64,000 nt of DNA from contig CACYQU010000004.1 in the NCBI GenBank assembly GCA_902776615.1, positions 1,139-65,138 of the forward strand, read 5' to 3'. Both the position numbers and the translations under genes were made by a program. Positions 1-64,000 of this stretch are shown in pieces; position 1 is the first letter of the stretch; every line of letters begins with the position of its first letter. The notes under the pieces are model-generated. The model did no database searches. It was not told the DNA's origin and saw only the letters and a list, made by a program, of their open reading frames with translations. The stretch is from an uncultured bacterium (GTDB taxonomy: Bacteria > Verrucomicrobiota > Kiritimatiellia > RFP12 > UBA1067).

Positions 1-2253
1 GTCGCGCTCGGAATCGCGGTGATGGTAAAGGAGATGGATTGTGTTGACGACGATTCGCCAAGCGATGCATCCGGCACAAACGGCATATCGGCGCAAAACG
101 GAGCGGCAGGCGACGACGGTGAAGAAGGAAACAGCTTCATCACCGTTCCCATGCAGCCTAAGTTCGACGCCTTCGTTTCTGGTTCGCGCGCCAGCCTATC
201 AATAGAAGTCGACGCCTACTATGGCGACATAGGATTGCCCGCATGTTCGATTCAGGACGATCGCATCGTATGGCTCGAAGATCCAGACGATCCGCTCGTG
301 CGACTGGTGCGCAGCATGAAGGCCGAGAAAGACGCCTTGAAGCTTCTTGAGCGCTACGGGTTTGAACGGGGCTACCGCGAAGGAGACCTGAAACTGTATG
401 TTACCGATTCGCAAAAAGTGCTCAACTTCCTTGGCGCGGGGCTGCCGTTCCTGAGGCGGAAAGGATGGAGGGTAGAGCTATCCGAGCGTCTGATGGCCCT
501 TACCGACACAATGCCCTCGGTCGTGCCTGTCGTCGAGATACGCGACGCCGCAAACGGCGCGTTCGAAGTGAAGTACACATTCGATGCGATGGGTGACGAG
601 GTTTCGCCTGTTGAAATACAGGCCGCACTGAACAGAGGCGACGGCTACATCCTAAAGGACGGCCACGTAACCCTTCTGGACAACTCCGCGATCGAGACCA
701 TGCACGATGTCTTCCGCGACTGCGCAACCGCAGGCAGCGGCACGTCGGACGGCTGGTTCCGCGTGGACGGCGTTCACGCCCCATACGTAAAAGCGTCGCT
801 CGACCTGCTGGACTCCATCGACCTCGACGACACGGCCGCCTCCAACTGGCGCGAAACCGCCGCAGCGCGGAACCGTGAAGGCAAGGCGAAGTTCGAGCCC
901 GTTGCGCTTGGCAGGCTCGAAGGCGTGCTGAGGCCGTACCAGAAGGAGGGCGTGTATTGGATGCGCTTTCTCGAAAACACCGGTCTGTGCGGACTGCTTG
1001 CCGACGAAATGGGGCTTGGCAAAACCCTTCAGACCCTGGCGTGGCTTTCGCTGCCACGCGCGGACGGATGCAACCTGCCGGCCATGATAGTGTGTCCTAC
1101 TTCGCTCGTCAGGAACTGGGAAGCGGAAGCGCGAAAGTTCACGCCGTGGATGAAAACGCTCGTTGTGTCAGGACCGGATCGCGCACGCGATTTCGGCCGG
1201 ATTCCTTCCGCAAACATCGTAATCACTTCCTACGCCCTTCTGCAGCGCGACTTTGAAGACGCATACTTGGGCCGGGAGTTCTCGGCTCTTGTGCTCGACG
1301 AAGCCCAGCACATAAAAAACCGGCGCACGCGGAATGCGAAAGCCGCGAAAAACCTTTCCGCCCGGCAGAGGCTTGTGCTTACAGGCACTCCCATCGAGAA
1401 CTCCGTGGCGGACGTATGGTCGATATTCGACTTTCTGATGCCGCGATACCTCGGCGACTATGAAATGTTCAAAGCCAGCTACGAAACGCCGATCGACGAG
1501 GGCGGGTCTGAAGGAGAGGCGGCGCAAATGAAGCTTAAGCGGAAGCTTCATCCGTTCATTCTGCGCCGCCTCAAAAAGTCCGTGGCAAAAGACCTGCCGG
1601 ACAAACTGGTGAAAGTCTCCTACTGTCCGATGCCCGAAGAGACGCAGCGCGAATACAACGCGACGCTCCAGAAAGAACGGCGCGGCGCGAAGACAAAGTT
1701 TGAAATGCTCGCCCTTCTCATGAAGTTGCGGCAGATCGCAAGCCGAGGCAAAGTCGAGGCGTTCCTTGATGTCGTTGACGAGGCGATCGGCGGCGGACAC
1801 CGCATGCTCGTGTTTTCGCAGTTCGTCAAACAGCTCGCCGTTCTGCGCGAAGAGCTCGACAACCTCGGCATCAAATACTGCTATCTCGACGGCTCGACAA
1901 AAGACCGCCTTGGCGAATGCGAACGGTTCAACCGCAATCCAAACATACCGATCTTCCTGATTTCGCTGATGGCTGGCGGCACGGGTTTGAACCTTACCGG
2001 CGCAGACATGGTCATCCACTACGATCCGTGGTGGAATCCTGCCGTGGAGGACCAAGCCACGGACCGTGCGCACAGAATCGGACAAAAGAAGAAGGTCTAC
2101 GTCGTCAAACTTATAGCCTCCGACTCGGTGGAGGAGAAGGTTCTTACGCTTCAACGCCGCAAACAAGCACTAATCGCAGCAACCGTCTCTACGACAGATG
2201 CTGCGATAGCGGAAAAACTGACGACCGAAGACCTCGCCGAAATCCTTTCCTGA
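1..2253 (+). CDS. SNF2/RapA-like DEAD/H-box helicase. The ORF is open to the left window edge and may be truncated at the 5' end.
   Basis: Motif I LLADEMGLGKTLQTLAW and motif II VLDEAQHIKN are present. The HelicC block reads LISLMAGGTGLNLTGADMVIHYDPWWNPAVEDQATDRAHRIGQKK. There is no in-frame stop between nt 1 and the first ATG at 19. Confidence 0.85.
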   Translation, partial: VALGIAVMVKEMDCVDDDSPSDASGTNGISAQNGAAGDDGEEGNSFITVPMQPKFDAFVSGSRASLSIEVDAYYGDIGLPACSIQDDRIVWLEDPDDPLVRLVRSMKAEKDALKLLERYGFERGYREGDLKLYVTDSQKVLNFLGAGLPFLRRKGWRVELSERLMALTDTMPSVVPVVEIRDAANGAFEVKYTFDAMGDEVSPVEIQAALNRGDGYILKDGHVTLLDNSAIETMHDVFRDCATAGSGTSDGWFRVDGVHAPYVKASLDLLDSIDLDDTAASNWRETAAARNREGKAKFEPVALGRLEGVLRPYQKEGVYWMRFLENTGLCGLLADEMGLGKTLQTLAWLSLPRADGCNLPAMIVCPTSLVRNWEAEARKFTPWMKTLVVSGPDRARDFGRIPSANIVITSYALLQRDFEDAYLGREFSALVLDEAQHIKNRRTRNAKAAKNLSARQRLVLTGTPIENSVADVWSIFDFLMPRYLGDYEMFKASYETPIDEGGSEGEAAQMKLKRKLHPFILRRLKKSVAKDLPDKLVKVSYCPMPEETQREYNATLQKERRGAKTKFEMLALLMKLRQIASRGKVEAFLDVVDEAIGGGHRMLVFSQFVKQLAVLREELDNLGIKYCYLDGSTKDRLGECERFNRNPNIPIFLISLMAGGTGLNLTGADMVIHYDPWWNPAVEDQATDRAHRIGQKKKVYVVKLIASDSVEEKVLTLQRRKQALIAATVSTTDAAIAEKLTTEDLAEILS

Positions 2254-2272
2254 CCGGCGAAGTCCCGCGCGA

Positions 2273-3274
2273 CTATGCGTCCCTGAGGGCAAGCTCCTTG
2301 CGTGCGAGCTCGAGGTCGGCGTCCATCATCATGCGCACGAGCCCCTTGAAGGTGACTTTCGGCTCCCAGCCGAGAACCTTCTTCGCCTTCGACGCATCGC
2401 CCAAAAGCTGGTCAACCTCGCTAGGACGCTCGTAGCGACTGTCGTGGCGGGTGTATTTCTCCCAGTCAAGCCCCACATAGCCGAACGCCTCGGCAAGGAA
2501 CTCCTTGACCGAATGCATCTCGCCCGTCGCGAGCACGTAGTCGTCCGGCGAATCCTGCTGCAGCATGCGCCACATGCCTTCGACATAGTCTCCTGCAAAC
2601 CCCCAGTCGCGGAGAGAGTTCACATTGCCCATGAACAGTTCATTCTGAAGGCCCATCTTGATTCTGCTCGCCGCGCGAGTGATCTTGCGCGTGACGAACG
2701 TCTCGCCGCGTCTTGGCGATTCGTGGTTGAACAGTATTCCGTTTGAAGCGTGAAGACCGTACGCCTCGCGGTAGTTCTTGACCGCCCAGAAAGAATACAG
2801 CTTCGCAACACCATACGGAGAGCGCGGATAGAATGGAGTCGTCTCCTTCTGAGGCACCTCCTGCACCTTTCCGAAAAGTTCGCTCGTGGACGCCTGGTAG
2901 AAGCGCGTTTTAACTCCCGTAAGCCGTATCGCTTCGAGAAGCCTCATCGTGCCTATCGCATCGACATCGCCAGTGAACTCGGGCGAATCGAACGACACCC
3001 TTACGTGACTTTGGGCGGCGAGGTTGTATACTTCATCCGGCGCTATTTCATGGACGATTCGCATCAGGTTGGAGCTGTCGCCAAGGTCTCCGTAATGAAG
3101 AAAGAGTTTAACGCCGTTCACGTGCGGATCTTGGTACAGGTGGTCAATGCGACCCGTGTTGAACGAGCTGGATCGCCTTATGATGCCATGCACCTCGTAG
3201 CCCTTGGAAAGCAGCAACTCAGCGAGATAGCTTCCGTCCTGTCCAGTGATTCCGGTTATCAATGCCTTCTTCAT
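2273..3274 (-). CDS. gmd: GDP-mannose 4,6-dehydratase
   Basis: The N-terminus [40 protein letters not shown] shows the Rossmann TGxxGxxG motif, followed by the short-chain dehydratase fold. The 333-aa length is typical for Gmd. Confidence 0.95.
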
Positions 3275-3400
3275 GGTTGGTTTCCTTTCTGGATTGTTCT
3301 GTAGAATTGTAGCATTTTAATCGCGCCTCTGCAATAATACGCGTCAGACGTCCAAGCTCGGCCTCTTTCGTCGAGCGGCGTTCGTAGTCGCCGTCCGCCA

Positions 3401-4194
3401 CTATCGCCTCCTGTGGCATAGATACACCACGCCAACCGCTACGCGCTCGAACATTACGACCGCAAACAGAAGCGGGTGCCTGAGAACCTTGCGCCATTTC
3501 CCATTCTCGACGAACACGCCGAAAAAACGGTAATAAGGCGAGAACTGGCGTCGCACCGCGGGATGTCCCGCCCATTTGGCCTGATATGCCGCAAAGCTTT
3601 TGGTGTAATACGCCTTCTTCTCCAGCATCTTGCGCAACGTGAGACGCTTTTCGTTGTGGATCAGATGATGCTTTAGCACGGCACACTTCGCACCTGTGGC
3701 GAGAACGCGTATGTCGAGCTCCCAATCCTCCGGTCCGGCAAGCAGGTTCTCGTCATAGCCGCCGGTCTTCTCCAGCACGGATCGTCTGAAAAGCCTCAGT
3801 GCATCCACACATGTTCCATCGTAGAAACTGCGCTCGAAATTGCGCGCTTTGGTGCGAAGGCCGCGACCGGTTCTTACCTCGGGTATCCAATACGCGTCGC
3901 CGCCCTCGACCGACAGGATCTCGTCAACGGTCTCTGGCGGAATGATCATGTCGGCATCCAGCACAAGAACCCATTCTCCGCGCGCCTTCTGCCATCCGAA
4001 GTTCCTCTGGGCGCTGCGCTCGGGCCCCTTGTCGAAGACCGTCGCACCGAGAGAGGTGGCGATGGCCTTGGTATCGTCCGTCGAGGAATTGTCCACAACG
4101 ACCACTTCCGCATCTCCGCTCTTCACGGCAGCGTCGAACGAATGAACACAGGCGGCAATGTTGGCCGCCTCGTTCCTGGTCGTTATGACAACCG
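3401..4194 (-). CDS. Family 2 glycosyltransferase. The GTG start at 4194 is a guess; the longest ORF runs to 4312 and would overlap the helicase 3' end.
   Basis: The GT2 signature is VVITTRNEAANIAACVHSFD...VVVVDNSSTDDT...WVLVLDADMIIP (DxD). The upstream in-frame extension MRLIRRLPRL... is Arg-rich and overlaps the neighbouring gene. Confidence 0.8.
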
Positions 4195-4217
4195 ACAGTT
4201 TCACGAAGACCGCCCTG

Positions 4218-6107
4218 TTAAAGCGTGAACTCCACGGTCTTTGCCGTCTGCTCGACCGGCTTGGAATAGACGTCTTTCTCGTCAGGCGGGGGAGCCTTCG
4301 GATCAAGCGCATGCTCGAACTTCGGCAACTCGCGGACCGGATGATCGTTCCTCAGCACTGCGGGCGAACCGTTTCCCGTAACCGCATTCGCAGCAGCCAC
4401 GCCGGTCATGGCGGCGGCGGCGGCCTTTTGCTCCGCGCCGACGGCTTCACGCGCATCGACTGCGGCCACGGCCTGCTTGTCGACCTCGCCGGGCTTCGAG
4501 CCGCGCGGAGGGATGGGCTTGAGCAGAGGATCGTCGTCCTGAATCATAGTGCACTTGAGAGGCTCCTTTATGAACTCCTCGATTTCAGGAATGGCGAACG
4601 ACTCGTCCTCATCGGCAAAGCTGATCGCGATTCCGGTATTTCCGGCGCGCCCGGTGCGGCCGATGCGATGCACATAATCCTCGGCTTCGTAAGGGAAGTC
4701 GAAGTTGATCACATACTCTATGTCGTCAACATGGATTCCGCGACCCGCGACGTCTGTGGCGACCACAATCTTGATTTCGCCGTCCCTGAAGGCATCGAGA
4801 ACCTTGAGCCGCTTGTTCTGGTTCACGTCGCCAGACAGCATTTCAACTGCAATCCCGCGGATCTTCAGCGACTCGTACACATCCTCCGTCGTGGACTTGC
4901 GATTGCAGAACACTATCGTCCGTGCGCTCGGATGGAGAGCGATATGGTTGTAGAGAACCTTGAACTTGTCGGACGAACGGACGATGTAAACCACCTGCTT
5001 TACGGTGTCGGTCGCATTCGTTTCGCTTTCGACCTCCGCTTTGTAGGGCTCTTCCATCCAATTCATCGCAAGCCGCATCACCGTGTCGTTCAGAGTCGCG
5101 GAATAAAGCATCGTGGCGCGTTTGTCCTTTGGCGGCAGATAGCTCATAATGCGGCGAACGTCCGGAATGAAGCCCATGTCGAGCATTCTGTCCGCTTCGT
5201 CGATCACAAGAGTATCGACTTTCGAAAGATTGATTACGTGCGACTTTACGAAGTCCAGCAAACGGCCTGGCGTGGCGACAAGAAGATCGACAGGCGCGTC
5301 GAGCACCTCCTTCTTCTGACGGTCGTAGTCCATTCCGCCGTAGATGGCGAGAGACCTCAGCCCGCAATACCTGCCAATCGCGTCCGCGTCCTTGCAAATC
5401 TGGATCACGAGTTCGCGGGTTGGCGCGATGACGAGCGCGCGCGGCGTGCCGCCGGTCTTTGCGCGGCTTTCGGGCGTTCGCAGGTAGCGAGTGAGAATCG
5501 CCACGAGAAACGCGGCCGTCTTGCCGCTGCCCGTCTGGGCTTTGCCTGCAATGTTTTTGCCGGCAAGCGCCTGCTCAAGCGAAAGCGCCTGGATTTCGGT
5601 ACAGTACTTGAAGCCTAGATCGGCTATGCCGTGCATTACCTCGGAAGGCAAATCGAAATCGTGGAAACGCTTTTTGCCTTCGACCGGATCGACCACAAAC
5701 GAATCGAGCGACCACGCCGCGTGCGCCGCTTTGCGCGCCATCATCTCCTCGTCAGACACCACTCCGCCAGGACGCACCTGATCGGCGGCGGTATTTACCG
5801 GCGCCGGACCGCGCCTTGAGCGATCCCTGTCGCGACCGTTCCTGCGATCGTCGCGACGGCGGTCGCCGCGCGATGACTTCTGCTGAGGACGGTCTCCACG
5901 CTTCGCCTGGTCGGCGTGAGCCTGAGGTTTCTTCTGCTGACCTTGCGACTTCTGCGTCTTCTGCTGGAACTTCTGCTGACGCTCGCCCTTCGCGCGTCCT
6001 TTGCCGGATTTGCCCTCGCGGGACTTGCCGCCCTGATTCTTCTGCTGCCCGGCGGGCTTTCCGCCTGTGAACAACTGGGCGATCTTCTTGATAAATCCAA
6101 ATGCCAT
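4218..6107 (-). CDS. DEAD-box ATP-dependent RNA helicase with a ~115-aa Lys/Gln/Gly/Arg-rich N-terminal extension and a ~110-aa C-terminal extension.
   Basis: Q motif FHDFDL...YCTEIQ, motif I AQTGSGKTAAF, motif II VIDEADRMLDMGF, SAT, and motif VI HRIGRTGRAG. The N-terminus MAFGFIKKIAQLFTGGKPAGQQKNQGGKSREGKSGKGRAKGERQQKFQQKTQKSQGQQKK... is Lys-rich within a GC-rich genome, which argues it is genuinely coding. Confidence 0.9.
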   Translation of the reverse strand: MAFGFIKKIAQLFTGGKPAGQQKNQGGKSREGKSGKGRAKGERQQKFQQKTQKSQGQQKKPQAHADQAKRGDRPQQKSSRGDRRRDDRRNGRDRDRSRRGPAPVNTAADQVRPGGVVSDEEMMARKAAHAAWSLDSFVVDPVEGKKRFHDFDLPSEVMHGIADLGFKYCTEIQALSLEQALAGKNIAGKAQTGSGKTAAFLVAILTRYLRTPESRAKTGGTPRALVIAPTRELVIQICKDADAIGRYCGLRSLAIYGGMDYDRQKKEVLDAPVDLLVATPGRLLDFVKSHVINLSKVDTLVIDEADRMLDMGFIPDVRRIMSYLPPKDKRATMLYSATLNDTVMRLAMNWMEEPYKAEVESETNATDTVKQVVYIVRSSDKFKVLYNHIALHPSARTIVFCNRKSTTEDVYESLKIRGIAVEMLSGDVNQNKRLKVLDAFRDGEIKIVVATDVAGRGIHVDDIEYVINFDFPYEAEDYVHRIGRTGRAGNTGIAISFADEDESFAIPEIEEFIKEPLKCTMIQDDDPLLKPIPPRGSKPGEVDKQAVAAVDAREAVGAEQKAAAAAMTGVAAANAVTGNGSPAVLRNDHPVRELPKFEHALDPKAPPPDEKDVYSKPVEQTAKTVEFTL

Positions 6108-6111
6108 GGAA

Positions 6112-6122
6112 AAATAGTCTGT
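6112..6122 (-). promoter_or_regulatory. -10-like box TTATTATAC lying 13 nt upstream of the helicase ATG.
   Basis: The minus strand reads GGTTATTATACagactatttttccATG. Confidence 0.3.
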
Positions 6123-6133
6123 ATAATAACCAC

Positions 6134-6172
6134 AGGCCGGGGACGCAGGGTTCGACGACCCTCGGCCCCGGC
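6134..6172 (-). terminator. GC-rich nested hairpin downstream of rpsI, a putative intrinsic terminator. It has an 8-bp outer stem GGCCGGGG/CCCCGGCC enclosing a 5-bp AGGGT/ACCCT hairpin.
   Basis: The hairpin was read directly from the sequence, 20 nt after the rpsI stop. It is followed on the minus strand by TGTGGTTATTATAC, which is only weakly U-rich. Confidence 0.35.
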
Positions 6173-6191
6173 CGGTGTTGCCTCTTTGGCA

Positions 6192-6593
6192 TTAACGCTT
6201 CGAGAACTGGAAGCGCTTGCGTGCACCGGGCTGACCGGGTTTCTTGCGCTCCTTCATGCGGCTGTCGCGGGTCATGCACCCGGCCTTCTTGAGCGCCGCG
6301 CGAGTCGTCTCGTCGGCTTCGACGAGAGCGCGGGCGAGACCGTGGCGGATGGCACCGGCCTGGCCGGCTATTCCGCCGCCCTTGGCGAACGCCACGACAT
6401 CGACCTTGGACATGTCGTAACCGCTTATCGCGACAGGCTGCTTGAGATAGTCGCGGAGGGCCTCGCTCTGGATGTAATCCTCAAGCGCGACCTTGTTCAC
6501 CGTCCACACGCCGGTTCCCTCTACGAGATTGACGCGAGCCGTTGCCGTTTTGCGACGGCCTGTTCCGGCGGAGATTGCCTTCTTGGTAGCCAT
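6192..6593 (-). CDS. rpsI: 30S ribosomal protein S9
   Basis: The C-terminus GGGIAGQAGAIRHGLARAL...KKAGCMTRDSRMKERKKPGQPGARKRFQFSKR is typical of S9. A perfect Shine-Dalgarno AAGGAGG sits 8 nt upstream of the ATG. Confidence 0.97.
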   Translation of the reverse strand: MATKKAISAGTGRRKTATARVNLVEGTGVWTVNKVALEDYIQSEALRDYLKQPVAISGYDMSKVDVVAFAKGGGIAGQAGAIRHGLARALVEADETTRAALKKAGCMTRDSRMKERKKPGQPGARKRFQFSKR

Positions 6594-6608
6594 TTCAGTA
6601 AATCCTCC

Positions 6609-7040
6609 TTAGAGCTTTATCTCGACCGGCTTCTGCGCGGCGTGAGTGTGTTCTGCGCCGGCGAAAACTTTCAGACGCGTCATCATCTTGCGCGCGATGT
6701 TGTTCTTCGGCAACATTCCCCAAACCGCTTCCTTGATCATGCGGTCGGGATGCTGCGCACGCATCGTGGCGGCGCTGAAGCGCTTGAGACCGTCGCGGAA
6801 ACCGCTGTAGCGCTGGTATTCCTTTTGATCTTCCTTCTTGCCCGTCAGCTTGACGGACGCCGCGTTGATCACGACCACGAACGCACCTGCGTCCACCGAC
6901 GGATCGAACGTCGGGAGGTCTTTCGCGCGGAGTTTGTTCGCCACAACGACCGCCAAGCGGCCAAGCGGCTTGTCTTTCGCGTCCACGAGGAACCACGCGC
7001 GATTGTCGCCCGGGTTCGGAGCACGATAGCTCTTCTGCAT
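6609..7040 (-). CDS. rplM: 50S ribosomal protein L13. The start is taken at the internal ATG (MQKSYRAPNPG...); the longer ORF that runs to 7193 is not credible.
   Basis: L13 family sequence throughout, ending ...AGAEHTHAAQKPVEIKL, and 143 aa as expected for L13. The gene is immediately followed by rpsI, which is the conserved operon order. Confidence 0.95.
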   Translation of the reverse strand: MQKSYRAPNPGDNRAWFLVDAKDKPLGRLAVVVANKLRAKDLPTFDPSVDAGAFVVVINAASVKLTGKKEDQKEYQRYSGFRDGLKRFSAATMRAQHPDRMIKEAVWGMLPKNNIARKMMTRLKVFAGAEHTHAAQKPVEIKL

Positions 7041-7160
7041 TTTTCTTTCCTTGTCTTCTTTCGGATTTGTGCCCTTTTTCCGGGGTTTTGTCCGTATTAC
7101 CGCCATGACACCATGCCACAACGGCCAGAACCGGTTAGCCCCCGATTCCGCGTTTTGAAT

Positions 7161-7172
7161 GCATATAATACC
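7161..7172 (-). promoter_or_regulatory. Candidate extended -10 TGGTATTAT for the rplM-rpsI operon, about 115 nt upstream of rplM.
   Basis: The minus strand reads TTATGGTATTATATGC. Confidence 0.35.
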
Positions 7173-7303
7173 ATAATTCGTCGCATCGCGCAACTAGCCC
7201 AACTGGTCAAGTGATTAGGGTGCGCAATTTGACCGCTTGAAGACGAAAGATGGGCAAAAGAAAAACTCCCAGAACTTGCGTCCTGAGAGTCTTGCGCCAT
7301 TGT

Positions 7304-7396
<93 letters not shown>

Positions 7397-7414
7397 TGAT
7401 CGTCAAAACAGGGT

Positions 7415-7427
7415 GTAGTATATCATA
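7415..7427 (-). promoter_or_regulatory. Extended -10 TGATATACT, about 20 nt upstream of the mature 5' end of tRNA-Ser.
   Basis: The minus strand reads GGATATGATATACTACACCCTG. The same box occurs upstream of tRNA-Val and rpoB. Confidence 0.45.
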
Positions 7428-8580
7428 TCCGCTGTTCGCCGTCAACGAACACGGCCGACGGCTTCCAACTGCGCGGATTTATCACGACCAAATCGGCGGT
7501 GAAGCCCTTCTCGACCTTGCCGAGCTCGCGGCCCCAGCCAAACTCGATCGCCTGGTTCCACGAGGTCGTGCGGACGAGATCCTTGAGCGGAATGCCTGTG
7601 ACGTCGTGCACGTTCTTGAGACCCATTCCCATCCAGAGCGTCGAACCGGCGAGATTGCCGCCATTGACGAGACGGGCTTCGCCGTTCTTGAGCAAAACGT
7701 CAAGCCCGCCCATCTGGAATGCGTAGCCGTCCTTGCAGTGCGAGCACCTGAGAGAGTCGGTAATCATCTGGACGTGCGCGAGATTGCGGCGCGTGAAGAT
7801 GAGCCTGAGCATGTCGGGGCAGAGGTGAATCTTGTCGCATATGACCTCGGTGTTGAGGTCTTCAATCAGGAAGCCCGCGCCGACCATGCCGATCTCGCGA
7901 TGGTGGAGAGGCGTCATCTGGTTGCAGAAGTGCGTCATGTGCCTGAGACCGTTCTTGTATGCCGGCATCAGGTCGGCGAGCTTTGCGCCGGTGTGTCCGC
8001 AGCTCGGAACGACGCCCATCTTGATGCAGTCTTTGGCGAACTTCGCGCCACCCTCGGTTTCAACCGCGTAGGAGATCTGCTTTACGGGGAAGACCTTGTT
8101 GATTTCCTTTACCTCTTTGATAGAAGGCTTGCGCACGAACTTGGGGTTTTGCGCACCGCAGCACTTTACGTTGATGAACGGACCTTCAAGATGGATGCCG
8201 GGAACTTTCGCGAAAGGCGAGCCGGCCGCTACATACGCCTTGGCATTCTTCGCCGCGACGAGCAGCTCGTCATGGGAAACCGTGAGCGTAGTGGGCAAAA
8301 CAGTCGTCACGCCCTCGGCGAGCTTCGCTTCGGCGAGTTTGAAGACCGCCTGCGGATCGGGATCGCAGAAGTCGTATGTCAGCGCGCCGTGCGTATGGAC
8401 GTCGATGAAGCCGGGCATTACGTACTGTCCCTTCACGTCCACAATCGTAGAAGCCCCCTTCTCGGAAACCTTCTTCGTCGTGACCTGTGTAATCTTCTTT
8501 CCTTCGACCACGATTGTAGCGCCGGCGAGATCGACGTCGGGCGAAACCACGTGGGCGTTCTTGATGATTGTCTTCTGCAT
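7423..8580 (-). CDS. nagA: N-acetylglucosamine-6-phosphate deacetylase
   Basis: Metal-binding motif PGFIDVHTHGA within the amidohydrolase fold. The start is taken at MQKTIIKNAHVVSP, which is the NagA-typical N-terminus. Confidence 0.9.
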   Translation of the reverse strand: MQKTIIKNAHVVSPDVDLAGATIVVEGKKITQVTTKKVSEKGASTIVDVKGQYVMPGFIDVHTHGALTYDFCDPDPQAVFKLAEAKLAEGVTTVLPTTLTVSHDELLVAAKNAKAYVAAGSPFAKVPGIHLEGPFINVKCCGAQNPKFVRKPSIKEVKEINKVFPVKQISYAVETEGGAKFAKDCIKMGVVPSCGHTGAKLADLMPAYKNGLRHMTHFCNQMTPLHHREIGMVGAGFLIEDLNTEVICDKIHLCPDMLRLIFTRRNLAHVQMITDSLRCSHCKDGYAFQMGGLDVLLKNGEARLVNGGNLAGSTLWMGMGLKNVHDVTGIPLKDLVRTTSWNQAIEFGWGRELGKVEKGFTADLVVINPRSWKPSAVFVDGEQRI

Positions 8581-8637
8581 GTCGAATTGCTCCTTGTTGT
8601 TTTGGTTGTTGGTGAATTGCATCAAATATGTACGCGG

Positions 8638-9420
8638 CTATCCGCGTTGCCTAAGAATCTCGTACATCGCGACAGCCGCCGCGACACCTGCGTTGAGCGA
8701 CTCGAAGCCGCCGGGCATAGGCAGTTCGGCTATGAAGTCGCAGGTCTCTCGCACAAGACGCGACATGCCGGAGCCCTCGGCGCCGACCACAAGACCGACA
8801 CGGCCTTTGAAGTCGATTTCCGTGTAAGGCTTGGCATCGCTGCCGAAATCAAGACCGATAAACCAAAGTCCGGCGTCCTTCAAATCTTTCATCGCGCGCA
8901 CCACATTCACGACATGCGCAATCTTCAGATGCTCGGCTCCTCCGGCCGAAGCGCGCACAGCCGCAGGCGTTATGCCGCAAGCGCGGTCTTCGGGAATCAC
9001 AACGCCGGTCGCGCCGACGGCGCACGCAGTGCGGAGAATCGATCCGACGTTCTGCGGGTCTTCGAGATGGTCGAGAACGACGACCAGTGCATTCTCGTCT
9101 TCATTGACGTCGCGCAACATCTCCTCGAAACCGACGTACGGATAGCCGGTGGTCTTCAGCGCCACGCCCTGATGGTGGCCGAAGCGCGTCAACTTGTCGA
9201 GCTGGGCGCGCTCCATAGTGCGGACGACCAGATGGCGCGCATGCGCCTCGTCGCGCATGCGGCTTATCTGGTCGTCTTCATCGGGAAACGCCGGCGGCAG
9301 AACGATCTCGCTCGCCGTACGGCGCCCCGCCGCGAGAGCCTCTTCAACAGGGTTGCGGCCGTATAGCCACTCCCCGCCGGAAACCATCTCGCGCGGTCCT
9401 TTATGGTGCGGATGCGCCAT
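8638..9420 (-). CDS. rlmB: SpoU-family 23S rRNA 2'-O-ribose methyltransferase (RlmB-like). The start is taken at the internal ATG (MAHPHHKG...), which overlaps the stop of the upstream gene as TAATG.
   Basis: SpoU_sub_bind plus SpoU methylase motifs: VVLDHLEDPQNVGSILRTACAVGATGVVIP and LVVGAEGSGMS...ELPMPGGFESLNAGVAAAVAMYE. Confidence 0.8.
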   Translation of the reverse strand: MAHPHHKGPREMVSGGEWLYGRNPVEEALAAGRRTASEIVLPPAFPDEDDQISRMRDEAHARHLVVRTMERAQLDKLTRFGHHQGVALKTTGYPYVGFEEMLRDVNEDENALVVVLDHLEDPQNVGSILRTACAVGATGVVIPEDRACGITPAAVRASAGGAEHLKIAHVVNVVRAMKDLKDAGLWFIGLDFGSDAKPYTEIDFKGRVGLVVGAEGSGMSRLVRETCDFIAELPMPGGFESLNAGVAAAVAMYEILRQRG

Positions 9421-10565
9421 TACATCAGAGAGAGATAGAGCTTCTCGATGTCCTTGACCGTGCAGTCGCGCGGATTGCCGGGACGGCACGCATCGGCATA
9501 GGCCGACTCGGAGAGGAACTTGACGTCCTCCTTCTTGAGCACGCCTTTGAGGTTCGGCGGGATGCCGACATCCTTGGCGAGTTTCTCGACAGCGGCGATT
9601 GCGGCCTTGCGATATTCGGGCATCGTCATCCTGTCCACATTCTTCACGCCCATCGCACGCGCGATCTCGCGATACTTCGTGCCTGTTTTGGGCGCATTGA
9701 ACTTCATGGCCGTCGGCAGAAGAATCGCGCACGCCTTGCCGTGCGGCATGTCGTAGAGCGCGGAAAGGCCGTGGGCCATCGAGTGGTCTACGCCAAGCCC
9801 TACGTTCGAAAAACCCATACCGGCGATGTACTGTCCGAGAGCCATGCCTTCGCGGCCCTTCGGCTTGTTCGCGACCGCGTCGCGGAGAGAAAGGCTTATG
9901 AGACGTATCGCCTCAAGGTGCAACATATCGGTCATTGCGCACGCGCCCTTGGTAATATAGCCTTCGATGGCGTGCGTGAGCGCGTCCATTCCGGTGAACG
10001 CGGTAAGACCCTTGGGCATGGACGACATCATATCGGGGTCGACGAACGCCACGACAGGTATGTCGTGCGGATCGACGCAGACGAATTTGCGCTTCTTCTC
10101 GACATCGGTGATTACATAGTTGATGGTAACCTCGGCGGCGGTCCCGGCCGTCGTCGGAACGGCGAGAATCGGCTTGGAAGGCTTTGTGGTCGGGGCGACG
10201 CCTTCGAGCGACCGCACGTCGGCGAACTTCGGGTTCGCAACGATTATTCCGACGGCCTTGGCCGTATCCATCGAAGAGCCTCCTCCGATTGCGATGATCG
10301 AGTCGGCCTTGGCCTTCTTGAACGCCTTTACGCCGTTCTTCACGTTCTCGATCGTCGGATTGGCCTTGATGTCTGAATACACGGCATACGCGACCTTGGC
10401 CTTGTCGAGGAGGCCTGTCACCTTCTTGGAGACGCCGAACTTCAGCAGATCGGGATCCGTGAACACGATTGGCTTCTTGAGCCCGCGGGCCGCCAGCTCG
10501 GAGACAATCGCCGAGACAGCCCCCGCGCCGTGGTATGATGTTTCATTGAGAATGATTCTGTTCAT
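9420..10565 (-). CDS. Iron-containing (group III) alcohol dehydrogenase, a candidate lactaldehyde reductase (FucO-like).
   Basis: The Fe-ADH signature AIGGGSSMDTAKAVGIIVANP plus His-rich metal-binding motifs are present. The gene lies directly downstream of a class II aldolase. Confidence 0.85.
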   Translation of the reverse strand: MNRIILNETSYHGAGAVSAIVSELAARGLKKPIVFTDPDLLKFGVSKKVTGLLDKAKVAYAVYSDIKANPTIENVKNGVKAFKKAKADSIIAIGGGSSMDTAKAVGIIVANPKFADVRSLEGVAPTTKPSKPILAVPTTAGTAAEVTINYVITDVEKKRKFVCVDPHDIPVVAFVDPDMMSSMPKGLTAFTGMDALTHAIEGYITKGACAMTDMLHLEAIRLISLSLRDAVANKPKGREGMALGQYIAGMGFSNVGLGVDHSMAHGLSALYDMPHGKACAILLPTAMKFNAPKTGTKYREIARAMGVKNVDRMTMPEYRKAAIAAVEKLAKDVGIPPNLKGVLKKEDVKFLSESAYADACRPGNPRDCTVKDIEKLYLSLM

Positions 10566-10581
10566 TTGTTTCTCCTTGATT

Positions 10582-11400
10582 TTACTTGCCTGTCTTCTTC
10601 ATTGCGTAACCATTGAAACGGTTTGTGTTGTAGAGCGGCTGGGCATCGTCCACGGGAAGCCCCATGGCCTTGCGTATCGCAAGGAAGTCCTTCACCGACT
10701 GCCGGCCCACCTGCTGAAGCGGCGCGCCGTGGCCGGCCGCCAGCAGAAGCACCTGGCAGAACGAGTCCGCATTCTCGGCGAACCATTCAGCCTCCTCTAT
10801 GTCGCGCGCACCGCACACTATGCCATGGTTTTCCATGAAAACCACGTTTGACTTCTTCGACGCCTCGGCGACGCTCGCCGCGACTTCGTCAGTACCCGGC
10901 GTGGCGTACGGCGCGATGGGAATCTGGTTCAGGAAGATATCCGCCTCGGGGTTGATGCCGTTCGGCGGCACTTTGCCGGCGAAAAGAAACGCATTGCAGT
11001 GCGGCGGATGGCAGTGTACGCAGGCGTTCCAGCCGGCGGTCTTCATCATCGCGATATGAACCTTTACTTCGCTCGTGCGCGGGCGGTAGCCACAAAGCTG
11101 GCCTGCGTTCATATCGACCAGGCAGATGTCGCGCTCCTCCATAAACCCCTTGCAGCAGAGCGTAGGGGAGCACAGAACAAGATCCTCCCCCACTCGCACG
11201 GAGAGATTGCCTCCGTTGCCGTCGGTGAACCCGCGGGCATATATGCGGCGGCCCATCTCGCACATTGCCTGCTTGACCTTGCGGATCGCGGGCGACGCGA
11301 AAAAGCGATCGATATCCTTTCTTGTCTTGGGCTGCGGTCCGTTCTTCCAGTCGTACGCCCTGTTTACAAGCGGAGGATTGATGTAGAGTTTCTTGTCCAT
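10582..11400 (-). CDS. Class II aldolase/adducin-family protein, of the L-fuculose-phosphate aldolase or L-ribulose-5-P 4-epimerase type.
   Basis: Motifs GNLSVRVGEDLVLCSP, VHCHPPH and ENHGIVCGARDIEEA. The 272-aa length includes an N-terminal extension. Confidence 0.85.
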   Translation of the reverse strand: MDKKLYINPPLVNRAYDWKNGPQPKTRKDIDRFFASPAIRKVKQAMCEMGRRIYARGFTDGNGGNLSVRVGEDLVLCSPTLCCKGFMEERDICLVDMNAGQLCGYRPRTSEVKVHIAMMKTAGWNACVHCHPPHCNAFLFAGKVPPNGINPEADIFLNQIPIAPYATPGTDEVAASVAEASKKSNVVFMENHGIVCGARDIEEAEWFAENADSFCQVLLLAAGHGAPLQQVGRQSVKDFLAIRKAMGLPVDDAQPLYNTNRFNGYAMKKTGK

Positions 11401-11418
11401 TTTGGCCTTGCCTTCTTG

Positions 11419-12294
11419 TTATCGGATTTCCTGCCAAAGCCTCGTGGTCGCATTCGTCGTGGCGCCGCCAGTGGCGAGGAAGAACGCGCCGGGATTGTCA
11501 GGCACGCGTCCGGCGTCGATGTTGGACGAAGGCGTGCTGTCGCCGGTGAACGTCGCCCGGACGATCGGCCGCCACTTTCCGTCTTCCGCAGAACGCGCCT
11601 CGATTCCGGAAAATTCCGCGAGCCTCATGCGAGTGGCGCTGTCGTAATCGCGGCGGAAGTCCTCAACGAACGAGTGCAGGAAACCGAAGCCCGGCGCCTG
11701 GCCCGAACGGTTCATCGTGGAAATTGTCGCAAGTCTGTGCCAGCCTTCCGCATTCGAGGCGTCCTGCAGCCAGCAGGTGTACGCCGTGCGGTTTGTGCCG
11801 TCAGGCTCGGTCTCGATCTTGAAACGAACGGGCACACCGATCTTCCATCCGTAACCGGCCATGGTCCGGGCGCCCGTGCCTTCGCCTCCGAAACGGGCAA
11901 CATCCATGAGCGGATCGGCGTAGATCACCTTCGCGCGATGCTCAAGCTTCACATTGTCCGGCTGGGCCGCAAAATCGTATGGATCGACGGGATCCCACAC
12001 CGAGAATATGAGAACGTGGCGGCTGTCGGGCAGTTCCTGTATGCCGCAGTAGCCGCAGTTCCAGCCGAGCGCCATGAAGTACGAGCCGGGGTGGGACTTC
12101 CGGACGGTTACGGAAACTGCCGCGCCGGAGATTACAGGCGACGGCGACGGATACCTCAAATGCACACTACGGGCCTGTCTTCTGGCGGTTTCCTCTGGCG
12201 TCATCTCGCCGAAGCCGGTCATTGCGGCCGTGGCAAGGCACTGCATTGACACAACCGCGACTGCCGCGCCGGTCATCATGGTTTTCATAGTCAT
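11419..12294 (-). CDS. Secreted hypothetical protein with a signal peptide. The start at MTMKTMM overlaps the upstream HAD stop as ATGA.
   Basis: Signal peptide MTMKTMMTGAAVAVVSMQCLATAAM. No catalytic motif was recognised. The high-GC3 coding texture supports it being a real gene. Confidence 0.7.
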   Translation of the reverse strand: MTMKTMMTGAAVAVVSMQCLATAAMTGFGEMTPEETARRQARSVHLRYPSPSPVISGAAVSVTVRKSHPGSYFMALGWNCGYCGIQELPDSRHVLIFSVWDPVDPYDFAAQPDNVKLEHRAKVIYADPLMDVARFGGEGTGARTMAGYGWKIGVPVRFKIETEPDGTNRTAYTCWLQDASNAEGWHRLATISTMNRSGQAPGFGFLHSFVEDFRRDYDSATRMRLAEFSGIEARSAEDGKWRPIVRATFTGDSTPSSNIDAGRVPDNPGAFFLATGGATTNATTRLWQEIR

Positions 12295-12935
12295 ACTCTT
12301 ATCTCCTCTGGTTTGTCTACTGTTCTGTCTGCCATGGCCAGTTCTTCGGGGGTTCCATAGCCCCACGACGCTCCGACCGATTCAATTCCGTTTTCCTTTG
12401 CCGCGGCAAAGTCGCTCGACGTATCGCCGACGATTGCGCACTCTTCGGGACGAGCCCCGGTTTCGCGCATGATCCGCGCCAGCAGCGCGCCCTTGCGCAG
12501 CTTGCCGATCGCAGGATCGTCCTTGTACATGTCGCCCGCGTAAAGGCCGTCGAAAACATCTGTCCATCCGAACTTCGCCGCTATCGCCTTCGCGCCGGCA
12601 TAACGTTTGTTCGTTACGATGTACACCTTCGAGCCAGCGGCTTTTAGGGCGCGCACGCAATCTATCACGCCAGGATATTCGCAGGTTGTGGGGAAACCGT
12701 CCGAATCGTAGTGACTGCCGAAGCGCTCGCGTATTGCACGGCCCAGCGCGTCGGTATAAATATCCGGGAAAAGAGCCTTGGCCATATCCTCGATCGGCGG
12801 GCCGGCCACAAAGCGCTTGTCGAAATCTGGACACGACAGGCCGAGTTCGTTCATGGCCGTCTTCCACGCAAGGCGGATGTCTCCATCGGTGTCTGCAAGA
12901 GTGCCGTCCAGGTCAAAGAACCAAAATCTCTTCAT
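12291..12935 (-). CDS. HAD-superfamily hydrolase, of the phosphoglycolate phosphatase or beta-phosphoglucomutase type.
   Basis: Motif I FFDLDGTLADTD, motif II VTNK, and motif IV IVGDTSSDFAAA. Confidence 0.85.
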   Translation of the reverse strand: MKRFWFFDLDGTLADTDGDIRLAWKTAMNELGLSCPDFDKRFVAGPPIEDMAKALFPDIYTDALGRAIRERFGSHYDSDGFPTTCEYPGVIDCVRALKAAGSKVYIVTNKRYAGAKAIAAKFGWTDVFDGLYAGDMYKDDPAIGKLRKGALLARIMRETGARPEECAIVGDTSSDFAAAKENGIESVGASWGYGTPEELAMADRTVDKPEEIRV

Positions 12936-13645
12936 CTGAGAAGCCCCTCCTCGGCAGCCTTTATGATAGACAGCGCTTCTTCCGTGCTCGTCGCCTCGTC
13001 CAGGACTTCAAGGAACTCCGTCGCATGCGCCATCAGGGCAAGCCGCGCCAGTATATTGAGATGCTGCACATGGTCGGTGGAGCAAACAAGGAAGAAGTGG
13101 CGCGTGCCTTCACCGTTCGGTGCGCCGAAGAACACGGGCCTGTCGCTTCTTCCGTAGGCTACGAACGACTCCTCGAAAAGGTAAGGGTCGTGAAAACGCG
13201 GATGCATGAACGCGGCGCCCTGACCGACCGCGGTGGATGCCGTGTTCTCACGCTCCATAAGCTCTTTGAACAGACCTTCCTGATCATACACGAGCCCAGT
13301 GCGCCCAGCGAGATCGCTCATGTCGCGGACCATCCCCGCCTTTGCCTTCCCTGGCATCGAAAGGCACATTCCGTCAAGGCGAAAGAGATTCGACACTCGC
13401 CATTCTTCATGACGCAGGCGGCGATCTTCATCCAGTATGGCGTTGTGCTGACGACGAATCTCGCGCCCGTTGGAGGCGAGAAGCCTGCGCTGGGCCCATT
13501 CGTCAAGCGCGCGATGTTCAAACCACCAGTCGCCGCCATGCTCCGACGCCTCGACCTCCCCTCTCTGGGCGGCATGCTTCAACTCGTTCATCTCCAGATG
13601 AACGTGTTCCGCGGCCTGTTTGAGATTGAGCGTCGTTCTTGACAT
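12932..13645 (-). CDS. Fusion of an excisionase-type HTH (HTH_17-like) DNA-binding domain to a PTS EIIA-Ntr/fructose-type (EIIA_2) domain.
   Basis: The N-terminus TLNLKQAAEHVHLEMNELKHAAQRGEVEASEHGGDWWFEHRALDEWAQRRL resembles the excisionase/MerR-like HTH. The C-terminus AVGQGAAFMHPRF...HFFLVCSTDHVQHLNILARLA matches EIIA-Ntr, including the phosphorylatable His region. Confidence 0.8.
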   Translation of the reverse strand: MSRTTLNLKQAAEHVHLEMNELKHAAQRGEVEASEHGGDWWFEHRALDEWAQRRLLASNGREIRRQHNAILDEDRRLRHEEWRVSNLFRLDGMCLSMPGKAKAGMVRDMSDLAGRTGLVYDQEGLFKELMERENTASTAVGQGAAFMHPRFHDPYLFEESFVAYGRSDRPVFFGAPNGEGTRHFFLVCSTDHVQHLNILARLALMAHATEFLEVLDEATSTEEALSIIKAAEEGLLR

Positions 13646-13654
13646 AACTGAGGT

Positions 13655-13666
13655 GTATTATACCTT
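13655..13666 (-). promoter_or_regulatory. -10 box GGTATAATA lying 11 nt upstream of the HTH-EIIA ATG, implying a near-leaderless transcript.
   Basis: The minus strand reads AAGGTATAATacacctcagttATG. Confidence 0.45.
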
Positions 13667-15695
13667 ATTTGCCGCGCAAAGGCAAACATGGGTGTGCGGC
13701 GGAAAGCCCCAGCGCCTTGGATACGGCTTCGCCGTAGGCGCGAGCGAGCGCGACCATGCCGTAATCGTTTGGATGGACACCATCGACAGAACCTTCAAGA
13801 TCATCGGGGTACATTGCGTCCTTCGGCAGATAAACAAGGTTCTTCCAGCCTTCGGCGACAAGCTTGTCGTAAATGGATTTGAGAAGAACGTCCTTCTCAG
13901 TCGGCCCGTTGCAGTACACGTCGCACTGTCCGGCCATGACAATCGGCACGTCGGGACGCTTCGCTCGAAGGTTGCGTATGAACGGCTCGTAGTTCTCGTC
14001 CATGTTGCGTCCCTTGCGAGCGGTTTGATTCGTCGAAAGCCGCATGTTGTGCAGGCAGTCCAAAACATAGCAGCTGGCGTCAATGCGCGCAAGATGTTCA
14101 CTCATCTCGAGTTCCATTACCCCCGACCCGGAAAAGCCCAGATTCACAACAGGCACATCAAGTTCTCGTCCGATGATGTTTACAAAGCTCATCCCGGGTC
14201 GTGATGCGCAGCCGCCATGCGTGATGGATGTCCCGTAAAAGACTACAGGTTTTTCAACGCCGCTTTTGCGCGGGCCTAGGGGCTTCACGACGGCATTCGT
14301 CTCCACACCGAGCGAGAACTCCTTGATGCCGTTGTACAGCGGCAGGTTCACAAGGCACGGCGCGCCGGGGCTCCACGGTATCTCGAGTTGCGCGCCAGAC
14401 GGCTTTTCGATGCGTCCTGTCTTGACATACCGCCAGCGCCCTTTCACCGTGTCGTAGCAGTATACGTCAATGCCGCTCATGCCGGATTTAGGCATATGAT
14501 CCATCGACATCCATCCGCCGTTGTACGGCACCCATTTAAAGACGAGCTTGTTCGAGTCGGTCGAGAAGCGAAACTGCATTCCGGCCGTATGGTGCTTCAT
14601 GTTGCGTACGCCCTCGTTCACGTTTGTGGTGACACCAGACGGCAAACGGTCGTACCAATGGTCCACGTCGCTGAAAGCACGGCCTTCTATCGGCAGACTT
14701 CGTCCATCAATCCATTTGAGGCCGTTGGTGACAACGACGCCATCGGCGCACATGTTGCTGTCGTACCGCGAGACCGAGTCTGGCCCGCCATCTTTCCCGT
14801 CGGTCGGGGTCCGGGCTTTGAATCTGCGGAAGCGCACTGCCATTCCGTCCACAAACATGTCATAGCGCAACAGCGTGTCGGCTCCGATACGGTTCATCGG
14901 CTCCGGCACGACAACCGGCGATATCTCGATTCCATCCGCCACATCCAGAACGCCGGGTGCGCCTGACCGCGGCGACAGGTCGGCGGCGCCGTTTATGTCG
15001 GTGAGAGGCGCGATGGATGCCACGCCTGTAGTCGGCCAGTGCGTATCGGACGACAGCAGCGTCATCGACGAGCCGGAGTCCACAAGCACTTCAAAGCGTC
15101 TGCCGTCGACCGTCGCCGGAAGCAATATGCTCATTGGATCATACTCCAGGCGTTGCACAGCGCGGCCGAATCCGGCGAGGGACTGCGCTCCTGGCGAAAA
15201 GACAATTTCGCCGGCGCCTAGGGATATGATACACGGCACGCGCCCCAAAACGTTCATTCCGATTATGCCGTCCACTTTTACTCCAACCGCCTTTTCAAGA
15301 TGCGAGATGTCCAGCGCCATCACGCCAAAGGTCTCGAAAGCGACCTCCCCGATCTTGAGGCTGCGTACTTGCATGAAGCGCGGAGCGCCCTCTACATTCG
15401 ACTCGCCCATCATCATAACAGGCACGAGCTGCACATCCGGCAGCGATTCCCTGACGAACGACATGTCGAATGTGGTGTGGGTTGCGCCGGTATCAAGAAG
15501 AAGAGTACACCTGACGCCGTTTAGTTCGCCAGCCACGATTGGCATGCGGTTGCCCTGCCGCACGTTCAAAGCCGCGCGACATTCGCCGGCCGGCGCCTTT
15601 TCCGGACGAAACGGGTCGCTTTCCGCGAAAGCGGCGGAAAGCGCCACCGATGAAAACACTGCCGCGACAAAGCGGCGAAAAGCATTGACCTTCAT
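13665..15695 (-). CDS. Secreted multidomain protein with a signal peptide, two tandem retropepsin-like aspartic protease domains, a beta-sandwich (GxDLY-like) domain, and an SGNH/GDSL esterase domain.
   Basis: Signal peptide MKVNAFRRFVAAVFSSVALSAAFA. Protease domain 1 shows LLLDTGATHTTFD...GIIGMNVLG and domain 2 shows VLVDSGSSMTLL. The SGNH block I reads VVFYGTSITHGG and block V reads DGVHPND. The ~190-codon in-frame extension upstream of MKVN is Arg-rich and is discounted. Confidence 0.8.
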   Translation of the reverse strand: MKVNAFRRFVAAVFSSVALSAAFAESDPFRPEKAPAGECRAALNVRQGNRMPIVAGELNGVRCTLLLDTGATHTTFDMSFVRESLPDVQLVPVMMMGESNVEGAPRFMQVRSLKIGEVAFETFGVMALDISHLEKAVGVKVDGIIGMNVLGRVPCIISLGAGEIVFSPGAQSLAGFGRAVQRLEYDPMSILLPATVDGRRFEVLVDSGSSMTLLSSDTHWPTTGVASIAPLTDINGAADLSPRSGAPGVLDVADGIEISPVVVPEPMNRIGADTLLRYDMFVDGMAVRFRRFKARTPTDGKDGGPDSVSRYDSNMCADGVVVTNGLKWIDGRSLPIEGRAFSDVDHWYDRLPSGVTTNVNEGVRNMKHHTAGMQFRFSTDSNKLVFKWVPYNGGWMSMDHMPKSGMSGIDVYCYDTVKGRWRYVKTGRIEKPSGAQLEIPWSPGAPCLVNLPLYNGIKEFSLGVETNAVVKPLGPRKSGVEKPVVFYGTSITHGGCASRPGMSFVNIIGRELDVPVVNLGFSGSGVMELEMSEHLARIDASCYVLDCLHNMRLSTNQTARKGRNMDENYEPFIRNLRAKRPDVPIVMAGQCDVYCNGPTEKDVLLKSIYDKLVAEGWKNLVYLPKDAMYPDDLEGSVDGVHPNDYGMVALARAYGEAVSKALGLSAAHPCLPLRGK

Positions 15696-16951
15696 TCCGC
15701 AATCTCCTTTTGCAATACAGTCGCAATGAAATCGAATCCGCGAACCTTGACGATCTTGATTTGCACAAACTCGCCAACTGGCGGCTCGGAATCGATATAT
15801 GTAACACCGTCCACGTCCGGCGCCTGGCTCTCCATGCGCACAACGCCCGGAGCGACGACAAGAGCACGGAACACCTTGCCGATCATTCTGCGGGACTTCA
15901 CTTTCCAGACGGCTGCCGCCTGGTCCATTACAGCCTTCTCGCGCGCCTCGGCGACATTGCGCGAAGGCCGCCCCTTCATCTTTGCGCCTTTGGTTCCTTC
16001 CTCCGGCGAATACGCGAACGCCCCGAGATGGTCGAACTGCATGCGCGCCAGATCGGCCATCATGCGATTGAACCGCGCCTCCGTTTCGCCCGGGAAACCG
16101 GTCATTATAGTGGTTCGCAGCGTCACGCCCGGCACCAGCGCGCGAAGCGTCTCTGCAGCTGTACGAGTGGCGGCGATTGCGGCTCGGCGATTCATCTTGT
16201 CGAGAACGTACGGATCGGTATGCTGCAGAGGAACGTCGATATATTTCACTGCGTGGCGCGACGAGAGCATCCACACAATGAAGTCTTCGTCGATCTCGCT
16301 CGGATACGAATACAAAACCCGCACCCAGAAATCACCCTTCAAACTGTCGATCTTCCACAGCAGATCCGTCAATGACGGCCCTCCGGACCTGCGCCACTCT
16401 ACACCATAGAGCATTGGATCCTGAGCAACGATGTTGAGTTCTCTGCAACCGCTCTTGAGAAGCGCCCGCGCCTCTTTCAGTATGGCATCGACAGGGCGGC
16501 TTCTGAATCTGCCGCGTATCGCAGGTATCGCGCAATAGGCGCAGCGGTGGGCGCAGCCTTCGGCGATCTTCAAATAGGCGAACGCCTTTCCTGTGAAGCG
16601 CAACGCGGGAATCTTCGGCTCTGTCCAGTCCTTTGGCACACCCTGCCATATGTCGACGCCCGGAAACTTGGCCACGGCCTTGGGGTAGCGCTGCGGATAG
16701 CAGCCGGCCACCACGACCTTGCGGTAGTTTCCCTTGGCCTTCAGCGCAAGGGCACGGGTTATTTCGCATTCCGCCTCCTCGCGGGCGGACGCTATGAAGG
16801 CGCAAGTGTTTACTATGACTGTATCGGCACGGTCGGGATCGGGCGACAACACGCACCCCTTCTTCAAAAGGTCTCCCGCCATTACCTGCAGATCCACGGC
16901 GTTTTTGGCGCAGCCGAGAGAAACGAGCGCGATTGATTCACCTTTCTTCAT
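15692..16951 (-). CDS. rimO: Ribosomal protein S12 methylthiotransferase (MiaB-family radical SAM enzyme).
   Basis: UPF0004 N-terminal domain ALVSLGCAKNAVDLQVM, radical-SAM motif CAHRCAYCAIP, and a C-terminal TRAM domain. The RimO-type N-terminus is MKKGESIALVSLGC. Confidence 0.9.
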   Translation of the reverse strand: MKKGESIALVSLGCAKNAVDLQVMAGDLLKKGCVLSPDPDRADTVIVNTCAFIASAREEAECEITRALALKAKGNYRKVVVAGCYPQRYPKAVAKFPGVDIWQGVPKDWTEPKIPALRFTGKAFAYLKIAEGCAHRCAYCAIPAIRGRFRSRPVDAILKEARALLKSGCRELNIVAQDPMLYGVEWRRSGGPSLTDLLWKIDSLKGDFWVRVLYSYPSEIDEDFIVWMLSSRHAVKYIDVPLQHTDPYVLDKMNRRAAIAATRTAAETLRALVPGVTLRTTIMTGFPGETEARFNRMMADLARMQFDHLGAFAYSPEEGTKGAKMKGRPSRNVAEAREKAVMDQAAAVWKVKSRRMIGKVFRALVVAPGVVRMESQAPDVDGVTYIDSEPPVGEFVQIKIVKVRGFDFIATVLQKEIAE

Positions 16952-18224
16952 ACCAAGTCTCCATTTCCGGCTTGAGGGAGCCCAAAAACTCCGCAAACGG
17001 CGCGTTCTTTGCCGTAGGCACATAATCCACGGCGGGCGGACGGCCCATTTCGCGCGCGACATAATTGTAAGCGAAGTGTTCCAGAGTGCGCCCCATGGCG
17101 CGACAGCTCATGACGAAATCGGTTATTCGCATTGCGACAATGTCAACAACGATATAGCAGACAATCCCCTGCTCGCCGAAACGGTCTGCCGCTTTGAACA
17201 CATAAACGCGCTTTGTGCTGTCGCTCAGCAACGCGGCAAATTCGTCGCGGGTTCGGCGCAGCGTGGTGGCGTTGAATTGGTTTGTCTTGCCTGCCATCTG
17301 CGCAAGCCTGTCCAGGTCGCCATCGCAGGCCAGACGAGGCTCTACGCGCAATTCCAGCGACTTCAGGTAATCTCCGACATTGTCGAAGCACGACATTGTC
17401 GTCTCCGCCGCGCTGCGGGCCGCGTAGCTCGCCGCACGCATGCCATCCTCGGCAGTCTTGCCCATGTCGCGGAAGAAATATTCCTTGAGGCGACGCAGAA
17501 GACATCGTGCCCGGGAATCAGGTCGCGCAGCCCCGTCATTCCACCCGTTCCACGCGACTACGGCGACCTCCGGCAGATGCGCCGCCATCTGCGCCCGTTC
17601 ATGTGGATTGTCATCGACAAAGACGACACTGTCGGTCGACAGATTCAGTTTGCGACAGGCTTCGATGAGATTTCCCGCCTTTGGCGCCCAGTTGATGCAG
17701 CGCGCAGCGAAGTCGCCGTCTTTGAGAGGAAAGTCGCCACGCATAAATTCGTCGCATGGATCATTCTTTGTGAGCAGCACAAGCGTCACGCCGGCTTTTT
17801 TCAACTCAAGAAGCCCCTTCTGGAACTCGACGCACGGCACAAGCGCATCGCGGCCGTCTTCGCTGAGGATTCCATGCCACAGCGTGTTGTCGGCGTCAAC
17901 AGCCAAAACCTTTTTCGGCGCGGCTATGCCGAAATACGAAAACTCCTCGACAAGCGCCTTTATTCCGGCAAGCGAGTATGGCTGAGACGCCAATGTTCGC
18001 ATGCGCTCGTCGAAGAAACCGTCAACCTCGGCCGCCAAGGCTTCGTCATGCGAAGTGACGTCGAAAATCGCATCAGGCTTGAAACGCTTCAACCCGGATG
18101 TCTCGTCGAGCAGCTCCTGCCGCCATGTGCCGAACCCCGCAGGGACATACACATCATGGCCCGCCGCCCTGAAATAAGGCGCAAGCACGTCAAGTGCGAC
18201 ATCCCCGACGAGCGCAAGCTTCAT
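16938..18224 (-). CDS. FkbH-like protein (HAD-IIIC phosphatase domain plus a C-terminal GNAT-like domain).
   Basis: HAD motif I KVLAVDADNTLWHGIL and motif III/IV VVFVDDNPHE. The FkbH-type block is LAQMAGKTNQFNATTLRRTRDEF. Confidence 0.75.
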   Translation of the reverse strand: MKLALVGDVALDVLAPYFRAAGHDVYVPAGFGTWRQELLDETSGLKRFKPDAIFDVTSHDEALAAEVDGFFDERMRTLASQPYSLAGIKALVEEFSYFGIAAPKKVLAVDADNTLWHGILSEDGRDALVPCVEFQKGLLELKKAGVTLVLLTKNDPCDEFMRGDFPLKDGDFAARCINWAPKAGNLIEACRKLNLSTDSVVFVDDNPHERAQMAAHLPEVAVVAWNGWNDGAARPDSRARCLLRRLKEYFFRDMGKTAEDGMRAASYAARSAAETTMSCFDNVGDYLKSLELRVEPRLACDGDLDRLAQMAGKTNQFNATTLRRTRDEFAALLSDSTKRVYVFKAADRFGEQGIVCYIVVDIVAMRITDFVMSCRAMGRTLEHFAYNYVAREMGRPPAVDYVPTAKNAPFAEFLGSLKPEMETWYEER

Positions 18225-18225
18225 C

Positions 18226-19449
18226 TTACATCGCCTTCGCCAATGCTGCGCCGAACTCCGAGCATTTCACTTCGGTCGCGCCATCCATCTGGCGGGCGAA
18301 GTCGTAGGTGACGGTCTTGGCGGCGATCACCTTGTCCATCGCGGCAATGATGAGGTCGGCGGCTTCGGTCCAGCCCATGTACCTCAACATCATCTCGCCG
18401 GAAAGGATGAGCGAACCGGGGTTGACCTTGTCCAGCCCGGCGTACTTGGGCGCGGTTCCATGCGTCGCCTCGAATACGGCCACGCCTGTCTGGTAGTTTA
18501 TGTTGGCGCCGGGCGCTATTCCGATTCCGCCGACTGTCGCGGCCAGCGCGTCCGAGACGTAGTCGCCGTTCAGATTCAGCGTAGCTATTACATCGTACTC
18601 GGCAGGACGGGTAAGTATCTGCTGCAGGAACGCATCGCATATGCAGTCCTTCACCGTGATCGTGCGGCCGGTCTTGGGGTTCTTGAATTCGCACCACGGT
18701 CCATCGCCGATCAGGCTCGCCCCGTATTCGCGGCGTGCAAGCGCATAGCCCCAGTCCCTGAATGCGCCCTCGGTGAACTTCTGTATGTTTCCCTTGTGCA
18801 CAAGAGTCACCGACTTGCGGTCGTTGTCGATCGCGTAGTCAAGCGCCGCGCGCACAAGGCGCTCGGTACCCTCAAGGCTGACAGGCTTGATCCCGATCGA
18901 AGCCGTCTTGGGGAATCGTATCTTGCGCACGCCCATTTCGTCCAGAAGGAACTTCTTCACCTTCTCGACTTCGGCGGTTCCGTTCATCCATTCGATTCCG
19001 GCGTAGATGTCTTCCGTATTCTCGCGAAAGATCACCATGTCGGTGAGTTCGGGGCGCTTCACGGGAGAGGGCACCCCCTTGAACCACCGCACTGGACGCA
19101 GACACACGTACAGATCAAGCTCCTGGCGCATGGCTACGTTTATGGATCTTATTCCTCCCCCTACGGGCGTGGTGAGGGGGCCTTTGATGGATACGAGGCA
19201 ATCTCTGCAAGCGTCTAGCGTCGCTTGCGGCAGCCACTCGCCCGTCGCCTTGAAAGCCTTTTCTCCGGCAAGCACTTCCCGCCACTCTATCTTCCGCTTG
19301 CCGCCGTATGCCTTATCTACCGCGGCATTCCAGACCAGCATCGCCGCACGGGTGATGTCAGGTCCAGTGCCGTCGCCCTCGATGAAAGGTATTACCGGAT
19401 TCGCGGGAACGCACAGCCTCCCGCCCTGCAAAGTGATTTTGTCGCTCAT
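18226..19449 (-). CDS. icd: NADP-dependent isocitrate dehydrogenase (prokaryotic homodimeric type).
   Basis: The N-terminus [37 protein letters not shown] matches Icd, and the IDH/IMDH fold runs throughout. At 407 aa. Confidence 0.97.
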
Positions 19450-19455
19450 GTTTGG

Positions 19456-19468
19456 TAATTATACCAAA
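19456..19468 (-). promoter_or_regulatory. Extended -10 TGGTATAAT ending 8 nt before the icd ATG, implying a leaderless mRNA.
   Basis: The minus strand reads TTTTTGGTATAATtaccaaacATG, with no Shine-Dalgarno. Confidence 0.5.
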
Positions 19469-19524
19469 AATGAGCGTGGCGCACACCGTGAATTTCCGCT
19501 CCACGCGGCGCTTGCCGCAAAAAC

Positions 19525-21552
19525 TCAGGGCAATGGTGAAGTGGGCGACTCCATACGCCGCATCTCATAGGGTGCAAGCGAGAGCGAACGTGTTGCGCCA
19601 GTAGTGTGGTCGCAATATTCAACGGTCTGCGCACGACCGGTAAGATTCGCGGCCAGCAGTACGATCGCGCCATTCGATGTGCGCCACCAGTTGCCGACGA
19701 CATCCGTCATTTCGGCGAACTTGCTCGGCGGCAGCTTGAATGTCTTGTCGAAAAGGCGAAAGTGCGGACGGCGTCCAAGCCATTCATAGACCGTCGTGCC
19801 GACAGGTCCGGCAAAACGCAGTTCATCCAGCAGATTCCCGTATGCAAGAGCATCGAGGTTCGCTTGGCGAAATGCACACAGCTCGCGCAGTATCTCGCAC
19901 TTCGCAGGCCTGTCCAGGATGTCGGGCAGGAACCATCCAAGCGAATTGCCCCACAGCAATTCGCGCGTCTGGAGGGCCCGGAATGCATCGGGCTCGTCAT
20001 CGTTGTTCTCCGGACTGCAGAAGTAGGTTGTGTAGCCCGAATAGACGGCGTTGTGGAACGGAACATCCTCAGGCGTACGCTCCACTACTTGCAAATAGCC
20101 GTCAACCATACCTATATACGCTTCGCCCGAACCCTCTGTGGTCACGAACGCACCCTTCTCGTTCCAGGCGCGGCGGATGGGCGCGAGCGCCGCAGAGTAT
20201 CCATCGTACCACCACGAGCCGCCGCCGACTGGATGCCCGTGGGCCGGGTCGTAGCATGCGCAACCTTCCGCCGCCCCAACCTGATCAATGAAAACCGATT
20301 GCGCGCCAAGTTCGTCAAGCATGCGCGAAGTGAAGCCAAGCAGCACCTTGTGCCATTCGGGACGGCTTGGACACATCACGGCAAGCTCCGGCGTCCACGG
20401 GGCATACTTCTCTATGTGGCGCGTACCGTTCGCACGCATCACGGAATATGGCTCGGCCAAAAGGAATCCGCTTGTGGTCGCAGTCCAGAGGCGCCCGTTT
20501 GTGTAGAACATTGGCTCCTGCCCGATGGATTTGCAGAATGCGACGCATTCCTTGGTGCCGGGCTGCTCGGGGAAATACTCCGGATAGTTCACATCGTGCC
20601 CGGAATGTTGCCAAAGATGCCAATGGAGGCCTGTCGTCCAGTCCGGGAAGATCGCCTTGGCCCGCGCGAGCGTGTTCGACACGACATCCGGGTGACCGTG
20701 GATGTTTATCCAAAGGGGAATCTCGCAAATGCGATGCGGATAGCCGGGAATATCCTTTATCGGGCCTTTCGCGGTCCATTTCTGCTTCAGTGCGAAGTCG
20801 CGGTAGCGTCTGGCGGCGGCCCACCAGTCACCCTTGAGAGGCGAAAGAACCACACTGTAGCGAGGCCCCTCGGCGCCAAGCTCGACAGGCGTTTCGAAGC
20901 GAATGTTCTGTTCGCCCTCCACATACATGCGCTTGATTCGCGCGTCAGGGTCTTCGGCGGCGATGTAAAGGCCATCGTCGCCAATGAAGAACGCCGCCAC
21001 CATCGGTGCGTAACCCAAATAGTCGAAACGTCTGCGCTTCTTGGACGAGTGCTTCTTGTAAAGTCGCGCCCCATGGTCTCTCCACGGCAGCATGGCGTCG
21101 CCCTCGCCGTCGCGCGTAACACGGGCAAGGCGCGGAAAGTCCGTCGAAAACAGTCTCCAGTCCGACGAGCGGCAGTCGAATGAAATCCGCCACGACTGCG
21201 AACCGTCCGATCGCCGCTCGATATCGACGCGGGCGTCAAGAACGCCGTGCACGCCGTCCAGCGGAATGTCACGCCACAGCAGGGTTTCGCCGCCATCGCG
21301 TTCGACGCGCTCGAACGATGCGGCGTCGTGCGCCGCGACAGCCGCACGCACGCAGATGTTCGTAGACGCCGCAAACTCGGCAGACCAGACATCTCCTCCG
21401 CCCGTAGCGAATTCGGCCGAGCCTACGCATATCGAACGGAGTTCCCCGCCGCCGTCCAGCCGAACATCCATCTGCGCCAAGGCGGACGCCCCGGCCGAGA
21501 CACACAGAGCGGCACATGCGGCACAGTACCAAATCCTGCGAAGCCAGTCCAT
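19525..21552 (-). CDS. Secreted hypothetical protein of about 675 aa, possibly glycoside-hydrolase-like. The start is at MDWLRR..., which carries the signal peptide.
   Basis: Signal peptide MDWLRRIWYCAACAALCVSAGASALA. It is a large, well-conserved-looking ORF with high GC3. No diagnostic catalytic motif was recognised. Confidence 0.7.
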   Translation of the reverse strand: MDWLRRIWYCAACAALCVSAGASALAQMDVRLDGGGELRSICVGSAEFATGGGDVWSAEFAASTNICVRAAVAAHDAASFERVERDGGETLLWRDIPLDGVHGVLDARVDIERRSDGSQSWRISFDCRSSDWRLFSTDFPRLARVTRDGEGDAMLPWRDHGARLYKKHSSKKRRRFDYLGYAPMVAAFFIGDDGLYIAAEDPDARIKRMYVEGEQNIRFETPVELGAEGPRYSVVLSPLKGDWWAAARRYRDFALKQKWTAKGPIKDIPGYPHRICEIPLWINIHGHPDVVSNTLARAKAIFPDWTTGLHWHLWQHSGHDVNYPEYFPEQPGTKECVAFCKSIGQEPMFYTNGRLWTATTSGFLLAEPYSVMRANGTRHIEKYAPWTPELAVMCPSRPEWHKVLLGFTSRMLDELGAQSVFIDQVGAAEGCACYDPAHGHPVGGGSWWYDGYSAALAPIRRAWNEKGAFVTTEGSGEAYIGMVDGYLQVVERTPEDVPFHNAVYSGYTTYFCSPENNDDEPDAFRALQTRELLWGNSLGWFLPDILDRPAKCEILRELCAFRQANLDALAYGNLLDELRFAGPVGTTVYEWLGRRPHFRLFDKTFKLPPSKFAEMTDVVGNWWRTSNGAIVLLAANLTGRAQTVEYCDHTTGATRSLSLAPYEMRRMESPTSPLP

Positions 21553-21553
21553 G

Positions 21554-22816
21554 TCAATCGACGAACGGGGAGAAGTCGAGAGTCGCAAAATAGTCGTCAA
21601 GAGTTTCGGCGCGGCGTATCTCGCGCACAGATCCATCAGACTCGAGAAGCAGTTCGGCGGAGCGCAGTTTGCCGTTGTACTGAAAACCCATCGCATGGCC
21701 GTGCGCACCCGCGTCGCATATGACTACGAGGTCGCCGGGCGCAAGAACAGGCAGCATACGCTGAATCGCGAACTTGTCGTTGTTCTCGCACAGGGATCCT
21801 GTTACGTCATACACGCTCGTCTCGCCCGAATCTTCTTTGCCCGGCACGACTATTTCGTGATATGCTCCGTAAAGCGCGGGACGCATCAGATTCGACATGC
21901 ACGCATCAAGCCCGGCATACAGGCGGTATGTGTTCTTTATGTGCAAAACGCGCGAAACAAGATACCCGTACGGACCTGTTATGCACCGGCCGCACTCCAT
22001 GAACAACTTCAGCGGATTAAGCCCGGCGGCGGCTATCGTATCATTGTAGGCCTTTTCGATTCCTTCACCCACCTTGAAGATGTCCATCGCCTGCTGGTCG
22101 GGACGGTAGGGAATGCCGATTCCTCCTCCTATGTTCACGAACTCGAAAGCAATGCCCAGCTCCGACGAAACAGCCACAACAAGATCGAACAGCATCTTCG
22201 CCGTGTCGATGATATACTCCGGGTCGAGTTCGTTCGAAGCCACCATCGCATGCAGGCCGAAGCGAGTGACGCCCGCCGCCTTCATCTTGGCGTAGCACTC
22301 GAAAAGCTGAGCGCGCGTCATACCGTACTTTGCCTCCTCGGGCTTGCCGATTATCGCATTTCCGCCCTTAAGCGGCCCGGGATTGTACCTGCAGCAGAAC
22401 ACGCGCCCGTCAAACCCTTCCGGATGCACGGCATCCACGAAAGCCTCCCAGTGCGTCGTGTCGTCGAAGTTTATTATGGCTCCAAGCTCCCAGGCGCGGC
22501 GGAACTCGTCCGCCGGCGTGTCGTTGGACGTGAACATTATGGCTTCGCCGGTGTTGCCGACCTTCGCGGCAAGTTCGAGTTCGGCCATTGACGAGCAGTC
22601 GCTTCCGAAATTGAAATCCTTCAAGAGTTTCATCAGATGCGGATTGGGGGCCGCTTTCACTGCAAAGTACTCGCGGAAGCCCTTGTTCCACGCAAACGCC
22701 TTGTTCAGTCTTTTGGCGTTTTCGCGTATCGCCTTGGCGTCGTAGATATGGAACGGCGTCGGCCACTTTGACGCGATTTCTTCAAGCTTCGCTTTGTCGA
22801 ACGGAAGTTTTCTCAT
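21554..22816 (-). CDS. lysA: Fold-type III PLP-dependent decarboxylase, most like diaminopimelate decarboxylase.
   Basis: The PLP-Lys region is EYFAVKAAPNPHLMKLL. The C-terminal block CDAGAHGHAMGFQYNGKLRSAELL resembles the LysA GAYG..M.S.YN motif. At 420 aa. Carboxynorspermidine decarboxylase is not excluded. Confidence 0.7.
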   Translation of the reverse strand: MRKLPFDKAKLEEIASKWPTPFHIYDAKAIRENAKRLNKAFAWNKGFREYFAVKAAPNPHLMKLLKDFNFGSDCSSMAELELAAKVGNTGEAIMFTSNDTPADEFRRAWELGAIINFDDTTHWEAFVDAVHPEGFDGRVFCCRYNPGPLKGGNAIIGKPEEAKYGMTRAQLFECYAKMKAAGVTRFGLHAMVASNELDPEYIIDTAKMLFDLVVAVSSELGIAFEFVNIGGGIGIPYRPDQQAMDIFKVGEGIEKAYNDTIAAAGLNPLKLFMECGRCITGPYGYLVSRVLHIKNTYRLYAGLDACMSNLMRPALYGAYHEIVVPGKEDSGETSVYDVTGSLCENNDKFAIQRMLPVLAPGDLVVICDAGAHGHAMGFQYNGKLRSAELLLESDGSVREIRRAETLDDYFATLDFSPFVD

Positions 22817-22873
22817 CGTTTTTCCTTTACATGCCCAAATGGGGAAATCGCCACATCGCTGCGTCTGGCACGG

Positions 22874-23245
22874 TCATACCGCGTATGGACCGAGGAATGC
22901 CTCCTTGAAATTGTAGCCCCCGGCGAAACTCTCGGCTGAATCGCCTTCGTCCCTGCCTATGCGATGCGACTCTGCAAGGTTGAACATCATTTCACCGACG
23001 TCTTCCGTTGATTTGACGCCCCACTCCGCAAGAACCCGGTAAGACAGCGGCCCGAACTGGTCAAGCGTCAGTTCGCGGAATTCGTCGAGAATGTCTTCAC
23101 CCGTCATGTGCTTGTCGCCGTTTTCTCCGCCGAGAAAGCGTATCACATCCATCAGAAGCGCATAGGCGCGCGGATTGTAGCGGTTGTCTTTTGCGATTAT
23201 GTCCGCAAATGAATCGGCATCAAAATCAATCTCTTCCATCGCCAC
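22874..23245 (-). CDS. Small acidic hypothetical protein of 123 aa.
   Basis: It reads MAMEEIDFDADSFADIIAKDNRYNPRAYALLMDVIRFLGG... with coding-like composition. No known motif was recognised. Confidence 0.6.
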   Translation of the reverse strand: MAMEEIDFDADSFADIIAKDNRYNPRAYALLMDVIRFLGGENGDKHMTGEDILDEFRELTLDQFGPLSYRVLAEWGVKSTEDVGEMMFNLAESHRIGRDEGDSAESFAGGYNFKEAFLGPYAV

Positions 23246-23255
23246 AGCCCTTTCT

Positions 23256-24452
23256 TCAGTCGATCGCCCTCAGCACCACGCCCTTCAGGTATGCGCCCTC
23301 CGGGAAGCCGAGCGCGACCGGATGGTCTGCGCCCTGGCGCGTTCTGGCGATCATCTGGAAATCGCGCCCGGCGTCGGCCGCGGCCTCGGCCAGCACCTTG
23401 TCGAACAGCTCCGGATTCATCGCGCCCGAGCACGAAAAGGTCGCAAGAACTCCGTTGGGCTTCAACAGCTTCATCGCCAGAAGGTTGATATCCTTGTATC
23501 CTCGCGCGGCCTTCATGATCTGCGAACGGGTTTCGGCGAACTTCGGAGGATCCAGCACTACCATATCGAAGCTGCGGTTCTCGTCGCGGCATCTGCGGAG
23601 ATACTTGAAAACATCCTCCTCGACATACTCCATCGTCGTGCCGCAGAGGTGCACCAGGGCCTCGTTCTTCTTCGCCAGTTCAAGCGCGTCGCGCGAGACG
23701 TCAACCTGCGTGACCGACATTGCGCCGCACTGGCGGGCGAATATTCCAAAGCCGCCGGTGTAGGCGAAGCAGTTCAGAACTTCCGCGCCATTCGCAAGAG
23801 AACCTACTGCAAGACGTGCATCTCGCTGGTCGAGATAGAACCCTGTCTTGTGGCCCTTGCGCACATCGACAAGAAACTTGCACGGACCTTCCGATATCTC
23901 AATTAGTCCGGGCGGCTCCGCGCCCTCCATAACCGAAAAGCCGCCGACGGGAAGACCTTCCTTCGCCCGCACGTCCGCGTCGGCGCGCTCCGCCACGCCC
24001 TGGCAGAACGGCGCGAACTTCATCAACGCCATGGCGATCGTCTTTTTCCAGAACTCGGCTCCGGCGGATGTGAACTGGCAGACGACCCATCCGGCATAGT
24101 AGTCCGCCACGACTCCGGGCAGTCCGTCGCTCTCGGCGTTGACGAGACGCATCGCGTTCGTGTAGGCGTTTGCAAAAAAGTCCGCGCGCCGCCCGACTGC
24201 CGCCGCCACGCGTGATTCGATCAGCGCCGCGTCGGGAATGTTGCCGGCATGGAACGAAAGCATCCTCACGCGTATCTGGGACGCGGGCGAAAAACTGCCG
24301 AAGCCGAGCGAGTCGCCGCCGTGTGAAACGACTTCAACGGTATCTCCGGCGGAAATCCCTTCCGGCGCGGACTCGACCGCGCCGGAAAACACCCACGGAT
24401 GACGCCTCAGCAGCGACCGCTCCCTGCCTTGCCTCAAAACGACTTTTTCCAT
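23256..24452 (-). CDS. rlmI: PUA-domain class I SAM-dependent 23S rRNA m5C methyltransferase (RlmI-like). The start is taken at the internal MEKVVLRQG.
   Basis: The N-terminal PUA-like domain precedes motif I CFAYTGGFGIFA and motif IV VVLDPPKFA. Confidence 0.8.
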   Translation of the reverse strand: MEKVVLRQGRERSLLRRHPWVFSGAVESAPEGISAGDTVEVVSHGGDSLGFGSFSPASQIRVRMLSFHAGNIPDAALIESRVAAAVGRRADFFANAYTNAMRLVNAESDGLPGVVADYYAGWVVCQFTSAGAEFWKKTIAMALMKFAPFCQGVAERADADVRAKEGLPVGGFSVMEGAEPPGLIEISEGPCKFLVDVRKGHKTGFYLDQRDARLAVGSLANGAEVLNCFAYTGGFGIFARQCGAMSVTQVDVSRDALELAKKNEALVHLCGTTMEYVEEDVFKYLRRCRDENRSFDMVVLDPPKFAETRSQIMKAARGYKDINLLAMKLLKPNGVLATFSCSGAMNPELFDKVLAEAAADAGRDFQMIARTRQGADHPVALGFPEGAYLKGVVLRAID

Positions 24453-24475
24453 ATCGGAAGCACTGTCGGTACGGA

Positions 24476-26239
24476 TTACCGCACTCGTTTGATCGCGCCG
24501 AACTTGCACACTTGCTGGCACTGCTTGCAGCCTGCGCACTGATTGGGGTCGATCACCATCTGGAAAGCGTCTGGACGAACCTCTTTGCCGCGCGTCATCG
24601 CCGGACATCCCATCTTGAAGCACGCGCCGCACGCCTTGCACTTGTCGGCGTCGACTTCGCAAAGTCCTTCCTTGGTAAGCTTCGCCGCAATGCGGCATGG
24701 CGCGTAGGCGATTACAAGTGCGCCATCATCGCCATCCATGGCGTCCTTGAGAACCTTCTCAAGCTCGCCAAGGTCGTCGGCCGACACTTTGACAACCTTC
24801 TTGTAGCCCATCGCCTTCGCGATGTCGCCTATCTCCGTAACTGGCGCGGGATCGCCCGCGAGAGTTCTGCCTGTTCCCGGATTGTCCTGATGGCCTGTCA
24901 TGGCCGTTATGCGGTTGTCGAGCACGACCGTGGTCACGGGCGTTCCGTTGTAAAGCGCCGAAAGAATGCCTGTCATGCCGCTGTGGAAGAAAGTCGAATC
25001 GCCAAGCACCGCGCAGATGCGCCCCTTCAGCCCCGCCTTCTTCATTCCGGCCGCATTGCCGATCGACGCACCCATGCAGATTGTCGTATCCATCGCATTG
25101 AGCGGAGGAAACGCCCCTAGCGTGTAGCAGCCGATGTCGCCTGTTACTGTCGCACCGAGCTTGTTCAGCACATAGAAAACCCCGCGGTGTCCGCAACCGG
25201 CGCAAAGCACCGGCGGACGCGTCGGAAGAGATGCGTCAGTCGCGGCGCTCTTCGCTTCGGGAACGTCGCCGACCAGCTCGTGGCGCAGATTCTGCAGGCG
25301 GTCGGCGTTGAGTTCAAGCATGTTGAGCTCTGTTTTGTGTTCCACCACCTTAAGACCCATCGCCTTCACCTGCTCCTCGAGGAACGGATCCAGCTCTTCA
25401 ACGACGACGAGTTTTTCGACACGCTTGGCGAAATCGGCAACGAGAGCCTTCGGAAGAGGGTTCGTCCAGCCGAGCTTGAGAATCGAATACTCGGGGAATA
25501 TCTCTTTGACGTACTGATACGCGACTGCGCTGGTGATGAAGCCGAGATCGGCGCGCCCCTTCTCGATGCGGTTGAGCGGCGAGATGACGCTGGCGGCCTC
25601 CATGTCGGCTGTGCGCTGCTGCGCGGCGAGACGGTGGCCGCGCGCGAACATCGGAACGGGAAGACGCTGGCGGATGTTCTTCTCGTAAGGGATCGGCTCG
25701 CGCCGCTTGGGATTGAAATCTCCAAGATCGACGAGAGAACTGGAGTGGCTTGTACGGGTCGTAAGGCGGATGAACGCGGGCACATGGAACTCCTCCGACA
25801 CCTCGAACGCGGCGATTGTCATGTCATACGCCTCTTGGCTGTCGGACGGCTCGAAAAGCGGCGCTCGCGCGAATTTGGCGATGTTTCTGTTGTCCTGCTC
25901 GTTCTGCGAAGAATGCATGCCGGGATCATCGGCGGAAACGATCACCATTCCGCCGGTTGCGCCTACGTAGGTGAACGTCATCAAGGGATCCATCGCCACG
26001 TTTAGCCCCACATGCTTCATTGCAGTTAGCGCACGGCCCCCGGCCATTGATGTGCCGATGGCGGTCTCCATCGCTACTTTCTCGTTGACCGCCCACTCGC
26101 ACTTCACAAAATCCTTGAACTTTGCGATATTCTCCAGAATCTCCGTCGAGGGTGTGCCGGGATACGCCGAAGCCACGGCACAACCAGCCTGCGCCGCCGC
26201 ATGCGCGACTGCTTCATTCGCACTTAGAAACTTCTTCAT
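24476..26239 (-). CDS. iorA: Indolepyruvate:ferredoxin oxidoreductase alpha subunit (TPP-dependent, with a C-terminal 2x[4Fe-4S] domain).
   Basis: The N-terminus MKKFLSANEAVAHAAAQAGCAVASAYPGTPSTEI matches IorA, and the TPP-binding motif is GDIGCYTLG. The C-terminal ferredoxin clusters are CEVDADKCKACGACFKMGCP and NQCAGCKQCQQVC. Confidence 0.85.
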   Translation of the reverse strand: MKKFLSANEAVAHAAAQAGCAVASAYPGTPSTEILENIAKFKDFVKCEWAVNEKVAMETAIGTSMAGGRALTAMKHVGLNVAMDPLMTFTYVGATGGMVIVSADDPGMHSSQNEQDNRNIAKFARAPLFEPSDSQEAYDMTIAAFEVSEEFHVPAFIRLTTRTSHSSSLVDLGDFNPKRREPIPYEKNIRQRLPVPMFARGHRLAAQQRTADMEAASVISPLNRIEKGRADLGFITSAVAYQYVKEIFPEYSILKLGWTNPLPKALVADFAKRVEKLVVVEELDPFLEEQVKAMGLKVVEHKTELNMLELNADRLQNLRHELVGDVPEAKSAATDASLPTRPPVLCAGCGHRGVFYVLNKLGATVTGDIGCYTLGAFPPLNAMDTTICMGASIGNAAGMKKAGLKGRICAVLGDSTFFHSGMTGILSALYNGTPVTTVVLDNRITAMTGHQDNPGTGRTLAGDPAPVTEIGDIAKAMGYKKVVKVSADDLGELEKVLKDAMDGDDGALVIAYAPCRIAAKLTKEGLCEVDADKCKACGACFKMGCPAMTRGKEVRPDAFQMVIDPNQCAGCKQCQQVCKFGAIKRVR

Positions 26240-26278
26240 CGTTTTGCTGTCTTTCGTTTTGCTTGCTTGCAGAAGTGG

Positions 26279-26291
26279 GTATTATACCATA
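26279..26291 (-). promoter_or_regulatory. Extended -10 TGGTATAAT, about 45 nt upstream of iorA.
   Basis: The minus strand reads GAATATGGTATAATACCCAC. Confidence 0.4.
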
Positions 26292-26346
26292 TTCGGACAT
26301 TGCACATGCATAATTGAACCGCAGAAGTGCAAAGCCTTCGCCATAC

Positions 26347-27627
26347 CTACTTTTTAGGTTCTGGCGCAGTCCCCTTGTTCTTGCCTCTGGACGGGAACTT
26401 TGGCATGAACGGATTGTTGGTTTCGTCCTGCTGAACAGTCATGGACGTATGGTATCCCACAACCGCCTGACGCCCTTCCAGCGAATCCACTCCGTCTGCC
26501 ACAATCTGCGTGAACGAATCGTCGCTCACGCCTTCGCTCACGACCATCGGGCTTATCTTGCCGTCCTCGCCGACGAGCCACAGTTTGCGGCCGCGCGGAA
26601 TGTCGCCGAGCCCCGCGATATCCTCTTCGTGCGGACGGAACCTGAACGCAGCGGCAGCAACGACAAGCACGTCTTCCGCGCGCGCCGTTTCTATCGAGAG
26701 CGTCGCCGTCATCCCGGGGAAAAGCATCTCGTCGGGGTTCTCCGCCTCGATTATCACAGGGAACGTGACGACATTGTTGGTCGTCGTAGCCGCGCGGCGA
26801 ATCTGAATCACCCTGCCCGAGAACTTTCTGCGGTAGGCGTCAGCCGTGAAAGTGACCGTCTGCCCGACCTTTATGTTTCCGACATCGGCTTCGGGAACTG
26901 TCGCCTCGACCCAGACCGTCTTCAAATCCTCGGCGATGGTGAGAACCGGAACCGCGTTCATCGACGACACGACGGTTTCGCCCTCCTCCACTTTGCGGTC
27001 GATGACTATTCCGTCGACCGGCGATACTATTGTGCAGTAACGCAGATTGGCCTCGGCCTGCGAGACGTCGGCCTCGCACTGCTCGACGGATGCCTTGGAA
27101 CTCTTTAGGGACGCACACGCCGAATCGAGGCTTGCGCGCGCTTTGGCGAGGGCCTCTTCTGCAGTGTCGAGATCGGCCACTGGCGCAAGCTTCTTCTCCA
27201 CAAGCTGCTTCTTGCGCATGTACGTCTTCTCCGCCAGGGCGAGCTCCGCCTCGCGCGAACGCACAGCCGCCTCGCCGACTTCGACGTTCGCCCGGCTCAC
27301 ATGGAGCCGCGCCACGGCGCTTTTGTAGTTCGCCTCGTACACGAGCGGGTCGATCAGCGCCACGACCTGTCCGTTGGTGACAACCGAATTGTAGTCGGCA
27401 AACAGCTTTATCAGACGCCCGTTGACCTGGGCGCCGACAGGTATTCCAGACGGAGAGTTGCGCGGCGTGATCGTTCCTGTCGCCTCCACCGTGCGGACGA
27501 CATCAGTGCGCGTTATCGGCGCAAGACGGTAGGACGGCCCCTTCTTTTTTGCGGCAAGAGGCGCGTTTTCACCGCAACCCGAAAGAAAGATCAGCGCGGC
27601 GACCGCCGCATATCTCGCAATGTGCAT
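26347..27627 (-). CDS. HlyD/RND-adaptor-family membrane fusion (periplasmic adaptor) lipoprotein.
   Basis: Lipobox AALIFLSGC, followed by coiled-coil, beta-barrel and lipoyl-like regions. It is translationally coupled (TAATG) to the upstream TolC-like gene. Confidence 0.85.
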   Translation of the reverse strand: MHIARYAAVAALIFLSGCGENAPLAAKKKGPSYRLAPITRTDVVRTVEATGTITPRNSPSGIPVGAQVNGRLIKLFADYNSVVTNGQVVALIDPLVYEANYKSAVARLHVSRANVEVGEAAVRSREAELALAEKTYMRKKQLVEKKLAPVADLDTAEEALAKARASLDSACASLKSSKASVEQCEADVSQAEANLRYCTIVSPVDGIVIDRKVEEGETVVSSMNAVPVLTIAEDLKTVWVEATVPEADVGNIKVGQTVTFTADAYRRKFSGRVIQIRRAATTTNNVVTFPVIIEAENPDEMLFPGMTATLSIETARAEDVLVVAAAAFRFRPHEEDIAGLGDIPRGRKLWLVGEDGKISPMVVSEGVSDDSFTQIVADGVDSLEGRQAVVGYHTSMTVQQDETNNPFMPKFPSRGKNKGTAPEPKK

Positions 27628-29024
27628 TATTTGTCCTCCACATATGCCGGCTCGATTCCCGTCAGCGCGAAAAGCGCAGCTTCGGCGATTTGCCCGCGGT
27701 AGAACGACCTCTCGGCGCTGGCGAGCGCCGAAACAAAGTCGGCGACAGCGTCGGTGTATTCGATCCTGGAGGCGTCGCCGACGGAAAGCTGTTCGACAAC
27801 CGTATCAAGATTCTCACGCGCGCTGCGCACGCTGGCCTTTGCAGACTCGAATGCTTCGCGGGCGTTGTCACGCTCTGCGACGGCCTGCTCGATCTCGAAC
27901 GAAAGATCCAGTTCCGCGGCATCCACCTCTGCTGCGGCGGACTTCAGCGCTACGGTTGCGCGATCGACGGCAGTGGTCTTGCGAAAGCCCGTGAAAAGCG
28001 ACTGCGCACTGCTCACGCCCCAGCGCCAGTACCACAAAGGATCCGTCCAGTTCAGCGAAAGCGACGCGCTGAGCGACGGGCCCAGATCGGCTATCGCCGC
28101 ATCCACTGCGGCAGAAGCCGCCCGAAGGCGCGCGCGGCTCACCTGCATTGACGGCGAGTTGGTTCTTGCAAACCCGAAAAGCTCCGCTGTCGTTGCGTAC
28201 GTAGGCGCGAAGGCGCGAGTGAACGAGCCGTGCGCAGAACCGCTCGGCAACGAGCCTCCGAAACATGACTCGAGTCCGATAGACGCCGCGAGATCGGCGC
28301 TCGCCGTGACAAATTGGTTGGACGCCGCGACAACGGCTTCGTGCGCTTCGGCCAGATCGAGCTGCGCACGCGTCACGTCAAGCTGCTGCGCCTCGCCTTC
28401 CTCAAGCCGCGCCCTCGCACGCTCGAGATGCTCGGCGCGCATCTGCTCGTTCGTGAACGCGACATTCAGAAGAGCCTCCGCCTGAAGCCGCTCGAAATAT
28501 GAAGTCGCAACCTGCTTGAAGACCGTGTAGCCCGAGTTCACAAGCGCCAGTTCTGCAGCCAGCACACGCTCCGACTGCGCACGCGCATTCGCCGAATGCC
28601 GCCCGAAGTCGTAGAGAAGTATGTCCAGCGAGAGCGCGCCGGACCAGCTGCCGTGCGTTTTGCCCTCAAGATCCCTCAAGTGCGTGGATGAGCTGGAAGC
28701 GGAATATCCACCGGACGCGGTCGCGGCGAACGCGTTCCATGGCGTCGCGCTGGCAAGCGGCGCGTTCGCGTCGATCTCCTTGAGAGCAAGGCGGGCGTCT
28801 TCGACGGCGAGCCTGGCCGACACCATTGCAGGACGGTTCGAAACGGCGTAGCGCACAAAATCCGCCAGCGTGTCGCCGAGCCGGGGATGCGCCTTTGCCT
28901 CCCGGACCGCACCGGCAGCGCGCTCCCGCACTTCGCCCTGCGCCTCGCGCGCGCGCCTCACAGCAGAACAACCCGCCAAAACGAGCATGGCGCTCGCTGC
29001 AATCGACAACGCTCGGAGTCTCAT
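27627..29024 (-). CDS. TolC-like outer membrane efflux protein (OMF family). The start is at MRLRALSIAAS...
   Basis: Signal peptide with lipobox MLVLAGCS, followed by the two-repeat OEP architecture of coiled-coil plus beta-strand segments. Confidence 0.8.
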   Translation of the reverse strand: MRLRALSIAASAMLVLAGCSAVRRAREAQGEVRERAAGAVREAKAHPRLGDTLADFVRYAVSNRPAMVSARLAVEDARLALKEIDANAPLASATPWNAFAATASGGYSASSSSTHLRDLEGKTHGSWSGALSLDILLYDFGRHSANARAQSERVLAAELALVNSGYTVFKQVATSYFERLQAEALLNVAFTNEQMRAEHLERARARLEEGEAQQLDVTRAQLDLAEAHEAVVAASNQFVTASADLAASIGLESCFGGSLPSGSAHGSFTRAFAPTYATTAELFGFARTNSPSMQVSRARLRAASAAVDAAIADLGPSLSASLSLNWTDPLWYWRWGVSSAQSLFTGFRKTTAVDRATVALKSAAAEVDAAELDLSFEIEQAVAERDNAREAFESAKASVRSARENLDTVVEQLSVGDASRIEYTDAVADFVSALASAERSFYRGQIAEAALFALTGIEPAYVEDK

Positions 29025-29032
29025 GGCCGCAA

Positions 29033-30040
29033 TCAAACCGACACGATTTCCCTGACCTTGCACACTCGCGCCATCGTTTTCGCGAACATCTCGGGCGTCT
29101 GGCTCTGCACGCCGTCGCACCGCGCGTGCGGCGGATCGTTGTGAACCTCTATTATGAGACCGTCCGCACCAATCGCAGTCGCGGCCACCGCCACAGGATC
29201 GACCATGTAGGCATACCCGGTCGCATGAGACGGATCGACCACCACCGGCAGGTGCGAAAGCCTGTGAAGAAGCGGCACTACGCCAAGATCAAGAGTGTTC
29301 CTGAGCGAAGTTTCGAAAGTTCTTATCCCTCGCTCGCAGAGGATCACATTGGGATTGCCGGACGCCATGATGTACTCCGCGCTCATGAGAAGCTCCTGGA
29401 TGGTCGCAGACATTCCGCGCTTCAGAAGAACAGGCTTTTTCGTGTAGGATCCGACCTCCTTCAGCAGATTGAAATTCTGCATGTTCCTCGCGCCGATCTG
29501 TATCACATCGACATCGTTGAAGAGCTCGATATCCTTGAAATCCATAAGCTCGGTCACGATCGGCAGACCCGTTTCGCGCTTTGCGACGGAAAGCATTCTC
29601 AGGCCTTCCGCGCCGAGGCCTTGGAACGCATAGGGCGATGTGCGCGGTTTGAACGCGCCTCCGCGCAGCATCGACGCGCCGGAAGCCTTGACGCTCTTGG
29701 CGATTCCCACAATCTGCTCTTCGCTCTCGACACTGCACGGACCGGCTATCACGCCGAAATGACCGGCGCCGATCTTCACGCCGCTGCAGTCTATGGCCGT
29801 GTCTTCAGGATGAAATTTGCGGTTTGCCGCCTTGTATGGTTCCTGTATCCGCTGCACCGACTCTACGACATCAAGAGCCTCGATCAGCGAGGGGTCCAGG
29901 TGCGCCACGTCACCGACGCATCCGATAAGCGTCTGCAGCGAGCCGTGCGACACGTGCGGTTCGATGTTGCGGGACCTTAGAAGCGCTTTCAGGTTTTCCA
30001 CCTGGGCTTCGTCAGCACCCTTTTTTATAAGGATAATCAT
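29033..30040 (-). CDS. 3-deoxy-7-phosphoheptulonate (DAHP) synthase, type I-beta, with an N-terminal ferredoxin-like regulatory domain.
   Basis: Catalytic-core motifs FGVIAGPCSVESEEQ, KPRTSPYAFQG and VVVDPSHATG. There are about 70 extra N-terminal residues. Confidence 0.9.
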   Translation of the reverse strand: MIILIKKGADEAQVENLKALLRSRNIEPHVSHGSLQTLIGCVGDVAHLDPSLIEALDVVESVQRIQEPYKAANRKFHPEDTAIDCSGVKIGAGHFGVIAGPCSVESEEQIVGIAKSVKASGASMLRGGAFKPRTSPYAFQGLGAEGLRMLSVAKRETGLPIVTELMDFKDIELFNDVDVIQIGARNMQNFNLLKEVGSYTKKPVLLKRGMSATIQELLMSAEYIMASGNPNVILCERGIRTFETSLRNTLDLGVVPLLHRLSHLPVVVDPSHATGYAYMVDPVAVAATAIGADGLIIEVHNDPPHARCDGVQSQTPEMFAKTMARVCKVREIVSV

Positions 30041-30170
30041 AGGTAAAGACCTTTCTCCGTAGCGAGAAATGTTATCAAAAATACGCCGCGCCTGTCAATG
30101 CGGACAAGTTCGCAGGCAAAAGTTCGCAGTTTCATTTCCTCCCGCGTACGCACACGCCGGCTCGCGCCAT

Positions 30171-31373
30171 TCACCCTTGGTCGCGGCGAACCGCACCAAG
30201 AGTGAGCACAAATCTGCAGCCAGACGGTTCGACGGGCCTAAGCGCAATGTCGCCACCGTGGACTTTCGCAATCTCCCGAACTATCGCAAGGCCAAGACCG
30301 GAACCGCCCGTCTCTTCGGAACGCGCCGCATCGACACGGTAGAACCGCTCGAAAACCCGCTCACGCTCGGTTGCAGGAATCCCTACGCCATCGTCTTCTA
30401 CGACGACTCGCACCTTTCCCTGCACACCGGAAACAGACACTCTTATCTCCTTGGCGCCCGAGTGTCGTATGGCATTCCCGACAAGATTCGACACCGCCTG
30501 CTGCACCAGTCGCGAATCGCAGTTTGCAACCGCTGGCTTGTCGGCGCCCGATACGACAAGCCTCATTCCGGAAGACTCCGCACTTGGCCTCAACGCATCA
30601 ACCGCTTCAATCGCAAGCTCGGCGACATCGACCGGCTCTTTGGCGACATACGCCGATGCATCCGCGCGTTCGAGCCGCGCGAGCGATAGAACGTCCTGCG
30701 CCAGGACATTAAGCCTCACAGACTCCTTCTTCACGAGAGAAAGCAGTTTCATTACGCTTTCTTTGGGCATTTCATCCGCTCCTCCGAGAAGATCCACCGC
30801 GCCGATTATGCCCGTAAGAGGAGTCTTTATCTCGTGCGAAACATCTGCAATGAAGTCACGGCGGAATCTTTCGAGCCGCTTGAGTTCGCGAATGCGCACG
30901 CGTTGCCGGTAGGTCGAGAAGAAAACCATCAGCACTCCCGCGCCGCCGAGAAGCGCGGCCAGCAGAAAGCCGAATCTTGCGCGGCGAAACGGAGCAAGCA
31001 CTCTGTATAGGGGCAGGCCAAGCCTAACCGTGTATTCGCCGCAAGGACGCGAGACGTATATCGATTCGGGAACTTCATCCCCCTTCCGCACAGAATCGAA
31101 GAACACGCCCCGTTCGCCGATTTGCACGGTAAGCCTCACTCCATCCGCCGCACATGTGTCGCCGAATGTATGGATGCGCCTGAAATCGCCTGTCGCAAGC
31201 GGCTCCTTCAGTGTTTCGGCGGCAAGTTCGGTACGCGTCGCGAGGTCTCGCTCGGCCCACGACACGACTGCTCTTTTGAACGACGCGGCCTCTGTCCAGA
31301 AAAGCGCCGCGAATGCGGCAAGCCCCACCGCCGAAAGCGCGGCGGGGGCAAAATCAAGCATGCGCAGCTTCAT
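30171..31373 (-). CDS. Sensor histidine kinase (transmembrane region, HAMP, HisKA and HATPase domains).
   Basis: The H-box is FIADVSHEIKTPLTGIIGAVDLL and the G2 box is GGSGLGLAIVREIAKVHGG. The start at MKLRML overlaps the regulator's stop as ATGA. Confidence 0.85.
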   Translation of the reverse strand: MKLRMLDFAPAALSAVGLAAFAALFWTEAASFKRAVVSWAERDLATRTELAAETLKEPLATGDFRRIHTFGDTCAADGVRLTVQIGERGVFFDSVRKGDEVPESIYVSRPCGEYTVRLGLPLYRVLAPFRRARFGFLLAALLGGAGVLMVFFSTYRQRVRIRELKRLERFRRDFIADVSHEIKTPLTGIIGAVDLLGGADEMPKESVMKLLSLVKKESVRLNVLAQDVLSLARLERADASAYVAKEPVDVAELAIEAVDALRPSAESSGMRLVVSGADKPAVANCDSRLVQQAVSNLVGNAIRHSGAKEIRVSVSGVQGKVRVVVEDDGVGIPATERERVFERFYRVDAARSEETGGSGLGLAIVREIAKVHGGDIALRPVEPSGCRFVLTLGAVRRDQG

Positions 31374-32077
31374 GCCTTTATCCTGTATCCCACGCCGCGA
31401 ATGGTTTCGACATGATCGGCCCAACGGCCCAGCTTGCGTCTGAGGTTCGCGATTTGCACATCCACCGTACGCTCCGTGACCGATTTCTCGTCATCCTTCA
31501 GAACGGCATCTAGAATGCGCTGGCGCGCCAGGACACGTCCCTTGTTCCGCGCAAGCGACACAAGTATCCGAAATTCGCCGGGTGCGAGCTTCAAAGCCTC
31601 GCCATCGAGTGTTGCCGTATGATTTTCCTCGTCGATGGATAGTCCATCGAAATCATGCTCCGCCGTCGCAACAGGTCCACGCCTCAAAACCGCTCTTACG
31701 CGGGCAAGAAGCACCTCCCTGTCGAAAGGTTTCGTCACGTAATCGTCGGCGCCGCAGTTCAGTCCGCGAACAATGTCTTCGCGCTGCGTGCGCGCTGTCA
31801 GCATTATCACGCGGGTTGCGGCCAGGGATGGCGCCTCGCGGATTCTCGAACAGACCGTGAATCCATCCAATCCTGGCAGCATTATGTCAAGCAGGACGAG
31901 ATCCGGACGGCTGCGCCTGGCCTCGGCAAGGCCTTCATCGCCGCGCGCGACCGAATTCACATGCCTGAAACCTGCGCCAAGCAACGCCATTTCGAGGATG
32001 GTGCGAATAGTGGCGTCGTCCTCGACTATTAGAATTCGTGCTATATCGTCCATGTTCTCAACCAACGCCAAAGGCAA
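31370..32077 (-). CDS. OmpR-family winged-helix response regulator.
   Basis: Receiver domain ILIVEDDATIRTIL...LVLLDIMLPGLDG...KPF, and C-terminal trans_reg_C ending ...VETIRGVGYRIKA. Confidence 0.95.
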   Translation of the reverse strand: MPLALVENMDDIARILIVEDDATIRTILEMALLGAGFRHVNSVARGDEGLAEARRSRPDLVLLDIMLPGLDGFTVCSRIREAPSLAATRVIMLTARTQREDIVRGLNCGADDYVTKPFDREVLLARVRAVLRRGPVATAEHDFDGLSIDEENHTATLDGEALKLAPGEFRILVSLARNKGRVLARQRILDAVLKDDEKSVTERTVDVQIANLRRKLGRWADHVETIRGVGYRIKA

Positions 32078-32131
32078 TCCGCAGAAGAGTCTTTTAGCGA
32101 AACGCGCCGGGGTTGTGCCCCGGCGCGCCCG

Positions 32132-33178
32132 TCAGTTCTTGTAGGTGACGACGCCTTTGCCCTTTCGGATGACGCCTATCACATTGTAGCGCTGGTGTTG
32201 CGCCTTGAGTATGTTCGTCGCCTTTTCAACCTGGTTCTTCGGAATGATTATCACAAACCCTATTCCCATGTTGAATACGCGGTACATCTCGTCGCGTTCC
32301 ACCTTGCCCTGGCGCTCGATGAACTTGAAAATCGTCGGAACCTCCCAGCTGGCACGGTCGATTTCGGCATTGACGGCCTTTGGCAGCACGCGCGGCAGAT
32401 TGTCGGGGAATCCTCCGCCTGTGATGTGGGCCATTCCGTTGATCTTCACCTTGCGCTCCATGAGCTTGGCTACCGGCTTGAGGAAGCTCTTGTGCACCGC
32501 GAGGAGAGCCTCGCCGAACGTCTGGTTCGTCCCGGGCAGCTTATCCTTCCACGAATAGCCGCAGAGATCGAATATGACCTTGCGCGCGAGCGAAAAGCCG
32601 TTCGTCTGAAGCCCGCCCGAAGGCAGCCCGATGATCACATCGCCCGCCCTGATGGACTTGCCGGTGATGAGATCCTTTTTCGCGACATGACCGACGATGG
32701 TTCCCACCAGATCATACTCGCCCATAGGGTAGAGCCCGGGCATTTCGGCGGTTTCGCCGCCGAGAAGCGCCATCTTGTTCTCTTTGCAGGCTTTGCAAAG
32801 GCCGCTCACCACGGCCTTGAACTGCTGGGCGTCAAACTTTGCCGCGCCAACATAGTCCATAAAGAACAACGGCTTCGCGCCCTGAACGAGAATGTCGTTC
32901 ACACAGTGGTTGACAATGTCCTGCCCGACGGTGTCGTGCTTGTTCATCATCGCCGCCACCTTGAGCTTTGTGCCAACCCCGTCGGTCGAGGCGACAAGTA
33001 TCTCGTTGCGCCCCGGCGGAACCTTGTGCAGCCCGCCGAAGGAGCCTATTCCGCCGAGCGTGAGCTGGGTTTTCGTACCCGCGACCATCGACTTGATGGC
33101 GGCAAGAGCCGCCATCTTGTTGTCGATGTTCACGCCCGCCTTGGCGTAGGCGGATTTAGCATTGTCTGACATTGGCAT
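32132..33178 (-). CDS. purM: Phosphoribosylformylglycinamidine cyclo-ligase (AIR synthetase).
   Basis: Motifs SYAKAGVNIDN, ASTDGVGTKLKVA and HCVNDILVQGAKPLFFMDY. At 348 aa. Confidence 0.95.
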   Translation of the reverse strand: MPMSDNAKSAYAKAGVNIDNKMAALAAIKSMVAGTKTQLTLGGIGSFGGLHKVPPGRNEILVASTDGVGTKLKVAAMMNKHDTVGQDIVNHCVNDILVQGAKPLFFMDYVGAAKFDAQQFKAVVSGLCKACKENKMALLGGETAEMPGLYPMGEYDLVGTIVGHVAKKDLITGKSIRAGDVIIGLPSGGLQTNGFSLARKVIFDLCGYSWKDKLPGTNQTFGEALLAVHKSFLKPVAKLMERKVKINGMAHITGGGFPDNLPRVLPKAVNAEIDRASWEVPTIFKFIERQGKVERDEMYRVFNMGIGFVIIIPKNQVEKATNILKAQHQRYNVIGVIRKGKGVVTYKN

Positions 33179-34188
33179 CAGAGCTTGTCGTTGGATCCCA
33201 AGACCTTCATGATCTTGTGGATGTACATTTTCTTCATGTTCTCGCGAGCTGGCGTCAGGTACTGGCGCGGATCGAAGTGGTCGGGGTGCTCGGCGAAGTG
33301 CTTGCGGACGGCGGCCGTCATCGCGAGACGCGAGTCGCTGTCGATGTTGATCTTGCAGACCGCGCTCTTAGCGGCCTTGCGGAGCTGCTCTTCGGGAATG
33401 CCGACGGCATCGGGAAGCTTGCCGCCGTACTTGTTGATCGTATCGACTTCCTCCTGCGGAACGCTGGAGGAGCCGTGAAGCACGATCGGAAAGCCCGGAA
33501 GCTTCTTCTCGATCGCCTTGAGCACGTCGAACGCGAGCGGCGGCGGAATCAGTTTGCCGGTCTTGGGGTCGCGTGTGCACTGCTCGGGCTTGAACTTGTA
33601 GGCGCCGTGCGAGGTGCCGATCGAAATTGCGAGAGAATCGCAGCCGGTCTTGGTCGCGAACTCGACAACCTCCTCGGGCTTGGTGTAGTGGCTCTCGGCC
33701 GCAGACACCTCGTCTTCAACACCGGCGAGAACGCCGAGCTCCGCCTCGACAGTCACATAGTCCTTCTGCTTGTGGGCGTAGTTGACGACCTTCTTGGTGA
33801 GCTTGATGTTCTCGGCGAACGGAAGCGAGCTGCCGTCGATCATCACGCTCGAGAAGCCGGAGTCGATGCAGCTCTTGCACGTCTCGAAGCTGTCGCCATG
33901 GTCGAGATGGAGAACGATCTGAGGCTTCTTGCAGCCGAGCTCCTTGGCGTATTCCACGGCGCCCTGCGCCATGTAACGGAGAATCGTAGGATTGGCGTAC
34001 TTGCGCGCACCCTTTGAGACCTGCATGATTACGGGCGACTTCGTCTCGACCGCAGCCTGAACGATGGCCTGCATCTGCTCCATCGTGTTGAAATTGAACG
34101 CGGGAATCGCATAGCCGCCCTTGATGGCCTTTGCGAACATCTGCTTGGTATTGACGAGCCCTAGCTCTTTGTAGCTGGTCTTTTTCAT
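33178..34188 (-). CDS. fba: Class II fructose-1,6-bisphosphate aldolase. The start is at MKKTSYK..., preceded by GAAGG; the alternative in-frame ATG is at 34215.
   Basis: Motifs GGYAIPAFNFNTMEQ, LHLDHGDSFE, SVMIDGS and IGTSHGAYKF are all class II FBA signatures. Confidence 0.93.
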   Translation of the reverse strand: MKKTSYKELGLVNTKQMFAKAIKGGYAIPAFNFNTMEQMQAIVQAAVETKSPVIMQVSKGARKYANPTILRYMAQGAVEYAKELGCKKPQIVLHLDHGDSFETCKSCIDSGFSSVMIDGSSLPFAENIKLTKKVVNYAHKQKDYVTVEAELGVLAGVEDEVSAAESHYTKPEEVVEFATKTGCDSLAISIGTSHGAYKFKPEQCTRDPKTGKLIPPPLAFDVLKAIEKKLPGFPIVLHGSSSVPQEEVDTINKYGGKLPDAVGIPEEQLRKAAKSAVCKINIDSDSRLAMTAAVRKHFAEHPDHFDPRQYLTPARENMKKMYIHKIMKVLGSNDKL

Positions 34189-34261
34189 TTTGCCTTCGCT
34201 TTTATCCTGCGCCATATACTGTTTGGCCAGGACCCGCCGAGGCGCAGCCGGAGGCGAAGAC

Positions 34262-34338
34262 TGGTGGGCTATAGTGGATTCGAACCACTGACCTCTTCCA
34301 TGTCAAGGAAGCGCTCTAACCAACTGAGCTAATAGCCC
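34262..34338 (-). tRNA. tRNA-Val (anticodon GAC), with an encoded CCA.
   Basis: The transcript strand reads GGGCTATTAGCTCAGTTGGTTAGAGCGCTTCCTTGACATGGAAGAGGTCAGTGGTTCGAATCCACTATAGCCCACCA. The cloverleaf is canonical, with anticodon loop TTGACAT. Confidence 0.9.
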
Positions 34339-34351
34339 GTAAAAGTGAATG

Positions 34352-34366
34352 ATAGTATATCACATT
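34352..34366 (-). promoter_or_regulatory. Extended -10 TGTGATATACT, about 17 nt upstream of the tRNA-Val 5' end.
   Basis: The minus strand reads AAATGTGATATACTATCATTCACTTTTAC-GGGCTATT. Confidence 0.45.
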
Positions 34367-34631
34367 TGCCGACGGCCCGTCAAGGGGGGTAGAGCATTTT
34401 TTTGCAACCCAACTGCATTTCCACAAGCAAACCCGTTTTTAGCGCCAGTTTATTCGACATAATGAGTGCCTTTGACCGATAGAAACCGGTCGCTTGACCG
34501 GGAGAGCGCACGTCTCCTGGTCTGGGACACTCCCCGGTAGTTTCCCGTGCCGCCGCATTTCTGCGCCACCGCATGCGATGGCGATTGCGCACTTATTGCA
34601 ATAATCGTTCCAGACTTTCGCGGATTTGCAT

Positions 34632-34752
34632 CCCCTTAAGGGTGGCTTTTGTTTACCCTAAGGGTGAGAGCACTTCCCCCTTAGGGTTTCTTTAACTCCC
34701 CCTTAGGGTGAGGTCGCCTCACCCTTAGGGGTTCCGACACTTACCCTTAGGG
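34632..34752. repeat. Array of six CCCTTAGGG-type 9-bp quasi-palindromic boxes (one is CCCTAAGGG, one is CCCTTAAGGG), spaced 22 bp centre to centre and separated by 13-bp unique spacers.
   Basis: Read directly from the sequence, with box centres at about 34637, 34660, 34682, 34704, 34726 and 34748. Confidence 0.7.
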
Positions 34753-34839
34753 GGAAATCACACATGCCGCCATACGAATCTGCCATGGGGTCCATGGCCG
34801 ACTCGCCAGTCGCAACCGCCCTACTGGGAGAGCGCATAA

Positions 34840-34865
34840 CTGGGAGAGCGCAACCGCTCTCCCAG
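34840..34865 (-). terminator. Perfect 11-bp-stem hairpin (CTGGGAGAGCG-caac-CGCTCTCCCAG) about 50 nt downstream of the activase stop, a possible terminator with no U-tract.
   Basis: Read directly from the sequence. A third copy of CTGGGAGAGCGC lies 16 nt before it (34824-34835), which allows an alternative pairing. Confidence 0.3.
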
Positions 34866-34916
34866 TTGGGGGCTCTCACGGGTGTGTGCTGCCGTTGGGG
34901 CTGAGTCCATAGATGA

Positions 34917-35609
34917 CTAAGGCAGGGGCGGGGCAGTGAGGCTGAATGTTCTGCCGAGCATTGAATATTTCGCAGGGGCGGCCGTGTTGTAGGGCAAAAA
35001 CTCTATCGGAGCGCCAGCGGCGAAGGCGTTGAATGCGGTGCGGTCTTGCGGAGAATCGTTCACGCCAGGTATGCACGGCACACGGAAGACGAAAGGCACG
35101 CCCGCGCCGCGGAGCCATGCGATATTCTCCATGACTTGCGCAAGGCTCCCGCCCGTCCAGCGAGAGAACGCCGCAGGATCGAGCAGCTTCAAATCCTGAT
35201 AGACGAAGTCCATGAGCGAGACGACGCGCCTGTAGTCGGCGGCGCTCGCCGCGCCGCTCGTTTCGAGCGCAACCGAAACGCCCTTCTCCTTGAGGCGCAC
35301 TGCAAGCGCAGAGACAAAATCGGCCTGCGCGAGCGGTTCGCCGCCGGAAAATGTCACGCCGCCGCCGGACTGCGCCATTATGTCGGCGTTGACGAGCAGC
35401 TCCTCGGCGAGCGCGTCCACGCTCCAGTCGCGTCCGCAGACGACCCTTTCGCCGCTCTGCAGGACCATCGTCTCGATCTCGTGCGACTGGCCTTCGGGGT
35501 TGTGGCACCATGCGCAACGCAGCGGACAGCCCTTGAAGAACACTGTAGTCCGCACGCCCGGTCCGTCGTGCAGGGTGAATTCCCGAACTTCGAACGTTCG
35601 GCCCGTCAA
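34917..35609 (-). CDS. Glycyl-radical-enzyme activating protein (PFL-AE-family radical SAM enzyme). A TTG start at 35609 is assumed, overlapping the GRE stop as TTGA; the longest ORF would run to 35888.
   Basis: Radical-SAM cluster motif GPGVRTTVFFKGCPLRCAWCHNPEG, followed by the PFL-AE-like core. Confidence 0.85.
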   Translation of the reverse strand: MTGRTFEVREFTLHDGPGVRTTVFFKGCPLRCAWCHNPEGQSHEIETMVLQSGERVVCGRDWSVDALAEELLVNADIMAQSGGGVTFSGGEPLAQADFVSALAVRLKEKGVSVALETSGAASAADYRRVVSLMDFVYQDLKLLDPAAFSRWTGGSLAQVMENIAWLRGAGVPFVFRVPCIPGVNDSPQDRTAFNAFAAGAPIEFLPYNTAAPAKYSMLGRTFSLTAPPLP

Positions 35610-37681
35610 GATGCCGCCAGCTCCACACGCTTGATTATCTGGTCTTGGTACGGCTTGTCCAGCTCGATGAAATAGCCGCTCCATCCCCATACCCGAACGA
35701 TCAGATGGCGATGGCGTTCGGGGTGTTTCTGCGCGTCGAGCAGAGTGTCGCGATTGATCGTGTTGATCTGCATTTGGTGTCCGCCGCGGTCGATAAAGAA
35801 CTTTACGAGATGCGCCACCTTCTCTACGCCGTCGGGCATGGCGAACGCGGAATCGTGTATTTCGATCGTAAGAGGGCCGCCGTTGCACACCGGACCGAGA
35901 TTCGGCTCGGTGAAAGACCGGACGACCGAGATCGGGCCTTTCACGGGCACATCAAGCGACGGCGCGTAGTTCGCCGAGAACGGTTCGCCAGAGAGACGCC
36001 CGTCGGCGGATGCAGGCACATCCCGCGTGTGCCATATGTAATACATCGCACTACCCGTTCCGGGACGGAATATCCCGCCGCGATCGTTGCGGCGTCCGTC
36101 GAAGGCGTGGCCCCAGAAATCAATGAGCCACTTGGCGATTTCGTCCGCGCGCGGATCGGCGTTGCCCATCTTCGGCGCAGCCTTGGCGGCGGCACGGATG
36201 TCGTCCCGTCCGGCGAAGTCGGTGTCGAGAAGTTTGACAAGCTCTGCGAGAGTAAGAAGGCGCTTCTCGAACACCAACTCGCGTACTGATGCCAGCGAAT
36301 CGACGGCGACAGCGATTCCGGTTCCGTGGATTCCGAAGTTGTTGTATTTCGCGCCCTTCGAGATGTCGCGGGCCTTTTCTATGCAACCGGTGGAGATCAC
36401 CGATACGAATGGTCCCGGCAGAATCTCTACGTGGGAATATTTCCCGACAAGCGCGTCCGCGCGGCGCTGGACTTCGGCCTTGAACTCAGCCTTCACATCC
36501 TCGAAAGAGACGCCTTCCGCCGGAGCGAGGCGCCTCAGCGACGCGTCCAGCGCGCCGACGAAACTGACGGCGTCGATGTTGTTTATGTCCATTCCGCAAC
36601 CAGGCACGAGGAATTCCCAGCACGCGGCCACGGAATAGTCGCGCGCGTCCTCCGTCGCGTAGCCCCAGCGTTCTAGCGCGGGAATGACTACATCGTCGTT
36701 CGCATACTGCGGAAAGCCCAGCCCCTTCGCCGTAAGTTCGGTGCCAAGTTCGTATATTTCGATTGGCGTGGACTTGTCGACGCGAAGGTTGATCTTGGGA
36801 TCGACAAGCTTCAGTTCTCCGCACGCCTTGAGGCACAGGCGCGAGAGGTCGTTGAAAGCGGGCGCGCCGTCACGCGTAACGCCGCCAAGCATGACCGACT
36901 GTCCGTTGTCGCCCTGCTGAACGCCGATGTAAAGGTCGCTGTCGCGGTTGCAGGCGATGAAAAACTCTTCGAGCTCTTCAAGCGCGCCGTCCGCGGTGAG
37001 CCGTCCGGCGTCGAGGTCGGCCTTGTAATAGGGATAAAGGTACTGGTCGATGCGTCCGAGACCGCAGTGATACTCCCCTTCGCACCACATCGCATAGTGG
37101 AGAATCCTCAGCGACTGCAGCGCTTCGTGGAAGGTCCGCGCGCCTTTGAGCGGCACGTGCGCGAGCGTCGCGGCAATCTCGCAAAACCCGCGCGCCTCGG
37201 CCGCCTTGCGATAGCGCTCCGCAAGATCGAGCACGGCGCGAACCGAGAGCGCCGCGTTTTCTAGAAACTCCACGCCCTCGGCGTCGCCTTCGGCGCGACA
37301 CTTCCCAAGGCGCGCCGATATTTCGTCGAGCCGCGCGCCGAGTCCGTCGCGAATCGTCGGGCCGAAATCGGCCGTCAGGTTGAAGACGACCCCCTTCTCG
37401 CCAAACGCGGTTCCGGACGCGCGTCGCGCGTCCATCTCGGCATCGGTATGGAGATCGGGAATCTGGCGGACGGTCCGGAGGAACGCCAGGCGTTCGCCGT
37501 CCATGAACTCAGGGCGCTCCTCACGCAGCATTTCCTCAAGTCCAACACGCGCACGCACGACATCGCCTGTACCTTCGGCGACGAAACGCGCCAACAGCGG
37601 TTTCCAGTCCACATCGCGGCGGAACTTCGCCTGTTCGCGATCGAATGTTCTGTCAAGGAGGGACTTAATCCTCTCGGTCAT
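35606..37681 (-). CDS. Glycyl-radical enzyme of the PFL superfamily, compact at about 692 aa and of unknown substrate specificity.
   Basis: The C-terminal Gly-radical motif region is IVRVWGWSGYFIELDK, about 25 aa from the C-terminus. The mid-protein Cys-loop region is RDYSVAACWEFLVPGCGM. The PFL-like N-terminal helical and barrel regions are present, and the cognate activase is coupled immediately downstream. Confidence 0.88.
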   Translation of the reverse strand: MTERIKSLLDRTFDREQAKFRRDVDWKPLLARFVAEGTGDVVRARVGLEEMLREERPEFMDGERLAFLRTVRQIPDLHTDAEMDARRASGTAFGEKGVVFNLTADFGPTIRDGLGARLDEISARLGKCRAEGDAEGVEFLENAALSVRAVLDLAERYRKAAEARGFCEIAATLAHVPLKGARTFHEALQSLRILHYAMWCEGEYHCGLGRIDQYLYPYYKADLDAGRLTADGALEELEEFFIACNRDSDLYIGVQQGDNGQSVMLGGVTRDGAPAFNDLSRLCLKACGELKLVDPKINLRVDKSTPIEIYELGTELTAKGLGFPQYANDDVVIPALERWGYATEDARDYSVAACWEFLVPGCGMDINNIDAVSFVGALDASLRRLAPAEGVSFEDVKAEFKAEVQRRADALVGKYSHVEILPGPFVSVISTGCIEKARDISKGAKYNNFGIHGTGIAVAVDSLASVRELVFEKRLLTLAELVKLLDTDFAGRDDIRAAAKAAPKMGNADPRADEIAKWLIDFWGHAFDGRRNDRGGIFRPGTGSAMYYIWHTRDVPASADGRLSGEPFSANYAPSLDVPVKGPISVVRSFTEPNLGPVCNGGPLTIEIHDSAFAMPDGVEKVAHLVKFFIDRGGHQMQINTINRDTLLDAQKHPERHRHLIVRVWGWSGYFIELDKPYQDQIIKRVELAAS

Positions 37682-37717
37682 CTCGCACCAACCTTTCTCT
37701 AATCGCAACCGCCAACC

Positions 37718-37787
37718 ACTAACAACTAACAACTAACCACTAACGACTAACAACTAACCGCTAACCACTAACAACTAACCACTAATC
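37718..37787. repeat. Heptanucleotide microsatellite: ten tandem CTAACNN/ACTAACN units (GTTAGNN on the coding strand). It spans the MFS stop codon and the MFS-GRE intergenic region.
   Basis: Read directly from the sequence: actaaca actaaca actaacc actaacg actaaca actaacc gctaacc actaaca actaacc actaatc. Confidence 0.75.
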
Positions 37788-39145
37788 CCCAGTCTCGCCT
37801 CGATATCCTCAATCGTACCGCCCTTGGTCTCAGGCATGAAGAATACGGCCCAAACAAGCTGAACGGCCATCATGAACGCGAAGAACGCGAACGCCCACGT
37901 ACCTGCGCTCTCGGCCACGACAGGGAATGCCCATGAAATCACCGTGCACATGAACCAGTGGGTGAAGCAACCGAGGGCCTGTCCCTTCGCCCTTACGACA
38001 TTCGGGAATACTTCGGAGATGTAAACCCATATCACCGCACCGGACGATACCGCGAAGAACGCTATGAAGCCGAGAATGCCTGCCATGGCGATCGCGGCGT
38101 TCGGATGCGGCAGCGAGAGCTGCCACGCAACGAGCGCATGCATGACGATCATGAGAGAGGCGCCGCAGATGATGAGAGCGCGGCGTCCGAACCGGTCGAT
38201 GAAGAAGAACGCGAGAATCGTGAACGTGAGGTTCACCACGCCGACGCCTATCGTGCCCGCGAGCGCGGCGAGTTCGCTTCCCTCGCCGAAGATGAGCTGG
38301 AAGATGCGCGGCGCATAGTAGTTGATGGCGTTTATGCCCGACACCTGATTGAAGAACGCTATCAAAAACGCCAGCATGATCGGCTTGGCGTAGCGCCGCT
38401 GGAAGAGCGCGACCTTCACGCCATTGGCTGCGGCGCGCAGGGATTCCGCAATCTCGGCAAGGGTCTTCTCGATTTCGGGATAGCCGATGCGCTCAAGAAC
38501 GCCGCGCGCGGCGTTCGCGCGATTCGCCCTCACAAGCCAGCGCGGAGATTCGGGAATCGTCGCGAGAAGCGCCATGAAAAGCGCAATCGGCACGCACTCC
38601 ATGCCAAGCATCACGCGCCACACAAGCTTGGGGTCGGCATTCGGCATGAACCGCGCCACGAGATAGTTTGAGATGTACGAGACCAGAATGCCGAACACGA
38701 TGTTGAGCTGATTCATCGCCACGAGCCGACCCCTGTATCTGCCGGGCGATACCTCGACAATGTAGAGCGGCACGACAACCGAAACGCCGCCTATAGCGAG
38801 CCCGCCGATGAAGCGGAACCATCCAAGCAAATGCGGCCCGAAAACCGGGCTGTGCGGAGTGAACGCGCAGCCCACTGCGGAGACGAGGAAGAGAACCGCC
38901 ATCAGCCACAGCGTCGGTTTGCGTCCCCACTTGTCGGACGGCGCGCCGGCGGTGAAAACGCCGATCACGGTTCCGATAAGCGCACCGGAGACGATAAGTC
39001 CGTGCCAAAACGCCGAAAGCGAAAACTCCGACTGGATGGCTTTTTCGCATCCGGAGATGACCCCCGAATCGAAACCGAAGAGGAATCCGCCCAAAGCGGC
39101 TACAACAACTATGTAAAAAAGAGACTTGTTCATTCGCTTAACCAA
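37775..39145 (-). CDS. MFS sugar porter (sugar:H+ symporter family), 12 transmembrane segments.
   Basis: Motifs GFLFGFDSGVISG, DKWGRKPT (the GRK motif) and IPESPRWL (the PESPR motif). At 456 aa. Confidence 0.9.
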   Translation of the reverse strand: MVKRMNKSLFYIVVVAALGGFLFGFDSGVISGCEKAIQSEFSLSAFWHGLIVSGALIGTVIGVFTAGAPSDKWGRKPTLWLMAVLFLVSAVGCAFTPHSPVFGPHLLGWFRFIGGLAIGGVSVVVPLYIVEVSPGRYRGRLVAMNQLNIVFGILVSYISNYLVARFMPNADPKLVWRVMLGMECVPIALFMALLATIPESPRWLVRANRANAARGVLERIGYPEIEKTLAEIAESLRAAANGVKVALFQRRYAKPIMLAFLIAFFNQVSGINAINYYAPRIFQLIFGEGSELAALAGTIGVGVVNLTFTILAFFFIDRFGRRALIICGASLMIVMHALVAWQLSLPHPNAAIAMAGILGFIAFFAVSSGAVIWVYISEVFPNVVRAKGQALGCFTHWFMCTVISWAFPVVAESAGTWAFAFFAFMMAVQLVWAVFFMPETKGGTIEDIEARLGISG

Positions 39146-39191
39146 ACATCATAGCATTTTCCGGGCGGATATTGCGTATCTCCGTATTTGA

Positions 39192-42100
39192 TTACCTGAC
39201 GATGATCATCATGCCAGGAGGCTCCGGCGCCCACTCAAGCTTGATGGTCTTGCCGACGAAATTTGTCTCGCTGTAGTCGAATTCCCTTCCGCTTTGGAAC
39301 GAACCCATCTTCTCCCAGTTGCCGTTCTCAAGCTCATAATAAAGGCGATAGCCAGCAACATCTTTGAGGTTTCCTTTGACGTCCTTGACCTTCGTCGCGG
39401 TGAACATCCAGCTTCCCTCGACCTTGTACGCGCCAGTCGCCTCGGCAAGCTCCTCCGCATCGCCCGCAACATCGGCGTACTTCGTCGTCACCAGTACGTT
39501 CGTCACGCCCAGCTCGCCGAAGTAGCGCGCGCTATCGACATTGCGGTTGCGGACGAGTTCCTCCTGCGTGAGAATGCGGTCGTAGAAGCGGAAGTCCTTC
39601 ACGGTGCCGACAAGGTAGCTGTCGGCTCCGCCGCCCCAGCCGCCGAGGGCCAGCTTGCCGACGTGGGCATCGGCCATCGACGACCGCTCCAGATATCCGT
39701 CCGCGATGGTTCCTCCGGTCGGCGGCTCGGTCCCCGTGAACACGGTCGCAGTGCGCTCGGCGTCGTCCAGCATCGTCGTCACGTAGGTGAAGCGCTCGGC
39801 ATCCGCGTTGGCGACATGTGGCATGTCATTGTGCGAATTAAGCCCCTGCGTGTGGAACCAGACTGTCTTGGGATTGGAGGTGCCGCAGATAACCAGCGCC
39901 ATTTTGCTCCAAGCGGAGGAATAGACGTAGTTCTCGCCATTGCCCGCCTTGTTATCGTCATAGAGGGCGTCCAGAACGGTCTGCTCCGTATAGGTCCGGT
40001 TCCAGACGTTCGATACCGCCGTCATGAACTTGCTCTTGCCGCCGAAGGCATAGCCGTCCGACGCCCAGGCGCTGTCGTCGTCACCCTTGGTGAGGCTCAT
40101 GTTGTAGTAGTCTCCGCCCGAACCGACGTTGACCCACTTCGAGGCGGTCGTGCTGTGCGCCACGCCGACGCCGGCGTTGAGAAGGCCGTCGTAGTGGAGG
40201 CGGAGCCCGGCGGGCGAGTAGTCGTCGAAGCCGTAGTCCGAGGCGGTGCGAAGGCCGCGCACGGGACGCCAGCGCCATGTGAGGCGGACGGCGCCTGCGG
40301 AGGTGGAGTAGGCGTAGGAGCAGGAATCGTAGGAGACGGGATTCGTCCACTCCGCACCGCTCCGCTGCTCAAGGATGTAGCCGTCGCAGACGTAGGTGAT
40401 GCCATTCGTGGCCGTCACGCTCTCCGGCGCGACGAAGGTGTAGGAGCCGACGACCTCGTAGCCGCCGCACTTGTCGTAGCCTTCGATGTAGGAGTAGGTC
40501 GATTGGACAATGACGTTCGGTTCGGCGTAGCGCCCGAAGTACCGGTATTCGTCGACCTTGCGGTTCTTAGCGACCTCGGCGTCGGTGAGCGCGCGGTTGT
40601 AGAGGCGAAAATCGTGGAGCGTCCCGTTAAAGCTCTGGAGGTTGGCGGCGTCCCCGGAGCGTCCGTGGAAGCCTCCGACGCTGAACCAGGTCACGTTGGT
40701 CGCCGGGGAGTCACCATCGATGGCCGGGGCGTCGGTGCCGCCGGCTGCCGGCCGCGCGGTGCCGCCGAAGATGTAGGTGGTCTTGGTGTCGTCATAATCG
40801 GCGATCACGGTCACGTAGGACGGCCTTGCGCCCGCCGGGTAGAAGTTGGGGCGCGCGTCCGGGTGGACGGTCGAGTTCACATAGTAAACGCTGTTGGCGT
40901 TGCCGTTCGCGGCGCTGTTGTTCGACTTGCGCATCGCAACGCTGCCATAGCTCCATCCGTGCTGGCCCGTCCAAAGGTAGGCGGGGTCGCCAAGCTGGTC
41001 GGCAATGGCACCCGTCACCGAAATCTGCACCGTGAAATTGGCGGGGACAGCAAACGGATCGCCATCGTTCCACTTGGCGAAATAGGACTTGCCGTTGAAG
41101 GCGAAGCCGTTCTCCGCCCACTCGCCCTGCGCGGCGCTGTTGCGGGCCCATGCGTAATTGCCGGCGGTATTTTCGAGATAGGAGCACCGGTCCATCGGCC
41201 AGCGGGCCGCGTAGCCGGGCGCGATGTTCTTCCACTGCATGGCGGCGGAGTCGTGCGCCGCGTCCGCGCCGACGTTGCGGATGCCGTCGTAGTGCAGGAG
41301 AAGACCGTCGGTCACATAGTCGTCCAGACCGTAGATCGCAAGCGAGCCTTCGCCAGGGACGGTGGAGTATTGCCAGGTGATGCGGACCTTCCCGGAAGAC
41401 GTCGCGGTGCAGGACGATTCGCCGTCGTGCGAAACGGGTTCTCCCCAATCGGAGTCGTTCCAGGTTTCCAGCGTGTAGCCGGAAAGGACGTGGCGCTTGC
41501 CGTTCACGGTGCGCTGCGCAGGGGCGGTAAACGTGAAACCCTCTGCGTCAAGCGCGTAGGCGCCGCACGGCTGATCGCCCTCGGCGCCGGGCGCGCTCGT
41601 GGCGACGACCACGTTCGTCATGGGAATCGGCGCGGAGGCGCGGAAAAAGCGCCATTCGTCGATCACGCGGTTCCACGCGAGGTCTTCCCCAGAGAGCGCC
41701 TTGGAGTAGTAGCGGATGGCGTGGAGTGTGCCGTTGAATGACTGGAGGGAGTTGCTGGCTTTTCTCGTGCGCGGCGGGTTGTCGTATTGAGAGCCGATCG
41801 CGAACCAGGGGTTGACGTCCTCCGCCGTCCTCGAACCGGCCTTGTAGGAGTTGCCGCCGGTCGAAGCCGTCGGAATCTCCGTTCCCTCGAAGACCCGGAT
41901 GGCTACCGTATCGGAGAGGATGGTCGCGTAGCGGGGATTGGCGTTCGAAAAGTTGGGGCGCGGCGTGTTGGCGCCGAAGCGGGTCCTGTCGATGGCGTAG
42001 ACGGCGTTCGCGGGCGTGGTGGAGCCGTTTGAGCCGTTTTCGGACTGGCGGATGGCGACGGCCCCGTATTCCCAGCCCTTCCCGGGCCGGAAGATGTAGC

Positions 42101-42578
42101 CCGTCGTGCCGTTCTCGTCCTTGAGGTCGGCGGTCGAAGCCGTCATCGCGAACTGGAGCGTGTAGGCGGGCCCCATGCTGAATGAGACCTTCGTCGCGGC
42201 AAAGCCCTCAAGCCCGTCAAAGGCGAAGCCGTTCGCGGTCCACGCGCCGTTCGCGGTGTTGCCGTCTTCGCGGGCGTACGAGTCGGCGGTCCCCTGCTTG
42301 ACCCAGCTGTACCATACGAGCGGACACTCGCCGTCCGAGGCCAGGTTCGCCCAGGTGACGGCCGCGTCGGAATGCGCGGCGTCCGCGCCGACGTTGCGGA
42401 TGCCGTCGTAGTGGAGGACAAGTCCGTCCTGGACGTAGTCGCCGACATCGTATGCCTTGAAGTCGGGGTTGTCCCAATACTTCACTCCCGCATATGCTGC
42501 GGAGGCGAATGAACAGGCCAGCGCAGCGACCGAAAGACGCGCGCCGGAGGCGAGAAGCTTTCCAGATATGCTTTTCAT
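39192..42578 (-). CDS. Large secreted protein (~1128 aa) built from three ~330-aa repeats, each containing a LamG/ConA-like lectin domain and a beta-sandwich domain. The start is at MKSISGKL..., which carries the signal peptide.
   Basis: Signal peptide MKSISGKLLASGARLSVAALACSFASAAYA. The repeats start YDVGDYVQDGLVLHYDGIRNVGADAAH, YGLDDYVTDGLLLHYDGIRNVGADAAH and YGFDDYSPAGLRLHYDGLLNAGVGVAH. The LamG_3 C-terminal strands are FNGTLHAIRYYSKALSGEDLAWN, FNGTLHDFRLYNRALTDAEVAKN and GTVKDFRFYDRILTQEELVRN. Its own -10 box and an AAGGAAGGA ribosome-binding site are present. Confidence 0.85.
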   Translation of the reverse strand: MKSISGKLLASGARLSVAALACSFASAAYAGVKYWDNPDFKAYDVGDYVQDGLVLHYDGIRNVGADAAHSDAAVTWANLASDGECPLVWYSWVKQGTADSYAREDGNTANGAWTANGFAFDGLEGFAATKVSFSMGPAYTLQFAMTASTADLKDENGTTGYIFRPGKGWEYGAVAIRQSENGSNGSTTPANAVYAIDRTRFGANTPRPNFSNANPRYATILSDTVAIRVFEGTEIPTASTGGNSYKAGSRTAEDVNPWFAIGSQYDNPPRTRKASNSLQSFNGTLHAIRYYSKALSGEDLAWNRVIDEWRFFRASAPIPMTNVVVATSAPGAEGDQPCGAYALDAEGFTFTAPAQRTVNGKRHVLSGYTLETWNDSDWGEPVSHDGESSCTATSSGKVRITWQYSTVPGEGSLAIYGLDDYVTDGLLLHYDGIRNVGADAAHDSAAMQWKNIAPGYAARWPMDRCSYLENTAGNYAWARNSAAQGEWAENGFAFNGKSYFAKWNDGDPFAVPANFTVQISVTGAIADQLGDPAYLWTGQHGWSYGSVAMRKSNNSAANGNANSVYYVNSTVHPDARPNFYPAGARPSYVTVIADYDDTKTTYIFGGTARPAAGGTDAPAIDGDSPATNVTWFSVGGFHGRSGDAANLQSFNGTLHDFRLYNRALTDAEVAKNRKVDEYRYFGRYAEPNVIVQSTYSYIEGYDKCGGYEVVGSYTFVAPESVTATNGITYVCDGYILEQRSGAEWTNPVSYDSCSYAYSTSAGAVRLTWRWRPVRGLRTASDYGFDDYSPAGLRLHYDGLLNAGVGVAHSTTASKWVNVGSGGDYYNMSLTKGDDDSAWASDGYAFGGKSKFMTAVSNVWNRTYTEQTVLDALYDDNKAGNGENYVYSSAWSKMALVICGTSNPKTVWFHTQGLNSHNDMPHVANADAERFTYVTTMLDDAERTATVFTGTEPPTGGTIADGYLERSSMADAHVGKLALGGWGGGADSYLVGTVKDFRFYDRILTQEELVRNRNVDSARYFGELGVTNVLVTTKYADVAGDAEELAEATGAYKVEGSWMFTATKVKDVKGNLKDVAGYRLYYELENGNWEKMGSFQSGREFDYSETNFVGKTIKLEWAPEPPGMMIIVR

Positions 42579-42603
42579 TTTGGCAGTTCCTTCCTTTGTG
42601 CCT

Positions 42604-42616
42604 ATATTATACCATA
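42604..42616 (-). promoter_or_regulatory. Extended -10 TGGTATAAT, about 30 nt upstream of the LamG-protein ATG and followed by a ribosome-binding site AAGGAAGGA.
   Basis: The minus strand reads TTTATGGTATAATATAGGCACAAAGGAAGGAACTGCCAAAATG. Confidence 0.45.
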
Positions 42617-42704
42617 AACTTACTTCCAATATTCGCGAATAGTCGTTATTTGGACTTACGCCCGATGGCCGCCACAGCCCACCCATTGATATCGCGACGA
42701 GAAT

Positions 42705-42714
42705 AATGTATAAT
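42705..42714 (+). promoter_or_regulatory. Extended -10 TGTATAAT, about 30 nt upstream of rph and divergent from the LamG promoter.
   Basis: The plus strand reads GAATAATGTATAATCTCTCCCGC...ATG. Confidence 0.4.
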
Positions 42715-42743
42715 CTCTCCCGCAAAGCAAAGGTCAACAAGAT

Positions 42744-43460
42744 ATGAAAACCATAAAGCAGAAAGCGCAAAGCCGCAAAAGCAACCAGCTTCGTCCAATC
42801 GAGTTCGTCCGCAATTTCACAAAGCATGCCGCGGGGAGCGTGCTTGTCAAATGGGGCGACACGTGGGTTCTCTGTACGGCAAGCGTGGAAGACAAGGTGC
42901 CTCCCTTCTTGAAGGATACAGGGAAAGGCTGGATAACTGCGGAATACTCGATGCTGCCATCATCCACCTGTGGCGGACGCAAAGATCGCGACATCAAGAA
43001 GCTGAAACAAGATGCGCGCTCCACGGAGATCCAGCGCCTTATCGGACGCTCCCTGCGAGCGGCGGTCGATATGTCAAAGCTTGGCGAACGCCAGATTACA
43101 ATCGACTGCGACGTGCTTCAAGCCGACGGCGGAACACGCTGCGCTTCGATAACAGGCGGAATGGTCGCCCTGCAAGACGCCATCGACAAACTGGTCGCAA
43201 GCGGAGTGCTGCACGAAAGTCCAATTGTCCATCGTGTCGCCGCAGTGTCTGTCGGCGTATGCGACGGCAAGCCGACGCTCGATCTCGATTACGCCCACGA
43301 TTCCACTGCAGAGGTCGATTTGAACGTCGTCATGACAGACGATGGGCGATACGTTGAACTTCAGGGCACGGCGGAGCACAAGCCTTTCACGGAGGAATCG
43401 CTTGACGCCCTGCGCACTTTGGCCCGCAACGGGCTCAAAAAGATATTCGCCCTCATGTAG
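42744..43460 (+). CDS. rph: Ribonuclease PH
   Basis: RNase PH family motifs ...RPIEF..., [42 protein letters not shown] and [22 protein letters not shown]. At 238 aa. Confidence 0.95.
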
Positions 43461-43479
43461 AGGGGCGACTGTCGCCGCA

Positions 43480-45579
43480 TCAGCAATCGACGCATGGAGC
43501 CGCAGCGGCGGCAGGCGCCACGACCGCACGGTCGTCGTCGAATCCAAGCCGCCACGTGTTGTCGCGGATGTCGTTGAGGCATGGTTTGAGCCCCGCGCCA
43601 TCGATTGGCGAGAGTTTTATCAAGTGCGTCGCATGGCCGGGAACCGAAACTTCGTAGCGTCCTTCCGCCACGCCTTCGTCGGCCTGGCGCCAGAGATCGC
43701 GAACCTTCCATTCCCCTTTCATGCCCAAACGGGAGAAGTCCACGGTTATTTTGCGCTCCTCGATATCGGCGTTGAGAAGCGCAAACGCCATAGTGCCATC
43801 AGCCAGCGGACGCGCCCACACTTCGGTAGACGCAGGTTTGTCCTCCAGAACGAGCGCAGCCGCCGCGCCGAGTCCATCCTGATCAATGGCGAGAACTTCA
43901 TCGTTCGTCAGGAGCGAAAGCGTGAATTCGTCCATAAGCGACAAGTCGCATCCTATCATGAGCGGCGAGGCGAACATGCACCACATGGAGATGTGGGTGT
44001 AGCATTCGTTCTGTGTGAGGCGTCCCTTGGACCACACCGTGCGCCCGACGACAAGCATGTCGGCGTCGTTCCATGCGCCGGGTCCGGAATACATCCAGTG
44101 CGGCGCCTGCGAGCGAATGCCTGTTCCATATACGCTCGGCCAAGTGTCGAACACATCGCCTGTAGTGCGCCAGCACTGTCCGCCGGACTGTTCGCCCCAA
44201 GTCGGGACGTTCTCGTTGCCGTACTGGCAAAGCGAAAACACGATATCGCGCGGCTGCATCTTGAGGAAGCGGCCCATCAGGAAGTACGGGCGCGTATGAT
44301 ATTCGCGTCCTGAACCTGTTGCGACCGCGCCGTAGCTGCACCAGTCGTACTTGAGATAATCGTAGCCCCATTCGGCGTAGCTTTTCGCGTCCTGGAGTTC
44401 ATGCAGCCAACTACCCGTGCAGCCTCCGCAAGTATACGGGCCGGGCGAAGAATAAAGGCCAGCCTTGAAGCCCTTGGAATGTATGTAGTCGGCCAGAGCC
44501 TTCATATCGGGGAAGCGGGCGTTCGGCGCTATAGTACCGTCGGGATTGCGCTCCGGCCCCGCAAGCGTCGGGTCGCTCTTTCCGTTTTCGGGGTTCTTCT
44601 GCCAGAAGTCGTCGATGTTCACATACGCCCAGCCGTGCTCGTCGAGGCCGAGCTCGACCATCTTGTCGACAGCCGTCTTCATCTTGTCGGCGCTAACGCT
44701 TCCTGCGAAAGCGTTCCAACTGTTCCAACCCATAGGCGGCGTAAGGGCGATCTTGTCGCCGATAACGAACGCTACCGTCTTCTCGTCCCTTCCGGCGGAG
44801 TTCGAGGCAGTGAATCTTATGCGATATTCGCCCGGCTTTTCGATTGCGCCGGAGAGAATTCGCGTGGCGGGGTCGAAGTTGAGCGCGGAGGCGCCGCTTC
44901 CTATCGCAAGCGCGTCACACGCCGCAGTCGCGGCGATCGGCTTTGCGCCGGAAACGGGCAGTTTGAAAAGTATCGGACGCCCCGGCCTCGCGCCGTAACG
45001 GACTGGCGCATTGATCTTGGGCACGGCAGACGGTTTCGGCGTCAGTATGCCAAGCTGGCGCGTAAGCGAACCCGACGGAAGCGGCCCGGCGCCGTCCCTG
45101 AAAACAAAGAAAGCGTCCGCCCAGTCGGCGTGGTCGAAGTAATTGCCGTCGCCTCCCTCGGTCACTTCAAGCGTCGCGATTTTCGCGCCAGAGAGGTCGG
45201 CCTTCAGCGGAACGCTTCTGCCGCGCTCGCTCTTCGCCTCGGCTACGAGACGTCCGTCGGCGTATATGCGAAACGCCACCGCCCCTTTGCCGTCCGTTTC
45301 GTCGTCAACGCCGACCTTCGCCTCAAACGAAAGCGCGGCGCCTCCAAGCGCCACCTTGTACACGCTTGGCGCATGAGTGCCGACGCCTCGCGCGAATTCC
45401 TCACCGCCGACCCGCAGAGCATTGCCGCCGATCGATTTGCGGGCGGCAGGCTTTCCCCAGCCACAGGACATGAGGTCGATTTCGGTCTCGTCAAGCCAGT
45501 GCTTCTCGGCACCGGCCGCACAAGCAGCCGACAGCACGGTGACTGCGAGTGCAATATGCGCGTATTTCATAAGGGGCAC
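43480..45579 (-). CDS. Secreted GH27-family alpha-galactosidase / alpha-N-acetylgalactosaminidase with an N-terminal NPCBM-like module and an Ig-like domain.
   Basis: Signal peptide MPLMKYAHIALAVTVLSAACAAGA. The NPCBM-like block is ...FDHADWADAFFV. The GH27 catalytic motifs are PPMGWNSWNAF and YLKYDWCSY. Confidence 0.85.
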   Translation of the reverse strand: MPLMKYAHIALAVTVLSAACAAGAEKHWLDETEIDLMSCGWGKPAARKSIGGNALRVGGEEFARGVGTHAPSVYKVALGGAALSFEAKVGVDDETDGKGAVAFRIYADGRLVAEAKSERGRSVPLKADLSGAKIATLEVTEGGDGNYFDHADWADAFFVFRDGAGPLPSGSLTRQLGILTPKPSAVPKINAPVRYGARPGRPILFKLPVSGAKPIAATAACDALAIGSGASALNFDPATRILSGAIEKPGEYRIRFTASNSAGRDEKTVAFVIGDKIALTPPMGWNSWNAFAGSVSADKMKTAVDKMVELGLDEHGWAYVNIDDFWQKNPENGKSDPTLAGPERNPDGTIAPNARFPDMKALADYIHSKGFKAGLYSSPGPYTCGGCTGSWLHELQDAKSYAEWGYDYLKYDWCSYGAVATGSGREYHTRPYFLMGRFLKMQPRDIVFSLCQYGNENVPTWGEQSGGQCWRTTGDVFDTWPSVYGTGIRSQAPHWMYSGPGAWNDADMLVVGRTVWSKGRLTQNECYTHISMWCMFASPLMIGCDLSLMDEFTLSLLTNDEVLAIDQDGLGAAAALVLEDKPASTEVWARPLADGTMAFALLNADIEERKITVDFSRLGMKGEWKVRDLWRQADEGVAEGRYEVSVPGHATHLIKLSPIDGAGLKPCLNDIRDNTWRLGFDDDRAVVAPAAAAAPCVDC

Positions 45580-45591
45580 GATCCTTTCGTG

Positions 45592-47121
45592 TTATCTTGC
45601 CGGAACAAAATCTATGCGGCGTTGCGCGAAATCCACACCCGCCACATGCACTTTGAGCATGCATCCAGGCCGCCAGCTTCCTCCGCCCGGCGCCGAAAGC
45701 GATCCGTCGCTCTCGTTGTAGCGCACGAACCTGTTCGAAAGCATGCTTATGTGCACAAGACCAGATACGGCAATCTCGGGGATTTCCACAAAGCATCCGA
45801 ACGGCGTGCACTTGGACACTACCGCATCGTAGTCGAGTATCTGGCGGGACGCCAGCTGCTCTTCGAGAAGGCGGTACTTCTTTATCTCCACAAGACCGCG
45901 CTCTGCGTCGGCTGCGACGCCTTCCATCTCGGTCGTATGCTCCGCCCAGCGGGTAAGAAGATCAGGCTTGACTTTCGCGGCCTTCGCGCCGCCTTCGAGA
46001 AACGCGGCGAGCTGACGGTGGAGCGTAAGATCGGGATAGCGCCGTATAGGCGAGGTGAAATGGGCGTAGTACTTCTTGGCAAGGCCGAAATGCCCTATTC
46101 TTGTCGAGTCGTAGACTGCGCGTTTCATCGACCGCAGAACCATCATCGCCATCGTCGGATAGAGCGGGTTCGTGCGAATGGTTTTGAGAAGCTGCGCGAA
46201 AACCTTCGGGTTCGTTATGTTGCCGGTTTTTACGCCGAGACCGCGCAGCTCCGCCCTGAGGGCGAAAACCTTTTCTTCGTCCGGCGGCTCGTGCAGGCGC
46301 GCGAGAATCCTCACGCCCTTGGTCCACAGTTCCTTCGCCACGGCCTCGTTCGCGGCGACCATGCATTCCTCGACCATCTGGTGAGACTCGTCATATGGGC
46401 GGGTCACGAGGCCCATCATCTCGCCGTCGGCGTCGAGGAGGACTTCGGCCTCCGGAATCTCAATATCCAGCGCGCCTTCCGCGAATCTCTTGGCCCGCAA
46501 CTGCCGGGCGAGCTCGTTTATGGCAAGAATCGTCTTGAGATCCTTCGAGCCGCGCGCCGCCTTCGCGCCGCCGGAGATCACCGTCATGACCTGTTCGTAG
46601 GTGAAGCGCGCCTTCGACCTGATGATGGACTTGGCGAAAGAACGCTTCGTCATCTCTCCATTCTTGTCGAACGTCATGAACACGCTGAACGCCAGCCTGT
46701 CCTCGCCGGGCATTAGCGAGCATACACCGTTCGAAAGCTCCTCCGGGAGCATCGGCACGACGCGGTCCGCCAGATACACGCTCGTCGAGCGACGGTACGC
46801 CTCGCGATCGAGGGCGGAGCCGGGCTTCACGTAATGGGAGACGTCCGCTATGTGCACGCCAAGCGTACGGTTGCCGCGGCGGTCGGTTTCGAGCGACAGC
46901 GCGTCGTCAAAGTCGCGGGCCGTCGCAGGGTCGCATGTGAATATGAATTTCTTCCTCAAATCAAGCCGACCCGAGGCGTCCGCCTTGCGCGGAACCTTCC
47001 GCGCTTCGGCAAGCACATTGGGCGGAAACGCCTTGGGCAGCTTGTAGAACTTCATCACCGCCGCCGTATCCTCGCGGGGCGTCTTGCCTGGCGGCGGGAA
47101 TGAAGTTTCTTTTTTGGTCAT
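45592..47121 (-). CDS. RNase II/R-family 3'-5' exoribonuclease consisting of only the RNB and S1 domains, with no N-terminal cold-shock domains.
   Basis: The RNB catalytic region is FTCDPATARDFDDALSLE...HIADVSHYV and the C-terminal S1-like domain is ...GCMLKVHVAGVDFAQRRIDF. At 509 aa, starting 5 nt after the rpoC stop. Confidence 0.85.
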   Translation of the reverse strand: MTKKETSFPPPGKTPREDTAAVMKFYKLPKAFPPNVLAEARKVPRKADASGRLDLRKKFIFTCDPATARDFDDALSLETDRRGNRTLGVHIADVSHYVKPGSALDREAYRRSTSVYLADRVVPMLPEELSNGVCSLMPGEDRLAFSVFMTFDKNGEMTKRSFAKSIIRSKARFTYEQVMTVISGGAKAARGSKDLKTILAINELARQLRAKRFAEGALDIEIPEAEVLLDADGEMMGLVTRPYDESHQMVEECMVAANEAVAKELWTKGVRILARLHEPPDEEKVFALRAELRGLGVKTGNITNPKVFAQLLKTIRTNPLYPTMAMMVLRSMKRAVYDSTRIGHFGLAKKYYAHFTSPIRRYPDLTLHRQLAAFLEGGAKAAKVKPDLLTRWAEHTTEMEGVAADAERGLVEIKKYRLLEEQLASRQILDYDAVVSKCTPFGCFVEIPEIAVSGLVHISMLSNRFVRYNESDGSLSAPGGGSWRPGCMLKVHVAGVDFAQRRIDFVPAR

Positions 47122-47126
47122 CGGCT

Positions 47127-51485
<4,359 letters not shown>

Positions 51486-51508
51486 TTTCTTGTATTTCCT
51501 TAAATGGA

Positions 51509-55447
<3,939 letters not shown>

Positions 55448-55566
55448 CTGAACTTACCTTTTCTGTTGTTTTGATGCGAAAATTTGCGCGTTTAACCCCG
55501 AATATACCTGAAGTGTGGTAAGCGGCCACTTTGTTAACTGTGTACATTCCGAGAGAATTGAATGGA

Positions 55567-55579
55567 TAGTATATCATAT
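55567..55579 (-). promoter_or_regulatory. Extended -10 TGATATACT, about 115 nt upstream of rpoB.
   Basis: The minus strand reads AAATATGATATACTATCCATTC. Confidence 0.4.
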
Positions 55580-55635
55580 TTTCACCCACCGCACAAGTGC
55601 CCCAGGTTGCGCGGCTTGGGTAGGGACGCTTCACG

Positions 55636-55646
55636 CCCCCCCCCCC
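55636..55646. repeat. Homopolymeric tract of C x 11 (G11 on the rpoB strand) in the rpoB upstream region, about 60-75 nt upstream of the -10 box.
   Basis: Read directly from the sequence: ttcacgCCCCCCCCCCCtgttcac. Confidence 0.6.
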
Positions 55647-55730
55647 TGTTCACGCTGGTGCCCAGATACTTTCGGGGACTGGCCTCGGTTTTCCCTATAA
55701 TGGAGAATGGCGGGGAAGGAGCAATAAGCG

Positions 55731-56543
55731 CTATCTTGGAGCTGTTGGAGAGGTGAGCCAGTGCTCGGCAGTGGCGAATCTTTCAAATGCGCAGTCTATC
55801 GTGTCGGCGGCATGTGCGTCGGAACTGAGGATGTATCTTACGCCGCGTTCGCGAAGCAGCGCGCGGAAAGATGCGGACGGGTAGGCGTCGTCCATCCATC
55901 CGCGCGATATCGCGCCCGTGTTCACTTCCACGATCTTGCCGCTGGACGCGACCGCGTCCGCCGTCTTGCACAGTTCGTCGATGTACCATGAGGCGGTCTC
56001 GTCGAAATACGAATGTTTGGAGTTGAACTTCCTCACGAGGTCGAGGTGGCCGACTATGTCGAAATCGAACTTTTCAACCATCTTTCGCTGTTGCGCGAAG
56101 TATGCGCGAATGTATGCCTCTACGCTGCCCCCGAAGTGGTCGCGGATTCCATCGAAAAGCGATTGCGGCGTTTTATCGACGCATACGAGCGCACCGTCGG
56201 GCGCGGCGACGAAATGGACTGATCCAATGATGTAGTCTGGTTTCATGGCCGCATATGTAGAGCGGTCTGGGGTGGCGCTACCTGGCGCGTAGTCGGCCTC
56301 GACGCCGCAGAGCACTTTGATGCGTCCAGCGTATTTTGCGGCGAGTGCGCGCAGTTCGGCGGCATAGCGCAACGCCTTTTCAGGCGTGAGAACCCAATCA
56401 AGCAGGGGATTGGGGAGCATCGCGTGGGACGAGAACCCGATTGCTTCGAATCCCTTGTCTATGGCCGACAACACGACGGCTTCGGGGGTGTCGCGGCCAT
56501 CACACCAAGTGGTGTGGGTATGGTAGTTGGATTTTGGGATCAT
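55731..56543 (-). CDS. PHP-domain phosphoesterase, most like HisK-family histidinol-phosphatase. The start at MIPKSNYHTHTT overlaps the upstream gene's stop as ATGA.
   Basis: PHP motifs NYHTHTTWCDG, GFSSH and HLDLV. About 270 aa. Confidence 0.7.
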   Translation of the reverse strand: MIPKSNYHTHTTWCDGRDTPEAVVLSAIDKGFEAIGFSSHAMLPNPLLDWVLTPEKALRYAAELRALAAKYAGRIKVLCGVEADYAPGSATPDRSTYAAMKPDYIIGSVHFVAAPDGALVCVDKTPQSLFDGIRDHFGGSVEAYIRAYFAQQRKMVEKFDFDIVGHLDLVRKFNSKHSYFDETASWYIDELCKTADAVASSGKIVEVNTGAISRGWMDDAYPSASFRALLRERGVRYILSSDAHAADTIDCAFERFATAEHWLTSPTAPR

Positions 56544-57688
56544 ATCTCCACGAGTCCGTCGGGGCGCGTTCCCGCGAGGCCATGCGCCGCAGCGAGGAGC
56601 ATTCCATAGTTCACAATCGGCACGCACGCCTCGCGGCAGATGCCTATGCGCCGCAGCACTTCGCGCCTAGTGAGCATGCATCCGCCGCACTGAACAACGA
56701 GTGCTGGCGCATCCGCGCCGGGCGACACTCCGAAGGCCGCGCCGCTTGCGAACGAAAACTGCAGTTGGCGGCCTGCGATTTTCGCGAGCGCCTTGGGAAT
56801 CTTCACAGTTCCGATATCGTTGCACTGGCGGTGGTGGGTGCAACCTTCGGCGACGAGCACGCGGTCGCCGTCCTTGAGCGAACGGATCGCGGCAAGTCCT
56901 TTGAGGTATTCGGCAAGGTCGCCTTTCTGCCGCGCGAAAAGTATCGAGAATGACGTAAGCGCAGGGCGGTTCTCGGGCGGCATGTCGGCGAGCACGCGCC
57001 TTACCTCGCCAAACGCCTGAGAGTCGGTCACTACCAGGCTGCACCGCAATTCGCGCAGCACGTCGCGCAATTCGCGTGGCTGGCAAACTGCACACCACGC
57101 GCCTATATCGAGACATTCGCGGATGAGCTGCACCTGCGGCAGAATGAGGCGTCCCTTCGGGGCGCTTTCATCTATCGGACAGACGCATACTATGCGGTCT
57201 TTTGGACTGGCGATTCCGTCCAGAAGACCCGGAGGCATGTCTGCGAGACGCAGGGCGGCGATTCTGGCCCTGAGCGCATCCACCGAATCGCCACGCCGAT
57301 ATTCGAGAACGGCGACTCCCCTTCTGCGGCATTCGTCATCGAAGCGTTTTCTGAAGAGATTTTCGGTCGAACTGCTTGGCGCGGTTTCACCATCTACCCA
57401 CACGGCGATATCGGCCGTCGCCAGAACCGAAAGCGTTTTTTCGACTCGCTTGCCGCCAAGCTCGCCGACATCGTCTAGACCTGCGGTGTCGGTTACGAGG
57501 CACGGGCCGAGCGGCAGAATCTCCATCGCCTTGGAGACTGGGTCGGTGGTAGTGCCGGCGACGTCGCTTACGATTGCGACATCCTGGCGGGTGAACGAGT
57601 TTACCAGCGTCGACTTGCCGGCGTTTCGCAGTCCGAAAAAGGCGATGTGTATGCGGTCGCCTTTCGGCGTTTCGTTCAATCCCGCCAA
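56540..57688 (-). CDS. hydF: HydF-like GTPase of the [FeFe]-hydrogenase maturation GTPase family.
   Basis: The N-terminal GTPase domain is IHIAFFGLRNAGKSTLVNSFTRQDVAIVSDVAGTTTDPVSKAMEILPLGPCLVTDTAGLDDVGELGGKRVEKT. The C-terminal Cys/His cluster region is EGCTHHRQC...VVQCGGC. Confidence 0.65.
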   Translation of the reverse strand: MAGLNETPKGDRIHIAFFGLRNAGKSTLVNSFTRQDVAIVSDVAGTTTDPVSKAMEILPLGPCLVTDTAGLDDVGELGGKRVEKTLSVLATADIAVWVDGETAPSSSTENLFRKRFDDECRRRGVAVLEYRRGDSVDALRARIAALRLADMPPGLLDGIASPKDRIVCVCPIDESAPKGRLILPQVQLIRECLDIGAWCAVCQPRELRDVLRELRCSLVVTDSQAFGEVRRVLADMPPENRPALTSFSILFARQKGDLAEYLKGLAAIRSLKDGDRVLVAEGCTHHRQCNDIGTVKIPKALAKIAGRQLQFSFASGAAFGVSPGADAPALVVQCGGCMLTRREVLRRIGICREACVPIVNYGMLLAAAHGLAGTRPDGLVEI

Positions 57689-57701
57689 GACGGAGTCCCT
57701 T

Positions 57702-58541
57702 TTACTTGAAGAAGTTGCCCATGGCCCGCAACTTGGCGTAGCGGCGGTCGAGCAGCTCGTCCGGCGGCACGCCCTTTAGCGAGGCGAGGGCCTTGAGAAC
57801 GGCCTTCTTGACGTTCGCCGCTGCGGCGGCGTGGTTTTTTTGCGCTCCGCCAGCCGGCTCTTTGACGATTTCGTCGATCGCGCCGAGCTTGAGGAGGTCT
57901 GGCGCTGTTATCTTGAGAGCCTCGGCGGCCTCTGGCGCTTTTGCGCCGTCACGCCACAGGATGCCTGCGCAGCCTTCGGGGGAGATTACGGAATACACCG
58001 CGTTCTCCAACATAAGGACGACATCGCCCACAGCTATGGCAAGCGCTCCGCCCGAACCGCCTTCGCCCGTTACCACGACCACGACGGGCGTTTTGAGTCC
58101 GGCGAAGAATTCAAGCGACTTGGCAATCGCCTCGGCCTGGCCGCGAGCCTCCGCCGTGTCGCCGGGATAGGCGCCGGGAGTGTCCACGAAAGTGACCACC
58201 GGCAGGCGGAACTTCTCTGCAAGCTTCGCAAGGCGCATGGCTTTGCGGTAACCATCCGGGTTCACCATGCCGAAGTTGGCCTCCATATTCTCCTCGACGG
58301 TCGCGCCTTTATGATGGCCGAGCACGAGAACCTTCTCGCCGTCTATTGTCGCGAAGCCGCCGACGAGCCCGCGGTCGTCGTTGACGAGGCGATCGCCGTG
58401 CAGTTCTTCGAAATCGGAACACATCAGCCGTATGAAGTCGCCTATGTGAGGCCTTTGGGGGTCTCGTGCGAGCTTCACGCGGTCCATCGCGGACATCTTT
58501 GCGCTCTTTGCCTTGGCGGCAGCGGTCTTTTTCGCAGACAT
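57702..58541 (-). CDS. accA: Acetyl-CoA carboxylase carboxyltransferase alpha subunit.
   Basis: Crotonase-fold carboxyltransferase motifs LPVVTFVDTPGAYPG and GEGGSGGALAIA. Confidence 0.95.
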   Translation of the reverse strand: MSAKKTAAAKAKSAKMSAMDRVKLARDPQRPHIGDFIRLMCSDFEELHGDRLVNDDRGLVGGFATIDGEKVLVLGHHKGATVEENMEANFGMVNPDGYRKAMRLAKLAEKFRLPVVTFVDTPGAYPGDTAEARGQAEAIAKSLEFFAGLKTPVVVVVTGEGGSGGALAIAVGDVVLMLENAVYSVISPEGCAGILWRDGAKAPEAAEALKITAPDLLKLGAIDEIVKEPAGGAQKNHAAAAANVKKAVLKALASLKGVPPDELLDRRYAKLRAMGNFFK

Positions 58542-58543
58542 TG

Positions 58544-59371
58544 TCAGAACCCCCAGTAGTTAAGCATCTTGGCGATGAAAGCCTTCATATCCTTGCGCAT
58601 GACGATCTTGTCGATAAAACCGTGCTTCTCCAGATACTCGGCCGACTGGAAATCGTCGGGCAGCTTCTGGTGAATCGTATTCTCGATTACACGGCGACCG
58701 GCGAAACCTATCAGCGCGCGCGGCTCGGTTATGTTTATGTCGCCCAGCATCGCATAGCTGGCCGAAACACCACCCGTGGTAGGATCGGTAAGAACCGAAA
58801 TGTAGGGCAGCCCCGCGTCCTTCAACCGGCCGATTGCGGCGGAAGTCTTGGCCATCTGCATGAGCGAGAGTATGCCTTCGTGCATACGGGCCCCGCCCGA
58901 TGCGCTGAAAAGGACGAGCGGACGCCGCTCGGCGATGGCCTGCTCGCAGGCGCGGGCGATGCGCTCGCCCGTACCGGTGCCTAGGCTTCCGCCCATGAAC
59001 GAAAAGTCCATGACGCCGAGCATCGCCTTGTGGCCGCCAATTTCGCATGTTCCCATGACGATCGACTCCGTCTCGCCAGTCTTTGCGATCGCCGCCTCGA
59101 CTTTGTCGCGATAGGAACCGGTGGCATCGTGGAACTTGAGATGGTCGGAATAGCCCACCTCGCGGAACACTTCAGAGAAAGTGCCTTCGTCGGCGATCTG
59201 CCCGATGCGTTCGCGCGCGGAGAGCCGACCGTGATAGCCGCATTTCGGACAAATCCGCGCGTTGTCCTTCCACACCTGCTTCTCAAAATGGCTCATGCAC
59301 TTGGGACATATCGCCCAAAGCGCCTTGGCCGGAGGAATCTTTGGTTTTTCCTTTTGTTCGAACCAACCCAT
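58544..59371 (-). CDS. accD: Acetyl-CoA carboxylase carboxyltransferase beta subunit.
   Basis: N-terminal Zn-ribbon CPKCMSHFEKQVWKDNARICPKCGYH, and the carboxyltransferase core GGSLGTGTGERI. Confidence 0.95.
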   Translation of the reverse strand: MGWFEQKEKPKIPPAKALWAICPKCMSHFEKQVWKDNARICPKCGYHGRLSARERIGQIADEGTFSEVFREVGYSDHLKFHDATGSYRDKVEAAIAKTGETESIVMGTCEIGGHKAMLGVMDFSFMGGSLGTGTGERIARACEQAIAERRPLVLFSASGGARMHEGILSLMQMAKTSAAIGRLKDAGLPYISVLTDPTTGGVSASYAMLGDINITEPRALIGFAGRRVIENTIHQKLPDDFQSAEYLEKHGFIDKIVMRKDMKAFIAKMLNYWGF

Positions 59372-59402
59372 GTCTACCCTCTCGTTACGGTTTGCGATGA
59401 TT

Positions 59403-59975
59403 TCAAAACGGCATGAACACTATGCCGTATATACTGGCCGGTTTGCCGCCCACAGCCCTGAGCGAATGGGTGACTACAGAGTTGTAGTAGGCAGTGTCGC
59501 CAGGTTTCAACGTAGTGACGATCTCTTTGCCGTATTTGAGCTCGACCTCTCCGGCGAGGCATATGATAAGCTCCTCGCCTTCATGGGAGGACGATTCGTC
59601 GCGCCCGTCCGCAGCGAATTCGATGCGGAACGGATCCATGTGGCGATCGGGCTTGCCGATGGCGAGCGAGTGGGAAGCGTAGCCGAGGTCGTTCAATCCT
59701 TCGCCGGCGACTTTGGCGGCTTCGAGGTCGGCCGCGCGCGTGATGATGGGATCGGGCTTGAACTGGTCGTCCATAAACGTTCCAAGCCGCTGGCCGAGCG
59801 CGCGCGAAAGTTTGGTAAGCACGCCAAGAGCGGGAAGCACCTCGCCCTTCTCGATGGAATTGATGACTTTTTCGTCTATTCCGCTTCTCTGGGCGAGATC
59901 ATAGATGCTCATGTCGAGCTTCTCGCGGAAGATGCGGATTCTGCGTCCTACTTTTGATTCTGTGGCCATTGACAT
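59403..59975 (-). CDS. XRE-family HTH transcriptional regulator with a C-terminal cupin domain.
   Basis: HTH_3 region IRIFREKLDMSIYDLAQRSGIDEKVINSIEKGEV, and the cupin region GEELIICLAGEVELKYGKEIVTTLKPGDTAYY...H. Confidence 0.85.
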   Translation of the reverse strand: MSMATESKVGRRIRIFREKLDMSIYDLAQRSGIDEKVINSIEKGEVLPALGVLTKLSRALGQRLGTFMDDQFKPDPIITRAADLEAAKVAGEGLNDLGYASHSLAIGKPDRHMDPFRIEFAADGRDESSSHEGEELIICLAGEVELKYGKEIVTTLKPGDTAYYNSVVTHSLRAVGGKPASIYGIVFMPF

Positions 59976-59995
59976 GCCTTTCTTGGTTTGTTGGA

Positions 59996-60008
59996 ATATT
60001 ATACCACA
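59996..60008 (-). promoter_or_regulatory. Extended -10 TGGTATAAT, about 25 nt upstream of the XRE-cupin ATG.
   Basis: The minus strand reads ATTTGTGGTATAATATTCCAAC. Confidence 0.4.
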
Positions 60009-60034
60009 AATCCCCGCGAAACGCATAATGGCGT

Positions 60035-60970
60035 CTAGTGGGCTGCTCCGGCAAGATCCGCGACCGACGCGAAGCCGTGGCGAGTGCAGTATTCTTCGAT
60101 TCCGTCGAGAACCCTGCGCGCCGTCGAAGGATCGCTGAACGTGGCCGTTCCTACGGCAACCGCAGTTGCTCCCGCAAGAAGAAACTCTATCGCATCCTTC
60201 GCCTCGTACACGCCCCCCATCGCAAGTATCGGCAGTTTGGTCGCCTTGTGCGCATCATAGACGAGCTTCACCGCCACAGGGTGTATGCCGCGTCCGGAAA
60301 GGCCTCCGCTGACGTTGGCGAGCACAGGTCTGCGCCGTTCAATGTCGATCACCATCGCAGGAATCGTGTTTATCATCGAAAGAGCGTCCGCGCCGCCATC
60401 CTCGCACGCCTTCACATACGGGCGCACGTCAGGCACGTTCGGCGCAAGCTTTACGATCAGCGGCAGGGCAGTCTTCGCGCGAACGGCCGAGACGAGGCGG
60501 TTCAGCACGGAGGGATCCTGTCCGAACGTGTGGCCGCCCTCTTTCACATTGGGGCAACTCACGTTGCACTCTATCGCTTTTATCGCCGCGCATTCGGGCG
60601 TAGCCGCCGCTTCGGTGAGACGCCGCGCGACTTCCGCATATTCGTCAACGCTGCCGCCCCAAATGTTGACGATCATCGGAGGCGCGTCCTTCACCTGTGC
60701 AGTGTAGTGGGGAACGGTGATGTCGAGAAAATGGTCCAGACCCGTGCCCTGGAGCCCTATCGCGTTTACGAGGCCGCCGTAAACCTCGGCGTGACGCGGC
60801 ATCGCATTGCCAGGCCAAGGGGCGAGCCTTATGCCCTTCGCGGTCACGGCGCCAAGACAGGAATAGTCCAGCGCGCCCGCATACTCGAATCCGTAGCCGA
60901 AAGTCCCGCTCGCGGTGGCGACAGGCGTCGCCATCTCAAGACCGCCTAGATTGACCTTTGTGGAAACCAT
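60035..60970 (-). CDS. pyrD: Dihydroorotate dehydrogenase catalytic subunit (class 1B).
   Basis: Motifs LEMATPVATASGTFGYGFEYAG and ...NVSCPNVKEGG. It lies directly downstream of pyrK. Confidence 0.9.
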   Translation of the reverse strand: MVSTKVNLGGLEMATPVATASGTFGYGFEYAGALDYSCLGAVTAKGIRLAPWPGNAMPRHAEVYGGLVNAIGLQGTGLDHFLDITVPHYTAQVKDAPPMIVNIWGGSVDEYAEVARRLTEAAATPECAAIKAIECNVSCPNVKEGGHTFGQDPSVLNRLVSAVRAKTALPLIVKLAPNVPDVRPYVKACEDGGADALSMINTIPAMVIDIERRRPVLANVSGGLSGRGIHPVAVKLVYDAHKATKLPILAMGGVYEAKDAIEFLLAGATAVAVGTATFSDPSTARRVLDGIEEYCTRHGFASVADLAGAAH

Positions 60971-60974
60971 GGCT

Positions 60975-61754
60975 TCACTCCCATACAAGATCCGTCGCGC
61001 GGAAGACGGGCCCTTCCACGCAGCAACGCGAATTGCCGCGCACAGTCTTCTGAATACACGCATAGCACGCGCCGACGCCGCATATCATGTGGCGGTCCAT
61101 GGAGATCCAACCCTTTGCGCCGGTGCCGTTCGCGCGCATTGCCACGGCCTTGAGCATCGGGTCGGGGCCGCACGCGAAGAGCTCGAACTTGCGGCCATCC
61201 GCCCTCAGCCGCGCCAGCTCGTCGTCGAGAGGATCCGTGACGAGCCCCTTCACTCCCGCGCTGCCGTCGTCAGTCGCGAGGCGCACGTCCACGCCGAGCG
61301 CACGCAATTCGTCGACCGCAAGGAGGTCGTTCGAGGTGCGCCCTCCGATGAACGCGATTACGTTGTCGTGGCCCGAAGCCTTCAGCGAACGGGCGAGAAA
61401 ATGCAAAGGCGCTACGCCGTAGCCTCCACCCACGAGAAGCGCCGCGCCGTCGCACTCCACCGGGAAGCCGCGCCCCAACGGACCGAGCACGCCAACTTCG
61501 TCGCCCGGCTTCACGCCGTTCAGGGCCAAAGTGCCGCGCCCGACGGTTTTGTAAAGAACCGTCACGCGGCCTTCCGCCGCGTCGAACACGCTGAACGGAC
61601 GTCTCAGAGCGCTCGGTTCGAGCGACGGAACGCGCACGTGCACGAACTGCCCCGGCGCGAGCGCGGCGGAGAGTTCCGGCGCTTCAAACACGAGCCGCCT
61701 GTATCCCGCGCCGATTTCGTCGTGCGCGAGCGTCTTCGCAACCGCGTCGAACAT
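60975..61754 (-). CDS. pyrK: Dihydroorotate dehydrogenase electron-transfer subunit (FAD/NAD-binding plus [2Fe-2S] cluster).
   Basis: The FNR-like fold is followed by the C-terminal cluster motif CGVGACYACIQKTVRGNSRCCVEGPVF. Confidence 0.9.
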   Translation of the reverse strand: MFDAVAKTLAHDEIGAGYRRLVFEAPELSAALAPGQFVHVRVPSLEPSALRRPFSVFDAAEGRVTVLYKTVGRGTLALNGVKPGDEVGVLGPLGRGFPVECDGAALLVGGGYGVAPLHFLARSLKASGHDNVIAFIGGRTSNDLLAVDELRALGVDVRLATDDGSAGVKGLVTDPLDDELARLRADGRKFELFACGPDPMLKAVAMRANGTGAKGWISMDRHMICGVGACYACIQKTVRGNSRCCVEGPVFRATDLVWE

Positions 61755-61755
61755 G

Positions 61756-62733
61756 TCAGTCGGCCACCTTCTTCACGACGCTCGTGCAGGCTTTGAGCAC
61801 GCCCGCGACATCCGCCAGATTGGAGGGAATGATCATGGTGTTGTTGGTCTTGGCGAGATTGCCGAACTGCGCGAGGTACTGCTGGGCGAGCTGCATGTTC
61901 ACCGACTCCACGCCGCCCTTTCCATTGATGGCCGCGGCGACCTTGGAAATCCCCTCGGCCTGCGCCTCGGCGACGAGAAGTATCTCCTTCGCGCGGCCCT
62001 CGGCCTCGTTGATGCGCCGCGCGCGTTCGCCCTCGGAAAGCGCGATCGCCTGCTGGCGCTCGCCCTCGGCGCGGTTGATCTTCGACTGGCGCTCGCCTTC
62101 GGACTCGGCGATCATCGCGCGCTTTTCGCGCTCGGCGCGCATCTGCTTCTCCATCGCATCGCGGATGCTCTGGGGCGGCGTGATGTTCTTGATCTCGTAG
62201 CGCGTAACCTTGATTCCCCAGGGGTCGCTAGCCTTGTCGACGGCGGCGACTATCGCCGCGTTGATCGACGTGCGCTCCTCGAAGCTGCGGTCGAGATCGA
62301 GCTTGCCCATTTCGGAACGCATCGTGGTCTGCGCGAGCTGCGTGGTCGCGAAAAGGTAGTTGCCGATTCCGTAACTGGCCTTCGCCGCGTCCATGACCTG
62401 CATGTAGAGGATGCCGTCCACGCTTACGGCGATGTTGTCCTTCGTGATGCACTCCTGCGGCGGAACGTCGATCGCCTGCTCCTTGAGGGTGTGCTTGTAG
62501 GCGATGCGGTCGAGGAACGGAATGAGTATGTGGAACCCGGCGTCAAGCGTGCAGCGGTAGCGTCCGAGGCGCTCCACTATGTACGCGGCCTTTTGCGGCA
62601 CTATCACCGCCGTCTTCATTATCGCCGTGAGGACGAGTACCGCCACTATGCCGAAAAATACGAGACCTCCGCTTATCATTGCTTTTCCTTTCTTTGCCTG
62701 TTTTTGGCTTTGCGAGTTCGCGCCGTGCCTCAC
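61756..62733 (-). CDS. SPFH/band-7 (stomatin/HflK/C-like) membrane protein. A GTG start overlaps the asd stop as GTGA; the alternative ATG is at 62679.
   Basis: An N-terminal TM helix ISGGLVFFGIVAVLVLTAIM is followed by the SPFH domain and a C-terminal Glu/Arg-rich coiled coil EREKRAMIAESEGERQSKINRAEGERQ. Confidence 0.85.
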   Translation of the reverse strand: MRHGANSQSQKQAKKGKAMISGGLVFFGIVAVLVLTAIMKTAVIVPQKAAYIVERLGRYRCTLDAGFHILIPFLDRIAYKHTLKEQAIDVPPQECITKDNIAVSVDGILYMQVMDAAKASYGIGNYLFATTQLAQTTMRSEMGKLDLDRSFEERTSINAAIVAAVDKASDPWGIKVTRYEIKNITPPQSIRDAMEKQMRAEREKRAMIAESEGERQSKINRAEGERQQAIALSEGERARRINEAEGRAKEILLVAEAQAEGISKVAAAINGKGGVESVNMQLAQQYLAQFGNLAKTNNTMIIPSNLADVAGVLKACTSVVKKVAD

Positions 62734-63740
62734 ACGAGGCCGCGCTTCACAAGGTGTTCCGCTATCTCGACTGCGTTGAGTGCCGCGCCTCTCAAAAGCT
62801 GGTCGCCGGAGACGAACATTTCGAGGCCCTTTTTGTCGTTGCGGGAAATGTCCTGGCGAATGCGGCCCGCGAGCACGTCATACTTGGCCGTCGCATCGAG
62901 AGGCATTGGGTAGCCGCCGTTCAGAGGATCGTCCACAACCCTCACGCCTTCGCACTTCGAGAGTATCTCGCGGGCCTCGGCAGGGGTCACGTCCTCCTCG
63001 AACTCGAGGTTTAGCGACTCGGAGTGCGCGCGCGCGATCGGCACGCGAACGCATGTGCAGGATAGCATGAGACCGGGGTGGTGCAGCATCTTCCGCGCCT
63101 CGTTGCGCATTTTGAGTTCTTCAAGCGTATACCAGTTCGTCTCGTCGAACTTGTCGATGTGGGGAATGAGGTTGTACATGAGCTGATGCTGAAAGGCCTT
63201 CGCCTCCAGCGGATCGCCATTCGCGTAGGCCTTGATTTGGTCTTCCAGCTCGTTGAGACCGGGCTGGCCGGCGCCGCTGGCGGCCTGATACGTCGAGGCG
63301 ATGAGGCGCTTGAGTCCCTTGGCCTTGTGCAGGGGGGCGACAGCTTCGAGCATGATGGCGGTCGTGCAGTTGGGGTTGGCGATCACGCCTTTGTTCCAAT
63401 CGAGGTCTTCGGCGTTCACCTGCGGAACCACGAGCGGAACTTCGGGATCCTGGCGGAACGCGCGGGAGTTGTCGATCATTTTCGCGCCGGCTTTCACGAC
63501 GGCGTCCTTGAGCTGGAGCGCCACGTCCGTCTTGCCGGCGAAAAGGACTATATCCATCCCTGCGAAGCTCGTTTCGTCTGCTTTGCGGACATGATACGTC
63601 TCGCCAAGAATCTGCTCGTCGCGCTCGCGGGACGCGAATACCTGAACCTTGCCGCAAGGGAACTTGCGTTCCTTAAGGACTTTAATCATCTCGGTACCTA
63701 CCGCACCGACACCAACCAAACCGACATTGTACGTTTTCAT
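62730..63740 (-). CDS. asd: Aspartate-semialdehyde dehydrogenase
   Basis: The N-terminus MKTYNVGLVGVGAVGTEMIKVL (Rossmann fold) is followed by the catalytic Cys region. At 336 aa. Confidence 0.95.
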   Translation of the reverse strand: MKTYNVGLVGVGAVGTEMIKVLKERKFPCGKVQVFASRERDEQILGETYHVRKADETSFAGMDIVLFAGKTDVALQLKDAVVKAGAKMIDNSRAFRQDPEVPLVVPQVNAEDLDWNKGVIANPNCTTAIMLEAVAPLHKAKGLKRLIASTYQAASGAGQPGLNELEDQIKAYANGDPLEAKAFQHQLMYNLIPHIDKFDETNWYTLEELKMRNEARKMLHHPGLMLSCTCVRVPIARAHSESLNLEFEEDVTPAEAREILSKCEGVRVVDDPLNGGYPMPLDATAKYDVLAGRIRQDISRNDKKGLEMFVSGDQLLRGAALNAVEIAEHLVKRGLV

Positions 63741-63746
63741 GGTGGT

Positions 63747-63759
63747 TTATTATACCATA
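63747..63759 (-). promoter_or_regulatory. Extended -10 TGGTATAAT ending 8 nt before the asd ATG, implying a leaderless mRNA.
   Basis: The minus strand reads GAAATATGGTATAATaaaccaccATG, the same geometry as at icd. Confidence 0.5.
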
Positions 63760-63795
63760 TTTCACCGCACCTGGGAGAGCAGGAGTCTCGCCCGC

Positions 63796-63987
63796 TCAGA
63801 TGGAAAATGCGAAACCATCCTTATTCTCGTGAGACTCCCCGTTGTTCGAGGCTGATTGTGACATAGGGATGTTCGGGGAAACCGTATTCCTCTTCAGGAG
63901 CGATGTATGTGACGCTGGTGGCTGTGCGTGGCATTTCATAAGGTATATCCCCATGGAAGACTCCATTTTCGGAGAAAAACCCGACAT
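63796..63987 (-). CDS. Small ORF (63 aa) of uncertain reality, lying in the 250-bp region upstream of asd.
   Basis: It is ATG-initiated and bounded by an upstream in-frame stop. GC3 is lower than in neighbouring genes and no motif was recognised. Confidence 0.2.
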   Translation of the reverse strand: MSGFSPKMESSMGIYLMKCHAQPPASHTSLLKRNTVSPNIPMSQSASNNGESHENKDGFAFSI

Positions 63988-64000
63988 TCACATTAAGGCC

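What the first reader, a model, noticed from the sequence alone, without database searches (positions are those of the whole stretch)
37718..37787. Ten-copy heptanucleotide microsatellite (CTAACNN)n spanning the MFS stop codon and the MFS-GRE intergenic spacer
About ten perfect or near-perfect tandem 7-mers (ACTAACA x4, ACTAACC x3, ACTAACG, GCTAACC, ACTAATC) occupy 70 of the 93 nt between the sugar-porter stop (TAG at 37775) and the glycyl-radical-enzyme start (37681). On the mRNA they read (GUUAGNN)n, so there is a UUAG every 7 nt, and the stop codon of the MFS gene is itself one of the units. Heptamer tracts are classic slipped-strand substrates. Copy-number change would alter the spacing between the two cistrons in 7-nt steps without changing frame, and could shorten or extend the MFS C-terminus by moving the first in-frame TAG. 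The tract could equally be a multivalent binding platform for an RNA-binding protein that controls GRE translation.
Basis: seen in the sequence. Interest (0 to 1): 0.65.

Follow-up and report, generated by a model that had tools for sequence, protein, structure and literature searches.

The report
Stop-codon-anchored heptamer repeat spacer
A ten-unit 7-base tandem repeat fills the gap between a sugar-transporter gene and a glycyl-radical-enzyme gene in a rumen/gut Kiritimatiellae genome; it grew by slippage out of the transporter's own last codons and stop codon, and it is one more example of a known, poorly understood class of bacterial heptamer repeats, not a dedicated regulatory device.

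Summary
Ten head-to-tail heptamers lie at 37718-37787 and read (GGUUAGU)n on the minus-strand mRNA. The MFS stop codon is the TAG of the first full unit. The tract is unique in the window and far beyond chance.

Copy number differs between close strains: 9, 6 and 5 GTTAG units, giving spacers of 93, 72 and 65 nt. Four independent assemblies of the same strain carry the identical 93-nt allele. The MFS stop and the 36 nt before the GRE start never change.

In other Kiritimatiellae the same MFS-GRE and GRE-activase junctions carry unrelated 7- or 8-nt arrays. Each starts at the upstream stop codon and is built from that gene's last codons, so the unit sequence is locally seeded.

A scan of GTDB genomes found (GTTAGNN)>=4 arrays in many phyla. 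None lies inside an ORF. Sixty-four sit within 30 nt after a stop with the G-rich strand as sense, against 9 in the opposite sense.

This matches published heptamer repeat classes (LSSR/STRR, TAACTGA, GGGNATC).

No Rfam family, promoter, terminator, stable RNA fold or HutP/TRAP-like gene was found.

Verdict: a slippage-born, near-neutral, structure-free and C-poor intercistronic spacer. It is a new member of a known kind.

The parts
37718..37787 (-). Heptamer array. It has ten units on the + strand (ACTAACN) and reads AUUAGU then (N-GUUAG-U) x9 on the mRNA. Only 2 of 72 bases are C.
37775..37777 (-). TAG stop codon of the MFS gene. It is the TAG of the first full GGTTAG unit and is the same in all three strain alleles.
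37682..37717 (-). 36-nt leader GGTTGGCGGTTGCGATTAGAGAAAGGTTGGTGCGAG. It consists of decayed repeat units followed by the probable GRE ribosome-binding region. It is invariant between strains whose GRE genes differ at 4-12% of DNA positions.
37775..39133 (-). MFS sugar-porter gene (452 aa). Its last codons ATT AGT GGT plus TAG form the proto-repeat TTAGTGG|TTAG.
35606..37681 (-). Short glycyl radical enzyme (691 aa; PFL-like plus Gly_radical domains). It scores below every NCBIfam equivalog cutoff.
34917..35609 (-). GRE-activating radical-SAM enzyme (230 aa). Its start overlaps the GRE stop by 4 nt, so this junction has no array in this genome.
39192..42578 (-). First gene of the apparent operon (1128 aa as called on L001, with a weak Laminin_G_3 hit). 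The ORF could extend to 42827.
42710..42737 (-). Sigma-70-like promoter match upstream of the operon. This is a consensus match only.
34486..34501 (-). Terminator-like hairpin plus T-run, more than 400 nt downstream of the activase stop and just upstream of the tRNA gene's promoter-like site. This is a consensus match only. No such site lies in the MFS-GRE spacer.

Best explanation
The tract is a heptanucleotide long simple-sequence repeat.

Origin. The last codons and stop of the MFS gene (ATT AGT GGT TAG) already contain 1.6 copies of TTAGTGG. Replication slippage expanded this proto-repeat downstream, partly in 21-nt (three-unit) steps. The expansion built almost the whole 93-nt MFS-GRE spacer. 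The array still gains and loses whole units on the time-scale of strain divergence.

Why it is tolerated. The first unit carries the stop codon, so the MFS protein is unaffected. The 36-nt GRE leader lies outside the unstable part.

RNA properties. On the mRNA the array is a passive linker that is almost free of C and almost free of structure. It has a UAG in every reading frame. It therefore separates MFS termination from GRE initiation by a variable distance. It forms no specific structure and offers no C-rich Rho-loading site.

Shown versus inferred. Shown: the repeat, its local seeding, the unit-wise polymorphism, the invariant stop and leader, the absence of stable structure, and membership of a widespread class of stop-anchored arrays with the G-rich strand as sense. 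Inferred: slippage as the mutational process, near-neutrality, and any effect on the GRE:MFS expression ratio.
For: The repeat is real and unique in the window.

Alleles with 9, 6 and 5 units have identical flanks. The same 93-nt allele appears in four independent assemblies of one strain.

The unit equals the codons for I-S-G plus TAG. Relatives that end GGC TAA, GGG TAA or GGG TAG have no array. A second species with GGT TAG (L007) again has a TGGTTAG array at the MFS stop.

At least ten further stop-anchored arrays were found, and their units derive from the local last codons. At GRE ends reading RVEL* the units are GAGTTGG, TAGGGGT/TAGTGGT, ATTGTGAG, GTTAGGG and GTGAAATT. At other MFS ends they are GTTGAAAG and TCGAATAA. 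In L051, CTC CTC TAG gave CTCTAGNN.

The array's minimum free energy is -5.0 kcal/mol against a background of -21.0 +/- 5.6. It is the least structured of 403 sampled windows. The whole spacer folds with z = -0.38.

The spacer contains no promoter-like or terminator-like site. There is no Rfam hit.

Across phyla, none of 124 GTTAGNN arrays lies in an ORF. The median stop-to-array distance is 3 nt. The sense:antisense ratio is 64:9. Non-GTTAG skewed arrays give 31:4.

The literature describes the same kind of repeat and the same positional rule. Heptamers are the commonest long SSR class and are attributed to polymerase slippage (Mrazek 2007 as summarised in PMC4679880). GGGNATC repeats lie within 50 bp after stops on the coding strand (PMC4692102).
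Against: Arrays are about 3-4 times more frequent at the two GRE-operon junctions than elsewhere in the same loci. They occur at 7 of 63 GRE 3' ends and at about 4 of 11 MFS-GRE junctions. Elsewhere there are about 14 arrays in 418 kb. This could mean selection for a spacer at these junctions.

The GTTAG core is intact in 19 of 20 units across alleles, even though third-codon positions differ by up to 30% between the strains. Concerted evolution by slippage can explain this, but so can constraint.

The strong strand polarity is only partly explained by neutral seeding.

No read-level or experimental data were available.
Confidence: 0.62

Rival explanations
1. A selected functional spacer. In this reading the array is kept because a long linker that is free of structure, poor in C (and so resistant to Rho) and rich in stop codons uncouples GRE translation from the weakly expressed membrane transporter. 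Unit number would tune the ratio of the two proteins.
For: Arrays are enriched at GRE-operon junctions. Every long orthologous spacer is either a C-poor array or a strongly palindromic element. The alternative seen in other species is no spacer at all. The array is the least structured segment of the window and has 2 C in 72 nt. The G-rich strand is the sense strand across phyla.
Against: Several orthologues work with overlapping or adjacent genes (L004, L010, L055). A partition-function model shows no monotonic gain in RBS accessibility with unit number (0.24-0.45 unpaired). The natural allele is among the lowest at 0.24. The enrichment rests on small numbers and on crude gene calls.
Confidence: 0.2
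2. A multivalent platform for an RNA-binding protein. Candidates are a HutP-like factor that reads NAG triplets with 4-nt spacers, or a general single-strand binder such as S1 or a cold-shock protein. The bound protein would control GRE translation or transcript elongation.
For: UAG recurs every 7 nt, nine to ten times. HutP reads XAG triplets separated by four spacer nucleotides (PMC2425495). MacGregor proposed S1, Csp or CsrA binding for TAACTGA heptamers (PMC4679880). The GTTAG core is well kept across units.
Against: Unit sequences at orthologous junctions are unrelated and are templated by local codons. There is no terminator for an antiterminator to act on. No HutP, TRAP or CsrA-type domain was found in any of the 40 window proteins scanned against Pfam, or in the activase, which was scanned against NCBIfam; three ORFs at 61087-63866 were not scanned. 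There is no Rfam family. In other phyla the arrays sit next to stops and a median of 140 nt from the next start.
Confidence: 0.08
3. A phase-variation (contingency) switch. Frequent unit gain and loss within a population would switch or grade expression of the transporter or the GRE.
For: Unit number differs between strains. Repeats in 5' untranslated regions do modulate expression in Moraxella UspA2 (summarised in PMC4679880).
Against: Unit changes alter neither reading frame nor the MFS stop. No promoter spacing is involved. The same 93-nt allele is found in four independent samples and assemblies of one strain, which argues against hypermutability. The genes are metabolic, not surface antigens. 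Rehm et al. reached the same conclusion for GGGNATC arrays.
Confidence: 0.05
4. A non-B nucleic-acid structure, namely a two-tetrad G-quadruplex in DNA or RNA formed from the GG doublets. It would act on transcription or translation, as proposed for GGGNATC heptamers.
For: GG doublets recur, and the 3' end reads GGTTGGCGGTTG...GGTTGG. Related arrays such as (GTTAGGG)n in L014 and L040 have G3-4 runs. Rehm et al. showed G4 formation for GGGNATC repeats.
Against: The window array has no GGG run. Half of its units carry a single G at the variable position. Arrays at orthologous sites include units that cannot form a G4 (GTTGAAAG, TCGAATAA).
Confidence: 0.03

Closest known systems
Long simple sequence repeats (LSSR) with 5-11 nt units, with heptamers dominant (Mrazek, Guo and Shah 2007, as summarised in PMC4679880 and PMC4692102)
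   Same: Head-to-tail 7-nt units far longer than chance. Intergenic location. A genome of fairly high G+C. Unit-wise length polymorphism. Slippage as the presumed origin.
   Different: The class was defined statistically across genomes. Here a single locus is traced to its seed, the gene's own last codons plus stop, in a phylum (Kiritimatiellota) that the papers I could search do not discuss.
GGGNATC / GGGGAYT heptamer repeats of Xanthomonas and Nostoc (Rehm et al. 2015, PMC4692102)
   Same: Heptamer arrays between co-oriented ORFs. The G-rich strand is on the coding strand within 50 bp after the stop, including overlap with the stop. The arrays are transcribed and are not linked to surface-antigen genes. 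Copy number is variable.
   Different: Those units have G3-4 runs and form G-quadruplexes, with four units preferred. The window's unit has no G3 run and nine to ten units. It also contains a stop codon.
TAACTGA direct repeats of marine Beggiatoaceae, cyanobacteria and Bacteroidetes (MacGregor 2015, PMC4679880)
   Same: An intergenic heptamer that contains stop codons, has a strong orientation bias, is predicted to be unstructured, has no known function, and is suspected to act in translation.
   Different: TAACTGA is a single sequence dispersed at about 170 sites per genome, mostly 2-6 copies directly upstream of start codons. Horizontal spread was proposed for it. Here the unit is locus-specific, locally derived and anchored at a stop.
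Cyanobacterial STRR heptamers (Calothrix PCC 7601; Mazel et al. 1990, cited in PMC4692102; details from my own knowledge)
   Same: Tandem heptanucleotides in intergenic and intercistronic regions of operons. In the present scan about 51 of 120 loci with (GTTAGNN)>=4 are cyanobacterial.
   Different: STRRs are a few fixed units present at about 100 copies per genome. I did not test whether GTTAGNN is one of the named STRR families.
HutP (NAG-N4) and TRAP ((G/U)AG-N2-3) RNA-binding sites
   Same: Periodic UAG triplets on single-stranded RNA. HutP's period of 7 nt matches.
   Different: There is no flanking terminator and no split into two sites of three triplets with a 12-17 nt linker. No hutP or mtrB gene was seen. 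TRAP spacing does not fit. Orthologous spacers lack the motif.

Membership tests
Heptameric long simple sequence repeat (LSSR / STRR-like intergenic array) | Head-to-tail units of 5-11 nt, longer than expected by chance | tested here: met
   10.3 copies, TRF score 102-123. Nine pattern hits against 0.03 expected.
Heptameric long simple sequence repeat (LSSR / STRR-like intergenic array) | Non-coding location, with a unit length that is not a multiple of three | tested here: met
   The tract lies in the 93-nt MFS-GRE spacer and overlaps only the last 13 nt of the MFS gene including the stop. None of 124 related arrays lies inside an ORF.
Heptameric long simple sequence repeat (LSSR / STRR-like intergenic array) | Length polymorphism in whole units between strains | tested here: met
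   9, 6 and 5 units give spacers of 93, 72 and 65 nt.
Heptameric long simple sequence repeat (LSSR / STRR-like intergenic array) | Positional rule of Rehm et al.: G-rich strand on the coding strand within 50 bp after a stop | tested here: met
   In the window the stop lies inside the array and the G-rich strand is the sense strand. For the class as a whole the sense:antisense counts are 64:9 and 31:4. The rule itself is quoted.
Phase-variable contingency locus | A unit change switches a reading frame or promoter spacing on or off | tested here: not met
   The stop is fixed in the first unit. The GRE frame is independent of the array. The spacer contains no promoter-like site.
Phase-variable contingency locus | Length heterogeneity within one clonal population | not testable with these tools
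   No reads were available. Four assemblies of the same strain share one allele.
HutP-type antitermination site | NAG triplets with 4-nt spacers | tested here: met
   UAG occurs every 7 nt, 9-10 times. The HutP motif is described in PMC2425495.
HutP-type antitermination site | Two sites of three triplets flanking a G+C-rich terminator stem, with a 12-17 nt linker | tested here: not met
   No terminator-like hairpin was found. The fold gives z = -0.38 and the MFE structure has an ensemble frequency of 0.0006.
HutP-type antitermination site | A cognate hutP gene in the genome | tested here: inconclusive
   No HutP domain was found in the 40 window proteins scanned against Pfam, or in the activase, which was scanned against NCBIfam only. 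Three ORFs at 61087-63866 were not scanned, and the rest of the genome was not available.
TRAP binding site | About 11 (G/U)AG triplets separated by 2-3 nt (from my own knowledge of the trp system) | tested here: not met
   The spacers are 4 nt throughout.
G-quadruplex-forming heptamer repeat (GGGNATC type) | Four or more runs of at least 3 G | tested here: not met
   The tract has no GGG run. It has only GG doublets in about half of the units.
Any curated RNA family (Rfam 15) | A match at the gathering score | tested here: not met
   Only two tRNAs were found in the window. A permissive scan of 37400-38100 returned nothing relevant.

The most novel reading that the evidence does not exclude
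Arrays of 7- or 8-nt units that start at a stop codon and carry the G-rich strand as sense may be more than slippage debris. They may be a general post-termination feature of bacterial operons. Two versions fit the data. In one they are selected as Rho-proof, structure-free spacers with stops in all frames. In the other they are produced by a transcription-linked expansion mechanism acting on ribosome-free G-rich RNA just after stops, for example through R-loops. Either version would explain why the arrays recur at the same junctions with different units. It would also explain the 7:1 or greater strand polarity seen across at least eight phyla.
Probability: 0.2. Interest if true: 0.6.

Novelty: new member of a known kind. 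Interest (0 to 1): 0.3.

Why it matters
For this locus the result mainly settles what the tract is. It is not a riboswitch, an attenuator or a phase switch. It is a young spacer that grew out of the transporter's own stop-codon region.

The wider comparison has modest general interest. First, it gives a clean example of how intercistronic spacers are born from terminal codons. Second, the same two operon junctions repeatedly acquire arrays with different units. Third, the published polarity rule (G-rich strand as sense, abutting the stop) holds for many unit types and many phyla.

If that polarity reflects selection or a transcription-coupled mutational mechanism, these arrays would be a natural system for studying what bacteria tolerate in the ribosome-free RNA just after a stop codon.

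Tried and rejected
The following checks were run and gave no support.

- **Rfam.** A gathering-threshold scan of the window and a permissive scan of 37400-38100 found no family.
- **Promoter and terminator scan of 34300-43500.** Nothing lies in the spacer, so an internal promoter or attenuator is unlikely.
- **RNA folding.** The spacer with flanks and the conserved 36-nt leader give z-scores between -0.67 and +0.52, so there is no defined structure.
- **RBS accessibility model.** A partition-function model with 0-15 synthetic units shows no monotonic trend. The natural allele is not favoured. This gives no support for a simple insulation or standby role.
- **Search for an RNA-binding regulator.** Pfam or NCBIfam scans of 41 window ORFs found no HutP, TRAP, CsrA or ANTAR-type protein. 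Three ORFs at 61087-63866 were not scanned.
- **Position-specific constraint within units.** Variation is concentrated at unit position 1. Only about four independent mutational events can be inferred, so the test has no power.
- **Mobile or horizontally spread heptamer.** Rejected for this lineage because the units are templated by local codons.
- **Assembly artefact.** Rejected because identical sequence occurs in independent assemblies and the tract is shorter than the assembly k-mers.
- **Literature.** Searches found no description of such arrays in Kiritimatiellota or Planctomycetota.

Full report
**1. Observation**

The + strand at 37718-37787 consists of ten head-to-tail heptamers: ACTAACA x4, ACTAACC x3, ACTAACG, GCTAACC and ACTAATC. 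TRF reports 37714-37785 with period 7, 10.3 copies and score 102. It also reports a 21-nt higher-order period with 92% matches and score 123. A three-unit pattern with up to two mismatches hits nine overlapping positions, all in this tract. Shuffles give 0.03 expected hits.

Both flanking genes are on the minus strand. A sugar-porter MFS gene (Sugar_tr, E 5e-104) ends ...CTG GGG ATT AGT GGT TAG, with the stop at 37777-37775. A 691-aa glycyl radical enzyme (PFL-like plus Gly_radical domains) starts at 37681. The mRNA therefore reads AUUAGU, then GGUUAGU UGUUAGU GGUUAGC GGUUAGU UGUUAGU CGUUAGU GGUUAGU UGUUAGU UGUUAGU. Decayed units GGUUGGC GGUUGCG AUUAGAG follow, and then AAAGGUUGGUGCGAG-AUG.

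One detail needs correcting. Thirteen nt of the tract belong to the MFS gene, so 57 of the 93 spacer nt are intact units.

**2. Context**

The closest named homologues of the GRE are from Kiritimatiellae MAGs. More than 6,900 homologues have E<1e-50, and most come from ENA and JGI metagenome assemblies.

The operon appears to be, in order: a 1128-aa protein with a weak Laminin_G_3 hit, the MFS gene, the GRE, and a radical-SAM activase whose start overlaps the GRE stop. The only promoter-like site lies upstream of the first gene. A terminator-like site lies well downstream of the activase, near the tRNA gene. The spacer contains neither.

The rest of the window is ordinary chromosome, including rpoB, rpoC and the S9 and L13 ribosomal protein genes. 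Forty-one of its ORFs were scanned against Pfam or NCBIfam, and none contains a HutP, TRAP, CsrA or similar domain. Three ORFs at 61087-63866 were not scanned.

**3. Strain comparison**

The exact GRE or MFS protein is found on contigs from three other samples or assemblies (L001, L002, L207). All carry the identical 93-nt spacer.

Two contigs whose GRE is 98% identical (L083, L084) have a 72-nt spacer with six GTTAG units. A contig whose GRE is 96% identical (L085; 88% DNA identity, 30% of third codon positions changed) has a 65-nt spacer with five units.

In all alleles the MFS stop is the TAG of the first full unit. The 36 nt before the GRE ATG are identical in all alleles, although the flanking codons show synonymous changes. 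So the array changes in whole units on the time-scale of strain divergence. It is stable within a strain. It cannot move the MFS stop, because any unit gain or loss happens downstream of the first in-frame TAG. The conserved 36-nt leader is best read as the GRE translation-initiation region. It has no significant predicted structure.

**4. Orthologous junctions in other species**

Eighty related loci were fetched with the GRE protein. Their MFS-GRE junctions are very variable:

- No spacer or overlapping genes: L004, L010, L055.
- (GTTGAAAG)x5: L006.
- (TCGAATAA)x9-11: L028, with a shorter relative in L035.
- Palindromic repeat elements: (ACAGGATTT)x3 plus an inverted copy in L003, L012 and L013; (GCGCAGAG)n plus inverted copies in L039 and L041.
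- Plain sequence: L076.

TRF over 86 loci (548 kb) then showed the same phenomenon at the GRE-activase junction:

- (GAGTTGG/TAGTTGG)x10 in L007.
- (TAGGGGT/TAGTGGT)x12.6 in L009.
- (ATTGTGAG)x8.5 in L010.
- (GTTAGGG) in L014 and L040.
- (GTGAAATT) in L042.
- (AGAGGAT) in L074.

In every case the array begins at or within a few nt of the upstream stop codon. Its unit is recognisably the last codons plus stop of that gene. GTG GAG TTG TAG/TGA (V-E-L-stop) seeds the GRE arrays. ATT AGT GGT TAG (I-S-G-stop) seeds the TTAGTGG array. CTC CTC TAG seeds CTCTAGNN in L051.

L007, a different species (GRE 85% identical), ends its MFS with the same GGT TAG and again has a TGGTTAG array there. Closer relatives that end GGC TAA, GGG TAA or GGG TAG have none. 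In four GRE-end arrays (L007, L014, L040, L074) the protein is lengthened by 4-5 array-encoded residues.

The units are therefore born locally. They are neither mobile nor a conserved motif.

Arrays occur at 7 of 63 GRE 3' ends and at about 4 of 11 MFS-GRE junctions. Elsewhere there are about 14 in 418 kb. This enrichment is suggestive, but it rests on small numbers and crude gene calls.

**5. Distribution beyond this lineage**

I scanned one genome per GTDB species for (GTTAGNN)x3-GTTAG. About 51 loci are cyanobacterial, mostly Nostocales and other filamentous forms. The rest come from Acidobacteriota, Planctomycetota, Bacteroidota, Clostridia, Kiritimatiellia, Verrucomicrobiota, Chloroflexota and others.

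Using a simple longest-ORF caller, I found the following for the 124 arrays:

- None lies inside an ORF of 90 aa or more.
- In 74 the gene on the 5' side of the GTTAG strand is co-oriented with it, against 37 opposite (p = 6e-4).
- The median stop-to-array distance is 3 nt.
- In 30 arrays the gene's stop lies inside the array.
- A stop lies within 30 nt in the sense orientation in 64 arrays, against 9 for the opposite strand (p = 2e-11).
- The distance to the next co-oriented start has a median of 140 nt.

An ORF-calling artefact would be symmetric, because CTAAC also places TAA in all three frames.

As an independent check I took all other G/C-skewed arrays in those loci whose period (5-12 nt) is not a multiple of three. 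They show the same rule, 31 against 4 (p = 3.5e-6). The Kiritimatiellae-type loci give 12 against 2.

Part of this bias is expected. Stop codons contain no C, and coding strands are purine-rich. I doubt that this accounts for a ratio of 7:1 or more, so I leave it as unexplained (note).

**6. What is known**

Heptamers are the most abundant class of long simple sequence repeats in genomes rich in 5-11-nt repeats. They have been attributed to polymerase slippage (Mrazek et al. 2007, as summarised in PMC4679880, and PMC4692102).

Rehm et al. described GGGNATC heptamers in Xanthomonas and Nostoc. These lie preferentially between co-oriented ORFs, within 50 bp after the stop on the coding strand, including overlaps with the stop. 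They are closer to the 5' neighbour whatever its orientation. That is the rule I find here.

MacGregor described intergenic TAACTGA heptamers with a strong orientation bias. She proposed S1, Csp or CsrA binding.

Calothrix STRR heptamers are older examples (cited).

None of these has an established function. My searches found no account of such arrays in Kiritimatiellota or Planctomycetota.

**7. Mechanism**

*Origin.* The evidence points strongly to expansion of a local proto-repeat, presumably by slippage. Supporting points are the unit-wise alleles, the 21-nt higher-order structure, the decay towards the 3' end, and the match between each unit and the codons that precede it.

*RNA properties.* The 72-nt array has 2 C and an MFE of -5.0 kcal/mol. 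The window background is -21.0 +/- 5.6, which makes the array the least structured of 403 sampled segments. Most sister arrays behave the same way. The spacer as a whole folds no better than shuffles, with z = -0.38 and an MFE structure frequency of 0.0006.

The tract also has a UAG in every frame. The most economical reading is a passive linker of variable length between MFS termination and GRE initiation. It is tolerated because it neither alters the MFS protein nor touches the conserved GRE leader. Being C-poor, it also does not create a Rho-loading site within the operon. That last point is inference and was not tested.

*Test of an active role.* A partition-function model of RBS accessibility with 0-15 units gave no trend, and the natural allele was not favoured. 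I therefore found no computational support for an active insulating or standby role.

**8. Rivals**

- **Selected spacer or tuning function.** This remains possible (about 0.2). The reasons are the junction enrichment, the finding that every long orthologous spacer is either a C-poor array or a palindromic element, and the strand polarity.
- **Sequence-specific RNA-binding-protein platform.** This is unlikely (about 0.08). UAG-N4 formally matches the HutP triplet spacing. However, there is no terminator, no two-site architecture and no hutP gene in the part of the window that was scanned. The motif is not conserved at orthologous junctions. TRAP spacing does not fit.
- **Phase-variation switch.** This is unlikely (about 0.05). 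No frame or promoter is affected, and one allele is shared by four samples.
- **G-quadruplex.** This is unlikely for this unit (about 0.03). It has no G3 runs, and sister arrays include units that cannot form a G4.

**9. Verdict**

The idea of a shifting C-terminus does not apply at this locus. The regulatory-platform idea is not supported.

The tract is a new member of a known kind, the intergenic heptameric long SSR, in a phylum where I could find no earlier description. Its interest as a single locus is low. The by-products may merit a proper genome-wide study. These are local seeding from terminal codons, recurrent birth at the same operon junctions, and a polarity rule that holds across many units and phyla.

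Noticed in passing
window 34630-34756: A cluster of about seven short palindromes (CCCTAAGGG, CCCTTAGGG, CCCTTAAGGG) spaced about 22 nt apart. TRF reports period 44 with 2.3 copies. A 15-nt pattern hits this region 8 times, against 0.74 expected for the whole window. The cluster lies between the activase stop and the tRNA gene at 34265-34338.
   Followed up: partly
window 34822-34865 (minus strand): A perfect 11-bp hairpin, CTGGGAGAGCG-gttg-CGCTCTCCCAG, lies about 50 nt downstream of the activase stop. A third direct copy of GCGCTCTCCCAG follows it. It may be the real operon terminator or a REP-like element.
   Followed up: no
window 35606-37681: The GRE is unusually short (691 aa) and scores below every NCBIfam equivalog cutoff. 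The best hit is TIGR01774 at 309 bits, against a cutoff of 678. The enzyme belongs to a large uncharacterised subfamily found mostly in metagenome assemblies and named Kiritimatiellae MAGs. It is regularly linked to a sugar-porter MFS gene and a large gene with a weak Laminin_G_3 hit.
   Followed up: partly
L003 ~165-340, L012 and L013 (MFS-GRE spacer); L039 and L041: In other species the same junction carries palindromic repeat elements built from short units. Examples are (ACAGGATTT)x3 plus an inverted copy, and (GCGCAGAG)n plus inverted copies. Both form long hairpins and resemble REP-like or MITE-like intergenic elements.
   Followed up: no
L007 2009-2061: This array is an exception to the polarity rule. 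(AACTACC)x7.6 is C-rich and G-poor on the sense strand. It lies between two co-oriented genes and ends 3 nt before the MFS start codon. The same 10-kb locus carries three other arrays.
   Followed up: partly
L018 4644-4674: The heptamer ACAATGC x4.4 appears to lie inside the GRE coding region of a relative whose GRE match spans 713 codons. I did not check whether it is an in-frame insertion or a frameshift.
   Followed up: no
L107 6109-6148 and many GTDB loci: The commonest unit among the cross-phylum GTTAGNN arrays is GTTAGGA (37 of 124). Read as UAGGAGU, it places a Shine-Dalgarno-like AGGAG directly after a UAG in every unit. The Kiritimatiellia MAG L107 has five such units starting at a gene's stop.
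   Followed up: no
L007, L017, L024, L027, L061, L077 (upstream of GRE): Where the GRE is not preceded by the MFS gene, it has its own conserved promoter-like element, GAAAAAGTTGACATGTCATTT ... TGGTATAAT.
   Followed up: no
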